A stretch of 64,000 nt of DNA from Savitreella phatthalungensis (taxonomy: Eukaryota). Positions within the stretch are counted from its first letter, which is position 1; every line of letters begins with the position of its first letter. The notes beneath the pieces were generated by a model. That model was not told the DNA's origin. It saw only the letters and a list, made by a program, of their open reading frames with translations, and searched no databases. The DNA lies in NCBI GenBank assembly GCA_051599415.1, contig AP039711.1, positions 1 to 64,000 of the forward strand, given 5' to 3'. Of the stretch, positions 1 to 64,000 are shown piece after piece. Both the position numbers and the translations under genes were made by a program.

Positions 1-71
1 TGTAGTCTACTTCGTTCAGTTACGTATTGCTAAGGTTAAGACTACTTTCTGCCTTTGCGAGAACAGCACCT
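1..71 (+). other. Untrimmed Oxford Nanopore ligation adapter plus native barcode (technical artefact)
   Basis: TACTTCGTTCAGTTACGTATTGCT (8-31) matches the ONT adapter. It is followed by flank AAGGTTAA (32-39), the 24-nt barcode GACTACTTTCTGCCTTTGCGAGAA (40-63, recalled as NB06) and flank CAGCACCT (64-71). Confidence 0.95.
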
Positions 72-188
72 ACCCTAACCCTAACCCTAACCCTAACCCT
101 AACCCTAACCCTAACCCTAACCCTAACCCTAACCCTAACCCTAACCCTAACCCTAACCCTAACCCTAACCCTAACCCTAACCCTAACC
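72..188 (+). repeat. Telomeric repeat (CCCTAA)n, about 19 units, left chromosome end
   Basis: Perfect CCCTAA array at 73-186, with the C-rich strand at the 5' end of the contig. Confidence 0.97.
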
Positions 189-630
189 ATCACTTGATAT
201 ATCTTTCCTGCACTGTCACTTGTCACCGTCATTTGTCGCCTGGTCCCTGCCACTGACTCTGTCTCTGTCTCTGCTTGCCATGAACCCCACCTGCTTGGCC
301 CTGACCCTACTCTGTTGCCTACATTCTCATTCCTGTGACTGTAATTGGCATTGGCGCCTATTGTGCAACATGAATTGATTGTGATGTCACATGGCATGCA
401 CTGTTTCCTCCACTGTTGCTTGTCCAATCCATTGCTGGCGCTGTGCTGTGCCCTTTCCTCCACAACTTACTCTAATTCACTCTCACTTGCTCCTCTTGAC
501 TGTCTTGTGCACCGTCGCATGTACTTGCGACTGTCATGCACTGTAATCTGTCCACTATGTTGTGTCTGTGCCTGTCTGTGCTCCTTGTATGCCTCATTCT
601 ACTACCTAGTCTGTATTTTATTGACTGTGA

Positions 631-1000
631 TGGCTGCTACTGCTACCACACTGACTACTTCTGACATTCCCTTCACTCCTTTTAGTACTGCCACTACTAC
701 AGCTACTGCTGCATTCACTGCTGCTGCCGTTTCTACTGCTGCATTCATTACTGCTGCTGTTTCTACTGCTGTTTCTACTGCTGTTTCTACTGCTGTTTCT
801 ACTGCTGTTCCTACTGCTGCCACTGCTGCTACCGCTGCTGCTGCCACTGCTGCTGCCACTGCTGCTGCCACTGCTGCTGCCACTGCTGCTGCTGCCGCTG
901 CTGCTGCCACTGCTGCTGCTACTACCATCACCACTGCTGCTGCCACTGCTGCTGCTACTACCACCACCACTGCTGCTGCCACTGCTGCTGCTGCTGCTGG
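631..1000. repeat. Telomere-associated GCT/ACT/GCC triplet low-complexity repeat
   Basis: Degenerate CTGCTGCCA / CTACTGCTGTTT arrays; these explain the poly-Ala/Ser ORFs in the ORF track. Confidence 0.85.
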
Positions 1001-1149
1001 CGGCCACCGGTGTAGCGCCTAGCTGGCGCTCGCCCGATTGCAAAATCGGTTGCGGCGGAACCGAAATTTCACCAGCCACACACTGCGCCACAGAGCCGTG
1101 CGATTGTGTCGGCAACATCCTACAACCTTCAGAAGACAGGTTCTTGACG

Positions 1150-1455
1150 ACTGCCTAGTACCACTACCTCCTAGTACTACTACGTCCTAGTACTACTACC
1201 TCCTAGTACTACTACGGCCTGCTATTAGTGCCACCATCTAGTACCACTACAGCCTACTGCTAGTACGACCTAGTAGGTGCGAAAAATGATCGACTCGGCA
1301 ACGACCTAGCACCACCACCTAGTACTACCTAGCACAACCTGGCACGGCCTATTACTAGTACCACCACCTGCCACCACTACGACCTACTACTAGTACCACC
1401 ACCTACTAGTACGACCTGGCACTGCAGAGTACTGCCACCTGGCACTACCTAGCAC
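1150..1455. repeat. Telomere-associated CTAGTACTAC/ACCACC degenerate repeat
   Basis: Repeated CCTAGTACTACTAC and CTAGTACCACC units. Confidence 0.75.
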
Positions 1456-1664
1456 CGACAGCAACCCAAGGCCGACCTGGACGCAGTCACGTGACTGCAC
1501 AAATTTCGTGTAAAGATACCATTGGCTAGTCATCTTATCTCATCTTATCTCCTATCTCATCTTATCTATGCCTCTATGTGTGCGCAACATGACATCATTT
1601 TCTCATTTTGTCCACTTTGACTGGCTATATCTTCTGATCCAGATGTCAGATGATCACAAGACTA

Positions 1665-1824
1665 GTCTCATCATGACGCCATTGATCAACTCTATAAAAA
1701 GTATTTTGACATGTACAACGGTTTTTTGTCTATGTACTGAGCTTGTCTCATCATGACGCCATTGATTGACTCTATAAAAAACATTTTCACATGCAAAACA
1801 ATTTTTCATTTATATACTGTGTTT
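1665..1824 (+). repeat. 80-bp direct tandem duplication, each copy carrying ATGACG and TATAAAAA
   Basis: GTCTCATCATGACGCCATTGAT starts at 1665 and at 1745; TATAAAAA at 1693 and 1773. Confidence 0.85.
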
Positions 1825-1840
1825 GCCACGTGCTCACAAT

Positions 1841-2097
1841 GCAAGGCCCTTGGTCTCGTGGCACAGTGGTTTGGCCCCCACTGAGCTACTGAGTCACGAG
1901 CTTTGTGCATGGAGGGTAGATGCAGGTCTGGCAGGGTTTGAGGGTCTTAGGTTCAAATCCTGCTTGGAGCAATAATTAACTGCCAATAAGCTCTAGGCAG
2001 TCAGGGAGCAAGAGCGCTCTCAGGGGCTTTCCCTCCATGCACGAGGTCAGAACATTTTTCTGAGTGTTCTGATACAGGGGGTTTTGCCAAATTTTTT
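1841..2097 (+). ncRNA. Candidate Pol III-transcribed structured RNA or tRNA-derived SINE-like element of unknown family
   Basis: TATATA at 1811, A-box TGGCACAGTGG at 1859-1869, B-box GGTTCAAATCC at 1950-1960 and T6 at 2092-2097. Several long helices, including 5'/3' terminal pairing. Confidence 0.55.
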
Positions 2098-2109
2098 CAC
2101 ATTCAGGCA

Positions 2110-2440
2110 CAGAGAGATGCAGAGAAGGCAGTCAAATGCATAGAATGCAGCGGAATGCAGGGAATGCATAAAATGCAGTGAATTGCAGGAAATGCAGGGA
2201 ATGCAGAAAATGCAGAAAATGCAGAGTTCATGATGCAGTTTGGTTCACATTTGTGGAGCGCTGCAGTCTTGGATGCAGTTTGGTTTTACAGTTTGGTTTT
2301 ACAGTTTGGTTTCGCAGTTTGGTTCTTGCAGTTTGGTTTTACAGTTTGGTTTTACAGTTTGGTTTTGCAGTTTGGTTCTTGCAGTTTGGTTCTTGCAGTT
2401 TGGTTTTTACAGTTTGGTTTTACAGTTTGGTTTTACAGTT
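2110..2440. repeat. Subtelomeric minisatellites: ATGCAG-based 9-10 bp units, then about 14-bp CAGTTTGGTTTTA units
   Basis: Tandem AAATGCAG(A/G) units at 2110-2225 and (T)TACAGTTTGGTT / TTGCAGTTTGGTT units at 2234-2440. Confidence 0.9.
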
Positions 2441-2730
2441 AGGTTCGTCCCTAACTGTTGACTTACAGTTAGGGATGCCATGCAGTGTTTCATCCCTAAC
2501 TTCATGGCTATAATCTGGCGCTGCTGGAAACAGTTTGGGATTTTTGAACGGAATATATATATGCCATGAGATGGCTTGAGAGCGGTAGTGTACGTCATCC
2601 GCATCTGTCGCTCGTCTTATATTTGTAGACCAGCGCTTCGGTCAAGACGGCAAGGACGGCACGAGAACTCCGAGAAGTCTTTCTGGAGACCCGGCGGATT
2701 CGAATGAGCAGCCCATAAATAGATTCGATC

Positions 2731-2808
2731 GTGCATCCAAAGATTATGAAATTGTTTGACACGTACCGGTGCATCCAAAGATATTCAAATTGTTCGACAC
2801 ACGTGCAT
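2731..2808 (+). repeat. About 38-bp tandem duplication upstream of SFT2
   Basis: GTGCATCCAAAGAT...AAATTGTT.GACAC occurs twice, followed by a partial third copy. Confidence 0.7.
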
Positions 2809-2914
2809 CATCGATTACGTCGTACATGAAATTTATGGCCAAGCTTGGTAGAGGACTGGTGTACGTACGACCACATCACAGGAGAATCTCCAAACTAGTC
2901 GATCGCCGTCCGAC

Positions 2915-3496
2915 ATGACGGAGAACGCGTTCCGGTCGCAGCTACAAGGGTGGCGCGCCGGCACGCAGGCTGTTCCCCCTCCATCTGCACAACAGCCGTC
3001 GAGGTTCTCGCGGTTCTTCGGGACGGACTATGGGCGACTGCCAACGCACAACGGTGACGTGCAGCCTGAAGAGGACACGCTGTCTCGGTGGGATCGACTG
3101 CTGATCTTTGGTGCGCTGATTGCTGGAGCGGCGGTGTGCTTTGCGACTGCGTTTCTCTTTCTGCCGGTGCTGGCGCTGAGACCTCGCAAGTTCGTGACGC
3201 TCTGGACGGTCGGGTCGTTGCTTTTCCTGAGCAGTTGGGCGGCGATCCAAGGCCCTCTGGCATACGCGCGACACCTCGTCAGTGGACCACGCATTGGGTT
3301 CACGTCCGCATACGTTGGATCCCTCATCGCGACGCTCTACTTCTCGCGCGTGAGCACGCTGTTGACGCTGATCGCGGCGGTTGTGCAGATGGTAGCGTTG
3401 TTATGGTACCTTGTATCGTACTTCCCGATGGGCTCTACAGGGATGCGCTTCGCCGGCGGTCTCGTCGTCAATCGCGTCAACGGCTTCTTCGCATGA
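2915..3496 (+). CDS. SFT2: Got1/Sft2-family vesicle transport protein
   Basis: LSRWDRLLIFG, LRPRKFVTLWTVGSLLFL, QGPLAYARHL and LLWYLVSYFPMG motifs; four hydrophobic segments. Confidence 0.9.
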   Translation: MTENAFRSQLQGWRAGTQAVPPPSAQQPSRFSRFFGTDYGRLPTHNGDVQPEEDTLSRWDRLLIFGALIAGAAVCFATAFLFLPVLALRPRKFVTLWTVGSLLFLSSWAAIQGPLAYARHLVSGPRIGFTSAYVGSLIATLYFSRVSTLLTLIAAVVQMVALLWYLVSYFPMGSTGMRFAGGLVVNRVNGFFA

Positions 3497-4394
3497 AGTG
3501 GCGCAACGCAATCTTACGGCATGTATATCATTCTCTTTCTATCTCGTGTACTGTTTTTTGGGGTTTCCATAATCGTCTACCGCCTTTCGCGTGTCATGTT
3601 TCTTTGGTGTGCTTCGAGTCCTGCCAGCAGGGACGCAGAGCATCATAATTAGTCTCGATCGTCAGGTTGACCAGACTGCAGAGCATTGGAATCGGGCTCG
3701 ACGGGCTGAAAGATGGTGCTGCGGAGCAGTCGATGATGCCTGGGAGCATTGATATTGAGCGCGGACTTCTTCATCGTGCCAGCTTTATGCCTTCATACGT
3801 GAGCTACTGATCAATAGCGCATTGTATGCTTCAAGAATCAGGTTCTGCGCACGTTTCTGTCGCAAGACCAGTGGCAATCAGTTCAAATGTGCTGATCGAT
3901 GATGTTGGTCTCATGATCCCGGGTTCAGACACTAGACGATCGCGCATCACGCGCACGTCCGTAGCATGAAATGTCAGGCTCGCAGCTGACTCGAGGCTGG
4001 GAAAGTGGTCGCATAGCACATCACGCGCGCCCGGAGATTCTTTGAGCACGCATCTGATACTGCACAAGGCCGACCGACGATGCGCCTTTCTCTCGGTGAC
4101 TGTATGAATTGTGCAAGGGTGTGTCTCGCTGATAACGGCGCATGCTCGTGTCTTGAGCGGATGGCCGCGCATCGGAAACCCCGAGGACTTTTCGCGCGCC
4201 AAGTCGTGATCTGTCCGCATCATATAGACCCCCACGAAGCGAGCGTCGCTGAAACCGCGAGCACTGCACTGCCGGACGCTTCCGTGCACCGCGAAACCAT
4301 TTCGAGATCACCTGCACCATAATTCGGCGTACGGAGCAATTGAAGGCCGACTTGTGCGATCATGGGACTCTTCCTGACCTTCTCTCGGCTTCGA

Positions 4395-5039
4395 TCAGCG
4401 TGCTTGTGAATCCGTGGACGGGCGGACACGCTGGTCAAGCGGCAGGACCCATCTCTCGGGCTCATTCCGCGTTCGGACTTTTCCCTCCAAGACCTCGACA
4501 CTCCCAAGCTCCTCGCATGCACGCTTGACCCCATCGACGGTCGGACAAATCGCCCTCAGACGGTTGAATCCGGCCAGTACCTCGAGATCGACGAAACCAG
4601 CGTCGTCCATATGACTCCGGAGATAGACGTCTTTGCACAGGTTGTCGATCGAAAAGTAGTACTCGACCTGGGCGACGGCAAGCGGTGACGGCTTTGGAAG
4701 TGGTTTGATGGCTGCCTTTGTCCCCGTGCCTGCACTGGCTCTCCTTGTGGAGTCGTCCTTTCTGCGTGTTCGAGGTGCTGCAGAGGCGGACCTCTTGCTC
4801 TTCGTCTTCTGGTGGTCATTTGTGTGTGTGGTTGTGTGCGTGATGATGGGCGTGTACTTGACCCAGCCAGCTGTAGGTCTAGGCGCTGTGGTTCTGATCT
4901 CCGGCATGGATGTTTTCCGTGGTGCTTGACCCAGGCTCGGCCAGTCTGTTCCGTCTGTCTGAACTTGTACCTCGACTGTGGATGTGGATGTGGGTGTTGT
5001 GGTGGCAGTACTCCATGGTGAGGTCTTTGGCGCGGTCAT
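4395..5039 (-). CDS. La-motif RNA-binding protein (Sro9/Slf1/LARP-like)
   Basis: QVEYYFSIDNLCKDVYLRSHMDDAGFVDLEVLAGFNRL is a La motif; DWPSL N-terminal motif. Confidence 0.85.
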   Translation of the reverse strand: MTAPKTSPWSTATTTPTSTSTVEVQVQTDGTDWPSLGQAPRKTSMPEIRTTAPRPTAGWVKYTPIITHTTTHTNDHQKTKSKRSASAAPRTRRKDDSTRRASAGTGTKAAIKPLPKPSPLAVAQVEYYFSIDNLCKDVYLRSHMDDAGFVDLEVLAGFNRLRAICPTVDGVKRACEELGSVEVLEGKVRTRNEPERWVLPLDQRVRPSTDSQAR

Positions 5040-5414
5040 CTGGGACTACCTCGCGCCTGTCGATGATTAAAAATACGTATTGGTGAAGACTTTGTGAAAT
5101 CTTTATGAAGACGTTGGGGGAAACTTTGTAAAGACTTTGTGAAGACTGAAAGGGTGAACTGGGTCAAAGGTGGCAGATCGAGGATGCACTCTGGAATCGA
5201 TGTGACCTGTAACTCTGAGGATATGAAACCTGTCTAGTTTGGACCAAGCGTCTTTTGTGTCGAGTGTATGGACGGGCGTGGAAGATGTGTAGAGGTGAGT
5301 TGTTACATCAATGATCCCCTGCTGCTTGCTTGCTGAAGATTTTCACAGATCCCGTGCTTGACTTTTAGCATTCGTGAATTCTGGAAATTAAATTAAGCTG
5401 TATAGCACACTCCA

Positions 5415-5447
<33 letters not shown>

Positions 5448-6258
5448 ACTCATTCAACTCATTCATGTCACTCACTCACTCACCTACACATAGATGCACA
5501 CAGATGCAAAAAGATTTCACATTCACAAACATCACACTCGGAAAATTCGAATGCACAAGTTCGAGAGTGACCCGGATTGAAGACACTTACACAATCACTC
5601 ACACATATATCACACATCACACACTCACATGTACACACTCTCACGCACATGGTTGTAACTGTGAACCCGGAGTGAGTGGTCAGAGTGAGTGATCAGAGTG
5701 CATGATCAGAGTGAGTGATCAGAGTGAGTGATCAAAGTGGGTGAAAAGCTAAAATTACAATTGGATGCACGTAATGATGCAACAGCTTGATTTACAGTGT
5801 ACAAACACGTAAGCTACTACTACGGTTCACGCACACAGGGAGGCGCTGCAGTGGCGGATCCACGCTACACGCTCCCCTCTCCCTCTCCACGCGCACATGC
5901 ACATGCACACACAAACGCACATGCCTGTGAGATCTGCTTACCGCTGCTCCAGGACGATGTATGTATATCTACTGTGGCTGAATCTAGTCTGCTCTGGTCT
6001 ATAGCATGCTCGCATAGAGACTGCGGTTCATGACAGTTCTCACCCACCCTAGAGATCCCGAAAACTTAAGAAAGGGCTCGCTGGTGGTGATCCCGTGCTG
6101 ATTCGCGTGACGATGAACACCACGAGGAGTTTCTGGAATGTATCGGATTCGGGATACCCTTTCAGCCCCAATCTCGCACCAGATCTAGCTAAAAATAGAC
6201 GTAGCACACCTCAACGAGGTATAAAGTGAAAGGCCAGCTCACTTTCGCACCCTGCACC

Positions 6259-6846
6259 ATGCTCCCACTCACATTTACCCTTTTCGCGATCGTCCTTGCC
6301 CGTCCTTACCCACAGGCGCCCACGTCGACGTCCGCAAACGAGACGCTCGCCATTACCTGCAATGGTGACGATGTGCCGGAAAGCGTGCTCGCGCCAATCA
6401 TCACTCTCCAAGACCCGACACAGGGAAATCAGCCTGGCACGGTCATCTGCGAACCAGTGACGGACTCGACAGAGGAAGAAGACAACAACAATAACGACGA
6501 TAGTGATGATATCGCCGTCAGACCGACCGTCAGTTACGACTGCTTCTTCAACTCGTCGGCTGTGGTGCTTGGACCGGCACTCGAGGGAGGCGTGCTCACA
6601 CCGGAAGGTCAGAAGCTGCAGGATGATCTGAAAGCTGCTTACAAGGAGTCTGCTGAGACCCACGACGCTGGACCACTTTGCAGGCTCGAGACCACGTACA
6701 TTCGCAGCGTCGAGGCCAACTTCGCCTTGTCAAGCGGTGGGGGCCGACAGCACTTTGTAGTGACCTCTGCCCGCGTCGTCGACAGCTGCAACGACACACC
6801 GATCGACAACGCCCCCGAGTGCACGATTGACAGACAGTGGCAGTGA
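6259..6846 (+). CDS. Small secreted six-cysteine protein, paralog A (unknown function)
   Basis: ATG at 6259 gives a signal-peptide-like start MLPLTFTLFAIVLA; TATAAA at 6220; cysteine pattern shared with 7507-7896. Confidence 0.75.
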   Translation: MLPLTFTLFAIVLARPYPQAPTSTSANETLAITCNGDDVPESVLAPIITLQDPTQGNQPGTVICEPVTDSTEEEDNNNNDDSDDIAVRPTVSYDCFFNSSAVVLGPALEGGVLTPEGQKLQDDLKAAYKESAETHDAGPLCRLETTYIRSVEANFALSSGGGRQHFVVTSARVVDSCNDTPIDNAPECTIDRQWQ

Positions 6847-7506
6847 CCGAATCTCCAGATAGAAACCTAGTATACAATAATGAATCGTCATGATCGTATA
6901 CACTGCTGATCACCTCGACTGTGGCCGTCGGTGATGTCGGCGATAGTGATGTTGATGACGCCGCAGGCTCTAGGAGATTGGCGCATTAGTGAGTATGATC
7001 GTGATCGCATCCGTGGCCGTAACCGTGAAGGTTGTCATGGTACTTACAGTCTCAGGATCTATCGCTGTCCAGGCCGCGAATGGGGAAGACCCGCCCGCAG
7101 ATTCATTGCTCGTGGTCGAATCTCTCACACCTCCCTGCTGCGTTTAGCCTGTACTTGAGCTTCACGTAGACTCTGCGAGTGCCATTTCTGATGCTCTCGA
7201 AACAGTCCCGTGCGCGGGCCGAGACGTTTTGTTTGGTTTTGCCTCGTCTCGTCTCACCTCGTCTCGAATGAGAATAGTCTACTTCGGACTTAGCCAGGAC
7301 GTGAGGACAAGATGAGGTCGATCTGCACAGTAGAGCCTCCACAATACGAGACGAGCGATACGTTCCAGTGTCTCGAAAGAAGGAGGTCTGCGCGTTAGAG
7401 TGACCTCGCTTACGAGGGAACATTGTCCTGGCACGAGTATGATGAGGGTCGATGGCGTCTATTTAAAGGCCAGCATCTTGCCCGCTAGAATAGCCATCAG
7501 CAAAAG

Positions 7507-7896
7507 ATGTTCTCAATCCTCGCCTTCATCACTGCCGTCTCTGCCCATGCCATCACTTGTGGCCGAGACACCGTTTCGCTCGAGGTTGCCGAGTCCCTTC
7601 GCCTGAGCCCGCTGGTGGCGATCGATGGCGTGGTATGCGTCAAGCTCGACCCGATTTCCCGTCAGGCCATCGACTCCTGCACCTTCAACGCAACGTCGAC
7701 CTACACCAACCCTGTGAACGACCCATCGAACGCTTTGGAGATCTGCGCTGCCCTTGGCACTGCCCACGCCATCGTCGCTCTCGTCGACCACGGAACCAAC
7801 ATCAACGAGCTCCACTTCAGCCAAGTGAAGGCAGTCGACTGGTGCACCGGCGAGGACCTTGATGAGACTTGCACGATCGACCCGGCGTACCAGTGA
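7507..7896 (+). CDS. Small secreted six-cysteine protein, paralog B (unknown function)
   Basis: Signal peptide MFSILAFITAVSA; TATTTAAA near 7460; shares AITC, CxFN, VDxC and CTID motifs with paralog A. Confidence 0.8.
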   Translation: MFSILAFITAVSAHAITCGRDTVSLEVAESLRLSPLVAIDGVVCVKLDPISRQAIDSCTFNATSTYTNPVNDPSNALEICAALGTAHAIVALVDHGTNINELHFSQVKAVDWCTGEDLDETCTIDPAYQ

Positions 7897-8054
7897 GCCC
7901 CTTGAGCTCACTCGACATCAAGCCGATGCTTCATGGATGCAGGCGATAGCCTCCCGCAGAAAACGACAAAAGATCAGAAAAAAAAAGAGGGGAAAGACAG
8001 GAGCCGTTTGAATAGACGTAGCGCGTTCATGGCATTATTCGTGTCTTTTCCTTA

Positions 8055-8741
8055 CTACTCGCGTGTCTTTGAGCGTGTGTCCTGGCGTAGAAAGGTGGTC
8101 AGTAGCGCGTACGCTCTCGATCGTATGGTAACACCAGGGTACGGCCGCTTGTCCGCATGGTGGATGCACAGCCGAGCGTACTGGAATGCGACGAGGCAGA
8201 AGTACAGCTTGAGAATGAGGATGAGGGCGAGTGCGATGATGGACGGCAATTGTGCTCCGGCCACGACACCATCAGATTTGCCCTGACCGTGAAGCTCGGC
8301 TACAACGCCGCCAACCACGGGCGTGGACGTCACAGCGACGCTCTCGACCGGATGCGCTGGCGTATTGAAGCCCGCATTCTTGTCGAGCATGCCGGCGCCA
8401 GGGATCGCGCTGCCGCTCGCCAGCACCATGAACCAGGAAGTCGCAAATACAGCCGTGTAGACGCCGTTGATGAGCGAGTCTGCGAGGTACGCCCATGCAA
8501 AGACGACGACGCCGAGAAGAGAGTCCGTACCTGCGCGAAACTCGCGCGGAGAGCTGCTGGCGATATGCCGCATGCACACCAGGAACAGCGCTGTTGCAGC
8601 GATCGAATAGACGTACATGGACATCTGCCATGCGGACACATGCGCGCCCGTGAGCAGTGCAAGAACGCCGTAGATGCCGCTCGCCTTGTTGAGGACGGCG
8701 AAGAGGCAGATGACCTCGCACCGGGTTTTCAGGGAGATCAT
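8055..8741 (-). CDS. KEI1: Inositolphosphorylceramide synthase regulatory subunit Kei1-like (5' end uncertain)
   Basis: LNKASGIYGVLALLTG, WQMSMYVYS and DSLINGVYTAVF motifs typical of Kei1. Confidence 0.8.
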   Translation of the reverse strand: MISLKTRCEVICLFAVLNKASGIYGVLALLTGAHVSAWQMSMYVYSIAATALFLVCMRHIASSSPREFRAGTDSLLGVVVFAWAYLADSLINGVYTAVFATSWFMVLASGSAIPGAGMLDKNAGFNTPAHPVESVAVTSTPVVGGVVAELHGQGKSDGVVAGAQLPSIIALALILILKLYFCLVAFQYARLCIHHADKRPYPGVTIRSRAYALLTTFLRQDTRSKTRE

Positions 8742-8910
8742 GGGCCAATGAGGTAGAGCTTCACTCCACAGTCTCTAGTCTCTGGTCTCCGATGACCACC
8801 GAGTATTCTCCAATGTCCAGTCTCTATTTCTCGTCCGCTGTGCCCTCTCTCTCGCGTCTCCAATCCTGGGTCTCTCTTTCTCGGTTATCGTATGAATTTG
8901 AATTAAAAAG

Positions 8911-10416
8911 TTACAAGTCTGCAAGTAAAGAGTCCTTGAGGTCCAGCAGGGATTCGTGGCGTAATTGGTGCGTAGTGTGAATGTGGCGCACGATTGAGAC
9001 TCGCTCCTGCAGCTCCGCGAGTCTGCTCTCGGCTGCAGCCTGCTCCAGTGTAGCTAGTCTCTGAAAGGCGTGCAGCTTGCCGAGATCGCTCGAGAGTGTC
9101 CTGTGAGCGGCGGAGAGCTTGTCCGAGAGCAATTGCGCGCGGTCGAGGTACCCACCGAGCGCTTTCGTGAGCACCTTTTCAAGCGAGAGGCATCTGGTGG
9201 CGTCACGTTGCAGCAACCGCCCAATCACTGGCAGCGCCGACCGAGGCAGTGCGGGAGACTCGACTTGCTCAGAGGAAATACTCCTCTGACCAGTTGTTTG
9301 AGAGGAGACGCCCACAAATCCGACTTTTCCCGTCGGACGCGGCAAACCGATTTGTTCTGCACGCGGCCGTGCCAAAAAGTCTCTACGCCGACGCTCATCT
9401 TCGTCCTGAAGCCGTCTTCTGTCGAGCTCTTCAGCGTCTAACTCGCCCACGTCTCCGCCATCAGCTCTTGATACACCTTCGTCGTCGCTCGCACCATCGA
9501 CGTCGATCTCGAAATCATTCTTCGGCTTGGGTAAGCTCGAGAAGAGGCCTTTGACCGGAGCAGCACGTGGCCGCTCTTCATCTAGCTCAACACCGTCCTG
9601 TGGTGCCTCGAGCTCGAGCTTTCGCCGCTTGACGGTCTTCTCGACCTCTCGTGCCCTCTTGAGCTGTGTGATGTCCGCAGCAGAATGTCTGACCCGCTTA
9701 TCCGCCTCCCGCTGCTTCTCCTTTTTAGGTGGTGGAGGTTTGTATGCGCCTCTGCTTGCATTGTTTCTTGCAACCTCGTCGGTCACATCATAAAATCCAA
9801 GTGGAACAGTCCGCTCAAGGTGCACGTCGTCGTTGTAGCCGCGCTCGTAACGTAAGCGCATATTGACACCGGCCGCCTTGAGCTCCCTGCGCTTCTGAAT
9901 GACGCTGACACGCTTTGTCTCCTCGAGCAGCTTCTCCCGCTGCTTCCGCTTCGCCTTCTTGCCCATCGTATTAGCCAGCCTGGCCCTCGCCTCTGACAGC
10001 ATCTCCTTCTCCTCCTCGTCCATATCGATCGCGTCCGGCTTGGCGACCTTTGTCTCTGGATCTGTGTCGGCCTGCTGCATGAGCGCATCCTCTCCTACGA
10101 GCGGCGCGGCACCATCAGCATCATCCAACAGCCTCTGATACCTGGCCAGACACTGCGTACTGGTTCTCCCGACAAAGCCGGCGACCGTGCGCCATTGAGA
10201 AGGGAAGAGTTTGACCGCATGCAGCAGCTTCTCGTCCTCGTCACGCGTCCATTCGAGCTTCCGAATTCCTGGGTCTAGCCACTCGCGCCATCGCGCCTTG
10301 CACTGCTTCGGTGTCTTGCGCACCAGCAGAGAAGAGATTCGCGCCCATTGATTCAGCCCGTACTTGGCGATTGCCGCCTTGAGAATCTCATCCTCGACGT
10401 TCGTCCAAGCGGACAT
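8911..10416 (-). CDS. CEF1: Pre-mRNA splicing factor Cef1/Cdc5 (Myb repeats, NTC core)
   Basis: WTNVEDEILKAAIAKYGLNQWARISSLLVRKTPKQCKARW and DMDEEEKEMLSEARARLANT. Likely start is the ATG at 10416. Confidence 0.95.
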   Translation of the reverse strand: MSAWTNVEDEILKAAIAKYGLNQWARISSLLVRKTPKQCKARWREWLDPGIRKLEWTRDEDEKLLHAVKLFPSQWRTVAGFVGRTSTQCLARYQRLLDDADGAAPLVGEDALMQQADTDPETKVAKPDAIDMDEEEKEMLSEARARLANTMGKKAKRKQREKLLEETKRVSVIQKRRELKAAGVNMRLRYERGYNDDVHLERTVPLGFYDVTDEVARNNASRGAYKPPPPKKEKQREADKRVRHSAADITQLKRAREVEKTVKRRKLELEAPQDGVELDEERPRAAPVKGLFSSLPKPKNDFEIDVDGASDDEGVSRADGGDVGELDAEELDRRRLQDEDERRRRDFLARPRAEQIGLPRPTGKVGFVGVSSQTTGQRSISSEQVESPALPRSALPVIGRLLQRDATRCLSLEKVLTKALGGYLDRAQLLSDKLSAAHRTLSSDLGKLHAFQRLATLEQAAAESRLAELQERVSIVRHIHTTHQLRHESLLDLKDSLLADL

Positions 10417-10630
10417 CCGGCAGAGACCGTAGCGTACCGCACCTGATATGGTACGATATGCGATACACGGTGTGCGGCGTACAATGCACGCTTTGCGCCG
10501 TACGGACGAAAAGGTACAATCTGCGATATACGGTGTCTTGTCACGGAGTACCGTGTCTGATGTAATTTTGCCGTGTGCCGTATGGCTTGCTTGCTCGTAC
10601 AAAAGTCTGGGCTAGCACAAGAAAATAGAA

Positions 10631-13225
10631 ATGCACGATTGGATGACACTGGAAAGGGTGCTGGACGAAGTGTACGCGTATCTTGGCGTCAGGGAGCAGG
10701 TACTGGGAGAGTATATTGTAAACCAGCATGCGCTCTCTTCCGGGTATGACGACTTCGCTTCCAGGTTGAAAGATCTGCCGGAGGCCCTCGTCAGGTCACT
10801 CGATCGGATCATCCCACGTCAGCCGCCTGCGAAGAAGCGCAGGCTATCGCCAGACATCGGGAGCGGCGCGGGCAGCAGTCGTGGCAGTGCGTCGGACCAC
10901 GGGCGCGGCCGGAGCTATGACTACGGTTGGGAGCGTGGCCGTGAACGGGACGGGGAACGCAGACGACCGTCAATCGACGAGCAGGAAGACAATGTGGATG
11001 TGGAGCTGCGAGACGATGAGCCAGCCTTCCTAAAAGGCAAGACGAGGAGGTCTCTCGAGCTGTCACCGATCAGAGTGATCCGTGCGCCTGACGGGAGTCT
11101 TAACAGGGCGGCAATGTCGGGTCAGCAGTTGCTGAGGGAGAAGCGCGAAAACGTCCGTGCTACGATCAGGGATCCTGTGAGGGCTGCGCCTCTGCCGACC
11201 ACCACACTCCACCGCGAACTACCGATTCATGCCCTCAGAAAACCCTTGCTTGAGGCTGTGAAAGCCAATCAGATGCTCATCGTCGTCGGAGAAACTGGCA
11301 GTGGTAAGACGACGCAGCTGACGCAATTTCTGGCCGATGCGGGCTTTCCGGGGAGGATTGGATGTACACAGCCGCGTCGCGTCGCAGCGACGAGCGTCGC
11401 GAAGCGCGTGGCCGAGGAACGGCGCGCGAGACTTGGTGGAGAAGTCGGCTACACGGTGCGATTTGACGATTGTTCGTCGGCTGCTACAAAGATCAAGTAC
11501 CTGACGGACGGCATGCTGCAACGGGAGTGCTTACTGGACCCAAATTTGGAGGGCTACGGCGTGATTATCCTAGATGAGGCGCACGAGCGCACGATCGCGA
11601 CCGATGTCCTATTCGGTCTGCTGAAGCGGACTTGCAAACGGCGACCAGATCTCAAACTAATCATCACGAGTGCCACGCTCGACTCGGAAAAGTTTTCGAG
11701 GTATTTCTGGGACTGTCCGATCTTCACGATTCCCGGAAGGACGTTTCCCGTGGAGATTCTGCATGCAAAGGAGCCCGAGCCGGATTACGTGGACGCGGCG
11801 CTGATGACAGTCATGCAGATTCACCTGTCGGAGAACGAAGGAGATATCCTCGTGTTCTTGACAGGTCAAGACGAGATCGAGACGGCGCGTGAGATTCTCG
11901 AGAGCAGGTCCGCGGAGATGAAGGGTCTCGAGATGATTGTCATGCCGATCTACGCGTCTCTGCCGCCAGAGCAGCAGGCGAGAGTTTTCGAGCCGACACC
12001 GCCTGGTTCGCGTAAGATCGTGCTGGCCACCAATATCGCCGAGACGTCAATCACGATCGATGGGATTTACTTCGTGGTCGACCCCGGGTTCGTGAAGCAG
12101 AACGCGTACGATCCGAAACTGGGAATGGACTCGCTCGTTGTAACGCCGATCTCTCAGGCGCAGGCACGGCAGCGCGCAGGTCGAGCTGGTCGAACAGGAC
12201 CTGGCAAGTGCTTCAGACTGTATACGGAGGCCGCATTCGAAAAGGAGATGCTGCCATCTACCGTTCCCGAGATCCAGCGGCAGAACTTGTCGAGCACGAT
12301 TTTGTCACTCAAGGCAATGGGCATAAACGACCTGCTACGATTCGACTTCATGGATCCACCACCGACGCAGACACTACTGAACGCACTTGAGGGGCTTTAC
12401 GTGCTCGGAGCTCTGGACGAGGAGGGTTTGCTGACGCGGATGGGCAGGCGAATGGCCGATTTTCCCATGGAGCCGCACTTGTCGAAGGTGCTGTTGGCTA
12501 GCGTCGATATGGGTTGTTCGCACGAGTGTCTGACGATCATTGCGATGCTCTCTAGCGGCGGCAATGTCTTTCACCGACCGCGTGAGAGACAGGCGCAGGC
12601 AGACGAGGCCAAACGACGGTTTCACCGGAGCGAGGGCGACCATTTGACATTGCTGCACGTGTATGATGCATGGGTACGATCGGATTACTCCCGTGCATGG
12701 TGCATTCAGCACTTTGTGAATGCACGTGCGCTGCTACGCGCCAGGGATGTCCGTCACCAGCTCGAAGGAATCATGGAAAGGTACAAGCAGCCGATCAGGA
12801 GCTGTGGGGGCGACTCGAAGCTGGTACGCAGGGCTATCGTCTCTGGATTCTTCACTCACGCCGCGAAACGAGATCCGCAGGAAGGTTACAAGACCGTGGT
12901 CGAGGGCACGCCTGTCTACATGCATCCGTCATCAGCTCTGTTTCACGCTGGTGGGGGTGGTTTGGGCGGTGGTGCTGAATGGGTGGTGTATCACGAGCTG
13001 GTGGCAACGACGAGGGAGTATATGCACTGCGTGACGCAGATCGAGGCCAAGTGGTTGCCCGAGCTCGCGCCTGCCTTCTTTAAGGTTGCAGACAGTAGAA
13101 CGGTGTCACGGGCAAAAGCACGAGAGCGGATCGTCCCACTTCACTCTAGGGATTCTGCAGACGAGTCATGGAGAATCTCGAAGCAGCGATCGGCTGGACG
13201 TGCTCGCCCGTCCATCTTCTCGTGA
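10631..13225 (+). CDS. PRP22: DEAH-box spliceosomal RNA helicase Prp22/DHX8
   Basis: [19 protein letters not shown] and QRAGRAGR motifs; Prp22-specific [21 protein letters not shown] and [20 protein letters not shown]. Confidence 0.95.
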
Positions 13226-13660
13226 TTGTGGGCTGCGATTCCGAGCTGTGACGAGGGCTTGGCTTACACGCGAGCCTGTGGCAGTCGGTGAAGAGAGGAG
13301 TCAAGTCAAGTCGTCGGTCAATTGCATGCATGATCGAGTCTTGCTGGCCGAACTGGACCAAGCCTAGCTGTGAGGATCCGCAGAATGTTTATTCCATCTT
13401 CAGCTCGTCGCGAATCAGTTTTAATGAAGAACACGTGACGCGGTGAACGCTCCTCTCCCAAGACCTTTCAATCGCACTGAGTGCGTCAAGTGCTGAAGCA
13501 GACGATCTCATGACGATGGAAGAGTGATGATGCTCTTGGAATGGTGACAGTCCCATCAGCAAAGGGACAGTGGCAAAGCGAATGCCTCGCAGGAAATCCG
13601 ATGAAGGTTGGGATCTCATGTAGATAGGCGAATGACATCACGTGCCGTACGAGGGGCGAC

Positions 13661-15706
13661 ATGACACGTCGCCTTTTTCCGAATGCCCTACGTCGGGAAA
13701 TTGTAAAGACCACAGAATCTACAGACTCGCCACACAGTCTAAGAGCAAGCAGTCAAGTATCTTCGTCAACGATATCACTCATGTGTGAAGGCCAGATCCC
13801 ACTTGAAGATGTCGTTTACAGCACCGAAAAGTCATTTGTAAAGCGAGGCATCTTCAGGAGATACGCTTCGACCATATGTACTCTCACCACGATGGCCGGC
13901 GTGCCCAAACTCAACCAAGACCTGATCTACTATGAAATCGGCCGCCGACACGATACAGCTGTCGCTGCAATGAGCCGTCCTCGAAATCCTGTGATCGTTG
14001 ATTCTGGCTTTGAGACTGCAGTGTCCGAAGCCGAAGCGTTGAGGGATTTCGCGCGAGAGCACACGGGTCTCACCATGACCTTTGCTCGGACTAATTTGAT
14101 CGGGGTCGTGGAACGCATCGCTAGAGGACTGGCGTGTGCCTCTCTCTACGAAAAGGTCGACTCCGAGTGTCTCTTCGCGGGTCCGAGAAAGGCTGTCATG
14201 TTGCTCAAGCACCAGTGCCTGGACACTCCGCTCCACGAAAACGTCGTCTTTATTCCTCGCGGGAATACACGCTTCGATGAAAATATCTTCGTTGTTCTGG
14301 CCTCGGCTATCGCCGGAGAAGGAGGAATTCCCGCGACTAATTCTTTGAGCGCCGATGATCCCATGAAGTCAATGTCCCTGCCTACCGTCGACAGCAAAAG
14401 GTTCCCCAAGGCCTGCTTCAATGCCCTTCGGGTCCTCGGCGCCAATTTTGAAGCAAGCAATGCAGGCGATCAATTCGCTCTCGGCTTCACTCAAGGCATC
14501 CACTCGGCCATGAATGTCGTCCCACACAGCTATGAAGGCTCCATCATGCACGAAATCCTGGGCCAGACCTCCTATTCCGTACCTTTCGGGGGTATTCGTC
14601 TCGATCATTCTTCATACTTTGGGTTACCCAAGCATCCAGACGACTTAGTGTCTTTCCATGGTAATGTCGATGGGATCGCACTGAAGACCGCAGCTTTGGT
14701 CGCGCACTGTGACCCTTGTGTGCAGGTGAATGGAGAATGGTTTCCAACCATCCTCGGTGATGGTGCAATGTCCGCTGTTCGAGACGCCGAACTAATTACC
14801 ACATCCGGTAAAAGGGCTGATCGCAACTGGGGTCGTTTGAGACAAGTATTTCCCTCATTCTCCCGGATTTACTGCGCTGCACTCACCAAACTCTTTGCTT
14901 TTCCCCCTTCTGACTCGGGAGCTGACATCCTCTTCAATCACACCATTGATTCTATTGAGGAAGTCAAAAACTCCGTTCCTCTATACTATGGGTCTTTTGC
15001 GCCTTTCTTCTTCATTGAACCGACCAGTCTGGTCGACACTGATTTTGTCGGCTCGATTGCCGAACGAGAGGGCTTCGCTAGTCTTGCTGGGGGAGGTCAG
15101 GATGTCCATGCACGTAATGCGTGGGAGCATATTACCGTGGCCTCATCTTCGCGCAGAAGCGTCACGCATTGGGAGGTCAAGATGCGCAGCGCTCGAACTG
15201 CCTTATTTTTGGCGCATTTCGCAGGCAACCTGCGATCCTGCCTTACATCCATTCGCATCCACGAAATAAATGCAAATGCAACTATGCGGGCCCACAGCGG
15301 TCATCCACGTATAGGTGAATGGTCTCGCGAAGATTCCACGTTGGGCGACTGCCTATGGAGCCATTCCCACTCATGCCTACCTGCACCAAGCGAATTTGTC
15401 CTCCTAGCGCCGTATATGTGTATATCCGTGAGGCACTTTGACACAACGATCGACAAGGACAACCTTCCACTCATGCGGCGCGTTCCCTTGCCTCACGAAT
15501 TTGCTGAGACCAAGATCAAGATTGTTGCGTCCGTTCCGCAGTGGATTTGCCCAGGCAGGGCAGAGTCTCCTACGCGCGACATGGACTTACGTCCCTCAAA
15601 CGCTGTTGCCCAGATATCTAAGGCATGCACAAGTTCAGTCAGGGACCAATCGAGAAAACGGTCAAGAGCTTCAGCAGAGCTGTCAGATGGTGAAGCAAGA
15701 GAATGA
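13661..15706 (+). CDS. Endogenous victorivirus/totivirus-like capsid protein (non-retroviral integrated RNA virus gene); start could be the ATG at 13781
   Basis: Motifs FRRY, IYYEIGRR, VERIARGLA, YSVPFGGI, DGIALKTAALVAHCDPCVQVNGEWFPT and APFFFIEPTSL occur in the order I recall from victorivirus coat proteins. Confidence 0.85.
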   Translation: MTRRLFPNALRREIVKTTESTDSPHSLRASSQVSSSTISLMCEGQIPLEDVVYSTEKSFVKRGIFRRYASTICTLTTMAGVPKLNQDLIYYEIGRRHDTAVAAMSRPRNPVIVDSGFETAVSEAEALRDFAREHTGLTMTFARTNLIGVVERIARGLACASLYEKVDSECLFAGPRKAVMLLKHQCLDTPLHENVVFIPRGNTRFDENIFVVLASAIAGEGGIPATNSLSADDPMKSMSLPTVDSKRFPKACFNALRVLGANFEASNAGDQFALGFTQGIHSAMNVVPHSYEGSIMHEILGQTSYSVPFGGIRLDHSSYFGLPKHPDDLVSFHGNVDGIALKTAALVAHCDPCVQVNGEWFPTILGDGAMSAVRDAELITTSGKRADRNWGRLRQVFPSFSRIYCAALTKLFAFPPSDSGADILFNHTIDSIEEVKNSVPLYYGSFAPFFFIEPTSLVDTDFVGSIAEREGFASLAGGGQDVHARNAWEHITVASSSRRSVTHWEVKMRSARTALFLAHFAGNLRSCLTSIRIHEINANATMRAHSGHPRIGEWSREDSTLGDCLWSHSHSCLPAPSEFVLLAPYMCISVRHFDTTIDKDNLPLMRRVPLPHEFAETKIKIVASVPQWICPGRAESPTRDMDLRPSNAVAQISKACTSSVRDQSRKRSRASAELSDGEARE

Positions 15707-16374
15707 ATGCTTCAACTTGCAATGCTGACGCTGGTTTGTGCCCTGCTGCATCAGAAGAACGGCTGAGACTCGATCGAAAAGTTTCTGTACGATGGAGAGT
15801 ATGGGGCGAACGCACTTTGAGGTGGCGAGGATGGGGATGCACGAAATTTAGGAGGATTTGATTACTTAATTAGCTAGAAGATCGATTAGTCGCGCAAGAG
15901 CACGTGTTTTGAGGTTGAAATTTCATGATCCGAGTCTGCGGTCCGTCAGATCAAGAATTACCGATCAATCTTGACGGAAACCGGAAATCAAACTTTTTTT
16001 CTTTGCCCGTTCAATTCAATTCGATTGACCACTATTACTGCTCGAGTACTCTCATTAAAGAGACAGGCGGGAATCTTATAGATCGATTAGTCCAGATCTA
16101 GAACTAATCAAATCAATCAATCTCAGAAGTCTTAGATCTTCTTATTACCCGCAGCCCGGAACAATCGGGAGATCGATATATCCTGACTGATCTTGCTTAC
16201 TTTGCTGACTTGATTACTTGCTTACCCTTCCCAAATAAACTTTTTGTGAGACGGTCACCGAGGGGTAGCATCACCAGACACACAGGCTTCGATAGACATC
16301 CACACCTCGTACAAAGTCTTCGACCTGCATCTCAATCAAATCATCAGACCTTCGACCCGCTCTCCTCATCAGGG

Positions 16375-19300
16375 ATGTCCGCTAGAACGGCTTACCTGAC
16401 GAGTGACACCGTCTACGTCGTTGGCAGCGCTACTGCGCCCGCCCATGCCGTTTCTGCCGATGAGTCGAACGTCTACAGTCCGGTCGTTCCACAGGTCGTA
16501 CGCCTTAGGGAGACTGCAGATCCATTCCTTCAAGTGCTCGAGGCTCTAGGTGGCGACGCAAAGGGACGTCTAGCAACTGTGATTGCACCAGCATCGACCC
16601 TCGTACAGGCTGTTCCCCATCTCTACCGCCTCGCTCACTTGCCACTCACGATCCTCGTCGAGGCACGGGATGACTATGCAGACATTCAGGCATTGCGCTC
16701 GACCGGCATTGCCATCTTTCAGGCATTCAGCCCACAGGAGGCACAGGATCTCTCCCTCGTCGCTCGCTCAGTCGCAGTGTCTACGCGCCGTGCAAATATC
16801 GTCTTTTTCGAGAAGCAGGCACAGGAGAGCGAGGTCACAGCGCTAGAGACTGACCAGATCGAGCGATTGCTCGGTGATGCCGTTGGAGCGCGCGAGCAGG
16901 CCCTCGACGCCAGCGCACTGTATACAGCGAACGAGTCTGCAGTCGACGTCTCGTCTGCCATTACAACCGCCCTCGCAGAGTTTTCTAAGGTCACAGGCCG
17001 GTCGTACGCACCTTTGGAGTACACGGGCTCACAGACCGCAGACTCCGCCATCGTTCTCTTCGGCTCCAACGCTGCGAGCTTCCGCGCACGTATCGCTAAG
17101 AGCTTCAAGGGCGATGTCGAGTCTGCCGCGGGCGTCCTCCTGGTTCGTGTCTACCGCCCCTTCGATGCGGCTGCCGTCCAGAAGGCTCTTCCCGCGACTG
17201 TCAAGCGCGTTGCCGTGCTCGAGCAGCTTCGCACACGCACCTCTCGTTGGAATCCGCTTTTCCTCGACGTTCTTCAGGCCTTGCAGGCACGCGACGACGT
17301 CAAGGTCGTTTCCGGTCAGCTCGGCATCAATACCGAGGAAACTGTCTCGCAGGCTCTGCGCGGTGTCCTTCACAACCTCCGCGCCGACAAGCCACTCCAG
17401 AACCTCTTCGTCGGTAACCCTTTCCCTGAGACGCAGAAGGAAAGCCTTCAGACACCCGCGATCGAGAGCGCATACGACAAGATCCTCAAGCAAGTGTTTG
17501 GCGACCGTCTGGACATCGTCAACAGACAGGAAGGTCTTGCCGGGCTCAGCACTTCCCCAGAATACGCACTCGGACGTGCGCTCGCTCAGCAGGAGTCTCG
17601 CGCTGCATTCGTGAGCGCAGCCTCGCCAGAGGGTCTCACATCGGCCAAGGACGCCTTCCACGCATGGCAGGCGGTTGCTCACTCCAAGCAGGAGTCCGCT
17701 TGTGCCGCAGCTGCTCTCGTCGAGGCGCTCCAGGCTGATACATCGGACGCAGCCAAGAAGCTGCTCGAGAACGCCAGTTTGTTGCCGCTGCCAACTCCTT
17801 GGCTTGTGGTCTCTGATGCATGGGCAGCCGACCTCGGCAACGGTGGTGTCCACCACCTGCTTGCATCCGACGCCAAGGTCAACATGCTTGTCATTGACTC
17901 TAACCCGGGCTCGCGCAAGAAGGACGTCGGTCTGTATGCCATGAACTTTGGCAACGCTTACGTCGCATCCACCGCCGTCTACGCATCTTACACCCAGGTC
18001 CTCGCAGCCATGGTCGAGGCCGACAAGTTCGATGGACCTTCGGTTGTGCTCGCATACCTGCCATACACCGAGGACGATGCGACGCCTGTCACCGTCCTCC
18101 AGGAGACAAAGCGCGCAGTCGAGTCAGGCGCATGGCCACTATACCGCTTCACCCCGTCGACCGACGGCGAGGCCAAGTTCGAGCTTGACAGCGAGAGACT
18201 GCGTCGTGAGCTCCAGGACTTCCTGAAGCGCGACCAGCGCCTCTCTCAGCTCGCTAGACGCGACCCGAAGTTCGCAGCCTCTCTCGCCAGCCACCACGGC
18301 GCAGAGGTGCGCGCACAGCAGAAGCGCAAGGCCAGAAGCGCATACGACAAGATGCTCGAGAGCCTGAGCGGACCGCCGCTCACGATCCTCTACGCGTCTG
18401 ACGGCGGCAACGCAGAGAACCTCTCGAAGCGTCTCGCGCGCCGCGCAAAGGCACGCACCCTCAAGGCCAAGGTGATGGCGATGGACGACTACCCCGTGGA
18501 GGAGCTATCGAACGAGAAGAACTTGATCCTCGTCAGCGCCACAGCCGGACAGGGCGAGTTCCCACAGAACGGTCGCAACTTTTGGGAAGCCGTCAGGTCG
18601 TCTCTTGATCTCGATCTCTCCAACACAAACTTCTCCGTCTTTGCCATGGGCGACTCTCACTACTGGCCACGTGCAGCAGACAAGCACTACTACAACAAGC
18701 CTGGCAAAGACCTGCTTGCACGTGTCACTGCGCTCGGCGGCAAGCTCATGGTTGACATCGGTCTCGGTGACGACCAGGACCCTGATGGTTACGAGACTGG
18801 CTACCAGGCATGGGAACCTGAGCTGTGGAAGGCAATGGGTGTGGACAAGATGGACGTCGTCGTTGACGAGCCAAAGGTGCGCGGTCCGGAAGATGTTAAG
18901 GTCGAGTCGAACTTCTTGCGCGGTGGAATCGTGGCTGGTTTGAAGGACGAGTCGACCGGTGCAATCTCAGCCGATGACGCTCTCCTGACCAAGTTCCACG
19001 GCACGTACATGCAAGACGACCGTGACGTTCGCGAGCAGCGCAAGGCTGATGGCCTCGAGCCGGCATACTCCTTCATGATCCGTGCACGACTTCCCGCCGG
19101 TGTGGCCACACCTGAGCAGTGGATCGCCATGGACGAGATCAGCGACACCTATGGCAACCACACCTTCAAGCTGACGACTCGTCAGACATTCCAGTGGCAC
19201 GGCGTGCTGAAGCGCAATCTCAAGCGCACGATTGCAGCCATCAACAAGGCGCTCATCACGACAATTGCCGCCTGTGGTGACGTGAATCGAAACGTCATGT

Positions 19301-20604
19301 GCTCTACCATCCCGTCCCTCTCGGACTTCCATGCACAGGTCTTCCAGACGGCCAAGGGTATCTCTGACCACCTGCTGCCCAACACGTCTGCATACCACGA
19401 GATCTGGCTGACCGATGACAATGGCAAGGAGCTCGTCGCTGGCGGTGAGGTCAAGGACACAGAGCCGCTCTACGGTCCGACATACCTGCCTCGCAAGTTC
19501 AAGATTGCCGTTGCTGTGCCTCCCACAAACGATGTGGATGTGTACACGAACGATGTCGGATTTATCGCGATTCGGGACGACAAGGGTGCACTCGCTGGCT
19601 TCAACGTGTCTCTCGGTGGAGGTATGGGCACGACCCACAACAACAAGAAGACGTACCCGCGCCTGGGTACCGTCTTCGCATTCTGCACGCCTCAAGACGT
19701 GAATGTGGTCGCAGAGGCCATCATGATCTGCCAGCGTGACAACGGCGACCGCAAGGACCGTAAGCACGCTCGCCTAAAATACACCGTCGACGACTTTGGC
19801 GTTCCCTTCTTCCGCGAGTTTGTGGAGAAGTACATTGGTCACGCTCTTGAGGAGCCGCGTGATTTCGTCTTTGACACAAACGTCGATGTCTTTGGCTGGC
19901 AAAAGGGTGAGGACGGCAGACATCACTTCGGCATGTTCATCGAGAACGGCCGTATCGAGGACACGCCGGAATTCCAGATGAAGACCGGTCTGCGCGAGAT
20001 TGCTAAGCAGGTCAAGGGCATCGAGTTCAGACTGACCCCGAACCAGCACCTCATCCTCTCAAACGTGTCTGAGAAGCAGCTCGGCAAGGCAAAGGATCTT
20101 CTGGCCAAGTACAAGCTGGACAACCTTCAATTCACACAGCTGCGACTCTCGTCATCTGCTTGTGTGGCCCTGCCGACATGCGGTCTCGCCATGGCAGAGT
20201 CAGAGCGATACCTACCCGTGCTGATTACGAAGCTCGAGGAGACCATCACGAGTGCCGGTCTCGAGAAGGACTCGATCGTGATGCGAATGACTGGTTGCCC
20301 TAACGGCTGTGCTCGGCCATGGGTTGCCGAGATTGCTTGCGTCGGCAAGGCTCCAGGCACGTACAACTTGTACCTCGGCGGTGGACACTACGGACAGAGA
20401 CTCAACAAGCTCTACCGCGCATCTCTCCAGGAAGGCGAGATCCTCGACGTCCTCACACCCATGATCCGCAAGTGGGCAGTCGAGCGCAAGGACGGTGAAG
20501 CGTTTGGCGACTTTGTCATCCGCGCAGGCTACATCAAGGAGACGTTCGAGGGCAAGGACTTCCATGACGGTGTCGACCTCGAGGATGAGACTCTCGCTGC
20601 ATAG
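16375..20604 (+). CDS. MET5: Sulfite reductase [NADPH] beta subunit (PFOR-like + flavodoxin + siroheme/4Fe-4S domains)
   Basis: LYASDGGNAE flavodoxin motif; KFHGTYMQDDRD, ACGDVNRN, LPRKFKIA, CVALPTCGLA and MTGCPNGC motifs. Confidence 0.95.
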   Translation: MSARTAYLTSDTVYVVGSATAPAHAVSADESNVYSPVVPQVVRLRETADPFLQVLEALGGDAKGRLATVIAPASTLVQAVPHLYRLAHLPLTILVEARDDYADIQALRSTGIAIFQAFSPQEAQDLSLVARSVAVSTRRANIVFFEKQAQESEVTALETDQIERLLGDAVGAREQALDASALYTANESAVDVSSAITTALAEFSKVTGRSYAPLEYTGSQTADSAIVLFGSNAASFRARIAKSFKGDVESAAGVLLVRVYRPFDAAAVQKALPATVKRVAVLEQLRTRTSRWNPLFLDVLQALQARDDVKVVSGQLGINTEETVSQALRGVLHNLRADKPLQNLFVGNPFPETQKESLQTPAIESAYDKILKQVFGDRLDIVNRQEGLAGLSTSPEYALGRALAQQESRAAFVSAASPEGLTSAKDAFHAWQAVAHSKQESACAAAALVEALQADTSDAAKKLLENASLLPLPTPWLVVSDAWAADLGNGGVHHLLASDAKVNMLVIDSNPGSRKKDVGLYAMNFGNAYVASTAVYASYTQVLAAMVEADKFDGPSVVLAYLPYTEDDATPVTVLQETKRAVESGAWPLYRFTPSTDGEAKFELDSERLRRELQDFLKRDQRLSQLARRDPKFAASLASHHGAEVRAQQKRKARSAYDKMLESLSGPPLTILYASDGGNAENLSKRLARRAKARTLKAKVMAMDDYPVEELSNEKNLILVSATAGQGEFPQNGRNFWEAVRSSLDLDLSNTNFSVFAMGDSHYWPRAADKHYYNKPGKDLLARVTALGGKLMVDIGLGDDQDPDGYETGYQAWEPELWKAMGVDKMDVVVDEPKVRGPEDVKVESNFLRGGIVAGLKDESTGAISADDALLTKFHGTYMQDDRDVREQRKADGLEPAYSFMIRARLPAGVATPEQWIAMDEISDTYGNHTFKLTTRQTFQWHGVLKRNLKRTIAAINKALITTIAACGDVNRNVMCSTIPSLSDFHAQVFQTAKGISDHLLPNTSAYHEIWLTDDNGKELVAGGEVKDTEPLYGPTYLPRKFKIAVAVPPTNDVDVYTNDVGFIAIRDDKGALAGFNVSLGGGMGTTHNNKKTYPRLGTVFAFCTPQDVNVVAEAIMICQRDNGDRKDRKHARLKYTVDDFGVPFFREFVEKYIGHALEEPRDFVFDTNVDVFGWQKGEDGRHHFGMFIENGRIEDTPEFQMKTGLREIAKQVKGIEFRLTPNQHLILSNVSEKQLGKAKDLLAKYKLDNLQFTQLRLSSSACVALPTCGLAMAESERYLPVLITKLEETITSAGLEKDSIVMRMTGCPNGCARPWVAEIACVGKAPGTYNLYLGGGHYGQRLNKLYRASLQEGEILDVLTPMIRKWAVERKDGEAFGDFVIRAGYIKETFEGKDFHDGVDLEDETLAA

Positions 20605-20846
20605 ACTTCCCCGTCGAGCCTCTGTCTCTCTCGGATCATTCAACACGTGTTTGTGTCTCTATCCATAAAATACCTTACACAGCGAATCTCACCACCATTT
20701 TTCCATTCCTATAGTTACGCTAAGCACAAATTCAATTTTACACATTCTAACGACACATAGAATCTGAGATATGGAAATTGAAAATTCTTATATAAAACTG
20801 TGATTGTGAACATGAGTGTGATAATCCAACTCTCTTGTGCATTTGT

Positions 20847-21683
20847 CTAGAGCTTGGACTCTGGCTCGAAGAACTTGCCGTTGGATGCAAGGTGTCCACC
20901 TTCACAGCCGATGACTGAGCCTGAGATGTAGCTTGCGGCCTTGCCTGAGAGGAAGACGCAGAGTCCGCCGACGTCTGAGGCCCTACCGATTCTGCCGATC
21001 GGGATACCAGCCTTGATGGCATCTCCTGCGGCCTCGAGCGTCGCCTTCATCATGTGTGACTGGAAGGGTCCACAGGCGATGACGTTGGAGGTGATGAGTC
21101 TCTCACCGAGGTGTCCTGCGAGCGAGCGGGACAGCATCTGGAGTCCCGCCTTGGAGGCAGAGTAGGCGAAGGTCTCGTGGACGGGGACGCGGTTGCCGTC
21201 GACACTGCCGATGTGGATCACCCTGCCTGGGTCGTCCTGCGTAGCCTCCTTCTCCAGCAGCGGCGCACACACCTGGGTGACGACGAAGGGGGAGATCAGG
21301 TTGAGCCCTAGCACGCGCTGCCACGCTGCGTCCGGGTACTCGTCGAATGGAGCAGCCCAGTTGTTTCCGGAGTTGTTGACGAGCACGTGGAGTTTTCCGC
21401 CTGTGATCTCGGAGATCTGGTCGACGACCTTGACCACGTCCGCACGCTTTGTCAGGTCGCCTGGGATCGCATAGCACTTGCCCTTTCTTCCAAGCTTGTT
21501 CAGCTCGGCCGCCGTCTCCTCACACACCTTTGCCTTTCGGGAGGAGATGAACACGTGAGCGGCGTCACACTCCATGAACGTCCGAGCAATCATGTATCCG
21601 ATACCCTGACCACCTCCCGTGACAAACACGGACTTGCCGGCGATCCCGAAAAGTGTCTGTGGGTCTAGCGCTTCGTATGACAT
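20847..21683 (-). CDS. Short-chain dehydrogenase/reductase (classical SDR, RhlG-like)
   Basis: TGGGQGIG, VNNSG and catalytic YSASK motifs. Confidence 0.9.
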   Translation of the reverse strand: MSYEALDPQTLFGIAGKSVFVTGGGQGIGYMIARTFMECDAAHVFISSRKAKVCEETAAELNKLGRKGKCYAIPGDLTKRADVVKVVDQISEITGGKLHVLVNNSGNNWAAPFDEYPDAAWQRVLGLNLISPFVVTQVCAPLLEKEATQDDPGRVIHIGSVDGNRVPVHETFAYSASKAGLQMLSRSLAGHLGERLITSNVIACGPFQSHMMKATLEAAGDAIKAGIPIGRIGRASDVGGLCVFLSGKAASYISGSVIGCEGGHLASNGKFFEPESKL

Positions 21684-21811
21684 TTTTTTGGGAGAAGAGA
21701 GGTTTACTGTATACGATTTACAGCTTTCTCGAGCGATCTGTTATGAACAAGGTAAGTTGTGTAAAGGTGCTGTGTAGAGAGAGAGTGTACTGTACGAGCG
21801 TGTCCTTGGGA

Positions 21812-22155
21812 GTGGAAGTGGAGTGGAGTGGAGTGGAGTGGAGTGTGTGGGTGAGAATGTGTGGGGGAATATTTTTGGCCTGTTCTGGGTTGAACCAATT
21901 AAATCTTTTGAATTGGTTCTTTCTTGCATCTGAATGAAATTCAAGGCGAAAAAGGTTGATCCGATGCACCTCGGCTTAAAAGTGGAAATAAAGTGGTCGC
22001 CGGATGCAGGATTCATCGAGCTAGTCAGTGGGTCAGTCGGTCAGTCAGTGGATGGGTGGGTGGGTCAGTCAGTGAGTAAAAGAGTCAGTCAGTGATTGAG
22101 TCACTCAGTCAGTCAGTGAGTCAATCAGTGAGTGAGTGACTCAGTGGTCAGTCAG
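21812..22155. repeat. (GTGGA)n and (CAGT/GAGT)n microsatellites in the divergent intergenic region
   Basis: GGAGT repeats at 21812-21845 and CAGT repeats at about 22020-22155. Confidence 0.75.
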
Positions 22156-22348
22156 TATGCTTGAATGACTCTGTCAGGATAGCATTCATACTCCCGAAGG
22201 GAAGGCACTGTAGAGAATCGCAGTCATAGCCATCACATCGAGTCACACGCCCACATCATGGTCAGGTCTTTCAATCACTTGACAATCTCGAGAGACCATG
22301 CTATGATTCAACTCGTCCGCGTGGCAACAGATCCTTCCGATCCGCCTC

Positions 22349-23617
22349 ATGTGCTTTGCTCAACCTCCACGGGTATATAGGTTCGACGGTACGTGAGTTG
22401 TCTTCGAAGTCTGATACCGCAGGATAGGTGTAGGTGTAATCATGGTCAGAGCTGGCCCGAGCTTCGAGGGGGTCTCTCCTAGCATCGCTCCGATGTTCAG
22501 ATCGGATTTGATCTCGATGAGGCAAGGCAACAACTGGAGGACTACAGCCGGAGTTGGCTGGCCTCATGAGAGATTGACTTCCCATGGTCGTATTGTGGAT
22601 CGTGGTCCAGGCAGAATGGATTACACGGTCCATTATTCCCTTGCAGCGAGCGGTCGCGGCGTCAAGGTCTACGTGGTAGACTCCGGGATCGCTTGTAATC
22701 ATCCTGCATTCCGAGACATCGTCGGTTACCGGACTGCTGCTCGACGCACAGGGCGCCTGGCTTCGTGTCCCGATGAACTCAACTTCGCCGGTGGTATCCA
22801 CGGCTCCCAGGACAGTCATGGTCATGGCAGTGCTCTCGCCGGCACTGTGGCAGGCAGATTTGGGATCTCACGCTTCTCACACCTGTTCTCAGTCCGGGTG
22901 CTTGGACCTGACATAGATGGAACGGGCTTACTCAGCAACATGCTCTTTGGCCTCGAGAAGATCCTCACGATCCAGAGACAATCTAACGACCCATCGATAG
23001 TCCTGCTGGGAATCTCTCTCCCAAAGTCAGAGGCGCTGGACGTGCTTCTGAACGCCATGGAGCGGCCTGAGATGACAGTCGTGGCGGCGGCGAGTGATAG
23101 CAGTGAGCTTGCGAGCTCCATGAGTCCTGCGACGGCCGTAAGTCCGCTGGTGGTGGCGGCGAGCGATATTCAAGACAGGTATGCGGTGTTCAGCGGGCAC
23201 GGGAGAGCAGTTGATTGCATTGCGCCAGGCGTTCACGTCCCTACAGTCGACCTGAACTCATTTGTCCCACAGTTCGCATCCGGGACATCCCTGGCAGCAG
23301 GGTACACCGCTGGCACACTCGCATGCTGGTTCACCATTCTTCGTCGCCTGCGCACCATGCAGCACGTCCGCCGGTTCATGCTCTTCATGGGCAGCAAATC
23401 AATCCTCTCTGGCGTGCCAGAAAACACCGTCAATCTCTTTGTCCAAATGCCGCTGGTGACGAGACGCTTCCGTGGCGATACTTCTGCATTCGACAATGAA
23501 GGCGATGGTGATGGAGACGGTGGAGACGATGATGATTCCGGCGACAGTGACGGAGATGGAAGCGGAGGTGGAGACTCCGAGGGCACAGTCTCAGACAGAG
23601 AAGCACATCACAGATAG
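22349..23617 (+). CDS. Divergent proteinase K-like S8 subtilisin with acidic tail (5' end uncertain; probable short intron near 22393-22422)
   Basis: VYVVDSGI, GHGSALAG and ASGTSLAAG triad motifs. GTGAGT...CTGAT...CAG, if spliced, removes an in-frame stop upstream of ORF 22442. Confidence 0.75.
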
Positions 23618-23731
23618 ATCATGACATATACACAAGGATTCATCAATCCAATCACACGTGTACAGAAGCTATACAGTCTGAGGTATATGCACACGGAGTG
23701 ATGCTAAGAGAGCAACCAGATCATACCCCCC

Positions 23732-25324
23732 TCAGTAGACGGCGACAAAGACCTGCTCGGGCTCAGACTCGGACTCGAAAGGAATCTGGTCGACGCCGCA
23801 GTAGCCTGGCTCAGATCGATCACCGTCCAACCAGCTGGTGATCCTCTTGACGGCGCACGCAGATTTGAGCGCATCAGAGCAGTGGCCGTACGACCCGTTA
23901 ATTCTCAAGACTTGGCCGCCAAAGTGGTCAGCATATGTGACAGCGTGACGCTGTGGGGTCACAAGGTCGTACTGGTTGCCGACAAAGAGGATGTCTCTGC
24001 CGTCGACCTTGCGCTCGAGGTCGAGACGCTTCGATGGTTTGAATGGATAGTCGACGCACCGTGCTGGGATGAGCGACCAGTACTCCGCGTAGAATGGGGA
24101 CTGCTTTGCGTTGTGCTGTTCGTGCTTCTTGAGGTCATCGGGCGTGAGTATGGACGAGTGTCCAGCAGCGTCTCCGCAAGCTGTTGCGAGTCCGCCTTCT
24201 GAGCCGAGCGTCGACGATACCAGATCACCGTTGTTTTTCCAAAACTCGTCCGCCTTGCCATCGAGCAACAGTGCAAGCGCATGAGCGAGCTTCGGCCACT
24301 TGTCTGGAAAGTAGAATGCGTGGATGAGGACCTCTTTTAGGCGGGAGTATGTGATGAGACCACCGGAGCGGCCGTGGAAGGCCGGCAGCGGCGATTTCTT
24401 GACCTCTTGCAGGAGCTCGTCGACCCGCTGACGGATCTGTTTCGGGGTGCCATACTTGTGCAACTCGCACTTGGATGACGCTGCACAGCTCTCAAAGAAC
24501 TTGTCGATGACGGCCTCGGTGTCGTACAGGTTCTTTCCCCAGTCGCCTTTGTAGTAATCGTGCAGATGGGCAACACCGTCGACGACAAAGTTGCCGATAT
24601 TGTCTGGGAAGACCTTGGCAAAGGTCATGCCCAGCAGGGTACCGTACGAGTAACCCCAGTAATCGACCTTGACCTTTTCCGGGGTCTCTTTCTGCATCTT
24701 GGCCGCAATGAACCGCAGGTCGTGAACAACGTAATAGGTCGAGATATAGTTGCCGATTTCGCCAGAGATGGCTCCACAACCCCGTGATTGGACTTTGTTC
24801 GACGCCATGGCTCTTTCGTAGCTGTCCGCTGCGCTTGAGAGCATACCACCGGACTCACCTGCGCTAACGCCGCGTTCGAGGCCTGATGCGTAGCACTCCA
24901 TGCTAGGAATGCTTCCATTGATCCCGCGTGGATCCCAGCTGATGATGTCGCGCGTGCCGTTGAATCTGTCGGCTGTGCGGACTCCATTGCGGTAGATCAG
25001 GTTCACGCCAGAACCTCCTGGACCTCCTGGATTTTGGAAGATTGGTCTGTTGCCGGCTGATCTGTTTCCCCGGACTCTTGCGAGCGGCAGGCTGATCGTC
25101 CGGTCATCACCGTCCTCGTACGTCAAGGGGACGTCGATTCGCGCACACTCGATTTTGCCATCCACGGAACAAGTCTTCCATTCGAGCTCTTCATCATGGT
25201 GGTGCTGGAGAATGAGCAGGAGAGCGACCAGAATGACGACTGGCATGACAATCAATGGCCATCGCGTCCGTCTCTGTGACGGGCGAAGGGGCCGTCCGAG
25301 CAGCTGAGTCTCTTCGTCGCGCAT
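23732..25324 (-). CDS. TAP-like alpha/beta hydrolase (S33-type peptidase) with N-terminal membrane anchor
   Basis: NPGGPGGSG, WDPRGI, GYSYGT, DLVTP and YGHCS motifs; start MRDEETQLL followed by a transmembrane segment. Confidence 0.9.
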   Translation of the reverse strand: MRDEETQLLGRPLRPSQRRTRWPLIVMPVVILVALLLILQHHHDEELEWKTCSVDGKIECARIDVPLTYEDGDDRTISLPLARVRGNRSAGNRPIFQNPGGPGGSGVNLIYRNGVRTADRFNGTRDIISWDPRGINGSIPSMECYASGLERGVSAGESGGMLSSAADSYERAMASNKVQSRGCGAISGEIGNYISTYYVVHDLRFIAAKMQKETPEKVKVDYWGYSYGTLLGMTFAKVFPDNIGNFVVDGVAHLHDYYKGDWGKNLYDTEAVIDKFFESCAASSKCELHKYGTPKQIRQRVDELLQEVKKSPLPAFHGRSGGLITYSRLKEVLIHAFYFPDKWPKLAHALALLLDGKADEFWKNNGDLVSSTLGSEGGLATACGDAAGHSSILTPDDLKKHEQHNAKQSPFYAEYWSLIPARCVDYPFKPSKRLDLERKVDGRDILFVGNQYDLVTPQRHAVTYADHFGGQVLRINGSYGHCSDALKSACAVKRITSWLDGDRSEPGYCGVDQIPFESESEPEQVFVAVY

Positions 25325-26647
25325 GAGAAGTCGATGCAGGTTCAAATGACGCGACACGATACGACGCGACACAACACGATGATTTGTACAGGGAAGGCAT
25401 GATTGCAAGGATGGAGAACGCACTGGAGGTGATGCGGATCTTTGCCTGTGTGAGGGGTGGGGGATCTTATTCAGTGCTGATATACGAGAATACCATGTGA
25501 CTGACATGCACATGTGTTTTGATTCGCCCACAGCAGGATATAGTAAATTATATACAGTATATAACAAAACATTTAACAATAGTATACGGCCTTGACCAAG
25601 TCAGAGAGTCAAGTCTTCAGGGTGCGGAAATACGCACTCGAGGATATCGTAGTCGTGACCTCCATACACGTACATCACATACTTTCGGTGAAGGCTCTTC
25701 GTGGAGAGTGGTGATTTGATGCGGTCTGAAGAGGATGCCATCTCTCAGCACAGACGGAGATGCAGTCTTTCCAAATGACGCAGGTCCCTCTGACGCCACT
25801 CACCACGTCGGCTTCCATAGCCGACATAGCCCACTTGCCAACAAATAGAGTATACTGGACAGAGAGGTAGGGATCATACCGAATGAACGCTCCCGATGTT
25901 CTGCACGTATCATGAAGACAACCAGGATCTCAAAGAAGGAGGTAGACAAGACAAGGTGCATATAGACAGTTCAATTTGGCTCAACTCTTATTCCAACATA
26001 TCTACCAGCTCCCCTTGTGCACAAAGTGTCACCCTGGTGTCCTCTTTCGAGATCGATCGATTCATGTGTATCTGGCTGCACATTCACGCAACAGGCTTGT
26101 CTCGTACGTATCTTAGTGTGTTTGGTTGCATACGCAAGACAATCTGCGAAGTGAGAACACGTCTATACATGGCAGTTGCCCACACGCCGATATCCACGTG
26201 CACGATACGACCTCAGTCAATGGTCGTGGAGCGTTATGTCCACGGAACAAGTGGATGCGTTGCAGGAATCGAGGTCATCTCCCGCATAGCCATGTACTTT
26301 TGCGTCAATTGATTCAAGCCTGTTGCGCATGTGAAGCGCTTGTGAGTGTGACATGGAATTTCCAGCAGTACAGTCCAGATATAAAGACGCTCTCGGACGT
26401 CTAATGTCATCCATACTAAGCTCTCTGACCTTCACACTGGCGTCCACAGATATCCTCACATATGCATGCAAACGCACACGCACACGCACACGCACACGCT
26501 CACGCGTATGCGCAGATGTCACATGCATACACAAACACATACACGTGCATGGTCACGGATGCATCCCCAGAAGTGTCCACCTGACTAGTTCATTCGTCAT
26601 CGCCATGCAGTTGAAAGCTACATAAGGACACCCATCCGCCCACATTT

Positions 26648-27164
26648 CAGCAGACCACAGCAATCGGTCTATCAGGTCTAGTGAAAGACGTCAAAGAACG
26701 TTTTGCTCTAAAAGAAAACAAGCCGGACACCTCATCCTTCCAAAAGCGCTCATCAGGTACCTTCCAATTCTGGCAAACCACTGAGCCACTGGCTATCGGA
26801 TAAAAGATCCTATTACAGCAGGACGATGCTCCATCGGCGTTCTGCTCTAGTTGGAGCTTTTATTTGATACTCTAATGGTTCAGTAGTCTGCTAGAATCGC
26901 TGGGTGTTTGGTGAGCCTATTGTGATGATCGGGTCTCCAGATGGTTCTTCTAGAGCAACACGTTTAGGGACGTCTTGTGTTTGAACTGGTCTGCTGTGAT
27001 AAAGGCTGTTTCTAGACCGATGCTTGGCAGAAGAGACTACCTGGACAGTGTTGCTTGACTTTGTCATGACTGATTCAACAAGGACAGTAGCGCAGACTTC
27101 GGGGTCGCTTTAACTTGTCTTTGACACAGTAAAGACTGCCGCCCTGCTATCTGCTCAATTGAGC
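26648..27164 (+). ncRNA. Candidate long structured RNA (about 340-nt imperfect rod plus 3' multibranch domain), family unknown
   Basis: Nested complementarity centred near 26830 with many G:U pairs; no ORF; CA-rich tracts on both sides. Confidence 0.5.
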
Positions 27165-28053
27165 ACACACACGCTCACACACACACACACAAAGGTCAGA
27201 TACTGGAGAATGTCTGCTTTATAGCCGAACTAATGAGAGCGCTGCAATCTGATCTCTTCGCTTACATGCAAATTGCCGGTCAGCAAGTTCGATTGTCCAC
27301 GCTGAGGTATTGTGATTGTGCATGCTACAGGACTGTGATTGTCTGAATCAGTCGGTCTTTAACTCTTAGCGTCAACCTGTTGTAGGCTTCTGAGACACGA
27401 GCAAGGCATGTCAGCTGCTCGCAGAAGCGACGCATGTGATATTGCGGTGATTTCACATGGAGAATGAGGCGATTGTATCGGGGTACGGCTACTCATGTAT
27501 GATACAATGCGACATGGCTGAGACGCTCACGCAGCTTGTCTGTATCACCGGGAGCCCAGGCTCTGACTTCAAGAAGACGAGAGACTCCATGTTGTACGGT
27601 CGAGCAAGGGCATATCACCCACTCACCCACCCACTCACTCACTCACTCACTCACTCACTCACTACTTTGTTTGCGTGCATAGTAACGTGCTGTGCTGTCG
27701 ACATTTGGCTCATCAGTCTTCACTTCATACAATTAAAGTTAATTAAGCGCTTGTTTGTGCATCTGACTCGAAACGGAAATTGAATCTCCAGATCAGTGGG
27801 TCAATCAATCGATCAATCAACCACAACGTCATTCTCAACAGCCATCCCTCAGCTTCAGCATCATTTCCAGCATCAGCTTCAGCATCATCCCAGGCGGAAA
27901 CATCTCATAAAGCTACTGATCCCTGTCTGAAGGCGCTCTTCTCGCTTAGCTACTGTACTGCGCAAGGATTTTAACCAGGTCGCAGCCGAGAATGAACCCT
28001 ATGTGAGCGTTTAGAACGCTCCCGACAACGACGACACAGAAACGGAGAGCGCG

Positions 28054-29952
28054 ATGCTCAGACCGCGCAACAGCTCGCTCATCGCCAGAAAAGCTTCTGG
28101 TACAAGCGCTGGCGCAGAAACTAATGGCGGCCGCTCAGATTCCAGCTACTCAGTCTTCACCGAAGCTGAACCGCCCGCGAAGCCGGCATTCTTCCACAAG
28201 TCGGCGCACGACCTGTATAATGTCACCGCACCAGTAGTGAGTCAGTCGCCTGGCTGGACGGCATTCTCAGAGTACGACTGTGAAGCACTAGAACACGCTT
28301 TTATCTCTGAATCCGATATACCCGTTCTGATTGGCATTGAACGGCTGCACTCTGTCGATGTCAAGCAGATGCGGATGCAGCCAGTCTACTGGACCAGTAT
28401 AACTTCCAGCAGTGCAACCACAGACGTCATCCGCAGCCTCTGGTTCTACACCGACAAGACGCCAGTCAAGCAAGACTTGAGCGATGCACTCGAGCGCGGC
28501 TACAAGCACATCAAGCCGTGGACATCTGCCTACGAGGCAGAGATGCGCTCAGCTCAAGAGATAGGAGGTGAAGCGGAGAGTAAAATTCGGCATACACTGA
28601 TGCAGGAGAAGTTTGCGATCTACAAGGATGGAGAAAGCGCATGGGTCGGTAGCGACTCCTTCCAGTCGAGGCTGGCCAACACGATTCTCGGCAGCATCGG
28701 CAAAGGCAAACGCTCGCCCTACGTCGAGGTACGTCGAGGCTATCAGTGGCAGGACTTGCCGAAGCCGAGTACACCGACAGATCTGATTCTCGTGATTCAC
28801 GGGATCGGACAGAAACTCGCAGAGACCTCCCCTGGCTGGACCTTCACCAATGCCGTCAACAAACTTCGGCAACTGATGCACGAGCAGCGAGACACCGTCA
28901 AGGGAGTCCTGCGCGAAGACTACAATCCACAGATTCTGCCTGTGAACTGGCGCACAGCTTTCGACCCGGACAAGCCAAATGCCAAATTCTCTCTGAAAGA
29001 CATCACGATCGACTCGATCCCTGCAGTGAGAGATCTGCTAGCAAAAGTGGCGCTGGATGTGCCTTACTTCATGTCGCATCATCGATCCGCGATGGTGGAC
29101 GCTGTTGTCGGAGAGTGCAATCGCCTGTTCAGACTCTTTGTCGATCACAACCCGGACTTCTCAGGGAAAGTGCATTTGATCGGGCACTCGCTCGGTAGCG
29201 CGATTGCATTCGAGATTCTTTCTCGTCAGCCGGCAGACGTCAATCGATCGAGCCTGTACGATGTCATCTCTCGGCGTTTCACGGAACCGGTCTCACAGTT
29301 CGACTTCAACACACACCACCTGTTCAATTGTGGCGCACCAGCTCCTTTCTTTCTCCTGCTTATGGACCGCAACCTGGTGCCGCGGAAGGGCTTGAAGTCG
29401 AGCGACTCTCGTCTAACGCGGCCTGCACGGTACGGTAGTCTGGCGGCCAGAAATATCTACAATATCTATTACCAGACAGATCCCGTCGCCTACAGACTTT
29501 TACCAGCGGTCGATGCGTCATTCGCACAGATTCTACCACCGACCATCATACCTGCCAAGCTGAAACCTGACAAGGAAAATCAGAAGGAGAAGGACAAGGA
29601 GAGCGGATTGCCTCCCGCACCTGGACGCTTGCCATCCACAGTCGAGCTCGAGACACACAACTTTGCGAAAGAGTCTCTTGCAGATGGTCGACTCCGGCTG
29701 CTGAATGAGAACGGCCAGATCGACTACATCCTGCCACAAAGCACGTCCGTCATGGGTCTCGAGTCACAGTATTTGTCAATGATTTACGCGCACCAGGCTT
29801 ACTGGGATTCTCGCGAATTCGCCAGGCTGATCCTGGTCGAGTGCGGTCGCAAAGGCGAACCGGTCCACTGGCTCCGCGGCCAACGCAGACCACCTCCACC
29901 AACACAGCCCTCAGATCCACCGCCGCCACGCTCACCGAAGCGAAAGCTATGA
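28054..29952 (+). CDS. DDHD-domain phospholipase A1 (Ddl1/YOR022C-like)
   Basis: LVIHGIGQ, ILPVNWR, GHSLGS and NIYYQTDPVAYRL motifs; AHQAYW near the C-terminus. Confidence 0.9.
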   Translation: MLRPRNSSLIARKASGTSAGAETNGGRSDSSYSVFTEAEPPAKPAFFHKSAHDLYNVTAPVVSQSPGWTAFSEYDCEALEHAFISESDIPVLIGIERLHSVDVKQMRMQPVYWTSITSSSATTDVIRSLWFYTDKTPVKQDLSDALERGYKHIKPWTSAYEAEMRSAQEIGGEAESKIRHTLMQEKFAIYKDGESAWVGSDSFQSRLANTILGSIGKGKRSPYVEVRRGYQWQDLPKPSTPTDLILVIHGIGQKLAETSPGWTFTNAVNKLRQLMHEQRDTVKGVLREDYNPQILPVNWRTAFDPDKPNAKFSLKDITIDSIPAVRDLLAKVALDVPYFMSHHRSAMVDAVVGECNRLFRLFVDHNPDFSGKVHLIGHSLGSAIAFEILSRQPADVNRSSLYDVISRRFTEPVSQFDFNTHHLFNCGAPAPFFLLLMDRNLVPRKGLKSSDSRLTRPARYGSLAARNIYNIYYQTDPVAYRLLPAVDASFAQILPPTIIPAKLKPDKENQKEKDKESGLPPAPGRLPSTVELETHNFAKESLADGRLRLLNENGQIDYILPQSTSVMGLESQYLSMIYAHQAYWDSREFARLILVECGRKGEPVHWLRGQRRPPPPTQPSDPPPPRSPKRKL

Positions 29953-30209
29953 CCTGACAAGATGCGGTCTGCACTCAAGTATGACATCTCGAATCAATTG
30001 TAGCCCAGAAGCCATCATAGGAACGTACGTTTACTTCCACACAAATCACGAACCTCTTTGCCAGATCACACAAGGATGAGAAAATAAACGTCCCCATAAA
30101 AAGCTACGTCACAAGTGCGTGTTGCCGCTGTTGCTGCTGCTGCTGCTGCCGCTACCGCTATTGCTGTCGCAGTTTGAAGTGCGTGACCTGGAAGCATCCC
30201 AGGCAAAGG

Positions 30210-32618
30210 ATGCGGTGTGGTCATCGCCTTGGCGGTGGACATGCAGGCAGCAGCGTGTTATCGGTGGCTGTGTCGGCTGGGGTGATCTTTGCCGGTTTGC
30301 AGGACGGCCGGATCCTGGAGTACGATGACGACACGTACACCTGTATCCGCGAGCTCCGACACGATGGCCCTGTGCTGTCACTCGTCGTCTCGCACGCACG
30401 CCTGATCTCGTCCGCCGGCGACTCGACCGTCAAAGTGTGGGACCTCCTAAACCGATCACGCGAACCGATCCTCACAGTCTACTCGGTCTACGACGTCGGC
30501 GACATCTTCTCGACCGCTTGCGATGGCGATCGGCTGTGGATCGGGTGTCAGAACACGTCGATCCAGTGGGTCGATATCTCTGTGGACGACGAGCGGGAGA
30601 TCGAGGTCACCGCCAACGCAGCAAAGTACCGCGAACGGCCTCACAAATTCTTCGACAGCAACACCACCTCCGTCACACGCAGAAGGCCATCACTGACGAT
30701 GCGCACGGTTCTCCAGATTGACGAGGACGACGTTGTACAGTACGCTCACTACTCATACGTGTTGTGCTTGCTGGTCGGCCGGTATCGTGGGAGGACACAC
30801 TTGTTTTCAGGGGGTGGTGATGGCGCGGTGAACGTGTGGAGCAGGGATGAGATGAAGCCTGTGTCGTCGCTCGTGGGAGAGCACCCTGTGAATTGCCTCG
30901 CTCAGCGGGATTCCCTCCTGTTTGCTGGTCAGTCGGGAGGTGGGATCTGCGTGTGGGAGCTTGAGACTGACCAGCTGCTGCGCCGGGTGAACGCCCACAC
31001 GCACGACATCCTCGCACTCGCTGTCTGGGGTGACCGTCTGTTCAGCTGCGCCGGTAGAGAGCTCAAGAGCTGGGCAGTCAGAGGCCAACTCGAGTTGGAG
31101 TCGACAGAGGAAGCCCACGCAAAGGTGCTCTGTTGTGCGGCTGGCGCTGCATGCCTTGTGACTGGTGGCAGCGATAACGATGTGGCCGTCTGGCGTGTCG
31201 GTGATCTTTCGACTGGCGGAGGCGGAGCAGGAGGTCAAGGGCGTGATGAGGATGCTGATGCCTTCCTCGCCTCACTCGCCACTATGTGCGCATTCAGATC
31301 CGTCAGCGGGAGCGATAGGCACATCGAGGACTGTCACCTCGCAGCGGCACACCTCAAACACTTGGGAGAATCTCTAGGTGCAGAAGCTCACCTCCTCCCT
31401 ACACAACACAACCCAGTCGTCCTGTTATCGTTCCGCGGAAGTGCGCCAAGACGGCGGTCGCTGTTATTCTACGGGCACTATGACGTGATTTCTGCAGATG
31501 AAAAGTCGTGGAAGACATCGCCATGGCGACTTGCTGGAAGGGATGGGTACCTGTACGCACGCGGAGTCTCCGACAACAAAGGGCCGGTTCTGTCGGCCCT
31601 GTACGCGGCGAGCGAAGCGCGGTCGTCGGACGTCGACATCCACCTCGTGATCGAGGGCGAAGAGGAGAGCGGATCGCGCGGGTTTCGAGAAGCTGTAGAG
31701 GGTGCTCGGGCAAAGGGACTTCTCCCTGACCACGTTGACGAGATCTTCCTGTCAAACTCGTACTGGCTGGACGATCACACGCCGTGTTTGACGTACGGGT
31801 TGCGCGGCGTCATTCGGGCGACAGTCACAGTCGATGCACCTGATCGCCCGGATTTGCACTCTGGTGTCGAGGGTGGTACGGTGCGAGAGCCGATGAGTGA
31901 CTTGTTTGGACTGGTCGCTTCGCTGTCGCGCAATGGGGAAATCACATTGCCTGGATTCTATGATGCCGTGAGAGGGGCTTCTGCGGGGGAACTCGATCTG
32001 TACGGTGCTGTGGCACGGCGTGTCAAGGATACGTCGGTCAGAAGGCTCGAGCAGAAGTGGTCGTTGCCGTCACTCACCGTCCACAAGGTGGATGTGTCGG
32101 GGCCAGGTAACCACACCGTCATTCCAGCTCGCGCAACCGCACACCTGAGCATCCGGATCGTGCCTGACCAGTCACTTGAAAAGGTTGCCGCCTCACTCCG
32201 CGAATTTCTAGAAACAGGCTTTGCGGCACTCGACAGCGGTAACGTCCTCCACGTCGATATCGGCCACACGGCTGATTGGTGGCTGTCCCCGCCGGAGTCT
32301 GCTGCCGTCGACAGATTGAGCTCGATCATTGCAGAAGCATGGTCGCTCGATGAGAAGCCGTTGTTGATTCGTGAGGGTGGATCGATCCCGATGGTCTCCT
32401 TCCTGGAGAAAACCTTCTCGGCAGACACCGTCTTGCACTTCCCGATGGGTCAGGCGTCCGATCAGGCGCATCTCGTGGACGAGCGCCTGCGCGTCGCCAA
32501 CTTGATCAAGGGTCGGTATGTGATGCGTCGCTGGTTCATGTTTGTTGGAGGGACTGCTGGTGAGGAGGCGACTCGGGCGAATGGTCTGAGCTCAGATTCA
32601 GGTCGCGCTCCTTTCTGA
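30210..32618 (+). CDS. DUG2: Glutathione degradosome subunit: WD40 + M20 peptidase domain
   Basis: WD repeats with IGCQNTSIQW; M20 motifs FYGHYDVI, ARGVSDNKGP, EGEEESGS and REGGSIP. Confidence 0.9.
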   Translation: MRCGHRLGGGHAGSSVLSVAVSAGVIFAGLQDGRILEYDDDTYTCIRELRHDGPVLSLVVSHARLISSAGDSTVKVWDLLNRSREPILTVYSVYDVGDIFSTACDGDRLWIGCQNTSIQWVDISVDDEREIEVTANAAKYRERPHKFFDSNTTSVTRRRPSLTMRTVLQIDEDDVVQYAHYSYVLCLLVGRYRGRTHLFSGGGDGAVNVWSRDEMKPVSSLVGEHPVNCLAQRDSLLFAGQSGGGICVWELETDQLLRRVNAHTHDILALAVWGDRLFSCAGRELKSWAVRGQLELESTEEAHAKVLCCAAGAACLVTGGSDNDVAVWRVGDLSTGGGGAGGQGRDEDADAFLASLATMCAFRSVSGSDRHIEDCHLAAAHLKHLGESLGAEAHLLPTQHNPVVLLSFRGSAPRRRSLLFYGHYDVISADEKSWKTSPWRLAGRDGYLYARGVSDNKGPVLSALYAASEARSSDVDIHLVIEGEEESGSRGFREAVEGARAKGLLPDHVDEIFLSNSYWLDDHTPCLTYGLRGVIRATVTVDAPDRPDLHSGVEGGTVREPMSDLFGLVASLSRNGEITLPGFYDAVRGASAGELDLYGAVARRVKDTSVRRLEQKWSLPSLTVHKVDVSGPGNHTVIPARATAHLSIRIVPDQSLEKVAASLREFLETGFAALDSGNVLHVDIGHTADWWLSPPESAAVDRLSSIIAEAWSLDEKPLLIREGGSIPMVSFLEKTFSADTVLHFPMGQASDQAHLVDERLRVANLIKGRYVMRRWFMFVGGTAGEEATRANGLSSDSGRAPF

Positions 32619-35600
32619 ACGTCTTGAGACTTCTTTCGATGGCGGCGAGCCGACGTCGCTCCACGATGAGCTGCTTGTGTGCAAGTCTTTGGATGGTTCT
32701 GCGGGTGTGGATCTCGTGCGCTGCCCAGTACTGTGACAAGGTGTCTGCGAGCGTAGTCTCGAGATACCTGAGTTGGGCACCCAGTTTCTGGAGGGTCTCG
32801 TGCGAGAGTCGAAGCTCCTGCTGAGCGCGATGACGCTGCCTCGCCCGTGCGTCCGCCAACAGACCTAGAGACAACACCGCCCCAAGGCCAGGCCGAGGAT
32901 CGTCCGAGTGGCCGGAACGATTGAGGGCAGCCTCGCATCGCTCGACGATCCCGCGCTGGATGCGCATTTCACCAGCGATGTCCTGTGGCAGCCGCAAGGA
33001 CGCGAGAAGCCCCCTGGCGGCGGCCGAAGTGGATGAGAAGTACAGCTGGAGGGCATGGTAGGGTGACGGATCCTCTGGAGATAGGGCGTCTCCAAGTTGC
33101 TCGAATGCGATCTGGTCGAGCTCTTTTGAGAGTGCCCCGATAGCGACGCCCAGATTCAACTGCGCGTCCCCGATAGCGCCTGTACGCCTGCCAGCGAGGT
33201 CGAATGCCCGCTGGAGCTGTGACATCTGGACAGAGGCGTGGGCGAAGAAGGTCTCCGTAGAGGTAGAATCTGTCAAAGGTTTTTCTTCTCGCCAGATGCG
33301 TTCGAGTGAGCTGCCGAGCTCGAGGTCGAGCTTCGGCTTGATGTTGACGGTGTCCCTTGTCGGCGAGAGGATGAATTCCCAGAGCACTGGATGGCTGGAC
33401 GTCTCTGCATCTGCTAGCAGCCAGCCGAGCAGTGAGTCAAGCACGTCGACTGTATGTCCCGTGACACTTCTCGCGAGCCTGGTGATGACGAGCGGATCTG
33501 GGAGATCGAGGTCGAGTGGCGGAATTGCTCTCTCTGGGAATCTCGCCGCAAGGAGGTCTCTGAGTTCGCGAAAATCGTCGACTGATCTAAGGACGCCGCC
33601 ACCTGTCCTGCACTTGACGAGGTACATCACATGGTGGTCGAGGACGTGCGGTCTCAGAACCTTTGCGTCTCTGCCAGCACACGCCCACTCGTCAAGCAAC
33701 ACCCTCACGGCATCGTTCCTGACGACGTCGCCTGCGTGTAAACCTCGGAGATCGACCGTGTCGTCCGGATCGATCTCGAAGAGTCGTTTGAGGACGGGCA
33801 AGTTGCCTTCGCGCGCTGCGATGTGGAGTGGTGAAAGCCCTTGAGCGGTACGCTCGTTCTGTGAGAGGCCGTGGCGTAGACAGAGGTTGAACATGGCGAG
33901 GGAGGCTCTGGCGGCGTAGTGGATGACGGCGTTCCCGCGCGCGTCACGGGCATGGTTGTCAACTTTCTCGTGACCTAATAGCCGGGCAAGCACGTCCAGT
34001 CTGGCGAATTTGGCCGCCGTCAACAAAGGTGTCAAACCCTTGTCATTGACCGCGTCAAAGTCACCATCACACCGATCGAGGATCGCCGTCATAACGGAGA
34101 CGCTGTTAGCAACGTGAGCGAGCGTGTTACCTTTTGGGTCGACGTGGTGCTGCAAGTGGACGGGTCGAGGGATGACGTCGAGGGCACGAGCCAGCAGGGT
34201 ATCGTAGTTCCGATGGTCGTAAACTTTCGCGAGCACCTGGAGCGGCGTCAACCCAGCTTTGTCCTTGATCCGCCAGCCGACCAGTACACCGATATCCTCA
34301 ATCAATTCCGGCCGCTCGTATATCCTATGTGCAAGCGTCTGCCCCGTTGTTGAATCGCGCTCATTGATTAGAAGATGTGCGTCTTGGAGATCGAGCACCC
34401 TGTCAAGAACCGTGTCAAAGACTTCATCATCCGCTAGGTGGCGGTACAGAAGTGTCGACAGATTCGAGCTGGAACATGGCAGCTCGAGCAGCTGTAGCAG
34501 CCCACGGCGATTCGCGACTTGATGTGGTGTCCTGTCTTGCAGGTCACGTACTTCCACTAGCTCAGGCTTGTTTCTTGCCATGCGCATGGCTGCTGAGAGG
34601 TCCCCGTTGGTCAGGAGTTCGAAAAATTCGCGATTGTATGAAGAGGTTGCGGCGAGTTGCCGTCGTGAAGTGTTGATGTGGTAAATGACGGCCTCGAGGG
34701 TGGAGATGGCGAAACCGCTTTCACCTGACTGCGTGTCTAGGAAGCTGAAATGCTGAATGTAGGCCAGGTTGGCGAGCAGATTAGAAACGTCCCCTCGCAG
34801 GACGACGGCGACGAGCAGAGGGATCAGGTCATCTGCCGATTTCTCACTGTTGCGCATGAGGACGTCCATGGTGGCGAGAAGAGCTTCGAGCTTGGCTTGG
34901 GGTGACTGCCGCCGCCCAAGCTGACCGAAGTGATCGAGTGCGAGTGCAAGCCTGCGTCTGAGGTCGAGTGAGCTGGTAGTGCCTAGCTGTGTGACGTCAA
35001 CGTGTCTACACCTGCTCACAACGCTTGCCACGTCCTCGTCGTCATGCTTGGTCGCTCTGCAGACCTTGAAGAAGATCAAGTCGTACAGTTCCGTCATGAT
35101 GTGTCGCTCGAGCATGCCTTCAACTTCGGGTCCTGTCAGACCAGTCTCGAGGCCGATTCGATGGAGGAGTGACTGTGGTAGCTCACCGAATGCTCTGATC
35201 GCCCCAGACACAATTCCGTCAACTTCCTGGCGCATAGCTGCAAATAGAGGTTCTGTAGCTCGCCGCCGAGCTTCCAAAGGATCCAGTGATGCTGCTGCTG
35301 CAGGATCTGTCCCGATTTCCATAGCCTCACTCCCTGGAATCGTCTCCGTCTCGGTGTCCGAATCTGTACTCGTGTGCACTCTTGGTGACTCTATAGGGTG
35401 ATCAAGCCTGCCAGACCCGACCTCGTCATGGACTTGTTCTCTGAAATCATCCAACAGGGAAGACAGCTTGTGGTCGACAGTTCCGATAGCTGTGTACCGC
35501 TTGCATAGCTCTGCCCAGGAGGATAGTTGTGGTGGAGGTACCGTAGATGGCGGATTTGGGGGCTTCCCTGGTGCACCTGTGAGTGGTCGGTCGAGAAAGA

Positions 35601-35983
35601 AGACTAGAACAGGTCTGCCGTCGTCGAGCCAGAACAAACTGTCGTGGAGGATTCTGATCTCCTTGACACCTTTGAAGCCTCTGTGAGGGTAGACGACGTC
35701 ATCCTTGATAACTACTGTACGCCCATCCAGTGTCGGATACACCCTGGCACGTCCATGCTGTGGCTTCTTAGGCGGTAGAAGGATATGCGCTTCAAGGAGT
35801 GAGGTGCCAGACTCTTCGAGCTGGTCAATGTACTGCGTTCCGGCCTCTCGATCCCAGAGCGAGAGAGGAAGCTATAGGAGCCAAAATGATAGCATCGTCT
35901 GTAAGCGCGCGCGCAAGGAGTGTATGTCCAGCATCTCTTGATAGCAGCTTCTGAAGGAATGGATTTGGCGGCGGTCTCTCCAT
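32536..35983 (-). CDS. VPS9 (Rab GEF) + ankyrin repeat + PX-like domain protein; apparent frameshift near 35860-35872
   Basis: SADDLIPLL VPS9 motif and ankyrin repeats (GLTPL, GNTLAH, GLSPLH). The N-terminus MERPPPNPFL lies in an adjacent frame. Confidence 0.8.
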
Positions 35984-36455
35984 CCGTTGGCGGTGGAGGA
36001 CGAGGACGTGAACCCTGATCCCGGTTGGGACGACAGAGGAAGTCCTAATGTGACTTCCGGCGGCCAAACAATAGACTCTGACCGATACTCTACCGACTGA
36101 TGAGCTTCTCAGAGTCTACAAAAGACTAGAACGGGAGCAAGATGGTGTTGTGGACGTTGTTGTTGATGATGAAAGGGGAGGATGAGCGTCTGTCTTGTGA
36201 AAGGTGTGTTTAGTCTGTGCGCCAAATTTAGAAACTTTGGAGATTTCCCAATTTGTGCGAGTGTGACGTGACACAGAACAACGTCCTCGTCAACGTCCTC
36301 AACAACATCCTCGAAGGAGTTCAACACGAAAGACAGCTAGCACATAGTCATTTTGTGCTAGCCAGTAGCAGTCACTGTCACAGCCAGAGTCAGGGTCACG
36401 CGATTGGAGGAGATCTGTAGTTGCTGGGTGCTTACTGCTCCGAGAGCCTTAAATA

Positions 36456-37403
36456 ATGCTGCTGTTATCTACGTCAACAGTCAGAACACTGGGTGCTCCT
36501 TCGCTGAGATCGAGTAGAGCCGCTTACAGATTACGGAGATCATCTACAGAACCACAGCGGCAAGCTCCATTTCCTTTCCTGTGGCCATCACTCGATCCAC
36601 CTCCGAGAACAACACCGTACGCATTCAAGCCGGTCATCGGGATGAATCCGGACAAGCTTGGAGACCGGCTGTTTGCGTTTGCAATGGGGTTCCTGTGCAG
36701 GTACAAGGGCTTGAATCGTGCTCTGAATGCTGGCTGGACGAGTATGTTGCTTACGCGGGAGACATTTCCACGTCAGTTTGTCGCTGGAGCTGTGGTTGCA
36801 TTCGAGGAGTTTCTACGGCGGTGTTCGTGTACCACTCCTGATGATCGTGACATCTCCGCACTCTGCGACCCTGGGCTCACGTCTCTCCTCCAGCCGTACC
36901 TGGCGGGCGATCGGCCCGAGGAGCCTTCCATCAAGCTGATCTCGAAAGGCGGGCAGGTGGGGATCAAGGATGTGTGGCTGCTGCTGGGTGAGGAGAGTGC
37001 GTTTGATGGAGATGCTAGACACTTTGACCGTGGACTGCTTCAGACGAGGGAAGCTATGGACCCACGCTCGTCCACAGGCATTCTTCAGCTCCCATTCACC
37101 TCTGCCGTTCAGCGTGACCGCGATCTACCGGTCCTCGCACTCGAAAGTGCAGGCGGTCTGCGAATCCACATCGACGTTGCGTTCGAGGGCAAGTTCGAAT
37201 ATGGGTACGAAGGCGAGGTGCTCGAGCAACAACGATCCGCTGTTGTTCGGTTCTCCTCACAGCACTTTGGTCCTGCAAGGGGACCTCTGGAAACGGCAGA
37301 GCAGAGAACCAGACGGATACTCGAGCTCAGAGACACGATTCAATGGAGAATCTCCGATGTAGACTACGTGGTCAGCGGTGCGTCAACCGAGGATCAGTCA
37401 TAA
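36456..37403 (+). CDS. Hypothetical protein, probably mitochondrial; possibly Tim44/Mba1/MAIP1-like fold
   Basis: Arg/Ser-rich presequence-like N-terminus; FVAGAVVAF, IHIDVAF and WRISDVD are reminiscent of Tim44-like domains. Confidence 0.55.
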   Translation: MLLLSTSTVRTLGAPSLRSSRAAYRLRRSSTEPQRQAPFPFLWPSLDPPPRTTPYAFKPVIGMNPDKLGDRLFAFAMGFLCRYKGLNRALNAGWTSMLLTRETFPRQFVAGAVVAFEEFLRRCSCTTPDDRDISALCDPGLTSLLQPYLAGDRPEEPSIKLISKGGQVGIKDVWLLLGEESAFDGDARHFDRGLLQTREAMDPRSSTGILQLPFTSAVQRDRDLPVLALESAGGLRIHIDVAFEGKFEYGYEGEVLEQQRSAVVRFSSQHFGPARGPLETAEQRTRRILELRDTIQWRISDVDYVVSGASTEDQS

Positions 37404-37591
37404 GCCTGTAGGTCTATCACTCATCTGTACAGGTGTCTGTCCACGCAACAAACTCCAGAGCTGCCTTTTGACTTGGTAGCATCGGCAGTGTTTGTGCGTG
37501 AGTGTGTGAAGATGCTCTAGGATATCCCTTTACCCGTTCCTATATATTACATTTGTGCATCTGTGTCGATACGGAGATCAGACTTGTGTGG

Positions 37592-37891
37592 ATGACGCAG
37601 GACAGACTTGCTCTACCCGACAGGGCCTCTGCTGGGGACTCTTCATCCTCAGATGCGAGAACTCAGACTCAGACGCAGACGCAGACGCTTACGGTCGATG
37701 GGGAGCGGATATCGCTCGACGTTCTTGGACCGATGGTCATCAACTCTGATGGGTCTGTTTCGCGGATAGCCAACTGGCATGACTTGACTGAAGCAGAACA
37801 GGCTCGAATACTGCGAGTGATAGCACGGAGGAATGCTGCACGGCGACAGGCTCTCGAAAGGCTTTCAGATGGTGAAGCACCGTCCGCTTGA
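37592..37891 (+). CDS. Small conserved fungal hypothetical protein
   Basis: LDVLGPMVINSDGSVSRIANWHDLTEAEQARILRVIARRN resembles a widespread uncharacterised family. Confidence 0.75.
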   Translation: MTQDRLALPDRASAGDSSSSDARTQTQTQTQTLTVDGERISLDVLGPMVINSDGSVSRIANWHDLTEAEQARILRVIARRNAARRQALERLSDGEAPSA

Positions 37892-38034
37892 GAAGGCGCT
37901 TACCAAGTAATACATCATGGACTACTATGAAGTCTTAGTCGTCTCGTTTTCCTGCTGATCATGGTGATAGATGACTACATGCTACAAAGGGTTTAGACGG
38001 AGTACGAGTACGTATTTTGGTAGGGAGACGTGGA

Positions 38035-39093
38035 CTATGGGTCCTGAGAGCCAGAAGGAGGTCCACCGAGCTCTCCGTTGCGCATTTGCTCTGCGAGACG
38101 TCTTACTTCTGGATCATTCATGTCTGGTAGTCCTCCGCCGTTCATGAAGTTCTGAGCCATCTGTGCCATCTGCGGGTTGCGCATGAACGAGTCGAGTGCG
38201 CCTGACTGCATGAGATTGTTTGCCATGTTCATGAACTGTGGATTGTTTAGGATGCCTGCGAGATCTGGTGCACCACCACCTCCACCACCTCCTGCTCCTC
38301 CAAACATGCTCGCCAGGCTTGCAAAGTCCGGCATGCCCTGACCAGCGCCTGCGCCCGGAGCACCTCCAGTGGCTGCAGGTGATCGCTCGCCTGCGTTGCT
38401 CTCCCCGCGCTGCTGCAGCTTGCGCGTGACTGTCTCGAGACCGCGCTGCATGACTTCACTCTGAGGGTCGACTTCAACGCCCTTGGCGTACGACTTCTTT
38501 GCTGCTTCCAGGTCGCCGCTCGCGAACTGTGCATGGCCAAGCCGACTCCAGGCCTTTCCGTATGACGGATCGATCTCTGCAGCGAGTTGTGCGTCTGCGA
38601 TGGCGAGATCGTGCTGGCCGTTTGAGGAGTAGGCGGCCGCGCGGTTGGACAGGAAGATCTTGCCGTCTGGAATCAGGTCGAGCGCTTCCGAGTAGTGTGA
38701 GATGGCCTCTTCATAGTTCTTCGCCGACATGGCCTTGTTACCCTTGACCTTGAAGGCCTCTGCTTTCGCGAGCGTGTCTGCGTCTACACTTGCGGCTGCG
38801 CCGCCAGCAGGCTTAGCGGCCTGAGTTGAAGAAGCAGCAGCAGCGGCAGGAGCTGCATCGTTAGATGATGCAACTGCGGGTGCGGCAGAAGCACTGCCTC
38901 CACTGGCACGTTCATACACGCCAAAGATCTGCTCTAGTGTAGCCTTGGGCTTTGTGGCTCCATCAGTGGCAAAGACGTCTGAGATGCATTGACGAGCGAC
39001 ATCGATAGACTCCTTGTCATCCTTGCTGACGTCTGCGCGGTCGAGGAAGTCGCAGATGGCTGCAGCCAGGCTACGCTGTGAATCTGATGGCAT
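38035..39093 (-). CDS. SGT2: Small glutamine-rich TPR co-chaperone Sgt2 (GET pathway)
   Basis: N-terminal dimerisation motif ESIDVARQCI, three TPRs (SNRAAAYS, YGKAWSRLG) and a Met-rich STI1-like C-terminus. Confidence 0.95.
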   Translation of the reverse strand: MPSDSQRSLAAAICDFLDRADVSKDDKESIDVARQCISDVFATDGATKPKATLEQIFGVYERASGGSASAAPAVASSNDAAPAAAAASSTQAAKPAGGAAASVDADTLAKAEAFKVKGNKAMSAKNYEEAISHYSEALDLIPDGKIFLSNRAAAYSSNGQHDLAIADAQLAAEIDPSYGKAWSRLGHAQFASGDLEAAKKSYAKGVEVDPQSEVMQRGLETVTRKLQQRGESNAGERSPAATGGAPGAGAGQGMPDFASLASMFGGAGGGGGGGAPDLAGILNNPQFMNMANNLMQSGALDSFMRNPQMAQMAQNFMNGGGLPDMNDPEVRRLAEQMRNGELGGPPSGSQDP

Positions 39094-39546
39094 CCTTGTA
39101 GTGAAATGAGAAGGAAACACTCTGCGTATATGGGCTTTGTTGTACAGCAGGTGTTAGACAGATGCCCGTGAGTGATCTCGACGACTGAGTAGACGAAGGA
39201 TGAGCTTGAAGATGAGCTTGAGGCGGATGAAGAGTGTGTACGTGTACGTGTGTTGGTGTGCTTTGTGAGATGGCTGTGGGGTTCGAAGGAAAGTTCTGAA
39301 GTTTCTGTGACAGGGATGCACGAACTCAGAAATACAAAAACTCATCAACTCACTCGCACGCACACACAACAGCCGCCACCAAGACAACTTCCCACCGTTA
39401 CTCATCAAGTCTGAGTGGAAGTCATACACAATTGCCGCTGTGTTCTAGTCCATTGGCAGTCTCAGTCTCATTTGGGTCTAGTTCAAGGGTCTCTTGACTG
39501 CGTCTACGGCTCAATGTAGTCTTTGTTTCTTTGTCATCTTCACAAT

Positions 39547-40500
39547 TCAAGCTTGCTCGTGAGGTCTTCTCTCCTTCGACAGCGGCGGAGCGACGTCCTG
39601 CGTCTGTGCCTGTGCTTGTACTCGTGGCTGTGCTTGACGGTACTCCGTGTGCTTGTTGGTGACATCACCGAGTGCCGTGCCAGTCTCCTCCTTGATACCT
39701 TTACCCTTGAGTCCTCCACCGTCACCACCGGCTGCCGTCGTACTGCTCTTCCCCTGCCAGAAGAAGTGCTTCTTCTTCGGCTCAGCCTCGATCGCCATCA
39801 CCTGATCTGCCGATGGCGTCGACAGATCCACCTCGTCAAACTCGCCTGACGCATCTCCATCGCCCTCACCTTCGACGACACCAGCCCGTGACGGCGCACT
39901 CTGCTCGACCTGCTGCCCAGGCGGCGGTAGCGCAGCCGGCGGCAATACCATTCCTGCGGGCTCGGTGCTTCTGCTTTGATCTTGTGTCTGAGGTTGTACT
40001 TGAGCCTGAGTCTGGGTTTGAGTCTGGGTAACCCCACTGCTGACAGTGCGACTTGGAGATCGGAGTTCGTCCATGGACGGCCTGATATCGAAGCTTCTCC
40101 TGTACCCATCGAACGATGCTCTCGGGATTGTGAACCCTGTGTCCTCCGCATCGTGGGCATCGATCGCTTGGCGGTACCTGCTGCTGGATGACGTCTTTCG
40201 CCCTCCTGACTCACCCTCTCCAAGAGATATACCCGACCGCGCTGATCTGAGCGACAGCCGTGATAGAAATGACTGCTTCTCAGGCGGCGATGGTGGAATG
40301 AATGTTCCAGACTCCGGGTCTACTGATGATAGCTTGTACTCTGGCTCTGGATCGCGTGCTCGGATAGACGGCGATACATCGACTGGTTTCTGTGTCGTTG
40401 TTTTGCTCGTGGCGGTGGTTGTGTTTGTGCTCCGCTCCTCTGACGGTGACTCTACTACCGTGGATTCTGTAGGCTGCGATCGGCGAAAGATCTTCTTCAT
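39547..40500 (-). CDS. Conserved fungal hypothetical low-complexity protein
   Basis: Long ORF with islands EYKLS..SGTFIPPSPPEK, FTIPRASFDGYRRSFDI and FDEVDL. Confidence 0.7.
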   Translation of the reverse strand: MKKIFRRSQPTESTVVESPSEERSTNTTTATSKTTTQKPVDVSPSIRARDPEPEYKLSSVDPESGTFIPPSPPEKQSFLSRLSLRSARSGISLGEGESGGRKTSSSSRYRQAIDAHDAEDTGFTIPRASFDGYRRSFDIRPSMDELRSPSRTVSSGVTQTQTQTQAQVQPQTQDQSRSTEPAGMVLPPAALPPPGQQVEQSAPSRAGVVEGEGDGDASGEFDEVDLSTPSADQVMAIEAEPKKKHFFWQGKSSTTAAGGDGGGLKGKGIKEETGTALGDVTNKHTEYRQAQPRVQAQAQTQDVAPPLSKERRPHEQA

Positions 40501-40957
40501 CTCGTGCTCTTTGCTTCTGAGCTACAGACAACTGTGTGTATCTCTGTGTGGTAGTGTCTGTGTCTTGTCGTGTCTGTGGGACGGTCGCACAGACCTGTGA
40601 GAAAAACGTCACTTGTCACCTGTCACTTGCTCGCGTGTGTGGGTAGTACAATCTTGTGCGATCCCTCGTAAGAGCTCCTCAACGGCTGTTACGCTAGGCT
40701 TCAGGATATGCTCAAACACTTGTTGTATAGAGTCGAGTACGTCGGTAAGTTCACTCTTCTGTATTTACGCTTGCTTCCAGTTGTCTTTACTTGGCTACGG
40801 CTTGGATACCCAATTACAGATTACCGACGTCATACACACACATCCCATGGGCATATGTTGAAATTTACTCTACCGCACAGGACAACCCAGAACATGTCCT
40901 TCAGGCAGAAACTGTCCCTTACAGATGAACGTGCTGCCCTGCAAGGAACTCGGACTC

Positions 40958-43900
40958 CTATCTGTCGATCTGGGTCTTCCGTCGACGTGCCAGCTGATCC
41001 TGTAGCTTTGCGAAAGGTGACCCTCCAACACCATCGAGATACTGCCTTGCTTGTCCTTGCTTTGGAATGCGGTCGATGAGTGAGGCTGCCGCTGCTGCAA
41101 CGGGATACCTACCTGCTTGGAGTCTTGATGCGGCGTAACCCATAAGTGTCTCTAGGACGTGCCTGCGCCTGAATGGCTGTATGTCGGTGGCTGCGTCGTC
41201 CTGAGCGGTGAGTGCTGGACTGATCATCCGGACTAGCCAACCAAATGATCTAGCATGCTCGTCTGTCTCTCCGACGAGAGCATACCACATCGGCACATCG
41301 TCTAGCTCAAACGCTGGCCTGGCGAGTAGGAACCTGTTGACGTGCTCGAACAGGTGGTGTGTGGGTGACTGGATGACGTGTAGAGCGGCTGCTAGGAAGC
41401 TTGTGATGAGTCTTGGAAGTGGAGAGTCGGTGAGCGAGATTGGTAGGATTGATTCTGAGAGAACGTTGAAGAAGGTGATGACTTCGGCATTCGACTTGAC
41501 TGCCACTGTTGTCGCCCCTTCGCACGCAGTCCATACATCACCCAACACCTTCGCCGCCCGTGCTCGTACTTCAACTTCACCGTCCGAGAGTCCCAGAAGA
41601 CACACACCGACGAGCCCACTTTCGAACAAACCGGCAAGCGATTCTCTATCGGCAGTCAGCAACATCGCCGTCAGGTCGATTGCGGCTGTGACACTGTAGG
41701 GATTGACATTTTGTTCGACCTCGTTCAGGACTGCTGCTTTGCATCGTGCTTGGCAAATTTGCAGCTCGAGTTTGCCATCCGGCGTCCGGTGGAAAGGATT
41801 AGCCAGAGGATCCTGCTGGTCGAATCTGGCGCTGACGACGCGTCCTGCTGCTGGTACGCCAAGTGATTGCTCTACTGCCGCGAGGCACGTTCTGATGTTG
41901 TTGTCGCTCGGAATAGGAGACGCTGTGAAGGCGAGGAGAAGGACGTCGAGGAGATCTGGTGTGGCTGATGATGGTGAGGATGTGAGGAGTGCTCGGAGGA
42001 GTGAGATGGCTTCATCTGAGAAATCTTCCGCTTTGACGGATGCAAGATCCTGGACAGCGCGACTGTAGTTGAACGCCTCATTCTCCCGGCCACGCACTAG
42101 CGCCTCCAGGAACTGAAGTACGACTGGATGACGGACCTGGTTCTCGAGCGCCGCAGAGACCATGGCGTCAAGCAGCGCACGCGTGTCACTGACAAAGCAG
42201 CTTTCCGAGCGTGACACGTATGTAGAGATGAACGGGAGACTGGTCAATACCGCTGGAGATAACTGCTTTCCTTCCTGCACACGGTCTTCTGCAAATCGCC
42301 GGGTAAGCTTTGACACAAGCTGCCTGTGGAAGTCACGCAAATCTGGGTCGCGCGAAGGAAGTGCGGCGAGAAGCTTCAGACGACCATCCAAGACAACTTC
42401 CCTTGTCAATACCTCGGAGATCAGGCCATCAGACAGGTAGTCCCTGCAATTGTGCAACAGATTGACCAGCCTATCGTCTGACAAATCGACTTGAGCAGCT
42501 TTCAGATGCGTCAGCCGCATCTGTGACGCGACAGTCTCGGGCTGTGACTTGCTGAGCTGGGTCATGGCAGCTAAATGCTGGAGGTCCCTGGGAATCAGGT
42601 CTAGCATCATGCTATTGTCTGGGCTGTCGAGCGCAAGAGCGAGAAGCTCATCTTTGAGCTCGACGAGCTCGCTTGGAATATCGTGCCAGTTGAGCCCGGT
42701 CGGAGCGGCTCCCGAGCGGACACAAGCATCAAGAAGTGCCTGCAGCACAGTGCGAGTAATGGAACTTTGAGCGGCGTTGATGTGTGGAAGACTGGAGGCG
42801 ACGACATCTTTGGATGATGTTGCGCCGAGGATGATAACCAGCTCATCGACTGCGATGTTTCTCTCATGAAGCACAAGTTCCATCACATTGTCAGTCAGGA
42901 GATGCTCGAGATGCCGAGGACCACAGTGCCGCAACAGCTTGATCAGCAAGTGGCTGTCAAGATCACCCTGCCCAAACACCTTGCCGACCACATTTGCCAC
43001 CTGCGAAGTGATTTGCTCGAGCTGCTGCACCCTGGTGATGAGCAGTGCCTTGACCTCTTCGGACGCATGATTCTCCGGACCATCAAGAACCGCCTCCTGA
43101 CCACGAGCGGCATCAGTGAAGGCCGCCACAATCTTCCAGTCCTCGTCGTCCACCTCTACATCCCGCGGAGCGCCAGTCGTACTCCTAGGTTTGAACCCGT
43201 CAATGCGCTCGCCCACTTGCACAAACAGCCTGCAGAGTCTATCGGCCAGCGGCGCGAAGTGCTGTCGATGGTCGACTTGCTCCTGGAGGACAGTGACGAT
43301 GCCGCTTGCTGCCTGCGGATCCTTAAGCTTGTCGAGATACTTGAATGGTGCCGCCTGGAACCTGAGACAAGCGTCTTCAACGAAGTCCAGGGCCGCTGGG
43401 AGGTCGCGCTCGTGACGCAGGATCTCGAGCAATGCGAGTGTTCTGGGTGGGTGGTCGATATGGAAGAGAAGGGTGTTTGCGAGTATTGCTGCATGGAGTG
43501 AGATGGTGGCCTTCCTTGCAAGGACACGATCTTCTTCAGATAGAATGTACTCGACGGTTGCCCTGAACACAGAGCGAGCTGCTTTCTTACCGAAAAGCAC
43601 AACGTTCGGGATTCGAGGCAGTAACGCAACCAGATCAATCTTCTCGCTATCAGAAGCGTCCTCACCGAGCACCCGCGCCAATCGGGCAAAGTCAAATCCA
43701 GCCACCTCATCAAACACTTCGACACTCCGTCGCACACACCCAATCGCTGCCTCTCTCAGCAGCTTGCCTGACTCAGAGGCCTCGGTGCCGGTGAACGTGA
43801 CGGTAGCTGCGTTGACGAGGAGTGAGAAGTCAGGCATGCGTGACTGGATGAGATCGACTGGTGGATCTGGTGTGTGGGTGCAAATGAGTGCGATCCTGTC

Positions 43901-45226
43901 AAGGGCTTCTTTCAGAGCAGTCATGCCAGAAAGGCGGACGAGCTCCGACTCGTGCGACAAGATCTTCGTCATCTGTCTCGACAGAGCAGCCGGCAGTCCC
44001 AGCTCCACGAGTGCCTTTGTCGGGCAGCCATCAAGACTTTGTAGGGGAAGAGGTATGCGGGAGATCGCTCTCAAGAGGTTCACGCTCTTTATCCAGCCGG
44101 CATCCAGCTTCGGGACGAGATCGAGTTTGGTGTTGTGGGTGTAGTGAGCGATGAGCTCGGGTGTGGTTGTTAGAGCATCTATCAGGAGTGTCTGTTGGAG
44201 TGGATCCTGAACGGGTTTGAGTGAGAGTAGGAGTGCTCCGACGACCGGGTTGTAAATGGCTGATTTTGGAGGCGGTCGCAAGCCGTCACTCTCGAATAAA
44301 AGGCCGTAATTCGTGTCGGTGGCAACACGTCTCATAAAGTTGTGAAGAACGCCTCTGATATCCCCACCGTCGTCCCGGTACAGCGTGAGAAGTCTTGCGA
44401 GGTGGTGCTCGTTCAGGCAGGAGAGCTTCACGCTCCGGGAGACGTGCTTGTCGTCGAGTACGGCTGATAGTCCATCTAGCAGTCTTCTTGCAGACTCATC
44501 GGGATCTGTGGCGACGTGCTTGAAGACATCGTTCATGACTGTGCGCAGTGAGACCAACTCGCTCGTCTGTGCAGGAGGACAGTGCTGCATGAGTGCAGAG
44601 ATCATGTGAATGGTAATGTCACGGGCAATGGATCCGCCAGCGGGAGTCATCTCCCTTTTACGTTTACCAAGAGACACGGAGGAGTCCTGATTTGAGGTTG
44701 GAGCACCCTTGACGATGAGCAGCTTGTGGAAGAGTTTGCTAGTGGCAGGATCAAGCATTGTATATACTTCGGCTGCCGATGCACCGCCGTCATGCTCCAC
44801 CATCTCGACGAGGAGTCTGAGGACAGGATGGAGTGTATGCGGTTTGGCAGCTGCAAGTGTGCGATGAAACAGCTTGCTGTGGTCACTAATCAGCCTGCGG
44901 ACAAGCTGTTTGCCATTACCATAGCTGTGATTGCCTGCTGAGGCTGTCCCTGAAGCTGTGCCTGCACCTGCAGTTGCACTGGCGCTTGCACCTGCGCTGT
45001 TCCTGCCGAGTATCCTGATACATTGGGCGATGACCTTGACCAGACGGACGAGAGACTTGTGGTCATTGGTCTCGGATGCCTTGCGAAGGTCTGTGAGGAC
45101 ATCAAATGGCCCACCAGGGAGGAGAAAGGAAGCTAGAACATCTTGAGCACGCTTATTACCTCCTTCACCTGAGGAATATACCTCGAGAGCTGCCGCAAAA
45201 TCATCTGCGACCGAGTTATCACTCAT
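40958..45226 (-). CDS. URB1: Nucleolar pre-ribosomal-associated protein 1 (Npa1/Urb1)
   Basis: 1422-aa helical ORF; N-terminal Npa1-like region and C-terminal PTHHLFEHVNRFLLARP..DVPMW resembling NopRA1. Confidence 0.8.
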   Translation of the reverse strand: MSDNSVADDFAAALEVYSSGEGGNKRAQDVLASFLLPGGPFDVLTDLRKASETNDHKSLVRLVKVIAQCIRILGRNSAGASASATAGAGTASGTASAGNHSYGNGKQLVRRLISDHSKLFHRTLAAAKPHTLHPVLRLLVEMVEHDGGASAAEVYTMLDPATSKLFHKLLIVKGAPTSNQDSSVSLGKRKREMTPAGGSIARDITIHMISALMQHCPPAQTSELVSLRTVMNDVFKHVATDPDESARRLLDGLSAVLDDKHVSRSVKLSCLNEHHLARLLTLYRDDGGDIRGVLHNFMRRVATDTNYGLLFESDGLRPPPKSAIYNPVVGALLLSLKPVQDPLQQTLLIDALTTTPELIAHYTHNTKLDLVPKLDAGWIKSVNLLRAISRIPLPLQSLDGCPTKALVELGLPAALSRQMTKILSHESELVRLSGMTALKEALDRIALICTHTPDPPVDLIQSRMPDFSLLVNAATVTFTGTEASESGKLLREAAIGCVRRSVEVFDEVAGFDFARLARVLGEDASDSEKIDLVALLPRIPNVVLFGKKAARSVFRATVEYILSEEDRVLARKATISLHAAILANTLLFHIDHPPRTLALLEILRHERDLPAALDFVEDACLRFQAAPFKYLDKLKDPQAASGIVTVLQEQVDHRQHFAPLADRLCRLFVQVGERIDGFKPRSTTGAPRDVEVDDEDWKIVAAFTDAARGQEAVLDGPENHASEEVKALLITRVQQLEQITSQVANVVGKVFGQGDLDSHLLIKLLRHCGPRHLEHLLTDNVMELVLHERNIAVDELVIILGATSSKDVVASSLPHINAAQSSITRTVLQALLDACVRSGAAPTGLNWHDIPSELVELKDELLALALDSPDNSMMLDLIPRDLQHLAAMTQLSKSQPETVASQMRLTHLKAAQVDLSDDRLVNLLHNCRDYLSDGLISEVLTREVVLDGRLKLLAALPSRDPDLRDFHRQLVSKLTRRFAEDRVQEGKQLSPAVLTSLPFISTYVSRSESCFVSDTRALLDAMVSAALENQVRHPVVLQFLEALVRGRENEAFNYSRAVQDLASVKAEDFSDEAISLLRALLTSSPSSATPDLLDVLLLAFTASPIPSDNNIRTCLAAVEQSLGVPAAGRVVSARFDQQDPLANPFHRTPDGKLELQICQARCKAAVLNEVEQNVNPYSVTAAIDLTAMLLTADRESLAGLFESGLVGVCLLGLSDGEVEVRARAAKVLGDVWTACEGATTVAVKSNAEVITFFNVLSESILPISLTDSPLPRLITSFLAAALHVIQSPTHHLFEHVNRFLLARPAFELDDVPMWYALVGETDEHARSFGWLVRMISPALTAQDDAATDIQPFRRRHVLETLMGYAASRLQAGRYPVAAAAASLIDRIPKQGQARQYLDGVGGSPFAKLQDQLARRRKTQIDR

Positions 45227-45602
45227 GCGCCAGACGGAGAGGATCGACTGAGCACCTCCAAGCAGATCTAGATACTCAGAGGGCTTTAGCAGCTGTGGGG
45301 GAAGGTGTAGGTGTGGTTGTGAGTGTGTGCCTGTGTATGGATGTGTGGGACAGGTATGGCTGTTCCTAAATTTAGCACATTGAGCAATCTACAATTTTTG
45401 TACGACGGTGTCACAACCTTCTTAGAAGCTTGTACAACCTCTCACAAAGTCTCCCAAGACATACATCGCACAACACACGTCGACAACTACAAGGGAGTCG
45501 ATAGAGTAACGACTACAACGGTAAATTCTCTTCAGAGTCACAACTATCTGGAGCAAGTAGCCTTCTTGGGACTATTACTGCAATACTAGGACTCTACAGA
45601 CC

Positions 45603-46082
45603 ATGTCGAACGAGATTGGTACACGCGCTCCTGCAGACTTTGATCCAGAGACTGCAGACAACGCCCAAGAGATTGAGAAGCAATTCGCAGTCAAGGCTGT
45701 ACAGCATCTAGAAATCTACTGGAAGCTTCTATCGATGCGGAAAGGAAGTGAACTTCAATTGACAAAGCTAGACGATGCCATCTACCTACACCTCGTAAGT
45801 GCCTTTCCACAGTACTCTACAAAGGAAGGCACTGCAGAACCACTTGATGAGGACCGGATGAAGAGTAGTGAAGGTAAAGCCGCGTGGAGGACATTCATGA
45901 TGAAGTATGAGAAAGTTGTGGATGACTACAACTTTGGAACCATGCTTCGGAAACGGGCAGATGACGAGTACACAGAGAGCAACACAATCTTTGCACCAAG
46001 AATGCAGTTTCTGGCGATTGAGGTGGCCAGAAACAGGTTTGGGTTGAATGACTGGGTGTATGAGGCTGCACATCGGAAGTGA
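45603..46082 (+). CDS. PBDC1/YPL225W-family protein
   Basis: EIEKQFAVKAV, LTKLDDAIY, DYNFGTMLR and QFLAIEVARNR motifs. Confidence 0.9.
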   Translation: MSNEIGTRAPADFDPETADNAQEIEKQFAVKAVQHLEIYWKLLSMRKGSELQLTKLDDAIYLHLVSAFPQYSTKEGTAEPLDEDRMKSSEGKAAWRTFMMKYEKVVDDYNFGTMLRKRADDEYTESNTIFAPRMQFLAIEVARNRFGLNDWVYEAAHRK

Positions 46083-46892
46083 TCTCTGGAGATGCTGTCA
46101 CAGGTACACTTATAGGAGACAGAAGACGGAAGACGATGGTCTGGATACGGTAGATTGGTGTCAGGAGTGAGCAGACAGGAGATGAAGGCAGTACTTGGGA
46201 GGTTGAGGAGGACAGGTTACTCGTCTGGCCTTGTTCGTCTTGAACTAGAGACACAAGACTTGACTTTGGAGGATGGGCAGATACAATGGCAGTCACAATG
46301 ATACGATGGCTCTCTCATTGCACACTTTGTCTGACTGAACCTGCTGCGTGACAATCTCTACACAGGGACTCTGATCTTCTGAGCCGTACAGAGTGTCATC
46401 TGCCAGCTGAACTCCAGTATCTGTCTGTCTTTGACTGTGTACTTGACCGTGTACTGGTGTGCGTGTGGTTGAACGTCCACTGTAGCCTGTCGTCTTCTCT
46501 TTCCTCTTCATTTTTGTGCATTCATTTGACAAACAGTCAACAATCGCCTACTTTCTGTGACACCTGAGACGTTGAAGACATCCACCATCACCCTACACTC
46601 CCTTTACCACCACTACCACCACCATAAGACACTCGATACTCCAAGGTTACTACGCTTGAGGACTCTATACTCAAGGTAAAGACACTTTCTAAGTCGCTTG
46701 AAGGATCATCCTGTCAATCAGCTACAACTACAAGTCCAACCAACCTTACTGGTCTCTTCTATTCCTCCCGTCTTGATCGCCATCTCCCTTACTCCTGCTC
46801 CCTCCCCTCTCTCTCCCTCTTTTTCACGCTCTGTATTTCTCTCTCTTTCTGGCTTTTGAGGCTTCTCTCATTCTCTTGATACCTACGTTCCC

Positions 46893-49085
46893 ATGGACGC
46901 CAGCGATCAGGCCTCAAAGGCACTCTCAGATGATGCGCTCGGCCACCGTCTCCCGTATCGCAGGTATCCACCAGAACAGATGATAGCCCTTCGTCAATCG
47001 CCTTTAGTCGCAAAGATGAACGTCGATGTCCCAGACTGGGTCACTCGAAAAGCCATGGACAAGGCCAGAGAACAGCGGGCACAGCATCCAGTTCATACCG
47101 ATGGTTTCACTCAGGTCCCTGGCAGCGAACGCGAACGCGAACGCGGTCAAGGCAGAGACCGCGTAGATCGCGACCGCATAGATCGCGATGGCAACACCAG
47201 ACCACCACGCGGCGATGCACGAGAACCCAGAGAGTTCCGGGAAAGTAGAGATGGAACATCGTCAACTGGATACAGAGCAGCAGCTGGTCTAGATAGCTCT
47301 GACAGGAGGCTTACGCGGCGTGAACGAGAAAGAGAACACCGCGAACGGATCGCTGCAGGTTCTGGCAACGCCGGAGGCCCCGGATCAGGCGCAACGGTAA
47401 CGCAGACATCAAAGGACGACGGTCTATGGGAAGAAAAGCGTTCGAGGCGTGCAGATGGAGCTGGACCGGGCACTGGTACAGGTATCGGCGGCGCACGCGG
47501 TCCAGGCGCAAACGCACATGCACATGCCAGCTCAGGGACAAACTCGAGTGCAGGCGCGAGAGCAGGATCCTCGGCTGCAGTGCAGGCGTTCGACCAGGAA
47601 TTTGCAGCTGTCACATCTGGCGCACGTCCACCTTCGGCCAGGACACGTCCAGATCGACAGGCGAGACATGCCGCACAGGTAGCTGCCCAGGATGAACACC
47701 TTCCGCGACTGGCCGATGAAGACGATGATCCACGGGGCAAGACGATGGACGACTTTGAAAAGTGGAAAGCAGCGATGAGGAAGAGTCAGGGTCTGCCAGA
47801 GAAGGAGGAGACAAAAGCGAAGGATTCGACGGCAAGTGCTAACTCTGCCTCAGCTCCAGCTAAAGCAGCCGCGTCAACAGCAGCATCAGAATCCGCATCG
47901 GCAGCAACGTCAGCAGCCACACCAGCGGTCAATGCGCCGCCAGGCTTCAATATTGTCCCTTCACGGCCTGCAGCTGCCACAGCCTCTCCATCTAAGCCTA
48001 TGGGTACGTCTAAGTTCAGCAAGTTCTTTGGCGCAGCCAAGGACGAGCCTGCTCGAGCGCCTTCACCCGCCATGGCGGCGGCGGCAGCAGCAGCAGCATC
48101 ATCGTCAGCGTCAGCGACATCGGGTAACCCAGCGAACGCTCCGCCTTCTGCAGACGCGCTCTCTGGACTGTTTGCCGCAAACAAGTCTGGTAGTCGTGAA
48201 GATGCTGAAGGATTTGAACGGATCCTCGCGATGCTCTCTGGCGGAGGCAAGTCCAGCAACCAACCGGCGAAAGACTCGGTCGTACCGCAGACGACTCGTA
48301 AGGCGGGACCTCCTCCAGGATATGACGCCAAGCCAGCGGCTCATGCTCAGGCTCCAGCTCACTCGCATGCACCGCCAGTATCTTCCAAAGCTGGCGAAAT
48401 TCTAGCACACCACACGCAGAATCAAGACTTCTTCATGTCGCTTCTTGGCAATGACGGTCGTGCGCCAGCAAATGCTGCTCCTCCCCAGCCGCATCACCCA
48501 CAGCAGTCACGCCCACCGCACCGGGGGCCACCGCCGCCCATGCCACCATTCGCTCAGCCGCCTCCACCGCACACGTCCTCGTCATCAGCTGGCAATCGGC
48601 AAGGCGAGATTGATTTCTTGACGTCCCTGATGCAGCAACAGCAGGTTGGCGGCAGCGGCAACCATGGACCTGGACGACCACCACACGGTCCGCCGTCATC
48701 GGCGAATGCTGCAGCAGCAGCAGCACCGTATGCCATGTATGGCAACGGCGGTGCGTACCCTGCGCCTCCACCATCTAGTGGCATGCGCGTCGGCATGCCG
48801 CCTCCACCAATGCAAGGCGGTCACACAATGCCGTACCCAGGCGCAGGCCCACCGCCTCCTCCAAGAACTGAATACCACCAGCATTTCCCACCACTCGGCG
48901 GCCACCAACCGCAGCAGCAGCCACAGCAACAACACCGCCCAGGCAATGCATTTGAGCTCGATCCACGGATGCCACTCGCAAACCACCCACAACAGCAACC
49001 ACCATCCCAAGCACGCAGGCATGACTTCTTCCCTGCACCACCACCTCCTCCATCACACGCTCACCCGCATTCGCATCCGCATTGA
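46893..49085 (+). CDS. Low-complexity putative eIF4E-binding protein (Eap1/4E-T-like)
   Basis: N-terminal RRYPPEQMIALRQSPLV is a variant of YxxxxL-phi; islands DDFEKWKAAMR, SKFSKFF and GFERILAML; Pro/Gln-rich tail. Confidence 0.6.
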   Translation: MDASDQASKALSDDALGHRLPYRRYPPEQMIALRQSPLVAKMNVDVPDWVTRKAMDKAREQRAQHPVHTDGFTQVPGSERERERGQGRDRVDRDRIDRDGNTRPPRGDAREPREFRESRDGTSSTGYRAAAGLDSSDRRLTRREREREHRERIAAGSGNAGGPGSGATVTQTSKDDGLWEEKRSRRADGAGPGTGTGIGGARGPGANAHAHASSGTNSSAGARAGSSAAVQAFDQEFAAVTSGARPPSARTRPDRQARHAAQVAAQDEHLPRLADEDDDPRGKTMDDFEKWKAAMRKSQGLPEKEETKAKDSTASANSASAPAKAAASTAASESASAATSAATPAVNAPPGFNIVPSRPAAATASPSKPMGTSKFSKFFGAAKDEPARAPSPAMAAAAAAAASSSASATSGNPANAPPSADALSGLFAANKSGSREDAEGFERILAMLSGGGKSSNQPAKDSVVPQTTRKAGPPPGYDAKPAAHAQAPAHSHAPPVSSKAGEILAHHTQNQDFFMSLLGNDGRAPANAAPPQPHHPQQSRPPHRGPPPPMPPFAQPPPPHTSSSSAGNRQGEIDFLTSLMQQQQVGGSGNHGPGRPPHGPPSSANAAAAAAPYAMYGNGGAYPAPPPSSGMRVGMPPPPMQGGHTMPYPGAGPPPPPRTEYHQHFPPLGGHQPQQQPQQQHRPGNAFELDPRMPLANHPQQQPPSQARRHDFFPAPPPPPSHAHPHSHPH

Positions 49086-49299
49086 TCTCTTTCTCACTCT
49101 CTCACACTCTCACTCTCTCCCTAACTCTTTCTTTCTCTCTCACTCAATCAGCCTTCACTGTCTGATCCCGTGAGCCCTCGTCAGCGTGTATGTGTTTGTA
49201 TGTGGATGTGTCTCTCTCCCGCATATGGAGTGCCCTCAGATCTCAACTCACTTCAGCAAGCGACATGAACGTCCTTCGTCTCTCTATTTACGAACCCCT

Positions 49300-50673
49300 T
49301 CACAACTGGCCCTTGATGTCGACTGCTCGTCCTGTCATGTTTCTCACAGCGGCGTCGATGGAGGGTGTGGCTGCCTTTGTATCGAGGATATGTGTGTTTT
49401 TATCATAGAATGGGTGGTCTGTGTCTCCTAGAAGGTCAGTCATCAGTGTATCAAGGTCGTGTGTAGAGGCACAAGCGAGGATTGGCATGACGGTCTCGAG
49501 GTTGACACTCGGTCTGTACGCCCTTGCGACGACACCCAACCCACAAGCCCTCTCACGCCGGACGAGTGCATCCATCAGGTATCCGGACATCTCAGGCGCA
49601 TCGGCGTAAAGCCGGCCGAGCATGACAAAGTCGTTCCGCACAACAGCCTCTCTGACCTTGCGGGCATGTCGAACGCACGGGTGTGCGCGCGCCTCTGACG
49701 AGAGCGATAGGATGAGAGAGTCTGTGTCTCTGAGGTTGCGGGTGTGGAGGAGGTAGAGGAGTCTGTAAGCTGCAAACTCATGCCGACTGTCCCTGCCTCC
49801 GCCAACAAGCCCGTACAGGGTCTCGAGCTGTGTGCCGCACTGATTGTACTCTCCGAGATCACCCTTCTCGAGCGCAATCCGCGCGTGCGTCTCGTACACC
49901 TCCACAGTCAACGCGTCCCGCACATGCTGCACCGTCAGATCCTGACGCACACTCTTCAGCTGGTCGTTCATGTACCCGTAGTTCTCACCACCGCCATCAC
50001 GCCACTTCCCCTGCAGCAGCAACAGCGTCTCACGCAGCACCGAAGGAGGCCGCACGTTCGATGGATCAGGCGCAGACGTCAGTCGCAAGTACGACCGTTC
50101 AAGCCTAGTACTCGTACCCACTATCGGCTTACAGGTCGACACCGTACCATCGCCATCGTCCATGAATTCACCACCGCCAGAAACCGTCCCAGTGGGTGTA
50201 TCGCGCATTGCTGCAGATGGAGAAGCCGTCGTGGAAGCACTCTTTTCGAATCGTCGCGCTCGCTTCTCTTTCTGTTCGGGGGAATCAAAGCTGACGGTGA
50301 CATCGTCGTGGAGACGGCCGTTTGTGTGGTTAGTGTGAGGTTGCTTTTGGTTGTTAGTCTTGTCGAATCTGGACTTCCGCTTGCCTGTCGCTGGCGCCGG
50401 CGCCTCGACCGGAGGTAGCGGCAGGGGGGAGGGGATGGCGGGTGCTGTGGTGATAGGCGCCGGTAGCCATCCTGGCGGTGGAGGAGGGACGATCGGTGAG
50501 TTCGGAAGGGGTAATGGTACAGACTTCCAGTCAATCTTGTCTACCGTGCCTGCGCGGTAGGCCTCCGTGATGATCGCCTTCAGCGTCCGTTCAAGACCAC
50601 CACGGTCATCGCCAGTGTACGCGACAAACGTTCGTGATACAAAGTCACGCAGGTCAGGCGGCCACTGCGTCAT
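49300..50673 (-). CDS. THP3: SAC3/GANP-family PCI protein Thp3/LENG8
   Basis: IVGTSTRLERSYLRLTSAPDPSNVRP, DQLKSVRQDLTVQ and YETHARIALEKGDLGEYNQC motifs. Confidence 0.9.
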   Translation of the reverse strand: MTQWPPDLRDFVSRTFVAYTGDDRGGLERTLKAIITEAYRAGTVDKIDWKSVPLPLPNSPIVPPPPPGWLPAPITTAPAIPSPLPLPPVEAPAPATGKRKSRFDKTNNQKQPHTNHTNGRLHDDVTVSFDSPEQKEKRARRFEKSASTTASPSAAMRDTPTGTVSGGGEFMDDGDGTVSTCKPIVGTSTRLERSYLRLTSAPDPSNVRPPSVLRETLLLLQGKWRDGGGENYGYMNDQLKSVRQDLTVQHVRDALTVEVYETHARIALEKGDLGEYNQCGTQLETLYGLVGGGRDSRHEFAAYRLLYLLHTRNLRDTDSLILSLSSEARAHPCVRHARKVREAVVRNDFVMLGRLYADAPEMSGYLMDALVRRERACGLGVVARAYRPSVNLETVMPILACASTHDLDTLMTDLLGDTDHPFYDKNTHILDTKAATPSIDAAVRNMTGRAVDIKGQL

Positions 50674-50926
50674 TGATCCCTTCACTAGATCAACCGCTCA
50701 TCTCACGTCCGTTCATAAGTTTGTTTGTTGCGTGTCACGATGTACAAGGGTATAAGTTGTCGTCTTCTCAGGCTTTACCAAATGCGTACAGGAGGATATG
50801 GGTGTCTGTGGTCTTAAGTGGGATGGTGTACAGTAGAGTATATGAATAGAAACTCATATGCTATGTAGGGTAGAGAGGGTAGAGGCTCCTTAACTACAGC
50901 TGGTGGTTACTGTCTCCGAGTAGGCG

Positions 50927-51376
50927 CTAGCCTGTCATGCCACGAGTCATCTCCTGGAGGACGTTGGCATTCAACGGTACACCGGCATCGTCACAGGCTT
51001 TGGCGAATTGTCCAAGGACGTGCTGAACTTGCTCGTCCAACATCATCTTCTCCCATTGCTCAGGCGTTGGCGCCTTGTCCGTAGATAGACCCTTCGACTC
51101 TAGCGTCTCGATCAGCTTCACCATTGCTGATAAAACTTCTGGCGAGTTCCTGATCTTCTTGAGTAGTTCATCTCGTGAAGGACTAGCACTGGCTCCGTGC
51201 CCATCGTCAGACTTGCCCTGTGGCGAACCAGGTGGTGTAGGAGGTGATGTAGCCTGTGAAGCGTGTCTAACAGCAGGAAAAGCTCTATACGTGACGGCAG
51301 ATCGGGTAACTCTGGAGTGAGCAAGTATTGTAGAGCGTGCAGCTGCGGAAACGGCCTTGAATCCACGTCTCAGCAT
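50927..51376 (-). CDS. Small hypothetical protein with mitochondrial presequence
   Basis: MLRRGFKAVSAAARST...VRHAS presequence followed by a short helical domain. Confidence 0.65.
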   Translation of the reverse strand: MLRRGFKAVSAAARSTILAHSRVTRSAVTYRAFPAVRHASQATSPPTPPGSPQGKSDDGHGASASPSRDELLKKIRNSPEVLSAMVKLIETLESKGLSTDKAPTPEQWEKMMLDEQVQHVLGQFAKACDDAGVPLNANVLQEMTRGMTG

Positions 51377-51981
51377 CCTTGACGACGGCGACGATGACGA
51401 CGGAGATGATGATGATGATGTTGTAGATGATGTTGTTGCTATTCGATGACGTCCTTCTGTGCGACTCTCTTGTACGACCTCGCACAGACCTGGAGCTCTT
51501 GCACAGACTTGTACGACGAACAAGGACAACGGCAGCGACCACAAGACAAAGATAACAGCAGCGCCTAGTCGATAACTGTGTCTGTGGAGGAGAGTGAAGT
51601 CGAAGATACAGCTGTGCTGTACTGTGCTGTATGGTTTTACATCATAATTAGGCATGCGCGCGTTGGTGGTACAGTATATACGATAGACGTATACGTGTAA
51701 CACTACAGCACGCCTCAGCACACTCCGGCACATACACACAGCGCAGTACACATCGAGTATGCTCTTGAAAGCATGTCGCAGGTGCTTAGTCTCTTGTGAC
51801 ATCTTATAGAGGTTCGCTGATTTCGATCATCAACACTGAGGCTGTCACGAGTCGCTGCTGGACATCCCTCTTAGCAAAGGACGCGTGTGACGCGTGACGT
51901 GTGACGACTGGCTACGCGTCTCTCTCTAGACTAGAGTACTTCCGGCGTGAGAGAGGTTGACAAGGGCCGACCGGGACAGTC

Positions 51982-54900
51982 ATGTCGTCCAAGGATACCC
52001 TTGTACAGGATGTTGGAGCTGACAAGAAGCTGCCAGCTGCAGTGCGCTCTCTGACAGATCCAATTGACGCTGCACTGGCTGTAGCAGACGTCAAGAGTGC
52101 CAAACATGCTCCTAAAGCCCTCGCTACCTTTCACAGGGCACTCTCTGACGGCCGGTATACGCTTACAGATGCTCAATCAAAGCTCCTCCCAGATGCTCTA
52201 TCTTCCCTTGCAGGGATGTCTCAAGAATGTGAGCTCAAGGTCCTCCAGCTCTATCCTCTGCTTGCGACGTCACTTGCTCCAAAGCTCCACGGCACCTTTC
52301 TACAGGACACTGTGGCCATGGTGATACCTTTCTGCTCAAAGCCTGGAATCTCAGGCAGCATAGCGACAGCGGGCCTCCAGCAACTGCTCGTCGTTCTCTG
52401 TGATCGTGATCGGCCAGGCAGTGCATCAACGACGGCCGACGCAGGCTCTGACGATGACAACTCCAGTGCAGACCTCCTACAGCTGATTGATGATCTATTT
52501 GAAGCTTTGGATGGGAAGCCGTGTAGCTTTGTCGAATTCGCCCAGCTTCGACCGGTCGCAGTCCTGGAGCTGTTGGAAGCACTCGTTGACAGTAAGCTCG
52601 TCGCTGCACATCCAACTGCGATGAATCTACCTGTCCTTACATCCGTCTTCGAGCGCTCCACGATTGCTCAGTGGGAGCAGGCAGTGAGGCTCGCTCGATT
52701 GTGTGGAAAGTTGCTGCCAAGACACGCATCAAGTCTGCTCCCTGCATGGCTTGCCATCGCACACGACTCTTCGACGCCGAAGCATGAGCTCGCACTCGAA
52801 GCCCTCCTCGGCGCTCTTCCAGCAATCGAGCACACTCACTGGCCACATATCGTCCAGGCTCTGTTAACATATGAGGCGGAGATTCCCGGTGTTGGCACTT
52901 ACAGCTATGCACAGCAGGGTCGTGGTGAAGAGGTCGTGTCTGTCGATGGCACTGAAGTCTTCTCGCGCGAGCTACCAGGCGGACTAGGTTCCTGGCTATC
53001 TCTAACCAAACCTCTCCTCTCTACGATCCACACTCCACCGTCGAATCTGCAACTCTACCGATATCTGCTCGTCTTCCGCCTTGTCTGCAAGCTCTGTAAT
53101 TCTCCTTCGGCATGCTGGCGCGACCTCCTCATTCTCATCTCTGCATTCCTATCATCCAGCATCTCGCGCGAGCTCGAAGGAGAACTCTTCACCGCTGTCG
53201 CCACAGCAGTCCGTGAGCTGGACTCTTCTAGCGGCCGTATGACTTACATGCGCCGCATCGGACGATCAGCTGTCTCTTCGTCCCTGACAGATGGTGGAAG
53301 ACCCACTTCACGCTCTCTGGCCTTTTTCGAGCTCTTCACAACCATCGTGCACGATCTGCAAGATTCCTTCGACGCGGCAACCTGGGTAGTCATCCTCCAG
53401 ATTTTCGCTCAGGCAGATGCTCTGTTTCGAGCAAGTATCTCAAGCAGAGCTCGTTCATCGAACGGTCCACCGAGCATCATGTCTGGCATACTGGGTGACG
53501 TCCCGCCATCTCCCGTTGAGCCTCAAAGGGACTCCTTCCGCCAAGCACAAGCGATCGACGATTTTTTCTCTGGCACCAAACGAATGCCGAACGATGCATT
53601 CCTGGTGTTCATCAATGCACTCTGTAGCTTCGACTCAAGCAGCCCGTTGAGTCCAAAGACGCCTTCCACGCCTCACTTCTCACCGCCTGGTTCCCCTGTA
53701 TCTCTCCACCGGCGACAGTCCTCACGCACGTCCATCTCCCTCCCGACAACGTCAGACTTCGATCTGCGTTCACTCGCGATCGTGACACAGGCCAACCTTG
53801 AGCGGTTCTCAAAGGACAACGCTTCATGGACAGCACTGTCTTCCCACCTGAAAGCGGCGTGCCTGCAGGAGAAAGACGCTGCAGCTGAGATTCTCGCAAA
53901 GGCCATCCTCGATCTCCTCCAGGCTTATCAAGTTACTGACAGGCCTGCACTGATCAATAACTTGACGGCGCTCGAATCATTCTCGGAACTGCTCGCAGAG
54001 ACTACCCTGTCGGTCATCTCCTCTACAGGCCACGAGTTGACTGCGGACGAGTGGCGCTCAGTCCTTTCTGCACTCTCACGCTGCGACGAGTCAGCCATCA
54101 GACCAGTCTACTCTGCAGTCCAACTGATTTGTAACGACTTTGTGTCTGACCTGCCTGCATTCGCACTCGCAGACGTCTGCCGCTTGTGCAGCACGCTCGT
54201 CAGGCAGCCTGACCTGAACATCGCTCTAACGGCAAGCAATTTGACAGGCGGCGTGCTCGTGTCTGCCGGTCATCGGGGTTCCGAGGCGCTGACCACGCTC
54301 TGGCCGGTGTATTCAGAGATTGTTCTTCTCCACTGCCAGGATCCACGTCCCGAAGTACGCGATCCAGCAATCCAGAATCTCTTCCTCGATCTGGATCGCC
54401 TCCCCGCAGCAATGACGACTGACCTGAAACGGCTGATCAACGAGCACTTGCTGGAAAATCAGCCGCCTGGTGTATCTGCCTCAACAGCCAGACTGCTCCT
54501 CACTTGCTCAAGCCGTGCGGTTGCCGACCAAGACGACGGTATCTTGTTAGGTGGTCTTGTCGGCTTCCTGACACAGCAGCTGCTGTCGATCGATAGTGAG
54601 GTGGTTGCGGTCGCTGCGCAGCAGACTGTGTCTCTGCTATCGAGTCGGCAGGGTGCAGAGAACATTGGGGCGACCCTTTGGCCTCAGTGGCGGACGAGCG
54701 TTTTGACATGTCTGTCGCCGCAGCATGCGGCTCTCCAGAGACTGCCGCAGTCGGTCGTCGCCGCATTTGCAGGAGCCCTTGTCAAGTACCATGGTCTTGG
54801 CGTCGGCCCTGACCAGCACCATCTAGAGCTCGCTCGCCTTGCACTCCTGTACGATCGATCATCTGACTACCTACTCGACTTTGACTACCCCTCAGAAACA

Positions 54901-55857
54901 CAGAAGGCCGTCCTCCAGCTCATCAGTGCCATCGAACCATTCCCTGTCGGTGTGCTCGGAGCTGCTTTGGAAGAAGCCCTCACAAGAGATGCATCACTGT
55001 ACCCGGAGGTGAGATCGCGTCAGTCAGCGGCCGGCTGGTCAGGTACCCCGACCTTCATTGCCTTTGCAGACAGGGTTCTGATTCTGGCAGGCGAGCGAGC
55101 GGCTGATTTGACACGGATGCGAGGTGCACTCCGAGTGATGGTCGATACTCGTGCTGGAGCATCTGCCTCGTTGTCATGGAAGCCGCGAATGCCTGCTGGT
55201 GCAAACGCAGGCACAGGCGCAAGCTTGACGCTGTGGAAGCGAGCATCGACGATGATGCAAGAGTCAGGAGACTTAGGTCTTGCAATTGACGCCCTATCAG
55301 CACTCTTCATCTCTAAGCCCAGCAATGACGAAGAGTTCATCCTCCAGGCACTCAATCGCTTACAAGCGACTGCATTGCCGAGGCTGGAAGCAGCTGCTCC
55401 TGAGCAGCAGTCGCGGTACGTGGCTGCACTTATCGCCGGCTCGAACTTTGTCGACGACGAGGGAACTCCATTCACCGACCAGATTCTGAGAGAGTGGTGT
55501 TGGCTTGAGCTCCTGCGTCTGTCTTCGCGTGACGGGATGCCCTCAGGTCTGCTTGATGGCGCATGCGACCGCGCCCATCACGTCGTCAACACCTATATCA
55601 CGGCCTCCCCACTCCGCGGCAACGCACCACTCCAAGACCACGCACTCCACGAACTACGTGCACTCCTACAGCATCTCGCAGACACCTCGATCGATCATCC
55701 AGCACACAAGATGTTGCTCAAGCGCGTCTTTGAGGGTTGTGTCGAAGGTCTTGTCCATGCAACAGCTCACGCGCCAGAACATCCAGGCAGTCAAGCGCTA
55801 GCAGGACTGTCCAAGGACTTCAAGCGCGTTGTACTACGTGCAGGACAGCTCTTGTGA
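51982..55857 (+). CDS. MON2: Mon2-like ARM/HEAT endosome-Golgi trafficking protein
   Basis: LKVLQ in a DCB-like N-terminus; VQLICNDF, QPDLNIALTA, DPRPEVRDPAIQNLF and PLRGNAPL motifs. Confidence 0.8.
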   Translation: MSSKDTLVQDVGADKKLPAAVRSLTDPIDAALAVADVKSAKHAPKALATFHRALSDGRYTLTDAQSKLLPDALSSLAGMSQECELKVLQLYPLLATSLAPKLHGTFLQDTVAMVIPFCSKPGISGSIATAGLQQLLVVLCDRDRPGSASTTADAGSDDDNSSADLLQLIDDLFEALDGKPCSFVEFAQLRPVAVLELLEALVDSKLVAAHPTAMNLPVLTSVFERSTIAQWEQAVRLARLCGKLLPRHASSLLPAWLAIAHDSSTPKHELALEALLGALPAIEHTHWPHIVQALLTYEAEIPGVGTYSYAQQGRGEEVVSVDGTEVFSRELPGGLGSWLSLTKPLLSTIHTPPSNLQLYRYLLVFRLVCKLCNSPSACWRDLLILISAFLSSSISRELEGELFTAVATAVRELDSSSGRMTYMRRIGRSAVSSSLTDGGRPTSRSLAFFELFTTIVHDLQDSFDAATWVVILQIFAQADALFRASISSRARSSNGPPSIMSGILGDVPPSPVEPQRDSFRQAQAIDDFFSGTKRMPNDAFLVFINALCSFDSSSPLSPKTPSTPHFSPPGSPVSLHRRQSSRTSISLPTTSDFDLRSLAIVTQANLERFSKDNASWTALSSHLKAACLQEKDAAAEILAKAILDLLQAYQVTDRPALINNLTALESFSELLAETTLSVISSTGHELTADEWRSVLSALSRCDESAIRPVYSAVQLICNDFVSDLPAFALADVCRLCSTLVRQPDLNIALTASNLTGGVLVSAGHRGSEALTTLWPVYSEIVLLHCQDPRPEVRDPAIQNLFLDLDRLPAAMTTDLKRLINEHLLENQPPGVSASTARLLLTCSSRAVADQDDGILLGGLVGFLTQQLLSIDSEVVAVAAQQTVSLLSSRQGAENIGATLWPQWRTSVLTCLSPQHAALQRLPQSVVAAFAGALVKYHGLGVGPDQHHLELARLALLYDRSSDYLLDFDYPSETQKAVLQLISAIEPFPVGVLGAALEEALTRDASLYPEVRSRQSAAGWSGTPTFIAFADRVLILAGERAADLTRMRGALRVMVDTRAGASASLSWKPRMPAGANAGTGASLTLWKRASTMMQESGDLGLAIDALSALFISKPSNDEEFILQALNRLQATALPRLEAAAPEQQSRYVAALIAGSNFVDDEGTPFTDQILREWCWLELLRLSSRDGMPSGLLDGACDRAHHVVNTYITASPLRGNAPLQDHALHELRALLQHLADTSIDHPAHKMLLKRVFEGCVEGLVHATAHAPEHPGSQALAGLSKDFKRVVLRAGQLL

Positions 55858-55980
55858 ATGTCTCCAGTCATGTGCATCCACCGGAATCTAGTCTAAGGAC
55901 AAGTCATCTCATTCTTCGGAGCTTACGGACTCTCTTCCAGACGACCGAGACAGATCTTCAGGGGCTTTCAGGGCGTCCGG

Positions 55981-56090
55981 GAGTGTCGAGACCGCTGAGA
56001 GTGTCGAGACCGCTGAGAGTGTCGAGACCGCTGAGAGTGTCGAGACCGCTGAGAGAATCGAGATTGCTGCGAAGGTCGAGAGCGTCGAGA
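55981..56090. repeat. 18-bp minisatellite (GAGTGTCGAGACCGCTGA)x4 plus degenerate copies
   Basis: Copies start at 55981, 55999, 56017 and 56035. Confidence 0.9.
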
Positions 56091-56882
56091 CAAGTTGTTA
56101 AATGAATCCGAGGGAAAGAAGAGGTCTGCGGGGTAATCTGACGTTCTTCTCGATTCCTATTGGACAATAAGCGAGACATTTCAACGGCCCAATCTGAGCA
56201 AGGTCAAACCGAGGAAATCATAAAAATTTCTACCAAAAAGTCCCTTCGACAGACGGAAGATGACGTTCACTCACTCTGGAAAGCCTCAACCAGGTACTCA
56301 CTACTCTGGAGCATCTACCAGAAAGCTCACACGACTGGTTGACATTGCAGGGAGCACACATCACCCAGGAATCAGCGAGAAGCAGAAGAAGGTTCATCTG
56401 AATAGATGATGGCTTACTTACCCTCGGCAACTCGAAGACTCTCTTGAGTCGTTGGAGCTAGTCTAGTCAGTCCAAGTCACCACGTTACAGTCTCCCATCT
56501 CACTCACTCGCTCATTCACTCGCTCATTCACTCGCTCGCCCGCTCTCTCCCCAGATTCTTCTCTCCCATTCGTCCTCTTCAGGCCAACCAGCTCAGTATA
56601 GTAACTTCGGGGGAAGCCTATGGCATTACCCGAGAGGAAAGTAAACGCAAAGGCAAGGAAAGGCGAAGAGTGGCTCTGAGTTGCCCAGGATCTCCGCCAT
56701 CAATCACGTCTGCCTACCCATCCCATCTTGCACGACTTTTATACTTCCATCGCATTTCATGCCCAGACCAGGATCGGCGTGCAGTATAAGACTTCCCGAC
56801 CTTGCTCTTGTAACCACTCCAAATCCAGCAAACCAACAGCAATAGTCTCTCTCACTCTTTAGGAGACCGACCTCTTCACATC

Positions 56883-58088
56883 ATGTTGTCGACATTCCTT
56901 ACGACCGTCCTCGCAGCTGCAGCAACAGGCGTCTCTGCACAGACAGCCTACCAGCGCGCTATCCCGCCGAGCCGCGACTCCTGGTACACTGCACCGAACG
57001 GCTACGAACTCACACCTCCAGGCTCTGTCCTCCGTGTTCGTCAGGCGCCTGGAAACTTCTCGTCCTACAACGCAGCTGCGGTCTACCAGCTGCTCTACCG
57101 CACGACCGACTCGCTGTACAATGCCACTTTCGCAGTCACCACCCTTTTCGTGCCAAAGACATCCACCGGACAGGCATTCCTCCAATACGGTATCCCCTAC
57201 GACACTGCCGATGTCGACGCTTCCCCATCCTACACACTCGCCACGTCCCCAGTGACAGACATCGCGAACGGTCTCGCGAAAGGATGGTACGTTGCGACTG
57301 CCGACTACGAGACGAAGAAGGCTTCGTTCACTGCCGGTGTAGTTTCTGGTCATGCTACGCTTGACTCGATTCGTGCTGTTCGGAGCTCTGGCTTTGGCCT
57401 GCTGGAGAATGCGACGGTGGCGCTGTGGGGCTACTCTGGCGGTGCGCTCGCTTCCGAGTGGGCCACCGAGCTCCAGGTCCAGTACGCTCCTGAGCTGAAC
57501 ATCTCCGGCGCTGCTCTTGGCGGCCTCACCCCCAACGTCACCTCCGTCCTGCTGGCCGTGGACGGCAGCATCGAGGCTGGATTGATCCCGGCTGGGATCC
57601 TCGGTCTCGCCTCCCAGTACCCTGGCGCTCTTGACCTCCTGAACTCGACCCTGAAACAGTCTGGCCCGATGAACGCCACTGGCTTCTTCGCCGCTCGCAA
57701 CTACTCACTCACCCAGTCGATTGTCGCGTTTGCAGGCCAGCGGATCACCGACTATTTTGTGAACGGGATCATGGAGCTGTATTTGCCCCAGCTCATGCGC
57801 ATCACCAACCGTGACGGCATGATGGGATACCACGGCACTCCGGACACTCAGCTGTACGTGTACAAGGGCACTGCTGACGAGGTTTCCCCTGTCGCTGACA
57901 CCGATAACTTGGTCAACCGATACTGTGCCAACGGCGCAAACATCCTCTACGACCGCAACGCCAATGCCACTCACGTCAACGAGGCAACCTACGGCGCTCC
58001 AGCAGCTGTCCAGTTCCTCACCAACATCTTCGCAGGCAACTACTCACAGACTGGCTGCACCATTCGCAACGTCACTGTCAGGGCGTAA
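56883..58088 (+). CDS. Secreted lipase (LIP / CAL-A-like family)
   Basis: Signal peptide; YQLLYRTTD, ADYE, GHATLDSIRA and WGYSGG nucleophile motifs; DEVSP and H motifs. Confidence 0.92.
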   Translation: MLSTFLTTVLAAAATGVSAQTAYQRAIPPSRDSWYTAPNGYELTPPGSVLRVRQAPGNFSSYNAAAVYQLLYRTTDSLYNATFAVTTLFVPKTSTGQAFLQYGIPYDTADVDASPSYTLATSPVTDIANGLAKGWYVATADYETKKASFTAGVVSGHATLDSIRAVRSSGFGLLENATVALWGYSGGALASEWATELQVQYAPELNISGAALGGLTPNVTSVLLAVDGSIEAGLIPAGILGLASQYPGALDLLNSTLKQSGPMNATGFFAARNYSLTQSIVAFAGQRITDYFVNGIMELYLPQLMRITNRDGMMGYHGTPDTQLYVYKGTADEVSPVADTDNLVNRYCANGANILYDRNANATHVNEATYGAPAAVQFLTNIFAGNYSQTGCTIRNVTVRA

Positions 58089-58286
58089 AATTTCGTAATT
58101 TGTCTTCCTCTTTTATCTTCTTAATACCATACCTACCTACCAACCACTCGAGCGTGACCTCGTTCGGTATGTGCGCGTGACTAGGCCTCGGTGAATCGTG
58201 GCAGGACGATTCCGGCGGTGTCATGTGAAGGAGTATTGGAGGTACAAAAAGGCCTGGAGAACTGTCCTTCTCGCACAGCAACGGTG

Positions 58287-60365
58287 ATGTGGGTGTCTTC
58301 GTATGTGGTTCTCTTAGGAGGCTCGATATCGATCGTGCAAGCGCAATCTCGAATCACCCTCACAGGATCGACCTCCTCAGGTACACTCACGGCCACACAA
58401 ACACCAACACCAACACCGACGCCGACGCTGACGCCGTCCCCAAATATGAGCGTCACCGGGAGTGTGTATCCGAGTGCTAGTCCATCATTCAATACTTCGT
58501 CAGACGACGAGTCCGAGGACGACGAGCGATCTGTGATGGGTAATGACGGGTCGATGTCTGGCGGTCGAGAGGATTCGTTTACCTCGTCGGATGACGATTC
58601 CGAGAGTGAGAGCAATGACGACGATTCTGACTCCGATAGCTCGAGATCGTACTATGACGTTCGATCTCGGGCTTGCTCTCGCGATCAGCAGCGGACGATC
58701 GTCTGGTCGACGAGTCGCACACAGGGTATTCGATCGCTTTTGCCTGCATCGCTGAACGAGAGCTTGTCGGGTCACGTTGTGAGGGAGTATCGGCGGTTGA
58801 ATGGGATTGTGTTCTCCGAGACCCTCCCTGCGTCTGTGGTGTCTGGGCTTTGGGCTGTGCGGGGTGTGAATGTGGTCTGTGATGGTATCGTTGGTGACGG
58901 GAACGCGTACGCTGACGGTGGGAGTGACGCGGAGGACGTCAAGGTACAGCGGGATGCGCCTTGGCAGTTGTCGAGACTCGCTACTGGACATCAGCCGTCC
59001 TTCAATCTCGACACGGGATCTTATCGGGGCGACGATTCGAGCGAGCTGGATTCCGACAGCGAGCGCGACGATGCACCTGCGCCTGACGATACAGACTCCA
59101 GGAGCGAACGCAGCGACTACAGCGATGACGGCGACGCTTCGAGCGATTATGCCGACTCGAGCGATGACGAGAATTGGCGACACGCAAGACCTCACGGCTC
59201 AACGACCGCGCGTGGCGGAAGAAGTCGACGGCTTCGGCGTGTCTACCAGCTGCGCTTGCGCGAAAGGCGGTACCAGTACAGGTGGTCGACCAGCCGTGCG
59301 GGAGAAGGAGTGTTTGTGTACATTCTTGATCGGAAGATCGACCGCCGGTCGCCGGAATTTCTCGTCGAGATTGGTCGGGGTCCACTGCCGAGACGGCTGT
59401 GGGACAGGACGGGGATTAGTGGATATTCGGACCGAACGGCTGGCGATAATGGTGGGATCAGGACTCGCGTGGTCAGGGTGTTTGCACAGACGCAGTCGAG
59501 TTACTGGCCTGGCGAGGTCGAGGGCCAGCACATGCAAGGCTTCATTCATCACGGGACTGCGCTCGCTGGTCTCGTGGGTTCCGGCAAGTACGGCGTGGCG
59601 AAACGGGTGACCCTGGTATCTTACGACGTGTACGGCGGCGCTAGAAGGACGCGAATGTCGGATCTCGTGGAAGAGCTCGACAATGTGTGGGACGACGTGG
59701 AGAATCGAACTGGTGGCAGCCCCACGGTTGCCGTCTTCACCATCACCGAGCAGAACCCGTACTACAGCGACCATAATCCAGGCCCAGTGCAAGAGATTCT
59801 GGAGTCCTTGGTGATTGCAGGTATGCACGTCGTCGTCTCTGCAGGCAATCAGCCTGTTGATGCTTGCAGATTGTCGCCGGCGCGGTCGAGGAGACTGATT
59901 ACGGTTGCTGGGCTGGACACATTTGGGAAGTCTCTGGATCTGCGGAGTGCTTACGGAGATTGCGTGGACCTGGTTGCACCGAGCGTTGGACTGCTGACGA
60001 CTGGTTGGCGACAGTTTCACTCACCTCGTCAGGTATCTGGGACGTCGTTCGGAACTGCACTCGTGGCTGGCGTGATAGCTCAGTGGATAGACAACGCACG
60101 AGAGCGGTCGCAGGCCGTTGGCAGTGGCAGTCTCGCATACAGTCCCGAGCGCATGAAGCGGTGGCTCGTTCGCAATGCTTGGACAGACAAAGTTGAGATG
60201 CCTAGAGGAAGGGAAAACACGCCGAACTTGGTGATTCGTTCTAGACCTGCAGGCGCGCTTGATCCCGGCGCTACACCCGCAGTCGACCCATCACATCGGA
60301 ATCCAGACTTTGCAGAGAGTGATTCGGAAGCTTCGAGGCCATCGAACGGGACGGAAAGCGACTGA
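58287..60365 (+). CDS. Divergent secreted S8 subtilisin-like protein with acidic Ser/Asp-rich insertions
   Basis: Signal-like MWVSSYVVLLGG; APWQLSRL, VYILD, HHGTALAG, SAGN and SGTSFGT motifs. Confidence 0.8.
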   Translation: MWVSSYVVLLGGSISIVQAQSRITLTGSTSSGTLTATQTPTPTPTPTLTPSPNMSVTGSVYPSASPSFNTSSDDESEDDERSVMGNDGSMSGGREDSFTSSDDDSESESNDDDSDSDSSRSYYDVRSRACSRDQQRTIVWSTSRTQGIRSLLPASLNESLSGHVVREYRRLNGIVFSETLPASVVSGLWAVRGVNVVCDGIVGDGNAYADGGSDAEDVKVQRDAPWQLSRLATGHQPSFNLDTGSYRGDDSSELDSDSERDDAPAPDDTDSRSERSDYSDDGDASSDYADSSDDENWRHARPHGSTTARGGRSRRLRRVYQLRLRERRYQYRWSTSRAGEGVFVYILDRKIDRRSPEFLVEIGRGPLPRRLWDRTGISGYSDRTAGDNGGIRTRVVRVFAQTQSSYWPGEVEGQHMQGFIHHGTALAGLVGSGKYGVAKRVTLVSYDVYGGARRTRMSDLVEELDNVWDDVENRTGGSPTVAVFTITEQNPYYSDHNPGPVQEILESLVIAGMHVVVSAGNQPVDACRLSPARSRRLITVAGLDTFGKSLDLRSAYGDCVDLVAPSVGLLTTGWRQFHSPRQVSGTSFGTALVAGVIAQWIDNARERSQAVGSGSLAYSPERMKRWLVRNAWTDKVEMPRGRENTPNLVIRSRPAGALDPGATPAVDPSHRNPDFAESDSEASRPSNGTESD

Positions 60366-60378
60366 GTATGTATAGCCT

Positions 60379-63300
60379 CTAGTGCAGACCGCTATTAAGG
60401 ACGTCTCGAAGGATGCCGTTATTGCGCGTGACAGAGTCGAGTGCCCGTTTGCCAGCGGTGAAGATCTTTGGTTGTCGTTTGGGTCCAATGCCGCCGATGG
60501 TGAGACGGACTGGTACGGCTGGATGTGCTGGGGGCATGGGTAGAGGAGGAGGGAGAGCATCGATGAACTTGCGTGGGACATGCATCTCGTGAGCGCCGGG
60601 AAGGAGGTCGAATGCCCAGCCGTTAGCATGGACAAGGTTTAGGAGCTTGTTTAGAAGTTGATCGCCTCGGGCGAGTGTCGACTGCGAGCCGATGATGATG
60701 AGCTTCTTCCTGGCGCGTGTGAGGGCAACGTTGACACGACGCCAGTCTCGAAGGAGATCTCCCACAGCGCCCTGAGCATTAGACCTGACAAATGAGATCA
60801 GTATCACATCCCGATCACGGCCCTGATACTTGTCTGCCGTGTCGACCAGCACTCGCGGATGCTGGCCGTCCATGTCGCGCTGAAGCTGCTTTAGCTGTGC
60901 GCGGTAGGGGGAAATGACGCCGATCGATTCGCTCGACACGCCCGAGAGGACGAGTGCGTCTACAAGTGTTCGGATGAGACGTGATTCGACCACGTTGATA
61001 AGCTGGTCGCCTTTCAGTTTCTCTTGCGCTTCCTGAATGCCATCCGTGTTGAGATAGACCACAGTACGCTCAGGGGCGACGACGTGGGAAAGCCAGCACT
61101 TGGTTCTGGCTGCACAAACGACCTTTGGGGCATTCGTCTCATCGAATCGGTGCATGAGATCGAGCTTCTTGAGGTTGAGGTTATCGAGTCGCTGAGCTGC
61201 GATGCTAGGTGTTCCGCACTTGAGTCTGGAGTCGTAGACGAGCGCATTGGCGAGTGACATGATGTCTGCATTCATCCTGTACTGATGCTCTAGCTGGACA
61301 ACGGCTGCCGGATGCGCCTCACTCAGGAGCTTGAATAGGGACACGTCGAGACCTCCAGCGAGAGCGTCTGTGTCTTTGACGAGCGGTGGCAGCTGGAAAT
61401 GGTCACCGACAAGCACAAACCTGTCTGCGAATCTGAGCGGTCCAAGACAGACAGGCAAGGTGATTTGGGAAGCTTCGTCGACGATGCAATAGTCGAATCG
61501 CCTTCTGCTGAGACAGGCGTGGTTGATGGAGAGACAGGTGGTTGCGACAATTTGAGGCTCATCGTAGTGCTTTCGGAGCTCATCAAAATCTTGACAGTCG
61601 TGGCGCTCGAGTGAGCAGTGCTGCTGTACTGAAGGGTGAATCTTGTGAGGGCTGCCGAGACGGAGGACTTTGGGATCGTTGGCTCTACCACTTGCGAGCT
61701 TGAGGAGGATCGTGTCTACGGCAGAATGTGTGTAGGAAGTGAGGAGGACTGACTTGCCTGCAGCGACGAGCGCTCGAATGATGACTGCGATCGTTGTCGT
61801 CTTGCCTGTGCCAGGCATGCCGAGGATGAGCGCATAGTCCTTGGCAGCTAGAACTTTGTCTTTCGCCTTGACTTGGTCGACGTTGAGGCCTGATTGCGTG
61901 AAGCCACCGTACTGCGTTCCGCCCCGCTCGAACACTGGTTCAGCCAGATCGATGATTAGATCGCGGTGGCGAGCTGCGCCAAGGTAGTGCGTCTTGTTGT
62001 CCGCGTCGAGCATGAGCTGGATGAGGTTGTTGCGGATCATGCTCATCCCGTTCTTGTACTCGTCTCGGTCGAGTCTGTATCGGATGGTGTTTGGGGTATC
62101 CTTCGCACGCTGCATGCCCTTGAACAGCTGGCGTGAGATGGCGTCAAAGTCATCGAGCGGGCTTCTAGAGTCTCTCAAGGGTCGATCGACATGAACTTCG
62201 ACCTCGTGTGGTGTGATCCTGGTGATGAATCCGCTAGCAATCGCATAGACGCCGCGCTCGTCGGAAATGACAATTGGATCCTGCTCGGCAATGTGTCCAT
62301 TATCGAGAAAGGTGTGCTCGTGATGAGCCCGCTGAAGTCTATACGTCCACTGCATCATCCTGCCGCGCTCCGGCTCGTGGTGCTCGCTGCCTGGGACAAC
62401 AATGATCTGCGCATAGCATCCGCCACGAGCCTCTCGCTCCTTCGATGTCATATGCCACAACTCGTCCCTGAATCTGAAAAGTTGACCTTCCTCCTTGGTC
62501 ACCAGCCACTCCCACTTGTTGAAGAAGTCAAGATGCTTCTTGGAGAGATGCTTCGTCCTCTCCAGGAAGACTTCTTTGAGGCCGGAGGTGTCGCCGTCGC
62601 CGTCGTCGAATGCGCGGTGATACACAAAGCAGGCATCACCAGCATAGCAGCTCTTGCATCTGTACGCGTTCTGGAGCATGCTCGGCAGACTTTTTGCCTT
62701 GATATAACCAGCGAGCTCGTTGCGCATCTGGATCAGACCTCTGACCTCGTTGTGCTGCCTGACGACGCGTGAGGTCTGGCAGGTCTCGAGGTAGTAGAGA
62801 TACCCTGCTGTGACATCGATCCCGTAGCGCTCCGACATCATGAGTGTATAGAGGATTGTCTGAGCGCGGTGACTTGCAACAGAGCGCTCGGCATTGCCGG
62901 TCTTGAACTCTAGCGGTGCCGCATGCAGATCGTCACCGACAGCCATCGTCGTCGTGACATCTACGTTACCCTTCAGACCGTAGAGTGGCGACCAGAAGCG
63001 CTCTTCGACCTCGAGAATCTCCCTGACGCCGAGCGCCACCTGCCCGACTGCTCGGACGTCATGACCACGAGTGGGCTGCGGCGCACTCAGCTTGTCTGGA
63101 CCGACGTACTTGGTCGCCCACTGCTGGAGCAGGAGCGTCTTATCATACAAGTAGTCCTTGGCAGCCGGAATGCTCTCGTCGAGCAAGAAAAGCTGCTCGA
63201 GGTTACTCTTAGTTTGACGGTCGACTTCTGCGCGGACAAAGCTGTCGGAGAAGTCGTCCTTGAGGAGGGCGGCTTGAAGGACTTCGTGAAGGATGCTTCC

Positions 63301-64000: not shown

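What the first reader, a model, noticed from the sequence alone, without database searches (positions are those of the whole stretch)
1811..2097. Telomere-proximal, highly structured RNA gene candidate of about 255 nt with a full Pol III promoter
Seen, promoter: TATATA at 1811 about 30 nt upstream of 1841, a consensus A-box TGGCACAGTGG (1859-69), a B-box GGTTCAAATCC (1950-60) and a T6 run (2092-97). Seen, structure: terminal helix GCAAGGCCCTT(1841-51)/GGGGGTTTTGC(2077-87); a 19-of-20-bp hairpin at 1855-1900 with loop CCCCCA; a 16-bp helix CTTTGTGCATGGAGGG(1901-16)/CCCTCCATGCACGAGG(2031-46) enclosing three hairpins (GCAGGGTTTGA/TCAAATCCTGC, ACTGCC/GGCAGT, GGGAGC/GCTCTC); and TCAGAACAT/GTGTTCTGA (2048-72). 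Non-Watson-Crick positions are mostly G:U on the + strand. It does not fold as a tRNA cloverleaf and lacks the SRP, RNase P/MRP and snRNA signatures I can recognise. Inference: a novel Pol III ncRNA (VA/EBER-like architecture), a telomere-associated SINE, or a TFIIIC boundary element shielding nearby genes from telomeric silencing. An internal T5 at 2055-59 could terminate a shorter form.
Basis: partly seen in the sequence, partly recalled or inferred. Interest (0 to 1): 0.8.

Follow-up and report, generated by a model that had tools for sequence, protein, structure and literature searches.

The report
Subtelomeric structured RNA gene candidate
About 1.6 kb inside a fungal chromosome end lies a 255-base stretch that folds far better than chance and has the signals of a small-RNA gene, matches no known RNA family, and has not yet been shown to be transcribed.

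Summary

- **Folding:** the + strand folds at -124.3 kcal/mol, z = -8.2, with 0 of 200 shuffles as good. It is the most extreme 257-nt segment among 638 folds across the window.
- **Strand bias:** the fold has 19 G:U pairs and no A·C mismatch. The opposite strand has 1 G:U pair and z = -4.3. This points to selection on a + strand RNA.
- **Promoter geometry:** TATA at -30, an A box at +19, a B box at +110, and T6 five bases after the closing helix all agree on one transcript, 1841 to about 2097.
- **Host:** a relative of Taphrina/Protomyces. In the related fission yeast, Pol III genes use a TATA at -30.
- **Known families:** ARAGORN and Rfam find nothing.
- **Relatives:** contigs from other public runs carry several variant copies of the subtelomeric block, but not the neighbouring single-copy gene. 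The block is therefore probably multi-copy.

Not shown: transcription, covariation, and copy number in this genome. An internal T5 could truncate this copy's transcript.

Best reading: a new Pol III-type structured ncRNA gene inside a subtelomeric repeat, confidence about 0.5.

The parts
72..188 (+). Telomere repeat (CCCTAA)19.5. It marks the chromosome end and sets the orientation: the candidate is transcribed away from the telomere.
   Evidence: sequence; TRF: period 6, 19.5 copies, 100% matches
1665..1819 (+). 80-bp direct repeat, 1.9 copies, each with CTCTATAAAAA. The second unit ends in the TATA box of the candidate. In variant copies from run X3, 1727-1808 is replaced by 17-21 other letters and homology resumes at 1809.
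   Evidence: TRF; joint 1726->1809, table 5c
1811..1816 (+). TATATA, 30 to 25 nt upstream of the proposed start at 1841. Proposed TFIIIB/TBP site.
   Evidence: Fission-yeast Pol III genes use a TATA centred at -30 (passages).
1841..2097 (+). Proposed transcript of about 255 nt: a closing helix, a 5' hairpin, a central 16-bp helix enclosing three hairpins, and a 3' hairpin.
   Evidence: MFE -124.3 kcal/mol, z -8.22; helix list; 93 bp, 19 G:U; pair probabilities 0.87-0.99; most extreme segment of the window
1859..1869 (+). A-box match TGGCACAGTGG, starting at +19 from position 1841.
   Evidence: Unchanged in the X3 contigs at 1859/1860 (0 of depth 22.4). Changed in 1 of 2 X4 contigs.
1855..1900 (+). 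Hairpin A: 19 bp with one A·A mismatch, loop CCCCCA.
   Evidence: Insertions in the variants fall at the loop (after 1874) and at the internal mismatch (after 1892).
1901..2046 (+). Central domain. The 16-bp helix 1901-16/2031-46 encloses hairpins 1931-63, 1979-2001 and 2004-21.
1950..1960 (+). B-box match GGTTCAAATCC, in the 3' arm of hairpin B. It is the only match in the 64-kb window.
   Evidence: The core GTTCAAATCC is kept in the X3 variant whose loop differs (loose end at 1941).
2047..2072 (+). 3' hairpin D (11 bp). Its 5' arm and loop hold an internal T5 at 2055-2059.
   Evidence: The X3 variant has C at 2058, which interrupts the T5.
2092..2097 (+). T6 run, 5 nt after the closing helix. 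Proposed Pol III terminator.
   Evidence: Five T suffice in fission yeast (passage).

Best explanation
Positions 1811-2097 (+) are a Pol III-type transcription unit for a structured non-coding RNA of about 255 nt that belongs to no described family. It sits inside a conserved, probably multi-copy, subtelomeric block of a yeast related to Taphrina and Protomyces.

Proposed mechanism (every step below is inferred; none was observed here):
1. TFIIIC binds the internal A box (1859-69) and B box (1950-60).
2. TFIIIC places TFIIIB on the TATA at -30 (1811-16), as in fission yeast.
3. Pol III starts near G1841 and stops in the T6 at 2092-97.
4. The RNA closes on itself through an 11-bp terminal helix. 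This leaves a short U-tailed 3' end, a 19-bp 5' hairpin, a central four-way domain and a 3' hairpin.

What the sequence shows: the fold, its strand bias, and the motif geometry.

What is inferred: transcription, the polymerase, the transcript ends, and the function. For function I favour a stable small RNP RNA whose gene also acts in cis as a Pol III/TFIIIC landmark between the telomere and the first gene. The RNA's own activity is unknown.
For: 1. Folding: -124.3 kcal/mol, z -8.22, 0 of 200 shuffles as stable. It is the most extreme of 638 folds in the window, at -4.97 sd against -2.56 sd for the next non-overlapping segment. All eight helices have mean pair probability 0.87-0.99.

2. Strand bias: 19 G:U pairs and no A·C among the 1x1 mismatches on the + strand. 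The - strand has 1 G:U in 66 pairs, z -4.32. A DNA palindrome that decayed by strand-symmetric transitions should give both kinds about equally. With DNA parameters the two strands are near equal, -50.0 against -44.7.

3. Three independent cues agree on a start near 1841: the TATA 30 nt upstream, the A box 18 nt downstream (the A-box-to-start distance is recalled), and the first base of the closing helix. T6 follows the closing helix by 5 nt.

4. The B-box pattern occurs only here in the window.

5. The host groups with Taphrinomycotina. The best named hits are Taphrina deformans 66% and Protomyces lactucae-debilis 68% for a Prp22-like protein, and Protomyces 57% for Sft2. In the related fission yeast, Pol III genes carry a functional TATA at -30 (passages).

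6. Variant copies seen in other runs: all listed indels fall in loops or at an internal mismatch (after 1874, after 1892, 1941-45). One variant lengthens hairpin B with self-complementary letters while keeping the B-box core. Homology upstream resumes exactly at 1809, just before the TATA.

7. No ORF of 80 aa or more crosses the element. The longest stop-to-stop frame over it is 65 aa.
Against: - No transcript evidence: none of the 10 listed runs is on record as RNA.
- No covariation test was possible.
- Ten listed substitutions fall at paired positions in the variant contigs. Five keep a pair (1855, 1857, 1897, 1936, 1942). Five would break one unless the partner also changed (1859, 1860, 1871, 1935, 1953). 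That is about what neutral transitions give, and 31 further differences were not shown.
- The flanking tandem repeats are covered in the same runs, so conservation is not specific to the RNA.
- An internal T5 at 2055-59 would stop part of the Pol III transcripts of this copy at about 219 nt, before the 3' strand of the closing helix.
- The A-to-B spacing of 91 nt is longer than in tRNA genes (recalled).
- One X4 variant changes the first two A-box positions.
- No bona fide Pol III gene lies in the window to calibrate promoter use in this organism.
- A TATA at -30 fits a Pol II start equally well.
Confidence: 0.5

Rival explanations
1. It is mainly a cis-acting chromatin element. TFIIIC, TFIIIB and Pol III assemble on the TATA, A box and B box at each chromosome end and stop telomeric silencing from reaching the first gene (ATG at 2915). 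The transcript would be a by-product.
For: It lies between the telomere (72-188) and the first gene, Sft2, at 2915-3496. In fission yeast a centromeric tRNA gene acts as a heterochromatin barrier that needs its TATA and A box and Pol III occupancy (passages). The block is probably present at many chromosome ends (inference).
Against: A barrier needs only the promoter elements. That would not explain 93 base pairs with a 19:0 G:U-over-A·C bias, or a closing helix that ends just before the terminator. Occupancy was not testable.
Confidence: 0.15
2. It is a non-functional subtelomeric repeat. The nested inverted repeats arose by DNA-level duplication and fold-back events, and the Pol III-like motifs are coincidence.
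For: The surroundings are a patchwork of tandem repeats. The - strand also folds better than shuffles, z -4.32. The substitutions seen in the variants show no excess of pair-keeping changes. Conservation extends to the flanking repeats.
Against: The strand asymmetry of wobble pairs, 19 against 1. The multi-branched architecture, rather than one long palindrome. The single B box of the window falling here. The agreement of the TATA, the A box, the start of the closing helix and the T6.
Confidence: 0.17
3. It is a Pol III- or Pol II-driven hairpin precursor of small RNAs. Dicer would cut hairpin A (19 bp) and hairpin B (12-16 bp) into siRNA or microRNA-like RNAs that act on subtelomeric chromatin.
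For: It has long, near-perfect hairpins rich in wobble pairs and a subtelomeric, probably repeated, position. From recall only: some fungal microRNA-like RNAs depend on Pol III.
Against: The closing helix and compact four-way shape look like a stable RNP RNA rather than a processing substrate. I did not check whether this organism has RNAi genes. No small-RNA data were available.
Confidence: 0.08
4. It is a tRNA-derived SINE or a decayed, disrupted tRNA gene.
For: A-box and B-box matches. By eye, 1900-1971 can be drawn with a T arm (4 of 5 pairs, loop TTCAAAT), a D-arm-like hairpin, and 6 of 7 acceptor pairs, 3 of them wobbles.
Against: ARAGORN finds 0 tRNAs in the window. The Rfam tRNA model gives nothing even at E up to 10 on 1700-2200. 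In the drawn cloverleaf there is no anticodon stem and positions 8-9 are missing. There is no A-rich or simple-repeat tail. Homology among copies covers the whole block, not just an element.
Confidence: 0.07

Closest known systems
Fission-yeast-type Pol III genes (tRNA, 5S, SRP RNA genes with an upstream TATA at -30 plus internal control regions)
   Same: TATA 30 nt upstream, an internal A box about 18 nt after the start, an internal B box, and a T-run terminator. The host belongs to the same subphylum.
   Different: The product matches no known Pol III RNA. The A-to-B spacing is 91 nt. The gene lies in a subtelomeric repeat. It carries an internal T5.
Small structured Pol III RNAs closed by a terminal stem (vault RNA, Y RNA, viral VA/EBER RNAs)
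   Same: The 5' and 3' ends pair with each other, the promoter boxes are internal, a U-run follows the terminal stem, and the size is one to a few hundred nt. This comparison is from recall.
   Different: No Rfam match to any of them. Those families are not known in fungi (recall). The central four-way domain is not shared. This is an analogy of build only.
tDNA, TFIIIC 'ETC' and 'COC' chromatin boundary elements
   Same: A Pol III promoter placed between repressive chromatin and genes. A fission-yeast tDNA barrier needs its TATA and A box. Budding-yeast ETC sites act as boundaries (abstract seen in the listing).
   Different: Those elements are tRNA genes or bare B boxes. Here the unit encodes a large, strongly folded RNA and is part of the subtelomeric repeat itself. 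Boundary activity was not tested.
SRP (7SL) RNA
   Same: Similar length, a Pol III-type promoter, and a long central helix carrying hairpins.
   Different: No Rfam SRP model matches at E up to 10. The 5' and 3' ends pair with each other and there is a separate 3' hairpin, which is not the SRP topology (recall). None of the loops is a GNAR tetraloop. It is probably multi-copy.

Membership tests
tRNA / tRNA pseudogene | Cloverleaf recognised by tRNA finders or covariance models | tested here: not met
   ARAGORN: 0 genes in 64 kb. Rfam: no tRNA hit at gathering or at E up to 10 on 1700-2200.
SRP RNA, RNase P/MRP RNA, snRNAs, vault and Y RNAs, ribozymes (any Rfam 15 family) | Match to the family covariance model | tested here: not met
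   0 matches at gathering in the window. Only mir-8 (E 1.1, 16.5 bits against 47 required) and adapt33 (E 7) appear on 1700-2200. Both are noise.
Pol III gene with internal (type 2) promoter, fission-yeast style | A box about 10-20 nt after the start | tested here: met
   TGGCACAGTGG at 1859-69 fits TRGCNNAGTGG. The consensus is recalled.
Pol III gene with internal (type 2) promoter, fission-yeast style | B box downstream of the A box | tested here: met
   GGTTCAAATCC at 1950-60 is the sole match in the window. The 91-nt spacing is longer than in tRNA genes.
Pol III gene with internal (type 2) promoter, fission-yeast style | TATA element centred near -30 | tested here: met
   TATATA at 1811-16. 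The requirement is described in passages of PMC2040200.
Pol III gene with internal (type 2) promoter, fission-yeast style | Run of 5 or more T as terminator, and none inside the gene | tested here: inconclusive
   T6 at 2092-97 is in the right place, but there is an internal T5 at 2055-59. One variant copy has C at 2058.
Pol III gene with internal (type 2) promoter, fission-yeast style | Transcript present; Pol III, TFIIIC and TFIIIB occupancy | not testable with these tools
   No RNA run is listed. No ChIP data are available.
tRNA-derived SINE | tRNA-related head, A-rich or simple-repeat tail, target-site duplications, dispersed copies | tested here: not met
   There is no tRNA likeness. The element ends in a T run. 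There is one copy in 64 kb. Homology among the variants spans 1288-2565. I looked for target-site duplications only by eye. Genome-wide dispersal could not be tested because no genome is held.
MITE / DNA palindrome | Terminal inverted repeats that pair as DNA on both strands alike | tested here: not met
   The terminal helix has 4 G:U among its 11 pairs. The fold is strongly strand-asymmetric.
TFIIIC boundary element | TFIIIC binding and barrier activity | not testable with these tools
   Only the B box can be seen.

The most novel reading that the evidence does not exclude
Every chromosome end of this Taphrina-like yeast lineage carries a gene for a previously unknown, highly structured Pol III RNA. 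The RNA, or its transcription complex, is part of how these compact genomes organise or insulate their telomeres. That would make it a telomere-linked small RNP with no counterpart in model yeasts.
Probability: 0.25. Interest if true: 0.8.

Novelty: new variant of a known kind. Interest (0 to 1): 0.58.

Why it matters
Subtelomeres of model yeasts carry helicase genes, X/Y' elements or TERRA promoters. None is known to carry a dedicated Pol III gene for a large structured RNA.

If this unit is transcribed and present at all ends, it would add a new RNA family. It would also give a natural test case for Pol III complexes as telomere-proximal insulators in a genome whose first gene starts only 2.7 kb from the telomere repeats.

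The organism belongs to a poorly studied group of plant-associated yeasts related to fission yeast, so the genetic logic of Pol III promoters there can be compared directly.

If it turns out to be silent, it is still a striking example of how RNA-like a subtelomeric repeat can look.

Tried and rejected
- **Whole-genome search for copies:** no genome is held for this window.
- **Copies inside the window:** blastn with word size 7 found only the self match. Other hits were 31 nt or shorter, with E of 0.65 or more.
- **Earlier findings of this scan:** four look-ups, by genome, sequence, words and relatives, returned nothing.
- **Public runs:** 10 were listed and 9 hold part of the stretch, from 5 studies. 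No RNA holder is listed, so expression could not be examined.
- **Contigs of four runs:** they gave variant copies, but only partial difference tables (31 substitutions and 8 indels not shown). Pair-by-pair covariation could not be counted. The lack of cover over 2641-3360 in these runs is used only as a weak hint of multi-copy status.
- **Collection scans:** I used purine/pyrimidine-degenerate patterns around a 14-base core.
  - Metagenome contigs, two scans: 0 hits.
  - Prokaryotic genome contigs: 0 hits.
  - Viral contigs: 0 hits.
- **Other A-box matches:** those at 14500, 26778 and 60076 were read and sit in ordinary sequence.
- **First folding scan:** timed out. I repeated it with a coarser step.
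- **tRNA-like drawing of 1900-1971:** rejected, as set out under the rival explanations.
- **Telomerase RNA:** no CCCTAA-type template lies within 1841-2097.
- **Coding potential:** no ORF of 80 aa or more crosses the element, and stop-to-stop frames are 65 aa or shorter. I considered searching such a frame against the protein database to fish for relatives' contigs. I dropped the idea as very unlikely to pay for its cost.
- **Literature:** six searches found no description of such an element (listings only unless cited elsewhere). The passages and Text S1 of the Taphrina deformans genome paper that I read describe telomere repeats but no subtelomeric RNA element.
- **Covariance model:** I did not build one from the single sequence. 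A 257-column model exceeds the calibration limit, and only the window could have been searched.

Full report
**What the window is**

The window starts at a chromosome end.
- Bases 1-71 look like leftover sequencing adapter and barcode. I recognise this from recall only.
- Bases 72-188 are 19.5 perfect CCCTAA repeats.
- A 2.4-kb patchwork of tandem repeats follows.
- The first gene is an intronless Got1/Sft2-family ORF at 2915-3496.
- The rest of the window holds long, mostly uninterrupted ORFs for ordinary housekeeping proteins.

For the Prp22-like helicase, the best named relatives are Taphrina deformans (66%) and Protomyces lactucae-debilis (68%). For Sft2 they are Protomyces (57%) and Saitoella (52%). 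The TTAGGG-type telomere and about 50-57% GC fit what is reported for T. deformans (passages). I therefore treat the host as a yeast of the Taphrinomycotina, the subphylum that also holds fission yeast. Part of the subtelomeric stretch 1601-2500 that I searched with also turns up in phyllosphere and air metagenome runs.

**Checking the observation**

- Against 200 dinucleotide-preserving shuffles (mean -86.3, sd 4.6) the z-score is -8.22, and none folds as well.
- I folded 257-nt segments every 200 nt on both strands, 638 folds in all, and regressed energy on GC. The candidate lies 4.97 sd below the line. Apart from the scan segment that overlaps it, the most extreme other segment is at -2.56 sd.
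- The eight helices have mean pair probabilities of 0.87-0.99.

**Which strand, and RNA or DNA?**

The opposite strand also beats its shuffles, as any set of inverted repeats must, but much less: -87.7 kcal/mol, z -4.32.

The difference comes from wobble pairs.
- The + strand fold has 19 G:U pairs among 93. Its three single mismatches are G·A, A·A and G·G, never A·C.
- The - strand fold has 1 G:U among 66 pairs.
- If these were DNA palindromes decaying by strand-symmetric transitions, G:T and A·C oppositions should be about equally common. A 19 to 0 split has a probability near 2 in a million under that simple model. This is my arithmetic.
- With DNA energy parameters the two strands are nearly equal, -50.0 against -44.7 kcal/mol.
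- End resection at a telomere would expose the other strand, so a deamination bias from resection would push the opposite way (inference).

This is the strongest single argument that selection has acted on a + strand RNA.

**Promoter and terminator geometry**

- The B-box pattern GGTTCRANNCC occurs once in the window, here, against 0.66 expected.
- The A-box pattern TRGCNNAGTGG occurs five times against 1.0 expected, and 0 of 100 shuffles reach five. Two matches are the two arms of hairpin A. The other three lie in ordinary sequence with nothing tRNA-like around them.
- Using those rates, a B box within about 90 nt downstream of a given A box on the same strand is expected about 5 times in 10,000 (my arithmetic).
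- The cues agree with each other. The A box begins 18 nt after position 1841, TATATA lies 30 to 25 nt before it, and the closing helix starts at 1841.
- At the other end the closing helix stops at 2087, and a T6 run begins at 2092.

In fission yeast, tRNA genes have a TATA centred at -30 that takes part in recruiting TFIIIB (passages of PMC2040200). Five T on the non-template strand make a terminator (passage of bioRxiv 10.1101/571737). The unit therefore has the full signal set expected for a Pol III gene in this subphylum.

One blemish: a T5 at 2055-2059, in the 3' hairpin, could stop part of the transcripts at about 219 nt. That shorter RNA keeps hairpin A and the central domain (-98.5 kcal/mol) but loses the closing helix.

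**Known families**

- ARAGORN finds no tRNA or tmRNA in the window.
- All 4227 Rfam models find nothing at their gathering scores in 64 kb.
- With permissive filters and E up to 10 on 1700-2200, only two noise hits appear: mir-8 at 16.5 bits against 47 required, and adapt33.
- So it is not a recognisable tRNA, SRP, RNase P/MRP, snRNA, vault or Y RNA, or ribozyme.
- By eye, 1900-1971 can be drawn as a crippled cloverleaf. It has a T arm and an acceptor stem with wobbles, but no anticodon stem and no positions 8-9. The far stronger 16-bp helix competes with that drawing and both programs are silent, so I reject it.
- There is no telomerase-type template in the element.
- No ORF of 80 aa or more crosses it.

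**Relatives and copy number**

No genome is held for this window, and the window has only one copy. Four collection scans with degenerate patterns found nothing.

The only comparative data are Logan contigs of four public runs laid on 1201-3600 at 80% likeness or more.
- In run X3 (labelled as an organism) and run X4 (a phyllosphere metagenome), the stretch 1288-2565 is covered by many short contigs.
- These include three different X3 contigs and three X4 contigs over parts of the candidate, with 4-10 differences per 100-150 nt.
- The single-copy gene region from 2641 on is not covered at all in X3. In X4 it is covered only by one 53-nt piece.

The simplest reading is that the yeast is a minor component of those samples and only its repeated DNA reached assembly depth. 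On that reading the subtelomeric block, candidate included, is multi-copy, presumably one per chromosome end. This is an inference. Several co-occurring strains would also give variant contigs.

What the variants show is modest.
- All listed indels fall in loops or at the internal mismatch: after 1874, after 1892, and 1941-45.
- One X3 variant replaces the loop of hairpin B by letters that lengthen the stem while keeping GTTCAAATCC.
- Upstream homology is interrupted at 1727-1808 and resumes at 1809, two bases before the TATA.
- The X3 contig over the 3' hairpin has C at 2058, which removes the internal T5.

Against a structural constraint: of ten listed substitutions at paired positions, five keep a pair and five would break one unless the partner changed too. 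That is what neutral transitions would give, and 31 further differences were not shown. Conservation also extends into the flanking repeats, so it does not single out the RNA.

**Reading**

I put about 0.5 on a real Pol III-type gene for a structured RNA of a new family, sitting inside the subtelomeric repeat.

The main rivals are:
- a purely cis-acting Pol III/TFIIIC barrier (0.15), which has precedent in the fission-yeast centromeric tDNA barrier but does not explain the fold;
- a non-functional repeat whose RNA-like look is accidental (0.17);
- a small-RNA precursor (0.08);
- a tRNA-derived SINE or relic (0.07).

The barrier and RNA readings are not exclusive. I suspect the gene's position matters as well as its product.

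**Novelty**

No Rfam family matches. Six literature searches found no description. Nor did the passages and Text S1 of the T. deformans genome paper that I read. The kind of thing, a small structured Pol III RNA gene, is known. Its placement in a subtelomeric repeat and its architecture are not, so I rate it a new variant of a known kind. Because nothing shows expression yet, interest is 0.58 rather than higher.

Noticed in passing
window 1-71: The first 71 bases, before the telomere repeats, do not look genomic. From recall they resemble a nanopore adapter plus barcode left untrimmed at the contig end. If so, the telomere tract of about 117 nt is the true end of a single read.
   Followed up: no
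window 2449-2499: Three telomere-like hexamers lie within 50 nt just after the 13-mer array: CCCTAA at 2449-54 and 2494-99, and TTAGGG at 2469-74. Two of them form an 11-nt inverted repeat, TCCCTAACTGT / ACAGTTAGGGA. They could be sites for a Myb-type telomere-repeat-binding protein, and so a second candidate for a subtelomeric insulator.
   Followed up: no
window 1485-1496 and 1827-1832: There are CACGTG E-box palindromes: a 12-nt palindrome AGTCACGTGACT at 1485-96, and CACGTG at 1827-32, about 10 nt upstream of the proposed start. A bHLH (Cbf1/Pho4-type) factor might bind next to the Pol III unit.
   Followed up: no
window 1153-1416, 2110-2226, 2236-2445: Tandem arrays flank the candidate: 16-19-mers rich in CCTAGTAC, ATGCAG-type 9/19/28-mers, and 12.8 copies of CAGTTTGGTTTTA. 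They are also present, with the highest summed depth, in contigs of other public runs, including one air metagenome and one further organism-labelled run.
   Followed up: partly
window 703-999: A CTG/CTA-rich array of 12-, 15- and 30-mers produces long open frames on both strands (ORFs 345-1022, 602-982, 618-1118). These frames are almost certainly not genes.
   Followed up: no
window 1878-1888 (- strand): Hairpin A carries a second, even more tRNA-like A-box match, TAGCTCAGTGG, on the opposite strand. It is a by-product of the arm complementarity. No B box or nearby T run accompanies it on that strand.
   Followed up: partly
window 10631-13225: The Prp22/DHX8-like ORF is 864 aa here, while its relatives are 1150-1230 aa with an S1 domain (PF00575) at the N terminus. 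The upstream part is probably in a separate exon or was missed by plain ORF calling.
   Followed up: no

What the first reader, a model, noticed from the sequence alone, without database searches (positions are those of the whole stretch)
13661..15706. Intact victorivirus-type capsid gene, without RdRp, inserted between PRP22 and MET5: candidate domesticated antiviral gene
Seen: an uninterrupted, intronless ORF of about 640-680 aa carrying victorivirus coat-protein motifs in order (FRRY...IYYEIGRR, VERIARGLA, VPFGGI, IALKTAALVAHCDP..VNGEWFPT, PFFFIEPTSL). There is no RdRp, LTR or transposase nearby, and both neighbours are single-copy housekeeping genes. The Ala/Gly/Pro-rich C-terminal tail typical of victorivirus capsids is absent and is replaced by a short end containing RKRSR. 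Known: dsRNA mycoviruses have no DNA stage, and capsid-derived endogenous genes from L-A-like totiviruses occur in some yeasts, where they can interfere with related viruses. Inference: a diverged but stop-free ORF suggests purifying selection, i.e. a host-co-opted capsid acting as a dominant-negative restriction factor, an RNAi trigger or an RNA-packaging particle.
Basis: partly seen in the sequence, partly recalled or inferred. Interest (0 to 1): 0.88.

Follow-up and report, generated by a model that had tools for sequence, protein, structure and literature searches.

The report
Victorivirus capsid gene in fungal chromosome
A fungal chromosome carries an intact copy of the coat-protein gene of a double-stranded RNA fungal virus, wedged between two housekeeping genes; this kind of viral fossil is already known in yeasts, and whether the host now uses this one remains unproven.

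Summary
An uninterrupted 681-codon ORF (13661-15706, +) matches Pfam Totivirus_coat at E 6.7e-113. Its predicted fold matches solved totivirid capsids. It lies between a PRP22-like helicase gene and a MET5-like sulfite reductase gene. No RdRp remnant, retroelement or repeat signature was found in the 64-kb window. Two contig assemblies from the probable source sample span both junctions. A roughly 96-97% identical lineage in another study also carries pieces of the gene. In a more distant relative the PRP22-MET5 interval is 2460 bp shorter, too short to hold it. So this is a real, lineage-restricted endogenous viral element: a capsid-only DNA copy of a victorivirus-like virus in a fungus whose PRP22 is closest to Taphrina and Protomyces.

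Domestication is not shown. No RNA data exist and dN/dS could not be computed. The nearest virus is only 36-38% identical, so divergence from known viruses does not date the insertion. The element has lost 16 of 57 residues invariant in 36 viral capsids (worst virus 5%) and sits on a very long branch, yet has no stop codon. That hints at ORF retention under altered constraint. An unsampled divergent donor virus is not excluded (AU p 0.335).

It is a new member of a known kind, of moderate interest.

The parts
13661..15706 (+). Uninterrupted ORF of 681 codons plus TGA: the endogenous victorivirus-like capsid gene
   Evidence: ORF; PF05518, E 6.7e-113; 30-37% identity to 43 viral coat proteins
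13661..13780 (+). 40-codon N-terminal extension with no viral counterpart. It is predicted disordered and may be 5' leader rather than coding sequence.
   Evidence: viral N-termini align from about residue 41-48; pLDDT below 50 for residues 1-43; no similarity to viral genomes
13781..13783 (+). ATG of Met41. It lies 2-3 residues upstream of where viral start codons align and is the likely ancestral viral initiation codon. It has a weak context (C at -3).
13892..13894 (+). ATG of Met78, the start of the 604-aa protein on record for this contig. It has the best context (A at -3, G at +4), but starting here would remove the first strand of the N-terminal hairpin.
   Evidence: P0001 equals residues 78-681; strand 64-78
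13844..15583 (+). Capsid shell domain (residues 62-641), matched by the Pfam profile and confidently folded
   Evidence: pLDDT 79.2, pTM 0.82; LRV1 capsid 7ns2_B, E 9.4e-32, TM 0.73/0.80; totivirid and victorivirus coat models, TMq 0.81-0.83
15584..15652 (+). Low-confidence linker containing a roughly 22-residue insertion absent from all 36 aligned viral capsids
   Evidence: alignment columns 841-862; pLDDT below 50 for residues 636-667
15653..15670 (+). RKRSRA, homologous to the conserved viral RRARTRA motif that precedes the Ala/Gly/Pro-rich tail
15704..15706 (+). TGA stop, 11 codons after the motif. The viral tail of about 100-150 residues is missing. 2 of 80 tblastn alignments run weakly through this stop, to 15724 and 15745.
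13226..13660 (.). Upstream intergenic DNA (53% GC). No viral similarity, no repeat signature.
15707..16374 (.). Downstream intergenic DNA (45% GC). No poly(A) tract, no RdRp or capsid-tail relic.
10631..13225 (+). Upstream host gene: PRP22/DHX8-like DEAH helicase
16375..20604 (+). Downstream host gene: MET5-like sulfite reductase subunit

Best explanation
This is a non-retroviral endogenous viral element. It is a DNA copy of the 5' part of the plus strand of a victorivirus-like dsRNA mycovirus. It carries the capsid ORF through the end of the shell domain, without the Ala/Gly/Pro tail and without the RdRp. It is integrated in the PRP22-MET5 intergenic region of a fungus whose PRP22 is nearest to Taphrina and Protomyces.

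Shown:
- Viral ancestry and capsid fold.
- Chromosomal context.
- Presence in a second lineage about 3.5% diverged.
- An interval too short to hold the gene in a more distant relative.

Inferred:
- Integration came after the split from that relative and before the split of the two carriers. It presumably used a host reverse transcriptase, although no signature remains.
- The gene has since changed many residues that every sampled virus keeps, without acquiring a stop or frameshift. I read this as ORF retention by selection under constraints that are no longer those of a replicating capsid (about 50% likely).
- If it is expressed, the most likely action is capsid interference. A shell-domain protein, full-length from Met41 or N-truncated from Met78, would co-assemble with or titrate the capsid of related incoming victoriviruses and so poison particle assembly or packaging.
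For: Viral ancestry:
- PF05518 at E 6.7e-113.
- The 43 other homologues are 30-37% identical and sit on contigs of 5.7 kb or less where a length is given.
- 80 and 59 further relatives all lie on contigs of 6.0 kb or less.
- Nothing closer than 38% over the full length (40% on one 478-aa protein, 42% on one 243-aa fragment) appears among 1.84 billion representative proteins.

Fold:
- The AF2 model has pLDDT 79.2 and pTM 0.82.
- Its best solved match is the LRV1 capsid, TM 0.73/0.80. Victorivirus and totivirid models are the best matches in BFVD.

Integration:
- One 25,126-bp contig (X1) covers 9000-22000 with 0 differences. A 14,695-bp contig (X2) covers 10691-22000. Both runs are from one sample, probably the source.
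- X3, from another study, has pieces of the gene (14033-14238, 8 differences; 14444-14646, 6 differences). One piece crosses the ORF end into host DNA (15700-15909).
- In X4, PRP22 (12029-12286) and MET5 (18991 onward) lie on one contig with 4244 letters between them instead of 6704. That leaves about 689 bp of intergenic DNA.

Capsid only:
- No RdRp hit in the window, best E 0.026.

Altered constraint with an open frame:
- 16 of 57 virus-invariant columns are changed. The worst virus changes 5%, and the pooled figure for viruses is 21 of 2073.
- The end branch is 2.96 against a median of 0.38, and 2.46 against 0.72 for its sister.
- Neutral change of about 27% of residues leaves the frame open in only about 0.1% of 4000 simulations.

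Mechanism precedent:
- Taylor and Bruenn 2009 (PMC2805616, section 4 read) report that capsid overproduction or capsid fragments cure L-A virus, and they propose interference by capsid-like integrated genes.
- A 130-aa C-terminal region of the HvV190S capsid is dispensable for particle assembly (PMC3597494, passages read).
Against: - No expression data. No listed run is on record as RNA.
- The AU test does not reject placing the element outside the 31 ingroup viruses (delta lnL 11.2, p 0.335). The long branch and lost 'invariants' could therefore belong to an unsampled divergent donor virus.
- In a wider set of 168 capsids, 2 others lose as many of the columns conserved at 90% or more.
- The loss is not uniform across conservation classes: 24-28% at classes of 80% or more, against 62-80% below. 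Part of the divergence therefore looks ordinary and virus-like.
- GC3 (0.535) is lower than in 15 of the 16 other long ORFs of the window (0.57-0.71), all but an uncharacterised one at 46893-49085 (0.486), and it is close to intergenic composition.
- Divergence from X3 is the same in the gene (14/409, 3.4%) as in flanking genes (49/1392, 3.5%) and in the non-coding piece (9/210, 4.3%). This gives no sign either way.
- Survival of the ORF over that time is not rare under neutrality (P 0.14-0.33, stops only).
- The element is known in two close lineages only.
- The structure model was built on viral sequences and cannot prove that this variant still folds or assembles.
Confidence: 0.5

Rival explanations
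1. Neutral viral fossil. The capsid cDNA was inserted fairly recently from a divergent, unsampled victorivirus-like lineage. It has no function, and its frame is still open only because too little time has passed. The long branch and the changed 'invariant' residues arose in the donor virus, not in the host.
For: - The AU test does not reject a position outside the sampled virus crown (p 0.335).
- The nearest virus is only 36-38% identical, so the donor is unsampled.
- P(no stop) is 0.14-0.33 for K 0.035-0.02, the scale of the X3 divergence.
- GC3 is the second lowest of the 17 long ORFs of the window and near intergenic values.
- The element is absent from the more distant relative X4.
- The gene is no less diverged from X3 than the non-coding piece (3.4% against 4.3%).
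- The ORF's end may differ in X3: a loose end before 15700 and a TC insertion after 15777, at depth 2.
Against: - None of the 36 viruses loses more than 5% of the columns invariant in the others, while the element loses 28%.
- The ML tree with 14 outgroups places it inside the 23-row clade (SH-aLRT 100), even though a long branch would be expected to pull it towards the outgroup.
- The two coding pieces from X3 (409 bp) contain no indel, whereas the 210-bp non-coding piece has one. The sample is small.
- Indels, which the simulation ignores, would lower the neutral survival probability further.
Confidence: 0.38
2. A co-opted gene with a cellular role unrelated to virus defence, for example an RNA-binding or compartment-forming protein. 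The capsid fold is kept but the capsid-specific residues are free to change.
For: - The ORF is open despite heavy change at capsid-invariant positions.
- The amino-acid make-up is shifted away from viral capsids (chi-square p below 0.001).
- Taylor and Bruenn conclude that yeast capsid-like genes were co-opted for cellular functions (PMC2805616, section 4 read).
- Toti-like elements co-opted in planthoppers are reported (PMC10636211, abstract only).
Against: - The element has a narrow distribution: two close lineages carry it and X4 lacks it.
- There are no expression data.
- Nothing in the sequence points to a particular cellular role.
Confidence: 0.08
3. Artefact: a viral contig joined by mistake to fungal DNA, or a contaminating virus sequence.
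For: Only contigs, not raw reads, could be laid. X1 and X2 come from one sample, which is probably the source of the window.
Against: - Two separate run assemblies give the same junctions with 0 differences and even depth.
- The runs are listed as DNA (a guessed label), and a dsRNA virus has no DNA stage.
- A run from another study (X3) has a contig crossing from the ORF end into the downstream host DNA, and it carries the flanking genes at the same divergence.
- There is no RdRp, and the capsid is truncated.
Confidence: 0.02

Closest known systems
Totivirus-like non-retroviral integrated RNA virus genes of yeasts (Taylor and Bruenn 2009, PMC2805616), especially the capsid-only copy in Candida parapsilosis
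   Same: Both are capsid genes of a totivirid dsRNA virus sitting in fungal chromosomal DNA with an uninterrupted ORF despite strong divergence. Neither shows an obvious retroelement signature at the flanks. Residues important to the viral capsid are altered in both. The interference hypothesis applies to both.
   Different: Those derive from L-A-like members of genus Totivirus and are found in Saccharomycotina, Penicillium and Uromyces. This one derives from the victorivirus-like lineage (Pfam PF05518) and sits in a host nearest to Taphrina and Protomyces. For the yeast genes, transcripts and dN/dS below 1 were shown; here neither could be tested. Here a relative appears to have an empty site.
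Victorivirus coat proteins (prototype HvV190S; PMC3597494)
   Same: Same Pfam family, same order of conserved motifs, and same predicted secondary-structure core. The shell domain is complete, and that is the part sufficient for particle assembly in HvV190S.
   Different: There is no Ala/Gly/Pro-rich tail (19% against a median of 47%), no downstream RdRp and no functional AUGA stop-restart unit. 16 of 57 positions invariant in 36 viral capsids are changed. It is encoded in DNA between host genes.
Leishmania RNA virus 1 capsid (PDB 7ns2, 6y83)
   Same: It is the best solved structural match (TM 0.71-0.82, about 600 aligned columns). It is also the only solved structure found by sequence (E 3.9e-11).
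   Different: Only 17-18% identity. It is the capsid of a protozoan virus and an exogenous particle protein.
Co-opted toti-like endogenous elements of planthoppers (PMC10636211, abstract only) and capsid-derived restriction factors such as mouse Fv1 (recalled, not from a call)
   Same: These are viral structural-gene copies kept as host genes. They serve as models for what a domesticated capsid could do.
   Different: Animal hosts, different virus lineages, and function shown experimentally. No functional evidence exists here.

Membership tests
Totivirus_coat (PF05518) / victorivirus-type capsid protein | Profile match above the curated threshold over most of the shell domain | tested here: met
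   378.7 bits against a cut-off of 25; residues 62-641 against profile positions 17-603 of 759
Totivirus_coat (PF05518) / victorivirus-type capsid protein | Totivirid capsid fold | tested here: met
   The model has pTM 0.82. The LRV1 capsid matches at TM 0.73/0.80, followed by TVV and L-A. Victorivirus models are the best BFVD matches. Caveat: the model rests on an alignment of viral capsids.
Totivirus_coat (PF05518) / victorivirus-type capsid protein | [quoted passage not shown] | tested here: not met
   A+G+P is 19% of the last 130 aa, against 31.5-63.8% in 36 viral capsids. The ORF ends 11 residues after the RRARTRA-like motif.
Totivirus_coat (PF05518) / victorivirus-type capsid protein | Residues invariant across viral capsids are retained | tested here: not met
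   41 of 57 are kept and 16 are lost. No virus loses more than 5%.
Genus Victorivirus genome (exogenous virus) | Capsid ORF followed by an RdRp ORF through an AUGA-type stop-restart | tested here: not met
   No RdRp similarity in the 64-kb window (72 queries, best E 0.026). An ATGA tetranucleotide overlaps the stop, but nothing RdRp-like follows it.
Non-retroviral endogenous viral element (integrated RNA-virus gene) | Sequence of RNA-virus origin, related to exogenous viruses | tested here: met
   Every homologue with a recorded contig length, other than the window's own protein, lies on a virus-sized contig. The ML tree places the element inside a virus clade. The AU test leaves a position just outside the crown open.
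Non-retroviral endogenous viral element (integrated RNA-virus gene) | Contiguous with host genes in DNA, junctions supported independently of the assembly | tested here: met
   Host genes lie on both sides. X1 and X2 contigs span both junctions, but come from the same sample. An X3 contig from another study crosses the 3' end of the ORF. Only contigs were available, not raw reads.
Non-retroviral endogenous viral element (integrated RNA-virus gene) | Empty orthologous site in a relative | tested here: met
   On the X4 contig the PRP22-MET5 interval is 2460 bp shorter, leaving about 689 bp between the genes. This is inferred from lengths; the X4 sequence itself was not seen.
Non-retroviral endogenous viral element (integrated RNA-virus gene) | Marks of retroelement-mediated integration (poly(A), target-site duplication) | tested here: not met
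   No poly(A) tract after the ORF. Only short, chance-level repeats are present. No RT gene among the ORFs scanned. The yeast cases also lack such marks (PMC2805616).
Domesticated (co-opted) viral gene | Intact ORF | tested here: met
   681 codons without a stop. All 80 viral capsid alignments lie in a single frame.
Domesticated (co-opted) viral gene | Purifying selection among orthologues (dN/dS below 1) | not testable with these tools
   X3 differs at 14 of 409 laid bases, but the positions were not listed. No protein fragments of it are on record. Comparison with viruses is saturated at 36-38% identity.
Domesticated (co-opted) viral gene | Expression as RNA and protein | not testable with these tools
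   No listed run is on record as RNA.
Domesticated (co-opted) viral gene | Retention across diverged host lineages | tested here: inconclusive
   Present in two lineages about 3.5% apart and absent from a more distant one.

The most novel reading that the evidence does not exclude
The gene is a fungal capsid-derived restriction factor. The frame and the shell fold would be kept by selection. Positions that every replicating victorivirus must keep would be free, or even driven, to change, as in an arms race with the viruses it blocks. The relative with an empty site would make this a natural presence/absence system for antiviral immunity in a non-model ascomycete lineage.
Probability: 0.2. Interest if true: 0.75.

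Novelty: new member of a known kind. Interest (0 to 1): 0.45.

Why it matters
Integrated capsid genes of dsRNA totivirids have been known in yeasts since 2009. The idea that they interfere with related viruses was proposed then, but remains largely untested outside Saccharomyces.

This locus adds three things:
- It extends the record to the victorivirus lineage and to a host nearest to Taphrina and Protomyces. My three searches on victorivirus-derived integrations and two on viruses of Taphrina-type hosts found no report of such an element.
- It shows that victorivirus-like viruses once infected this host lineage.
- It offers a clean test case: an intact single-copy gene at a defined site, a close second carrier for dN/dS, and a relative with an apparently empty site for comparison.

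The conflict between heavy change at capsid-invariant positions and an unbroken 2-kb frame is the one feature a specialist would want resolved.

Tried and rejected
- Whole-genome search for further copies or an RdRp: no genome is held.
- RNA evidence: no RNA holder listed.
- dN/dS from the second carrier: the X3 differences were counted, but their positions were not among the 40 rows shown (98 more not shown). A search for short protein fragments found none (3421 candidates, none at E 0.001 or better).
- Single-protein scans of viral and metagenome contigs found no close relative. Profile scans found only virus-sized contigs.
- Earlier notes of this scan: nothing.
- RdRp or capsid-tail relics in the flanks: tblastn at E up to 100 gave nothing better than E 0.12 in 15650-16400 and E 0.84 in 13226-13790. 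blastn of the flanks against 139 viral loci gave E 0.29 or worse.
- The ATGA at the stop as a relic of the viral stop-restart signal: rejected. The capsid tail that should precede it is missing, nothing RdRp-like follows, and an A before a TGA is expected one time in four.
- Target-site duplications, LTRs, tRNA genes and Rfam families near the gene: none.
- Composition as a clock: the 11 closest viral capsid regions span GC 0.53-0.61 and GC3 0.48-0.68, so the element's values (0.52, 0.535) say little.
- Single-nucleotide reachability of the replaced conserved residues: 28 of 40 for the element against 77% for viruses, so it does not discriminate.
- A uniform 'constraint-blind' loss model does not fit. 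Losses are 24-28% in classes of 80% or more but 62-80% below.
- The rooted position of the element inside the virus crown is favoured but not significant. In the 37-row tree without outgroups its attachment had no support.
- No complex prediction was run, because two capsid chains exceed the size limit.
Full report
**What is there**

An ATG-to-TGA ORF of 681 codons lies at 13661-15706 on the + strand. No ORF of 100 aa or more lies opposite it.

It matches Pfam Totivirus_coat (PF05518) at 378.7 bits, E 6.7e-113. The match covers residues 62-641 against profile positions 17-603 of 759. By sequence it also finds one kind of solved structure, the 7ns2/6y83 capsid, at E 3.9e-11.

An AlphaFold model built on an alignment with 36 viral capsids has mean pLDDT 79.2 and pTM 0.82. 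Residues 1-43 and 636-667 are disordered.
- Its best solved match is the Leishmania RNA virus 1 capsid (7ns2_B, E 9.4e-32, TM 0.73/0.80, about 600 columns). The Trichomonas virus and L-A capsids follow.
- Among predicted viral structures the best matches are totivirid and victorivirus coat proteins, with TMq 0.81-0.83.
- The model leans on viral sequences. It shows that the sequence is compatible with the fold, not that this variant still assembles.

**Surroundings**

Upstream (10631-13225, +) is a DEAH helicase with Helicase_C, HA2 and OB_NTP_bind domains. Its best named relatives are PRP22/DHX8 of Taphrina deformans (66%) and Protomyces lactucae-debilis (68%). An unnamed protein reaches 70%, and Pezizomycotina reach about 61-63%. 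The host is therefore an ascomycete nearest to the Taphrina/Protomyces group, but not close to either.

Downstream (16375-20604, +) is a protein with the sulfite-reductase domain set.

The other 24 long ORFs of the window are ordinary cellular genes or have no family. None is a reverse transcriptase, integrase, transposase or RdRp.

I took 152 stop-to-stop ORFs of 250 aa or more from 80 victorivirus-like genomes and searched the whole window with tblastn.
- The 80 capsid ORFs hit only 13691-15745, all in the frame of the ORF.
- The 72 others (presumed RdRps) gave nothing better than E 0.026.
- More permissive protein and nucleotide searches of the two flanks found nothing either.

There is no poly(A) tract after the ORF, no flanking repeat beyond chance-level short matches, no tRNA gene and no Rfam family.

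**Ends of the gene**

Viral capsid N-termini align from about residue 41-48.
- Met41 (13781) probably corresponds to the viral start codon. The 40 codons before it have no viral counterpart and are predicted disordered.
- The protein on record for this contig starts at Met78. Met78 has the best start context, but starting there would remove the first strand of the N-terminal hairpin.

The ORF stops 11 residues later.
- The Ala/Gly/Pro-rich tail that defines victorivirus capsids (PMC3597494, passages read) is absent. A+G+P is 19% of the last 130 residues, against 31.5-63.8% in 36 viral capsids.
- Two of 80 tblastn alignments run weakly through the TGA, to 15724 and 15745. The stop could therefore be secondary, but this is not significant.
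- In HvV190S a 130-aa C-terminal region is dispensable for particle assembly (PMC3597494). What remains here is the part that builds the shell.

**Is it really in the chromosome, and who else has it?**

No genome is held, so I used public runs. All four are kept as contigs, and their DNA label is a guess.
- X1 and X2, one sample that is probably the source: one 25,126-bp contig covers 9000-22000 with 0 differences, and one 14,695-bp contig covers 10691-22000. Two run assemblies thus agree on both junctions, though they are not independent of the source.
- X3, another study and another organism label, with short contigs at depth 2-3.6. It carries the flanking genes at 49 differences in 1392 bases (3.5%). 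It carries two pieces of the capsid gene at 14 differences in 409 bases (3.4%, no gaps). One piece runs from the last codons into the downstream DNA (15700-15909: 9 differences, plus a TC insertion after 15777).
- X4, same organism label as the source but a different sample, under 90% identity. One 30,647-bp contig holds PRP22 (12029-12286) and MET5 (18991 onward) in the same relative order. Only 4244 letters lie between these points, instead of 6704.

Subtracting the coding parts (939 + 2616 nt) from the X4 distance leaves about 689 bp between the genes. The window has 3149 bp there. A 2-kb capsid gene cannot fit, although a short remnant could.

The simplest reading is an insertion after the split from the X4 lineage and before the split of the two carriers. 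Loss in X4 is not excluded.

**Relatives**

Apart from the window's own 604-aa protein, which lies on a 229,341-bp contig, all 43 homologues found by word search are 30-37% identical. Where a contig length is given, it is 5.7 kb or less. Named examples include Tolypocladium ophioglossoides totivirus 1 and Sclerotinia nivalis victorivirus 1.

An exhaustive HMMER pass over 1.84 billion representative proteins found 263 relatives. None is closer than 38% over its full length (40% on one 478-aa protein, 42% on one 243-aa fragment). The 80 viral and 59 metagenome loci found with the capsid profile are all 6.0 kb or shorter. Within these collections, this is the only copy embedded in a large contig.

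**Has it been kept by selection?**

The element is about as far from any virus as the viruses are from each other, so most of the divergence may be viral.

I asked instead whether its own branch is unusual.
- In the 37-row alignment, 57 columns are invariant in all 36 viruses. The element has changed 16 of them (28%). In leave-one-out tests no virus changes more than 5%, and the median is 0. The pooled figure for viruses is 21 of 2073.
- Examples are HTDEGG read as HSYEGS, and YLWxRGQS read as CLWSHSHS.
- In columns conserved at 90-99% and at 80-89% it has lost 25% and 24%, against 6.8% and 15.8% for viruses. In less conserved classes it has lost 62-80%, against 30-57%.
- In a wider set of 168 capsids it has the highest loss at columns conserved at 80% or more (22 of 73). 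Two others match it at 90% or more (8 of 37).
- Its end branch is 2.96 changes per column, against a median of 0.38, and its amino-acid make-up deviates.
- With 14 distant capsids as outgroup, the ML tree puts it inside a 23-row virus clade (SH-aLRT 100), weakly beside P0002. Its branch is 2.46 against 0.72 for P0002.

Suppose those extra changes were neutral and came after integration. About 0.15 substitutions per site would then be needed to change 27% of residues. In simulation only 5 of 4000 such histories kept the frame free of stops, before counting indels. That would mean selection for an open frame under constraints that are no longer those of a working capsid.

**Why this is not proof**

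- The AU test does not reject a tree with all 31 ingroup viruses together and the element outside them (delta lnL 11.2, p 0.335). The tree was a quick search with long branches in play. A divergent, unsampled donor could then explain the lost 'invariants'.
- The loss pattern is not uniform across classes, so part of the divergence looks ordinary and virus-like.
- For the time since the split from X3 (K about 0.02-0.035 per lineage), an open frame survives in 14-33% of neutral simulations.
- The gene is no less diverged from X3 than the one non-coding piece (3.4% against 4.3%).
- GC3 is 0.535. Fifteen of the 16 other long ORFs of the window have 0.57-0.71; only an uncharacterised ORF at 46893-49085 is lower (0.486). 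The flanking intergenic DNA is 45-53% GC. The closest viral capsids span GC3 0.48-0.68, so this says little.
- The end of the ORF may read differently in X3. A loose end before 15700 suggests a 2-base difference six bases before the stop, and there is a 2-base insertion after 15777. Both are at depth 2 and could be errors.
- No run on record as RNA holds the locus.
- dN/dS could not be computed. The positions of the X3 differences were not shown, and no protein fragments of X3 are on record.

**Verdict on mechanism**

That this is an endogenous, capsid-only copy of a victorivirus-like virus is close to certain (about 95%).

I put retention of the frame by selection at about even odds. If the gene is expressed, the best-supported action is capsid interference.
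- In the yeast L-A system, overproduced capsid or capsid fragments cure the virus.
- Taylor and Bruenn proposed this role for integrated capsid-like genes, which outnumber integrated RdRps (PMC2805616, section 4 read).

A neutral young fossil is the main rival (about 38%). A cellular role unrelated to viruses (about 8%) and an assembly artefact (about 2%) trail behind.

**Novelty**

Integrated totivirid capsid genes in fungi are established (PMC2805616; commentary PMC2823675, abstract only). Co-opted toti-like elements are described in planthoppers (PMC10636211, abstract only).

My full-text searches turned up no report of a victorivirus-derived integration in a fungal genome, nor of viruses or such elements in Taphrina-type hosts. 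The library omits most subscription journals. One relevant 2010 survey of dsRNA-virus gene transfer, which I recall, was not seen.

This is a new member of a known kind. Its value is as a tidy test case, not as a new principle.

Noticed in passing
window 10631-13225 (+), with 8914-10416 (-): The PRP22-like helicase is only 860-864 aa. It lacks the N-terminal part, including the S1 domain (PF00575), that nearly all listed homologues of 1145-1450 aa carry. Its start lies only about 215 bp from the divergently oriented Cef1/Cdc5-like Myb gene, so there is little room for a missed upstream exon.
   Followed up: partly
window about 10400-20400, compared with the X4 contig: In the relative X4 the block holding PRP22 and MET5 is inverted relative to the upstream Myb gene (joint 10396 to 20385 on opposite strands). 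One breakpoint falls just upstream of the short PRP22 gene.
   Followed up: no
window 15690-15780, compared with an X3 contig: The second carrier lineage may differ by two bases just before the stop (loose end GTGAAGCA before 15700). It also has a TC insertion after 15777. Together these would give the gene a different, longer C-terminal reading there. The depth is only 2, so this may be error.
   Followed up: partly
window 30210-32618 (+): One 802-aa ORF combines WD40 repeats (about residues 22-331) with a Peptidase_M20 domain and its dimerisation domain (419-775). This could be a fused gene or two genes read as one.
   Followed up: no
window 46893-49085 (+): A 730-aa ORF has no Pfam family and an unusual composition by codon position (GC1 0.70, GC2 0.61, GC3 0.49), unlike the other long ORFs.
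   Followed up: no
window 11366-11517 and 12009-12045: Other contigs of the source sample match only short stretches of the helicase gene and then run on unlike it. They are presumably paralogous DEAH helicases. This bears on the 'single-copy' claim only in that no second full copy was seen.
   Followed up: no

Follow-up and report, generated by a model that had tools for sequence, protein, structure and literature searches.

The account that we favour for the strongly folding stretch at 26648-27164, and to which our reading of the sequence gives somewhat less than an even chance, is that of a single-copy non-coding RNA unit of about 500-520 nt on the + strand, a Pol II hairpin RNA that goes back to an inverted duplication and is cleaved by RNase III. 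Its components differ in strength: transcription of the locus is quite likely judging from its promoter-like signals, dependence of a function on the RNA fold is an even call on the modelled structures, and production of small RNAs from the arms, argued by analogy, is doubtful. The window analysed is the first 64 kb of the 229-kb contig C23, in an assembly of 12.7 Mb with 27 contigs and TTAGGG telomeres. The hairpin element sits between a divergent alpha/beta hydrolase gene (TAP-like; 23732-25324, - strand, start codon taken from the sequence) and a same-strand DDHD phospholipase gene (28054-29952, +), whose closest named relative is that of Taphrina deformans (43% identical), with Pezizomycotina behind; this ranking suggests a Taphrinomycotina fungus. 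The original prediction of an ORF-free element holds: none of the three ORFs of the gap had a credible Pfam match (E<=0.001), none of seven gap frames fell below E 0.1, and the longest ATG ORF beginning within 700 nt of the TATA-like box described below encodes 37 aa. The gap is also the largest gene-free one between long ORFs from 8.9 kb onward, in the part of the window beyond the subtelomeric 1-8.9 kb. Upstream of the hydrolase gene there is a two-way TATA-rich stretch (25549-25563) and a Homol D-like string (25497-25504).

The imperfect inverted repeat in rod form is real, and all ten helix pairs originally quoted, together with the apex, were found where they had been placed. The 517 nt of 26648-27164 fold on the + strand with -199.1 kcal/mol (z -6.81) and on the minus strand with -187.7 kcal/mol (z -7.51), and none of 100 shuffles was as good on either strand. 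In a GC-corrected scan of 425 + strand windows of 300 nt the element ties for the top residual z (-3.9, the next being -2.3), and among the 140 inverted pairs that the window contains at distances of up to 1 kb, the outer arms of the rod are the longest. A rod of about 340 nt had been proposed; the rod exists, but it is continuous over 292 nt (26685-26976), a length that grows to about 350 nt only if the helix 26648-57/26987-96 forms. On the + strand, the 5' arm (26685-26828) and the 3' arm (26832-26976) are colinear, with three internal gaps, and meet without a spacer at a 3-nt apex loop (26829-26831; 6 nt in the minimum free energy fold). Their 141 aligned columns comprise 103 Watson-Crick pairs (73%), 15 G:U, 6 A:C and 17 other combinations, and the longest uninterrupted duplexes are of 15, 13, 9, 9, 8 and 8 bp. 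The rod matches itself with E 1e-22, as a long inverted repeat that folds into a duplex.

The base of the rod can be closed in more than one way. Helix a joins 26648-26657 to 26987-26996 by ten Watson-Crick pairs, and helix b joins 26659-26671 to 27013-27024, their 3' strands lying together within 26987-27024 (+). The two helices cross, and in the model they would therefore be alternatives or form a pseudoknot; in the nested ensemble helix b (26663-71/27013-21) has a probability of about 0.93 vs 0.01 for helix a, and forcing helix a costs only 3.3 kcal/mol. Additionally, 26649-53 can pair instead with 27144-48, with a probability of 0.90-0.99 for a helix of 5 bp that depends on the ends chosen. 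The order in which helices a and b stand on either side of the rod does not appear to be one that a single inversion would produce. Downstream, the multibranch domain described between GGCAG and CTGCC (27026-27140, +) does close, but it encloses two hairpins, one of 83 nt rich in G:U and one of 20 nt, rather than three, and its fold is marginal (z -1.6, 10/200 shuffles as good; minus strand z -0.62). In the fold the UUCG of the supposed C-UUCG-G hairpin is paired within a stem and forms no tetraloop. A possible 3' end may be placed at 27144-27190 (+), where the closing strand 27144-48 is followed by a small hairpin (27153-64) and a CA repeat.

A TATA-like core-promoter 11-mer lies at 26618-26628 on the + strand, one base off the box of the U3 gene and identical to that of a histone H2A gene, with a predicted start at about 26649-26654. 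Counted from its first T, the similar box of U2 precedes the start by 32 nt and that of U3 by 35 nt; in the element the corresponding distance, to the first paired base, is 29 nt, and the 5' boundary of the element had been drawn before the box was noticed. The 11-mer was chosen post hoc, by comparison with the U3 promoter, and with 7 occurrences genome-wide vs 14 for the reversed control it is not over-represented. Five of its six other copies lie 36-126 nt before a same-strand gene, the sixth being ambiguous, and these genes code for U3, histone H2A, a cellobiose-dehydrogenase cytochrome protein, a WD40 protein and a FAD oxidoreductase. Four Pfam-confirmed ORFs start 49-126 nt after a copy (the histone H2A one after the identical variant), and the true start of the FAD gene may lie about 240 nt later, its domain beginning at residue 81. 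In a control, 38 of 300 random non-ORF positions had the start of an ORF of at least 120 aa within 133 nt, against which the position of the 11-mer before four of five protein cases gives p ~0.001 (hand calculation). None of ten generic TATA-like matches in the window, seven of them subtelomeric, precedes an ORF of at least 120 aa within 250 nt. Motif scans also gave a second, upstream TATA-like hexamer (26380-26385, +), with a possible alternative start at about 26413. A CA-rich 11-mer (26493-26503, +), found upstream of the U3 TATA box too, flanks the element by recurring at 27168 and is present as well at 49054; it is possibly only low-complexity sequence. The TATA-like box probably marks a non-coding Pol II unit on the + strand, because it stands at U2/U3 spacing with no ORF behind it. 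The proposal of an unannotated structured non-coding RNA thus gains a box at gene-type spacing and a single-copy locus, but the excess of G:U over A:C that was to accompany it is only borderline.

In this regard, G:U and A:C positions were counted from an arm alignment favouring neither strand, under 27 settings. The inner helices gave 12 G:U to 4 A:C (two-sided p 0.077) and the whole rod 15 to 6 (two-sided p 0.078; one-sided binomial p 0.039), with p ranging from 0.02 to 0.12 over the settings; of the 12 and 3 counted originally by hand, the G:U figure stands and the A:C figure becomes 4. As a sign of selection at the RNA level the asymmetry is therefore borderline, and folding is nearly as strong on the minus strand. 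The neutral decay of a single arm was then simulated 150 times, with a transition:transversion ratio of 26:10 taken from a relative's contig (a single one, at depth 3.1) and with indels left out. As few as six A:C were reached in only 4 of the 150 simulations, which means fewer A:C than neutral decay predicts; the energy gap of -5.9 between the strands was equalled in 52, and at least 17 transversions occurred in 11. With -132, the real rod falls short of the stability of the decayed repeats from the simulations, whose mean was -160 (indels left out), and no clustering of mismatches into loops was found along the rod (permutation p 0.72). For the inner rod the + strand fold is the more stable one, by 13.6 kcal/mol, and DNA-parameter folds of the rod are equal on both strands (-54.5 and -55.2). 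Both the A:C deficit and the stability of the inner rod favour the + strand, the one to which the TATA-like box points. Overall the rod has the appearance of an inverted duplication of some age in which any G:U bias on the + strand is modest at best, since its mismatches are scattered, its strand energy gap lies in the neutral range and its A:C deficit is borderline.

The rod was found at one place in the 12.7-Mb genome at E<=10, namely itself, whereas the same search recovered, as a positive control, 15 copies of a subtelomeric repeat with identity down to 84%; the dispersed copies of a MITE are thus not seen. No source or target gene with extended complementarity to the arms was found in the genome at E<=10, a test whose reach does not extend to short targets of single siRNAs. 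Outside this genome, an exact 28-mer of the element occurred at no place in metagenome contigs, a 20-mer at two bacterial places and one 18-mer at no place in viral contigs, and phages gave no match. At 80 of 158 confirmed DDHD loci there was neither a blastn match to the gap nor a tblastn match to five neighbouring proteins, and an nhmmer match of E 0.042 (three DDHD loci, identical coordinates) was weak and was taken as chance. Four DNA sequencing runs gave no contig that spans the rod. In the literature searched, no such locus was described in Taphrinomycotina.

These data bear on two explanations in which the locus would not be a host RNA gene. The more serious one, though still unlikely in our estimate, is that the rod is a functionless decayed DNA inverted repeat, a foldback scar or the relic of an extinct palindromic element, with a TATA-like box that is there by chance or that drives cryptic transcription. 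Colinear arms with three gaps and no spacer, randomly spaced mismatches, an energy asymmetry within the neutral range and equal DNA-parameter folds are all what such decay would leave; the box at gene spacing on the very strand that G:U favours, the A:C deficit reached in so few simulations, the two crossing flank helices (10 and 12-13 bp), the single copy and the lack, on visual inspection, of a target-site duplication next to helix a or the ends of the rod argue against it. An integrated copy of a viroid-like or satellite RNA, as first suggested, or an active MITE, is by contrast very improbable. Viroid-like RNAs are rods with about three quarters of their bases paired, and the element is alike in shape and in its pairing of about 73%; another virus-derived gene, for a totivirus coat protein, lies in the same window. 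Unlike them it has a single apex, a host-type promoter, one genomic copy and no external match, in viral contigs (one 18-mer) or in phages, and no ribozyme model matched it at E<=10. Two minus-strand CTGATGA strings were considered as a possible ribozyme, but by eye no hammerhead core follows them.

Searches for known RNA families were likewise negative: Rfam gave no match at gathering score in the window and, in the gap, six matches at E<=10 that had low scores and were driven by repeats, so that the Rfam/Infernal comparison, ribozyme models included, assigned the element to no family. U3 (on C7), U2, RNase P and MRP genes lie elsewhere in the genome. RNase P and MRP RNAs have two crossing helices around a large domain, a topology that the element recalls; both genes are located at other places (C23:89125 and C9:295661), neither covariance model matched the element, and the P4 motifs are missing from it. 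U1 is recognised by a 5' splice-site-binding end, loop motifs and an Sm site, none of which is present here. SRP RNA has a forked S domain with a helix-8 motif and a Pol III terminator; the element has a single apex, no Rfam match to SRP at E<=10 and no run of five T in 26648-28000. As a C/D snoRNA, U3 included, the element was rejected as well, since its sole C-like box lies inside the rod and its 11-12-nt antisense matches are not followed by a D box, with U3 itself on C7; at 26937-47 there are 11 nt that match 25S rRNA, a result close to chance level (about 0.9 such matches expected by hand estimate). H/ACA guides were sought by looking for pockets that lie 14-16 nt away from an H or ACA box and can pair in two parts with rRNA or snRNA. 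The element had 15 candidates vs 8-36 in seven control stretches, and its best score was 15 vs 12-14, with the box inside the rod; only one pocket was well shaped, and forming it costs 9 kcal/mol, with no target of more than 9 bp.

Fungal telomerase RNAs have a long arm, a pseudoknot and an unusually large intergenic gap, and the element is alike in its long arm, its possible pseudoknot and its large gap, but unlike them it lacks a template and an Sm site. Telomerase RNA requires a template (PMC7857110), complementary to more than one telomere repeat, and no TTAGGG template was found, the window having no exact 8-mer apart from the telomere itself and 26640-27990 no 9-mer with one mismatch. 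According to PMC7601244, the 5' hairpin of snR30 is very long, and its m1/m2 motifs, which pair with 18S ES6, are invariant. The element shares with snR30/U17 the great length of the 5' hairpin, the ANANNA that directly follows it (27029), the additional hairpins and a size like the 500-600 nt of the budding-yeast RNA; it differs in having no m1/m2 and no favourably folding 3' pocket hairpin ending at ACA. The m1/m2 motifs are absent on the + strand throughout 25350-28000, although the genome's 18S ES6 keeps the partner sequences, and duplexes of the element with ES6 were no better than with 10 shuffles.

Filtered model and pattern searches, the Telomerase_Asco one being time-limited and so no sign of absence, located U1, snR30/U17, SRP RNA and telomerase RNA nowhere in the genome. 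None of eight loci with a U1 5' motif matched Rfam, none of the four scanned out of ten TATA-plus-motif loci was U1, and a Metazoa_SRP match (E 0.5, C4) did not have the look of an SRP gene. U1, SRP RNA and snR30 were not located although U2 was, and they may be diverged or intron-split.

Two further explanations keep the locus as part of a transcript. That it encodes the RNA of a structural RNP, a strongly diverged U1, snR30/U17, SRP or telomerase RNA or a new one, with the long arm as a scaffold, comparable to the 5' hairpin of snR30, on a junction closed by the 5' and 3' ends, is improbable in our view. The snRNA-type spacing of the promoter, the high probability of the closing helix (0.90-0.99, for 5 bp and dependent on the chosen ends), the ANANNA after the long hairpin with ACA triplets downstream and the failure to locate those four RNAs elsewhere would suit it; against this, the defining motif of every family is absent (telomere template, m1/m2, U1 motifs and Sm site, SRP match) and the H/ACA guide scores are no better than those of controls. 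Less probable still, by a clear distance, is a structured 5' leader of a long DDHD phospholipase mRNA isoform that damps translation or stability. The DDHD gene is on the same strand and is the first sizeable gene downstream, but it is 1.35 kb away, and the divergence pattern of the relative fits a separate DDHD promoter at about 27.6-27.8 kb: the relative's contig (one, depth 3.1) covers 27207-27830 and differs at 36 of 292 bases in 27207-27498 vs 7 bases in 27575-27830. The latter stretch, non-coding and situated before the DDHD gene, is about 97% identical in the relative vs 88% for the former, and in it a branch point (27763) and a 3' splice site (~27790) could plausibly serve a 5' UTR intron.

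Other features of the window and the genome were recorded as well. An intact ORF of 681 aa for a totivirus coat protein (13661-15706, +; PF05518, E 7e-113) lies between DEAH helicase and sulfite reductase genes and is, by its sequence, an endogenised mycovirus gene with an open frame. The second strong fold of the window, at 1831-2110 (+; -124 kcal/mol), ties with the element for first place in the scan; it is the repeat of 15 copies that served as control, with 84-100% identity and nearly all copies near contig ends, and is possibly a SINE-like subtelomeric repeat. It carries strings like the A and B boxes of tRNA genes, and ARAGORN finds no tRNA in it. The window also holds two subtilase genes (22442-23617 and 58191-60365, both +) and a secretory lipase gene (56883-58088). 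Elsewhere in the genome, head-to-head telomere arrays inside a contig (C2:311053-311250) suggest that two chromosomes were joined in the assembly.

Returning to the hairpin RNA cut by RNase III, the machinery that it would need was found in part. An Argonaute ORF of 951 aa lies at C4:668669, and the RNase III search returned two proteins, one of 499 aa with one RNase III domain and a dsrm (C2:871650), a putative Pac1/Rnt1-like RNase III and the only such enzyme found, and one of 264 aa with a weak match, presumably a mitochondrial ribosomal protein. Filtered genome searches for RNase III and Dicer-dimer domains found no canonical Dicer, which cannot prove its absence, and a filtered search found no RdRP, its control also having no match, so that absence is not implied. 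The original suggestion of a Dicer hairpin precursor is thus weakened, although an Argonaute and one RNase III are present. Taphrina deformans has Dicer and Argonaute (PMC4159005), and in Candida albicans a single RNase III can serve both as dicer and in Rnt1/rRNA processing (PMC3579876).

The element probably belongs, by analogy, to the hairpin RNAs made from long inverted repeats. It resembles the Drosophila hpRNA and long-inverted-repeat endo-siRNA loci (PMC10317233) in that a putative non-coding unit has, close to its 5' end, an imperfect inverted repeat, and in its likely birth by inverted duplication. The hpRNAs of Drosophila typically match a target gene (PMC10317233), whereas here no target or source gene and no canonical Dicer were found and the longest uninterrupted duplex is only 15 bp, so that its membership is tentative. 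In the sequence of events that we propose, an old local inverted duplication would have given the rod, and Pol II would start near 26650 and produce an RNA of which the rod forms the 5' two thirds. The duplex, with its runs of 15, 13, 9 and 9 bp, would then be bound and cut by the Pac1/Rnt1-like RNase III, and the pieces would either load Argonaute as endogenous small RNAs or simply be turned over. A bolder extension, for which we see only a slim chance, is Dicer-free RNAi, in which canonical Dicer and RdRP were lost and Argonaute kept, and a promoter-driven hairpin is diced into guides by a single Pac1/Rnt1-like RNase III, in the style of budding yeasts and independently in Taphrinomycotina, within a genome that has also retained an intact totivirus coat gene. 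An equally admissible alternative is that the element represents a new class of RNA of about 510 nt with an snRNA promoter, whose base, on the modelled structures, would be switchable or pseudoknotted.

Without expression, the locus is no more than an inverted repeat that has decayed in the ordinary way. If it is expressed and conserved, it would count as an RNA gene that annotation has missed, in an early-branching lineage of ascomycetes that has been little studied, and it would lend itself well to studying the role of Argonaute in a genome in which no Dicer has been found.
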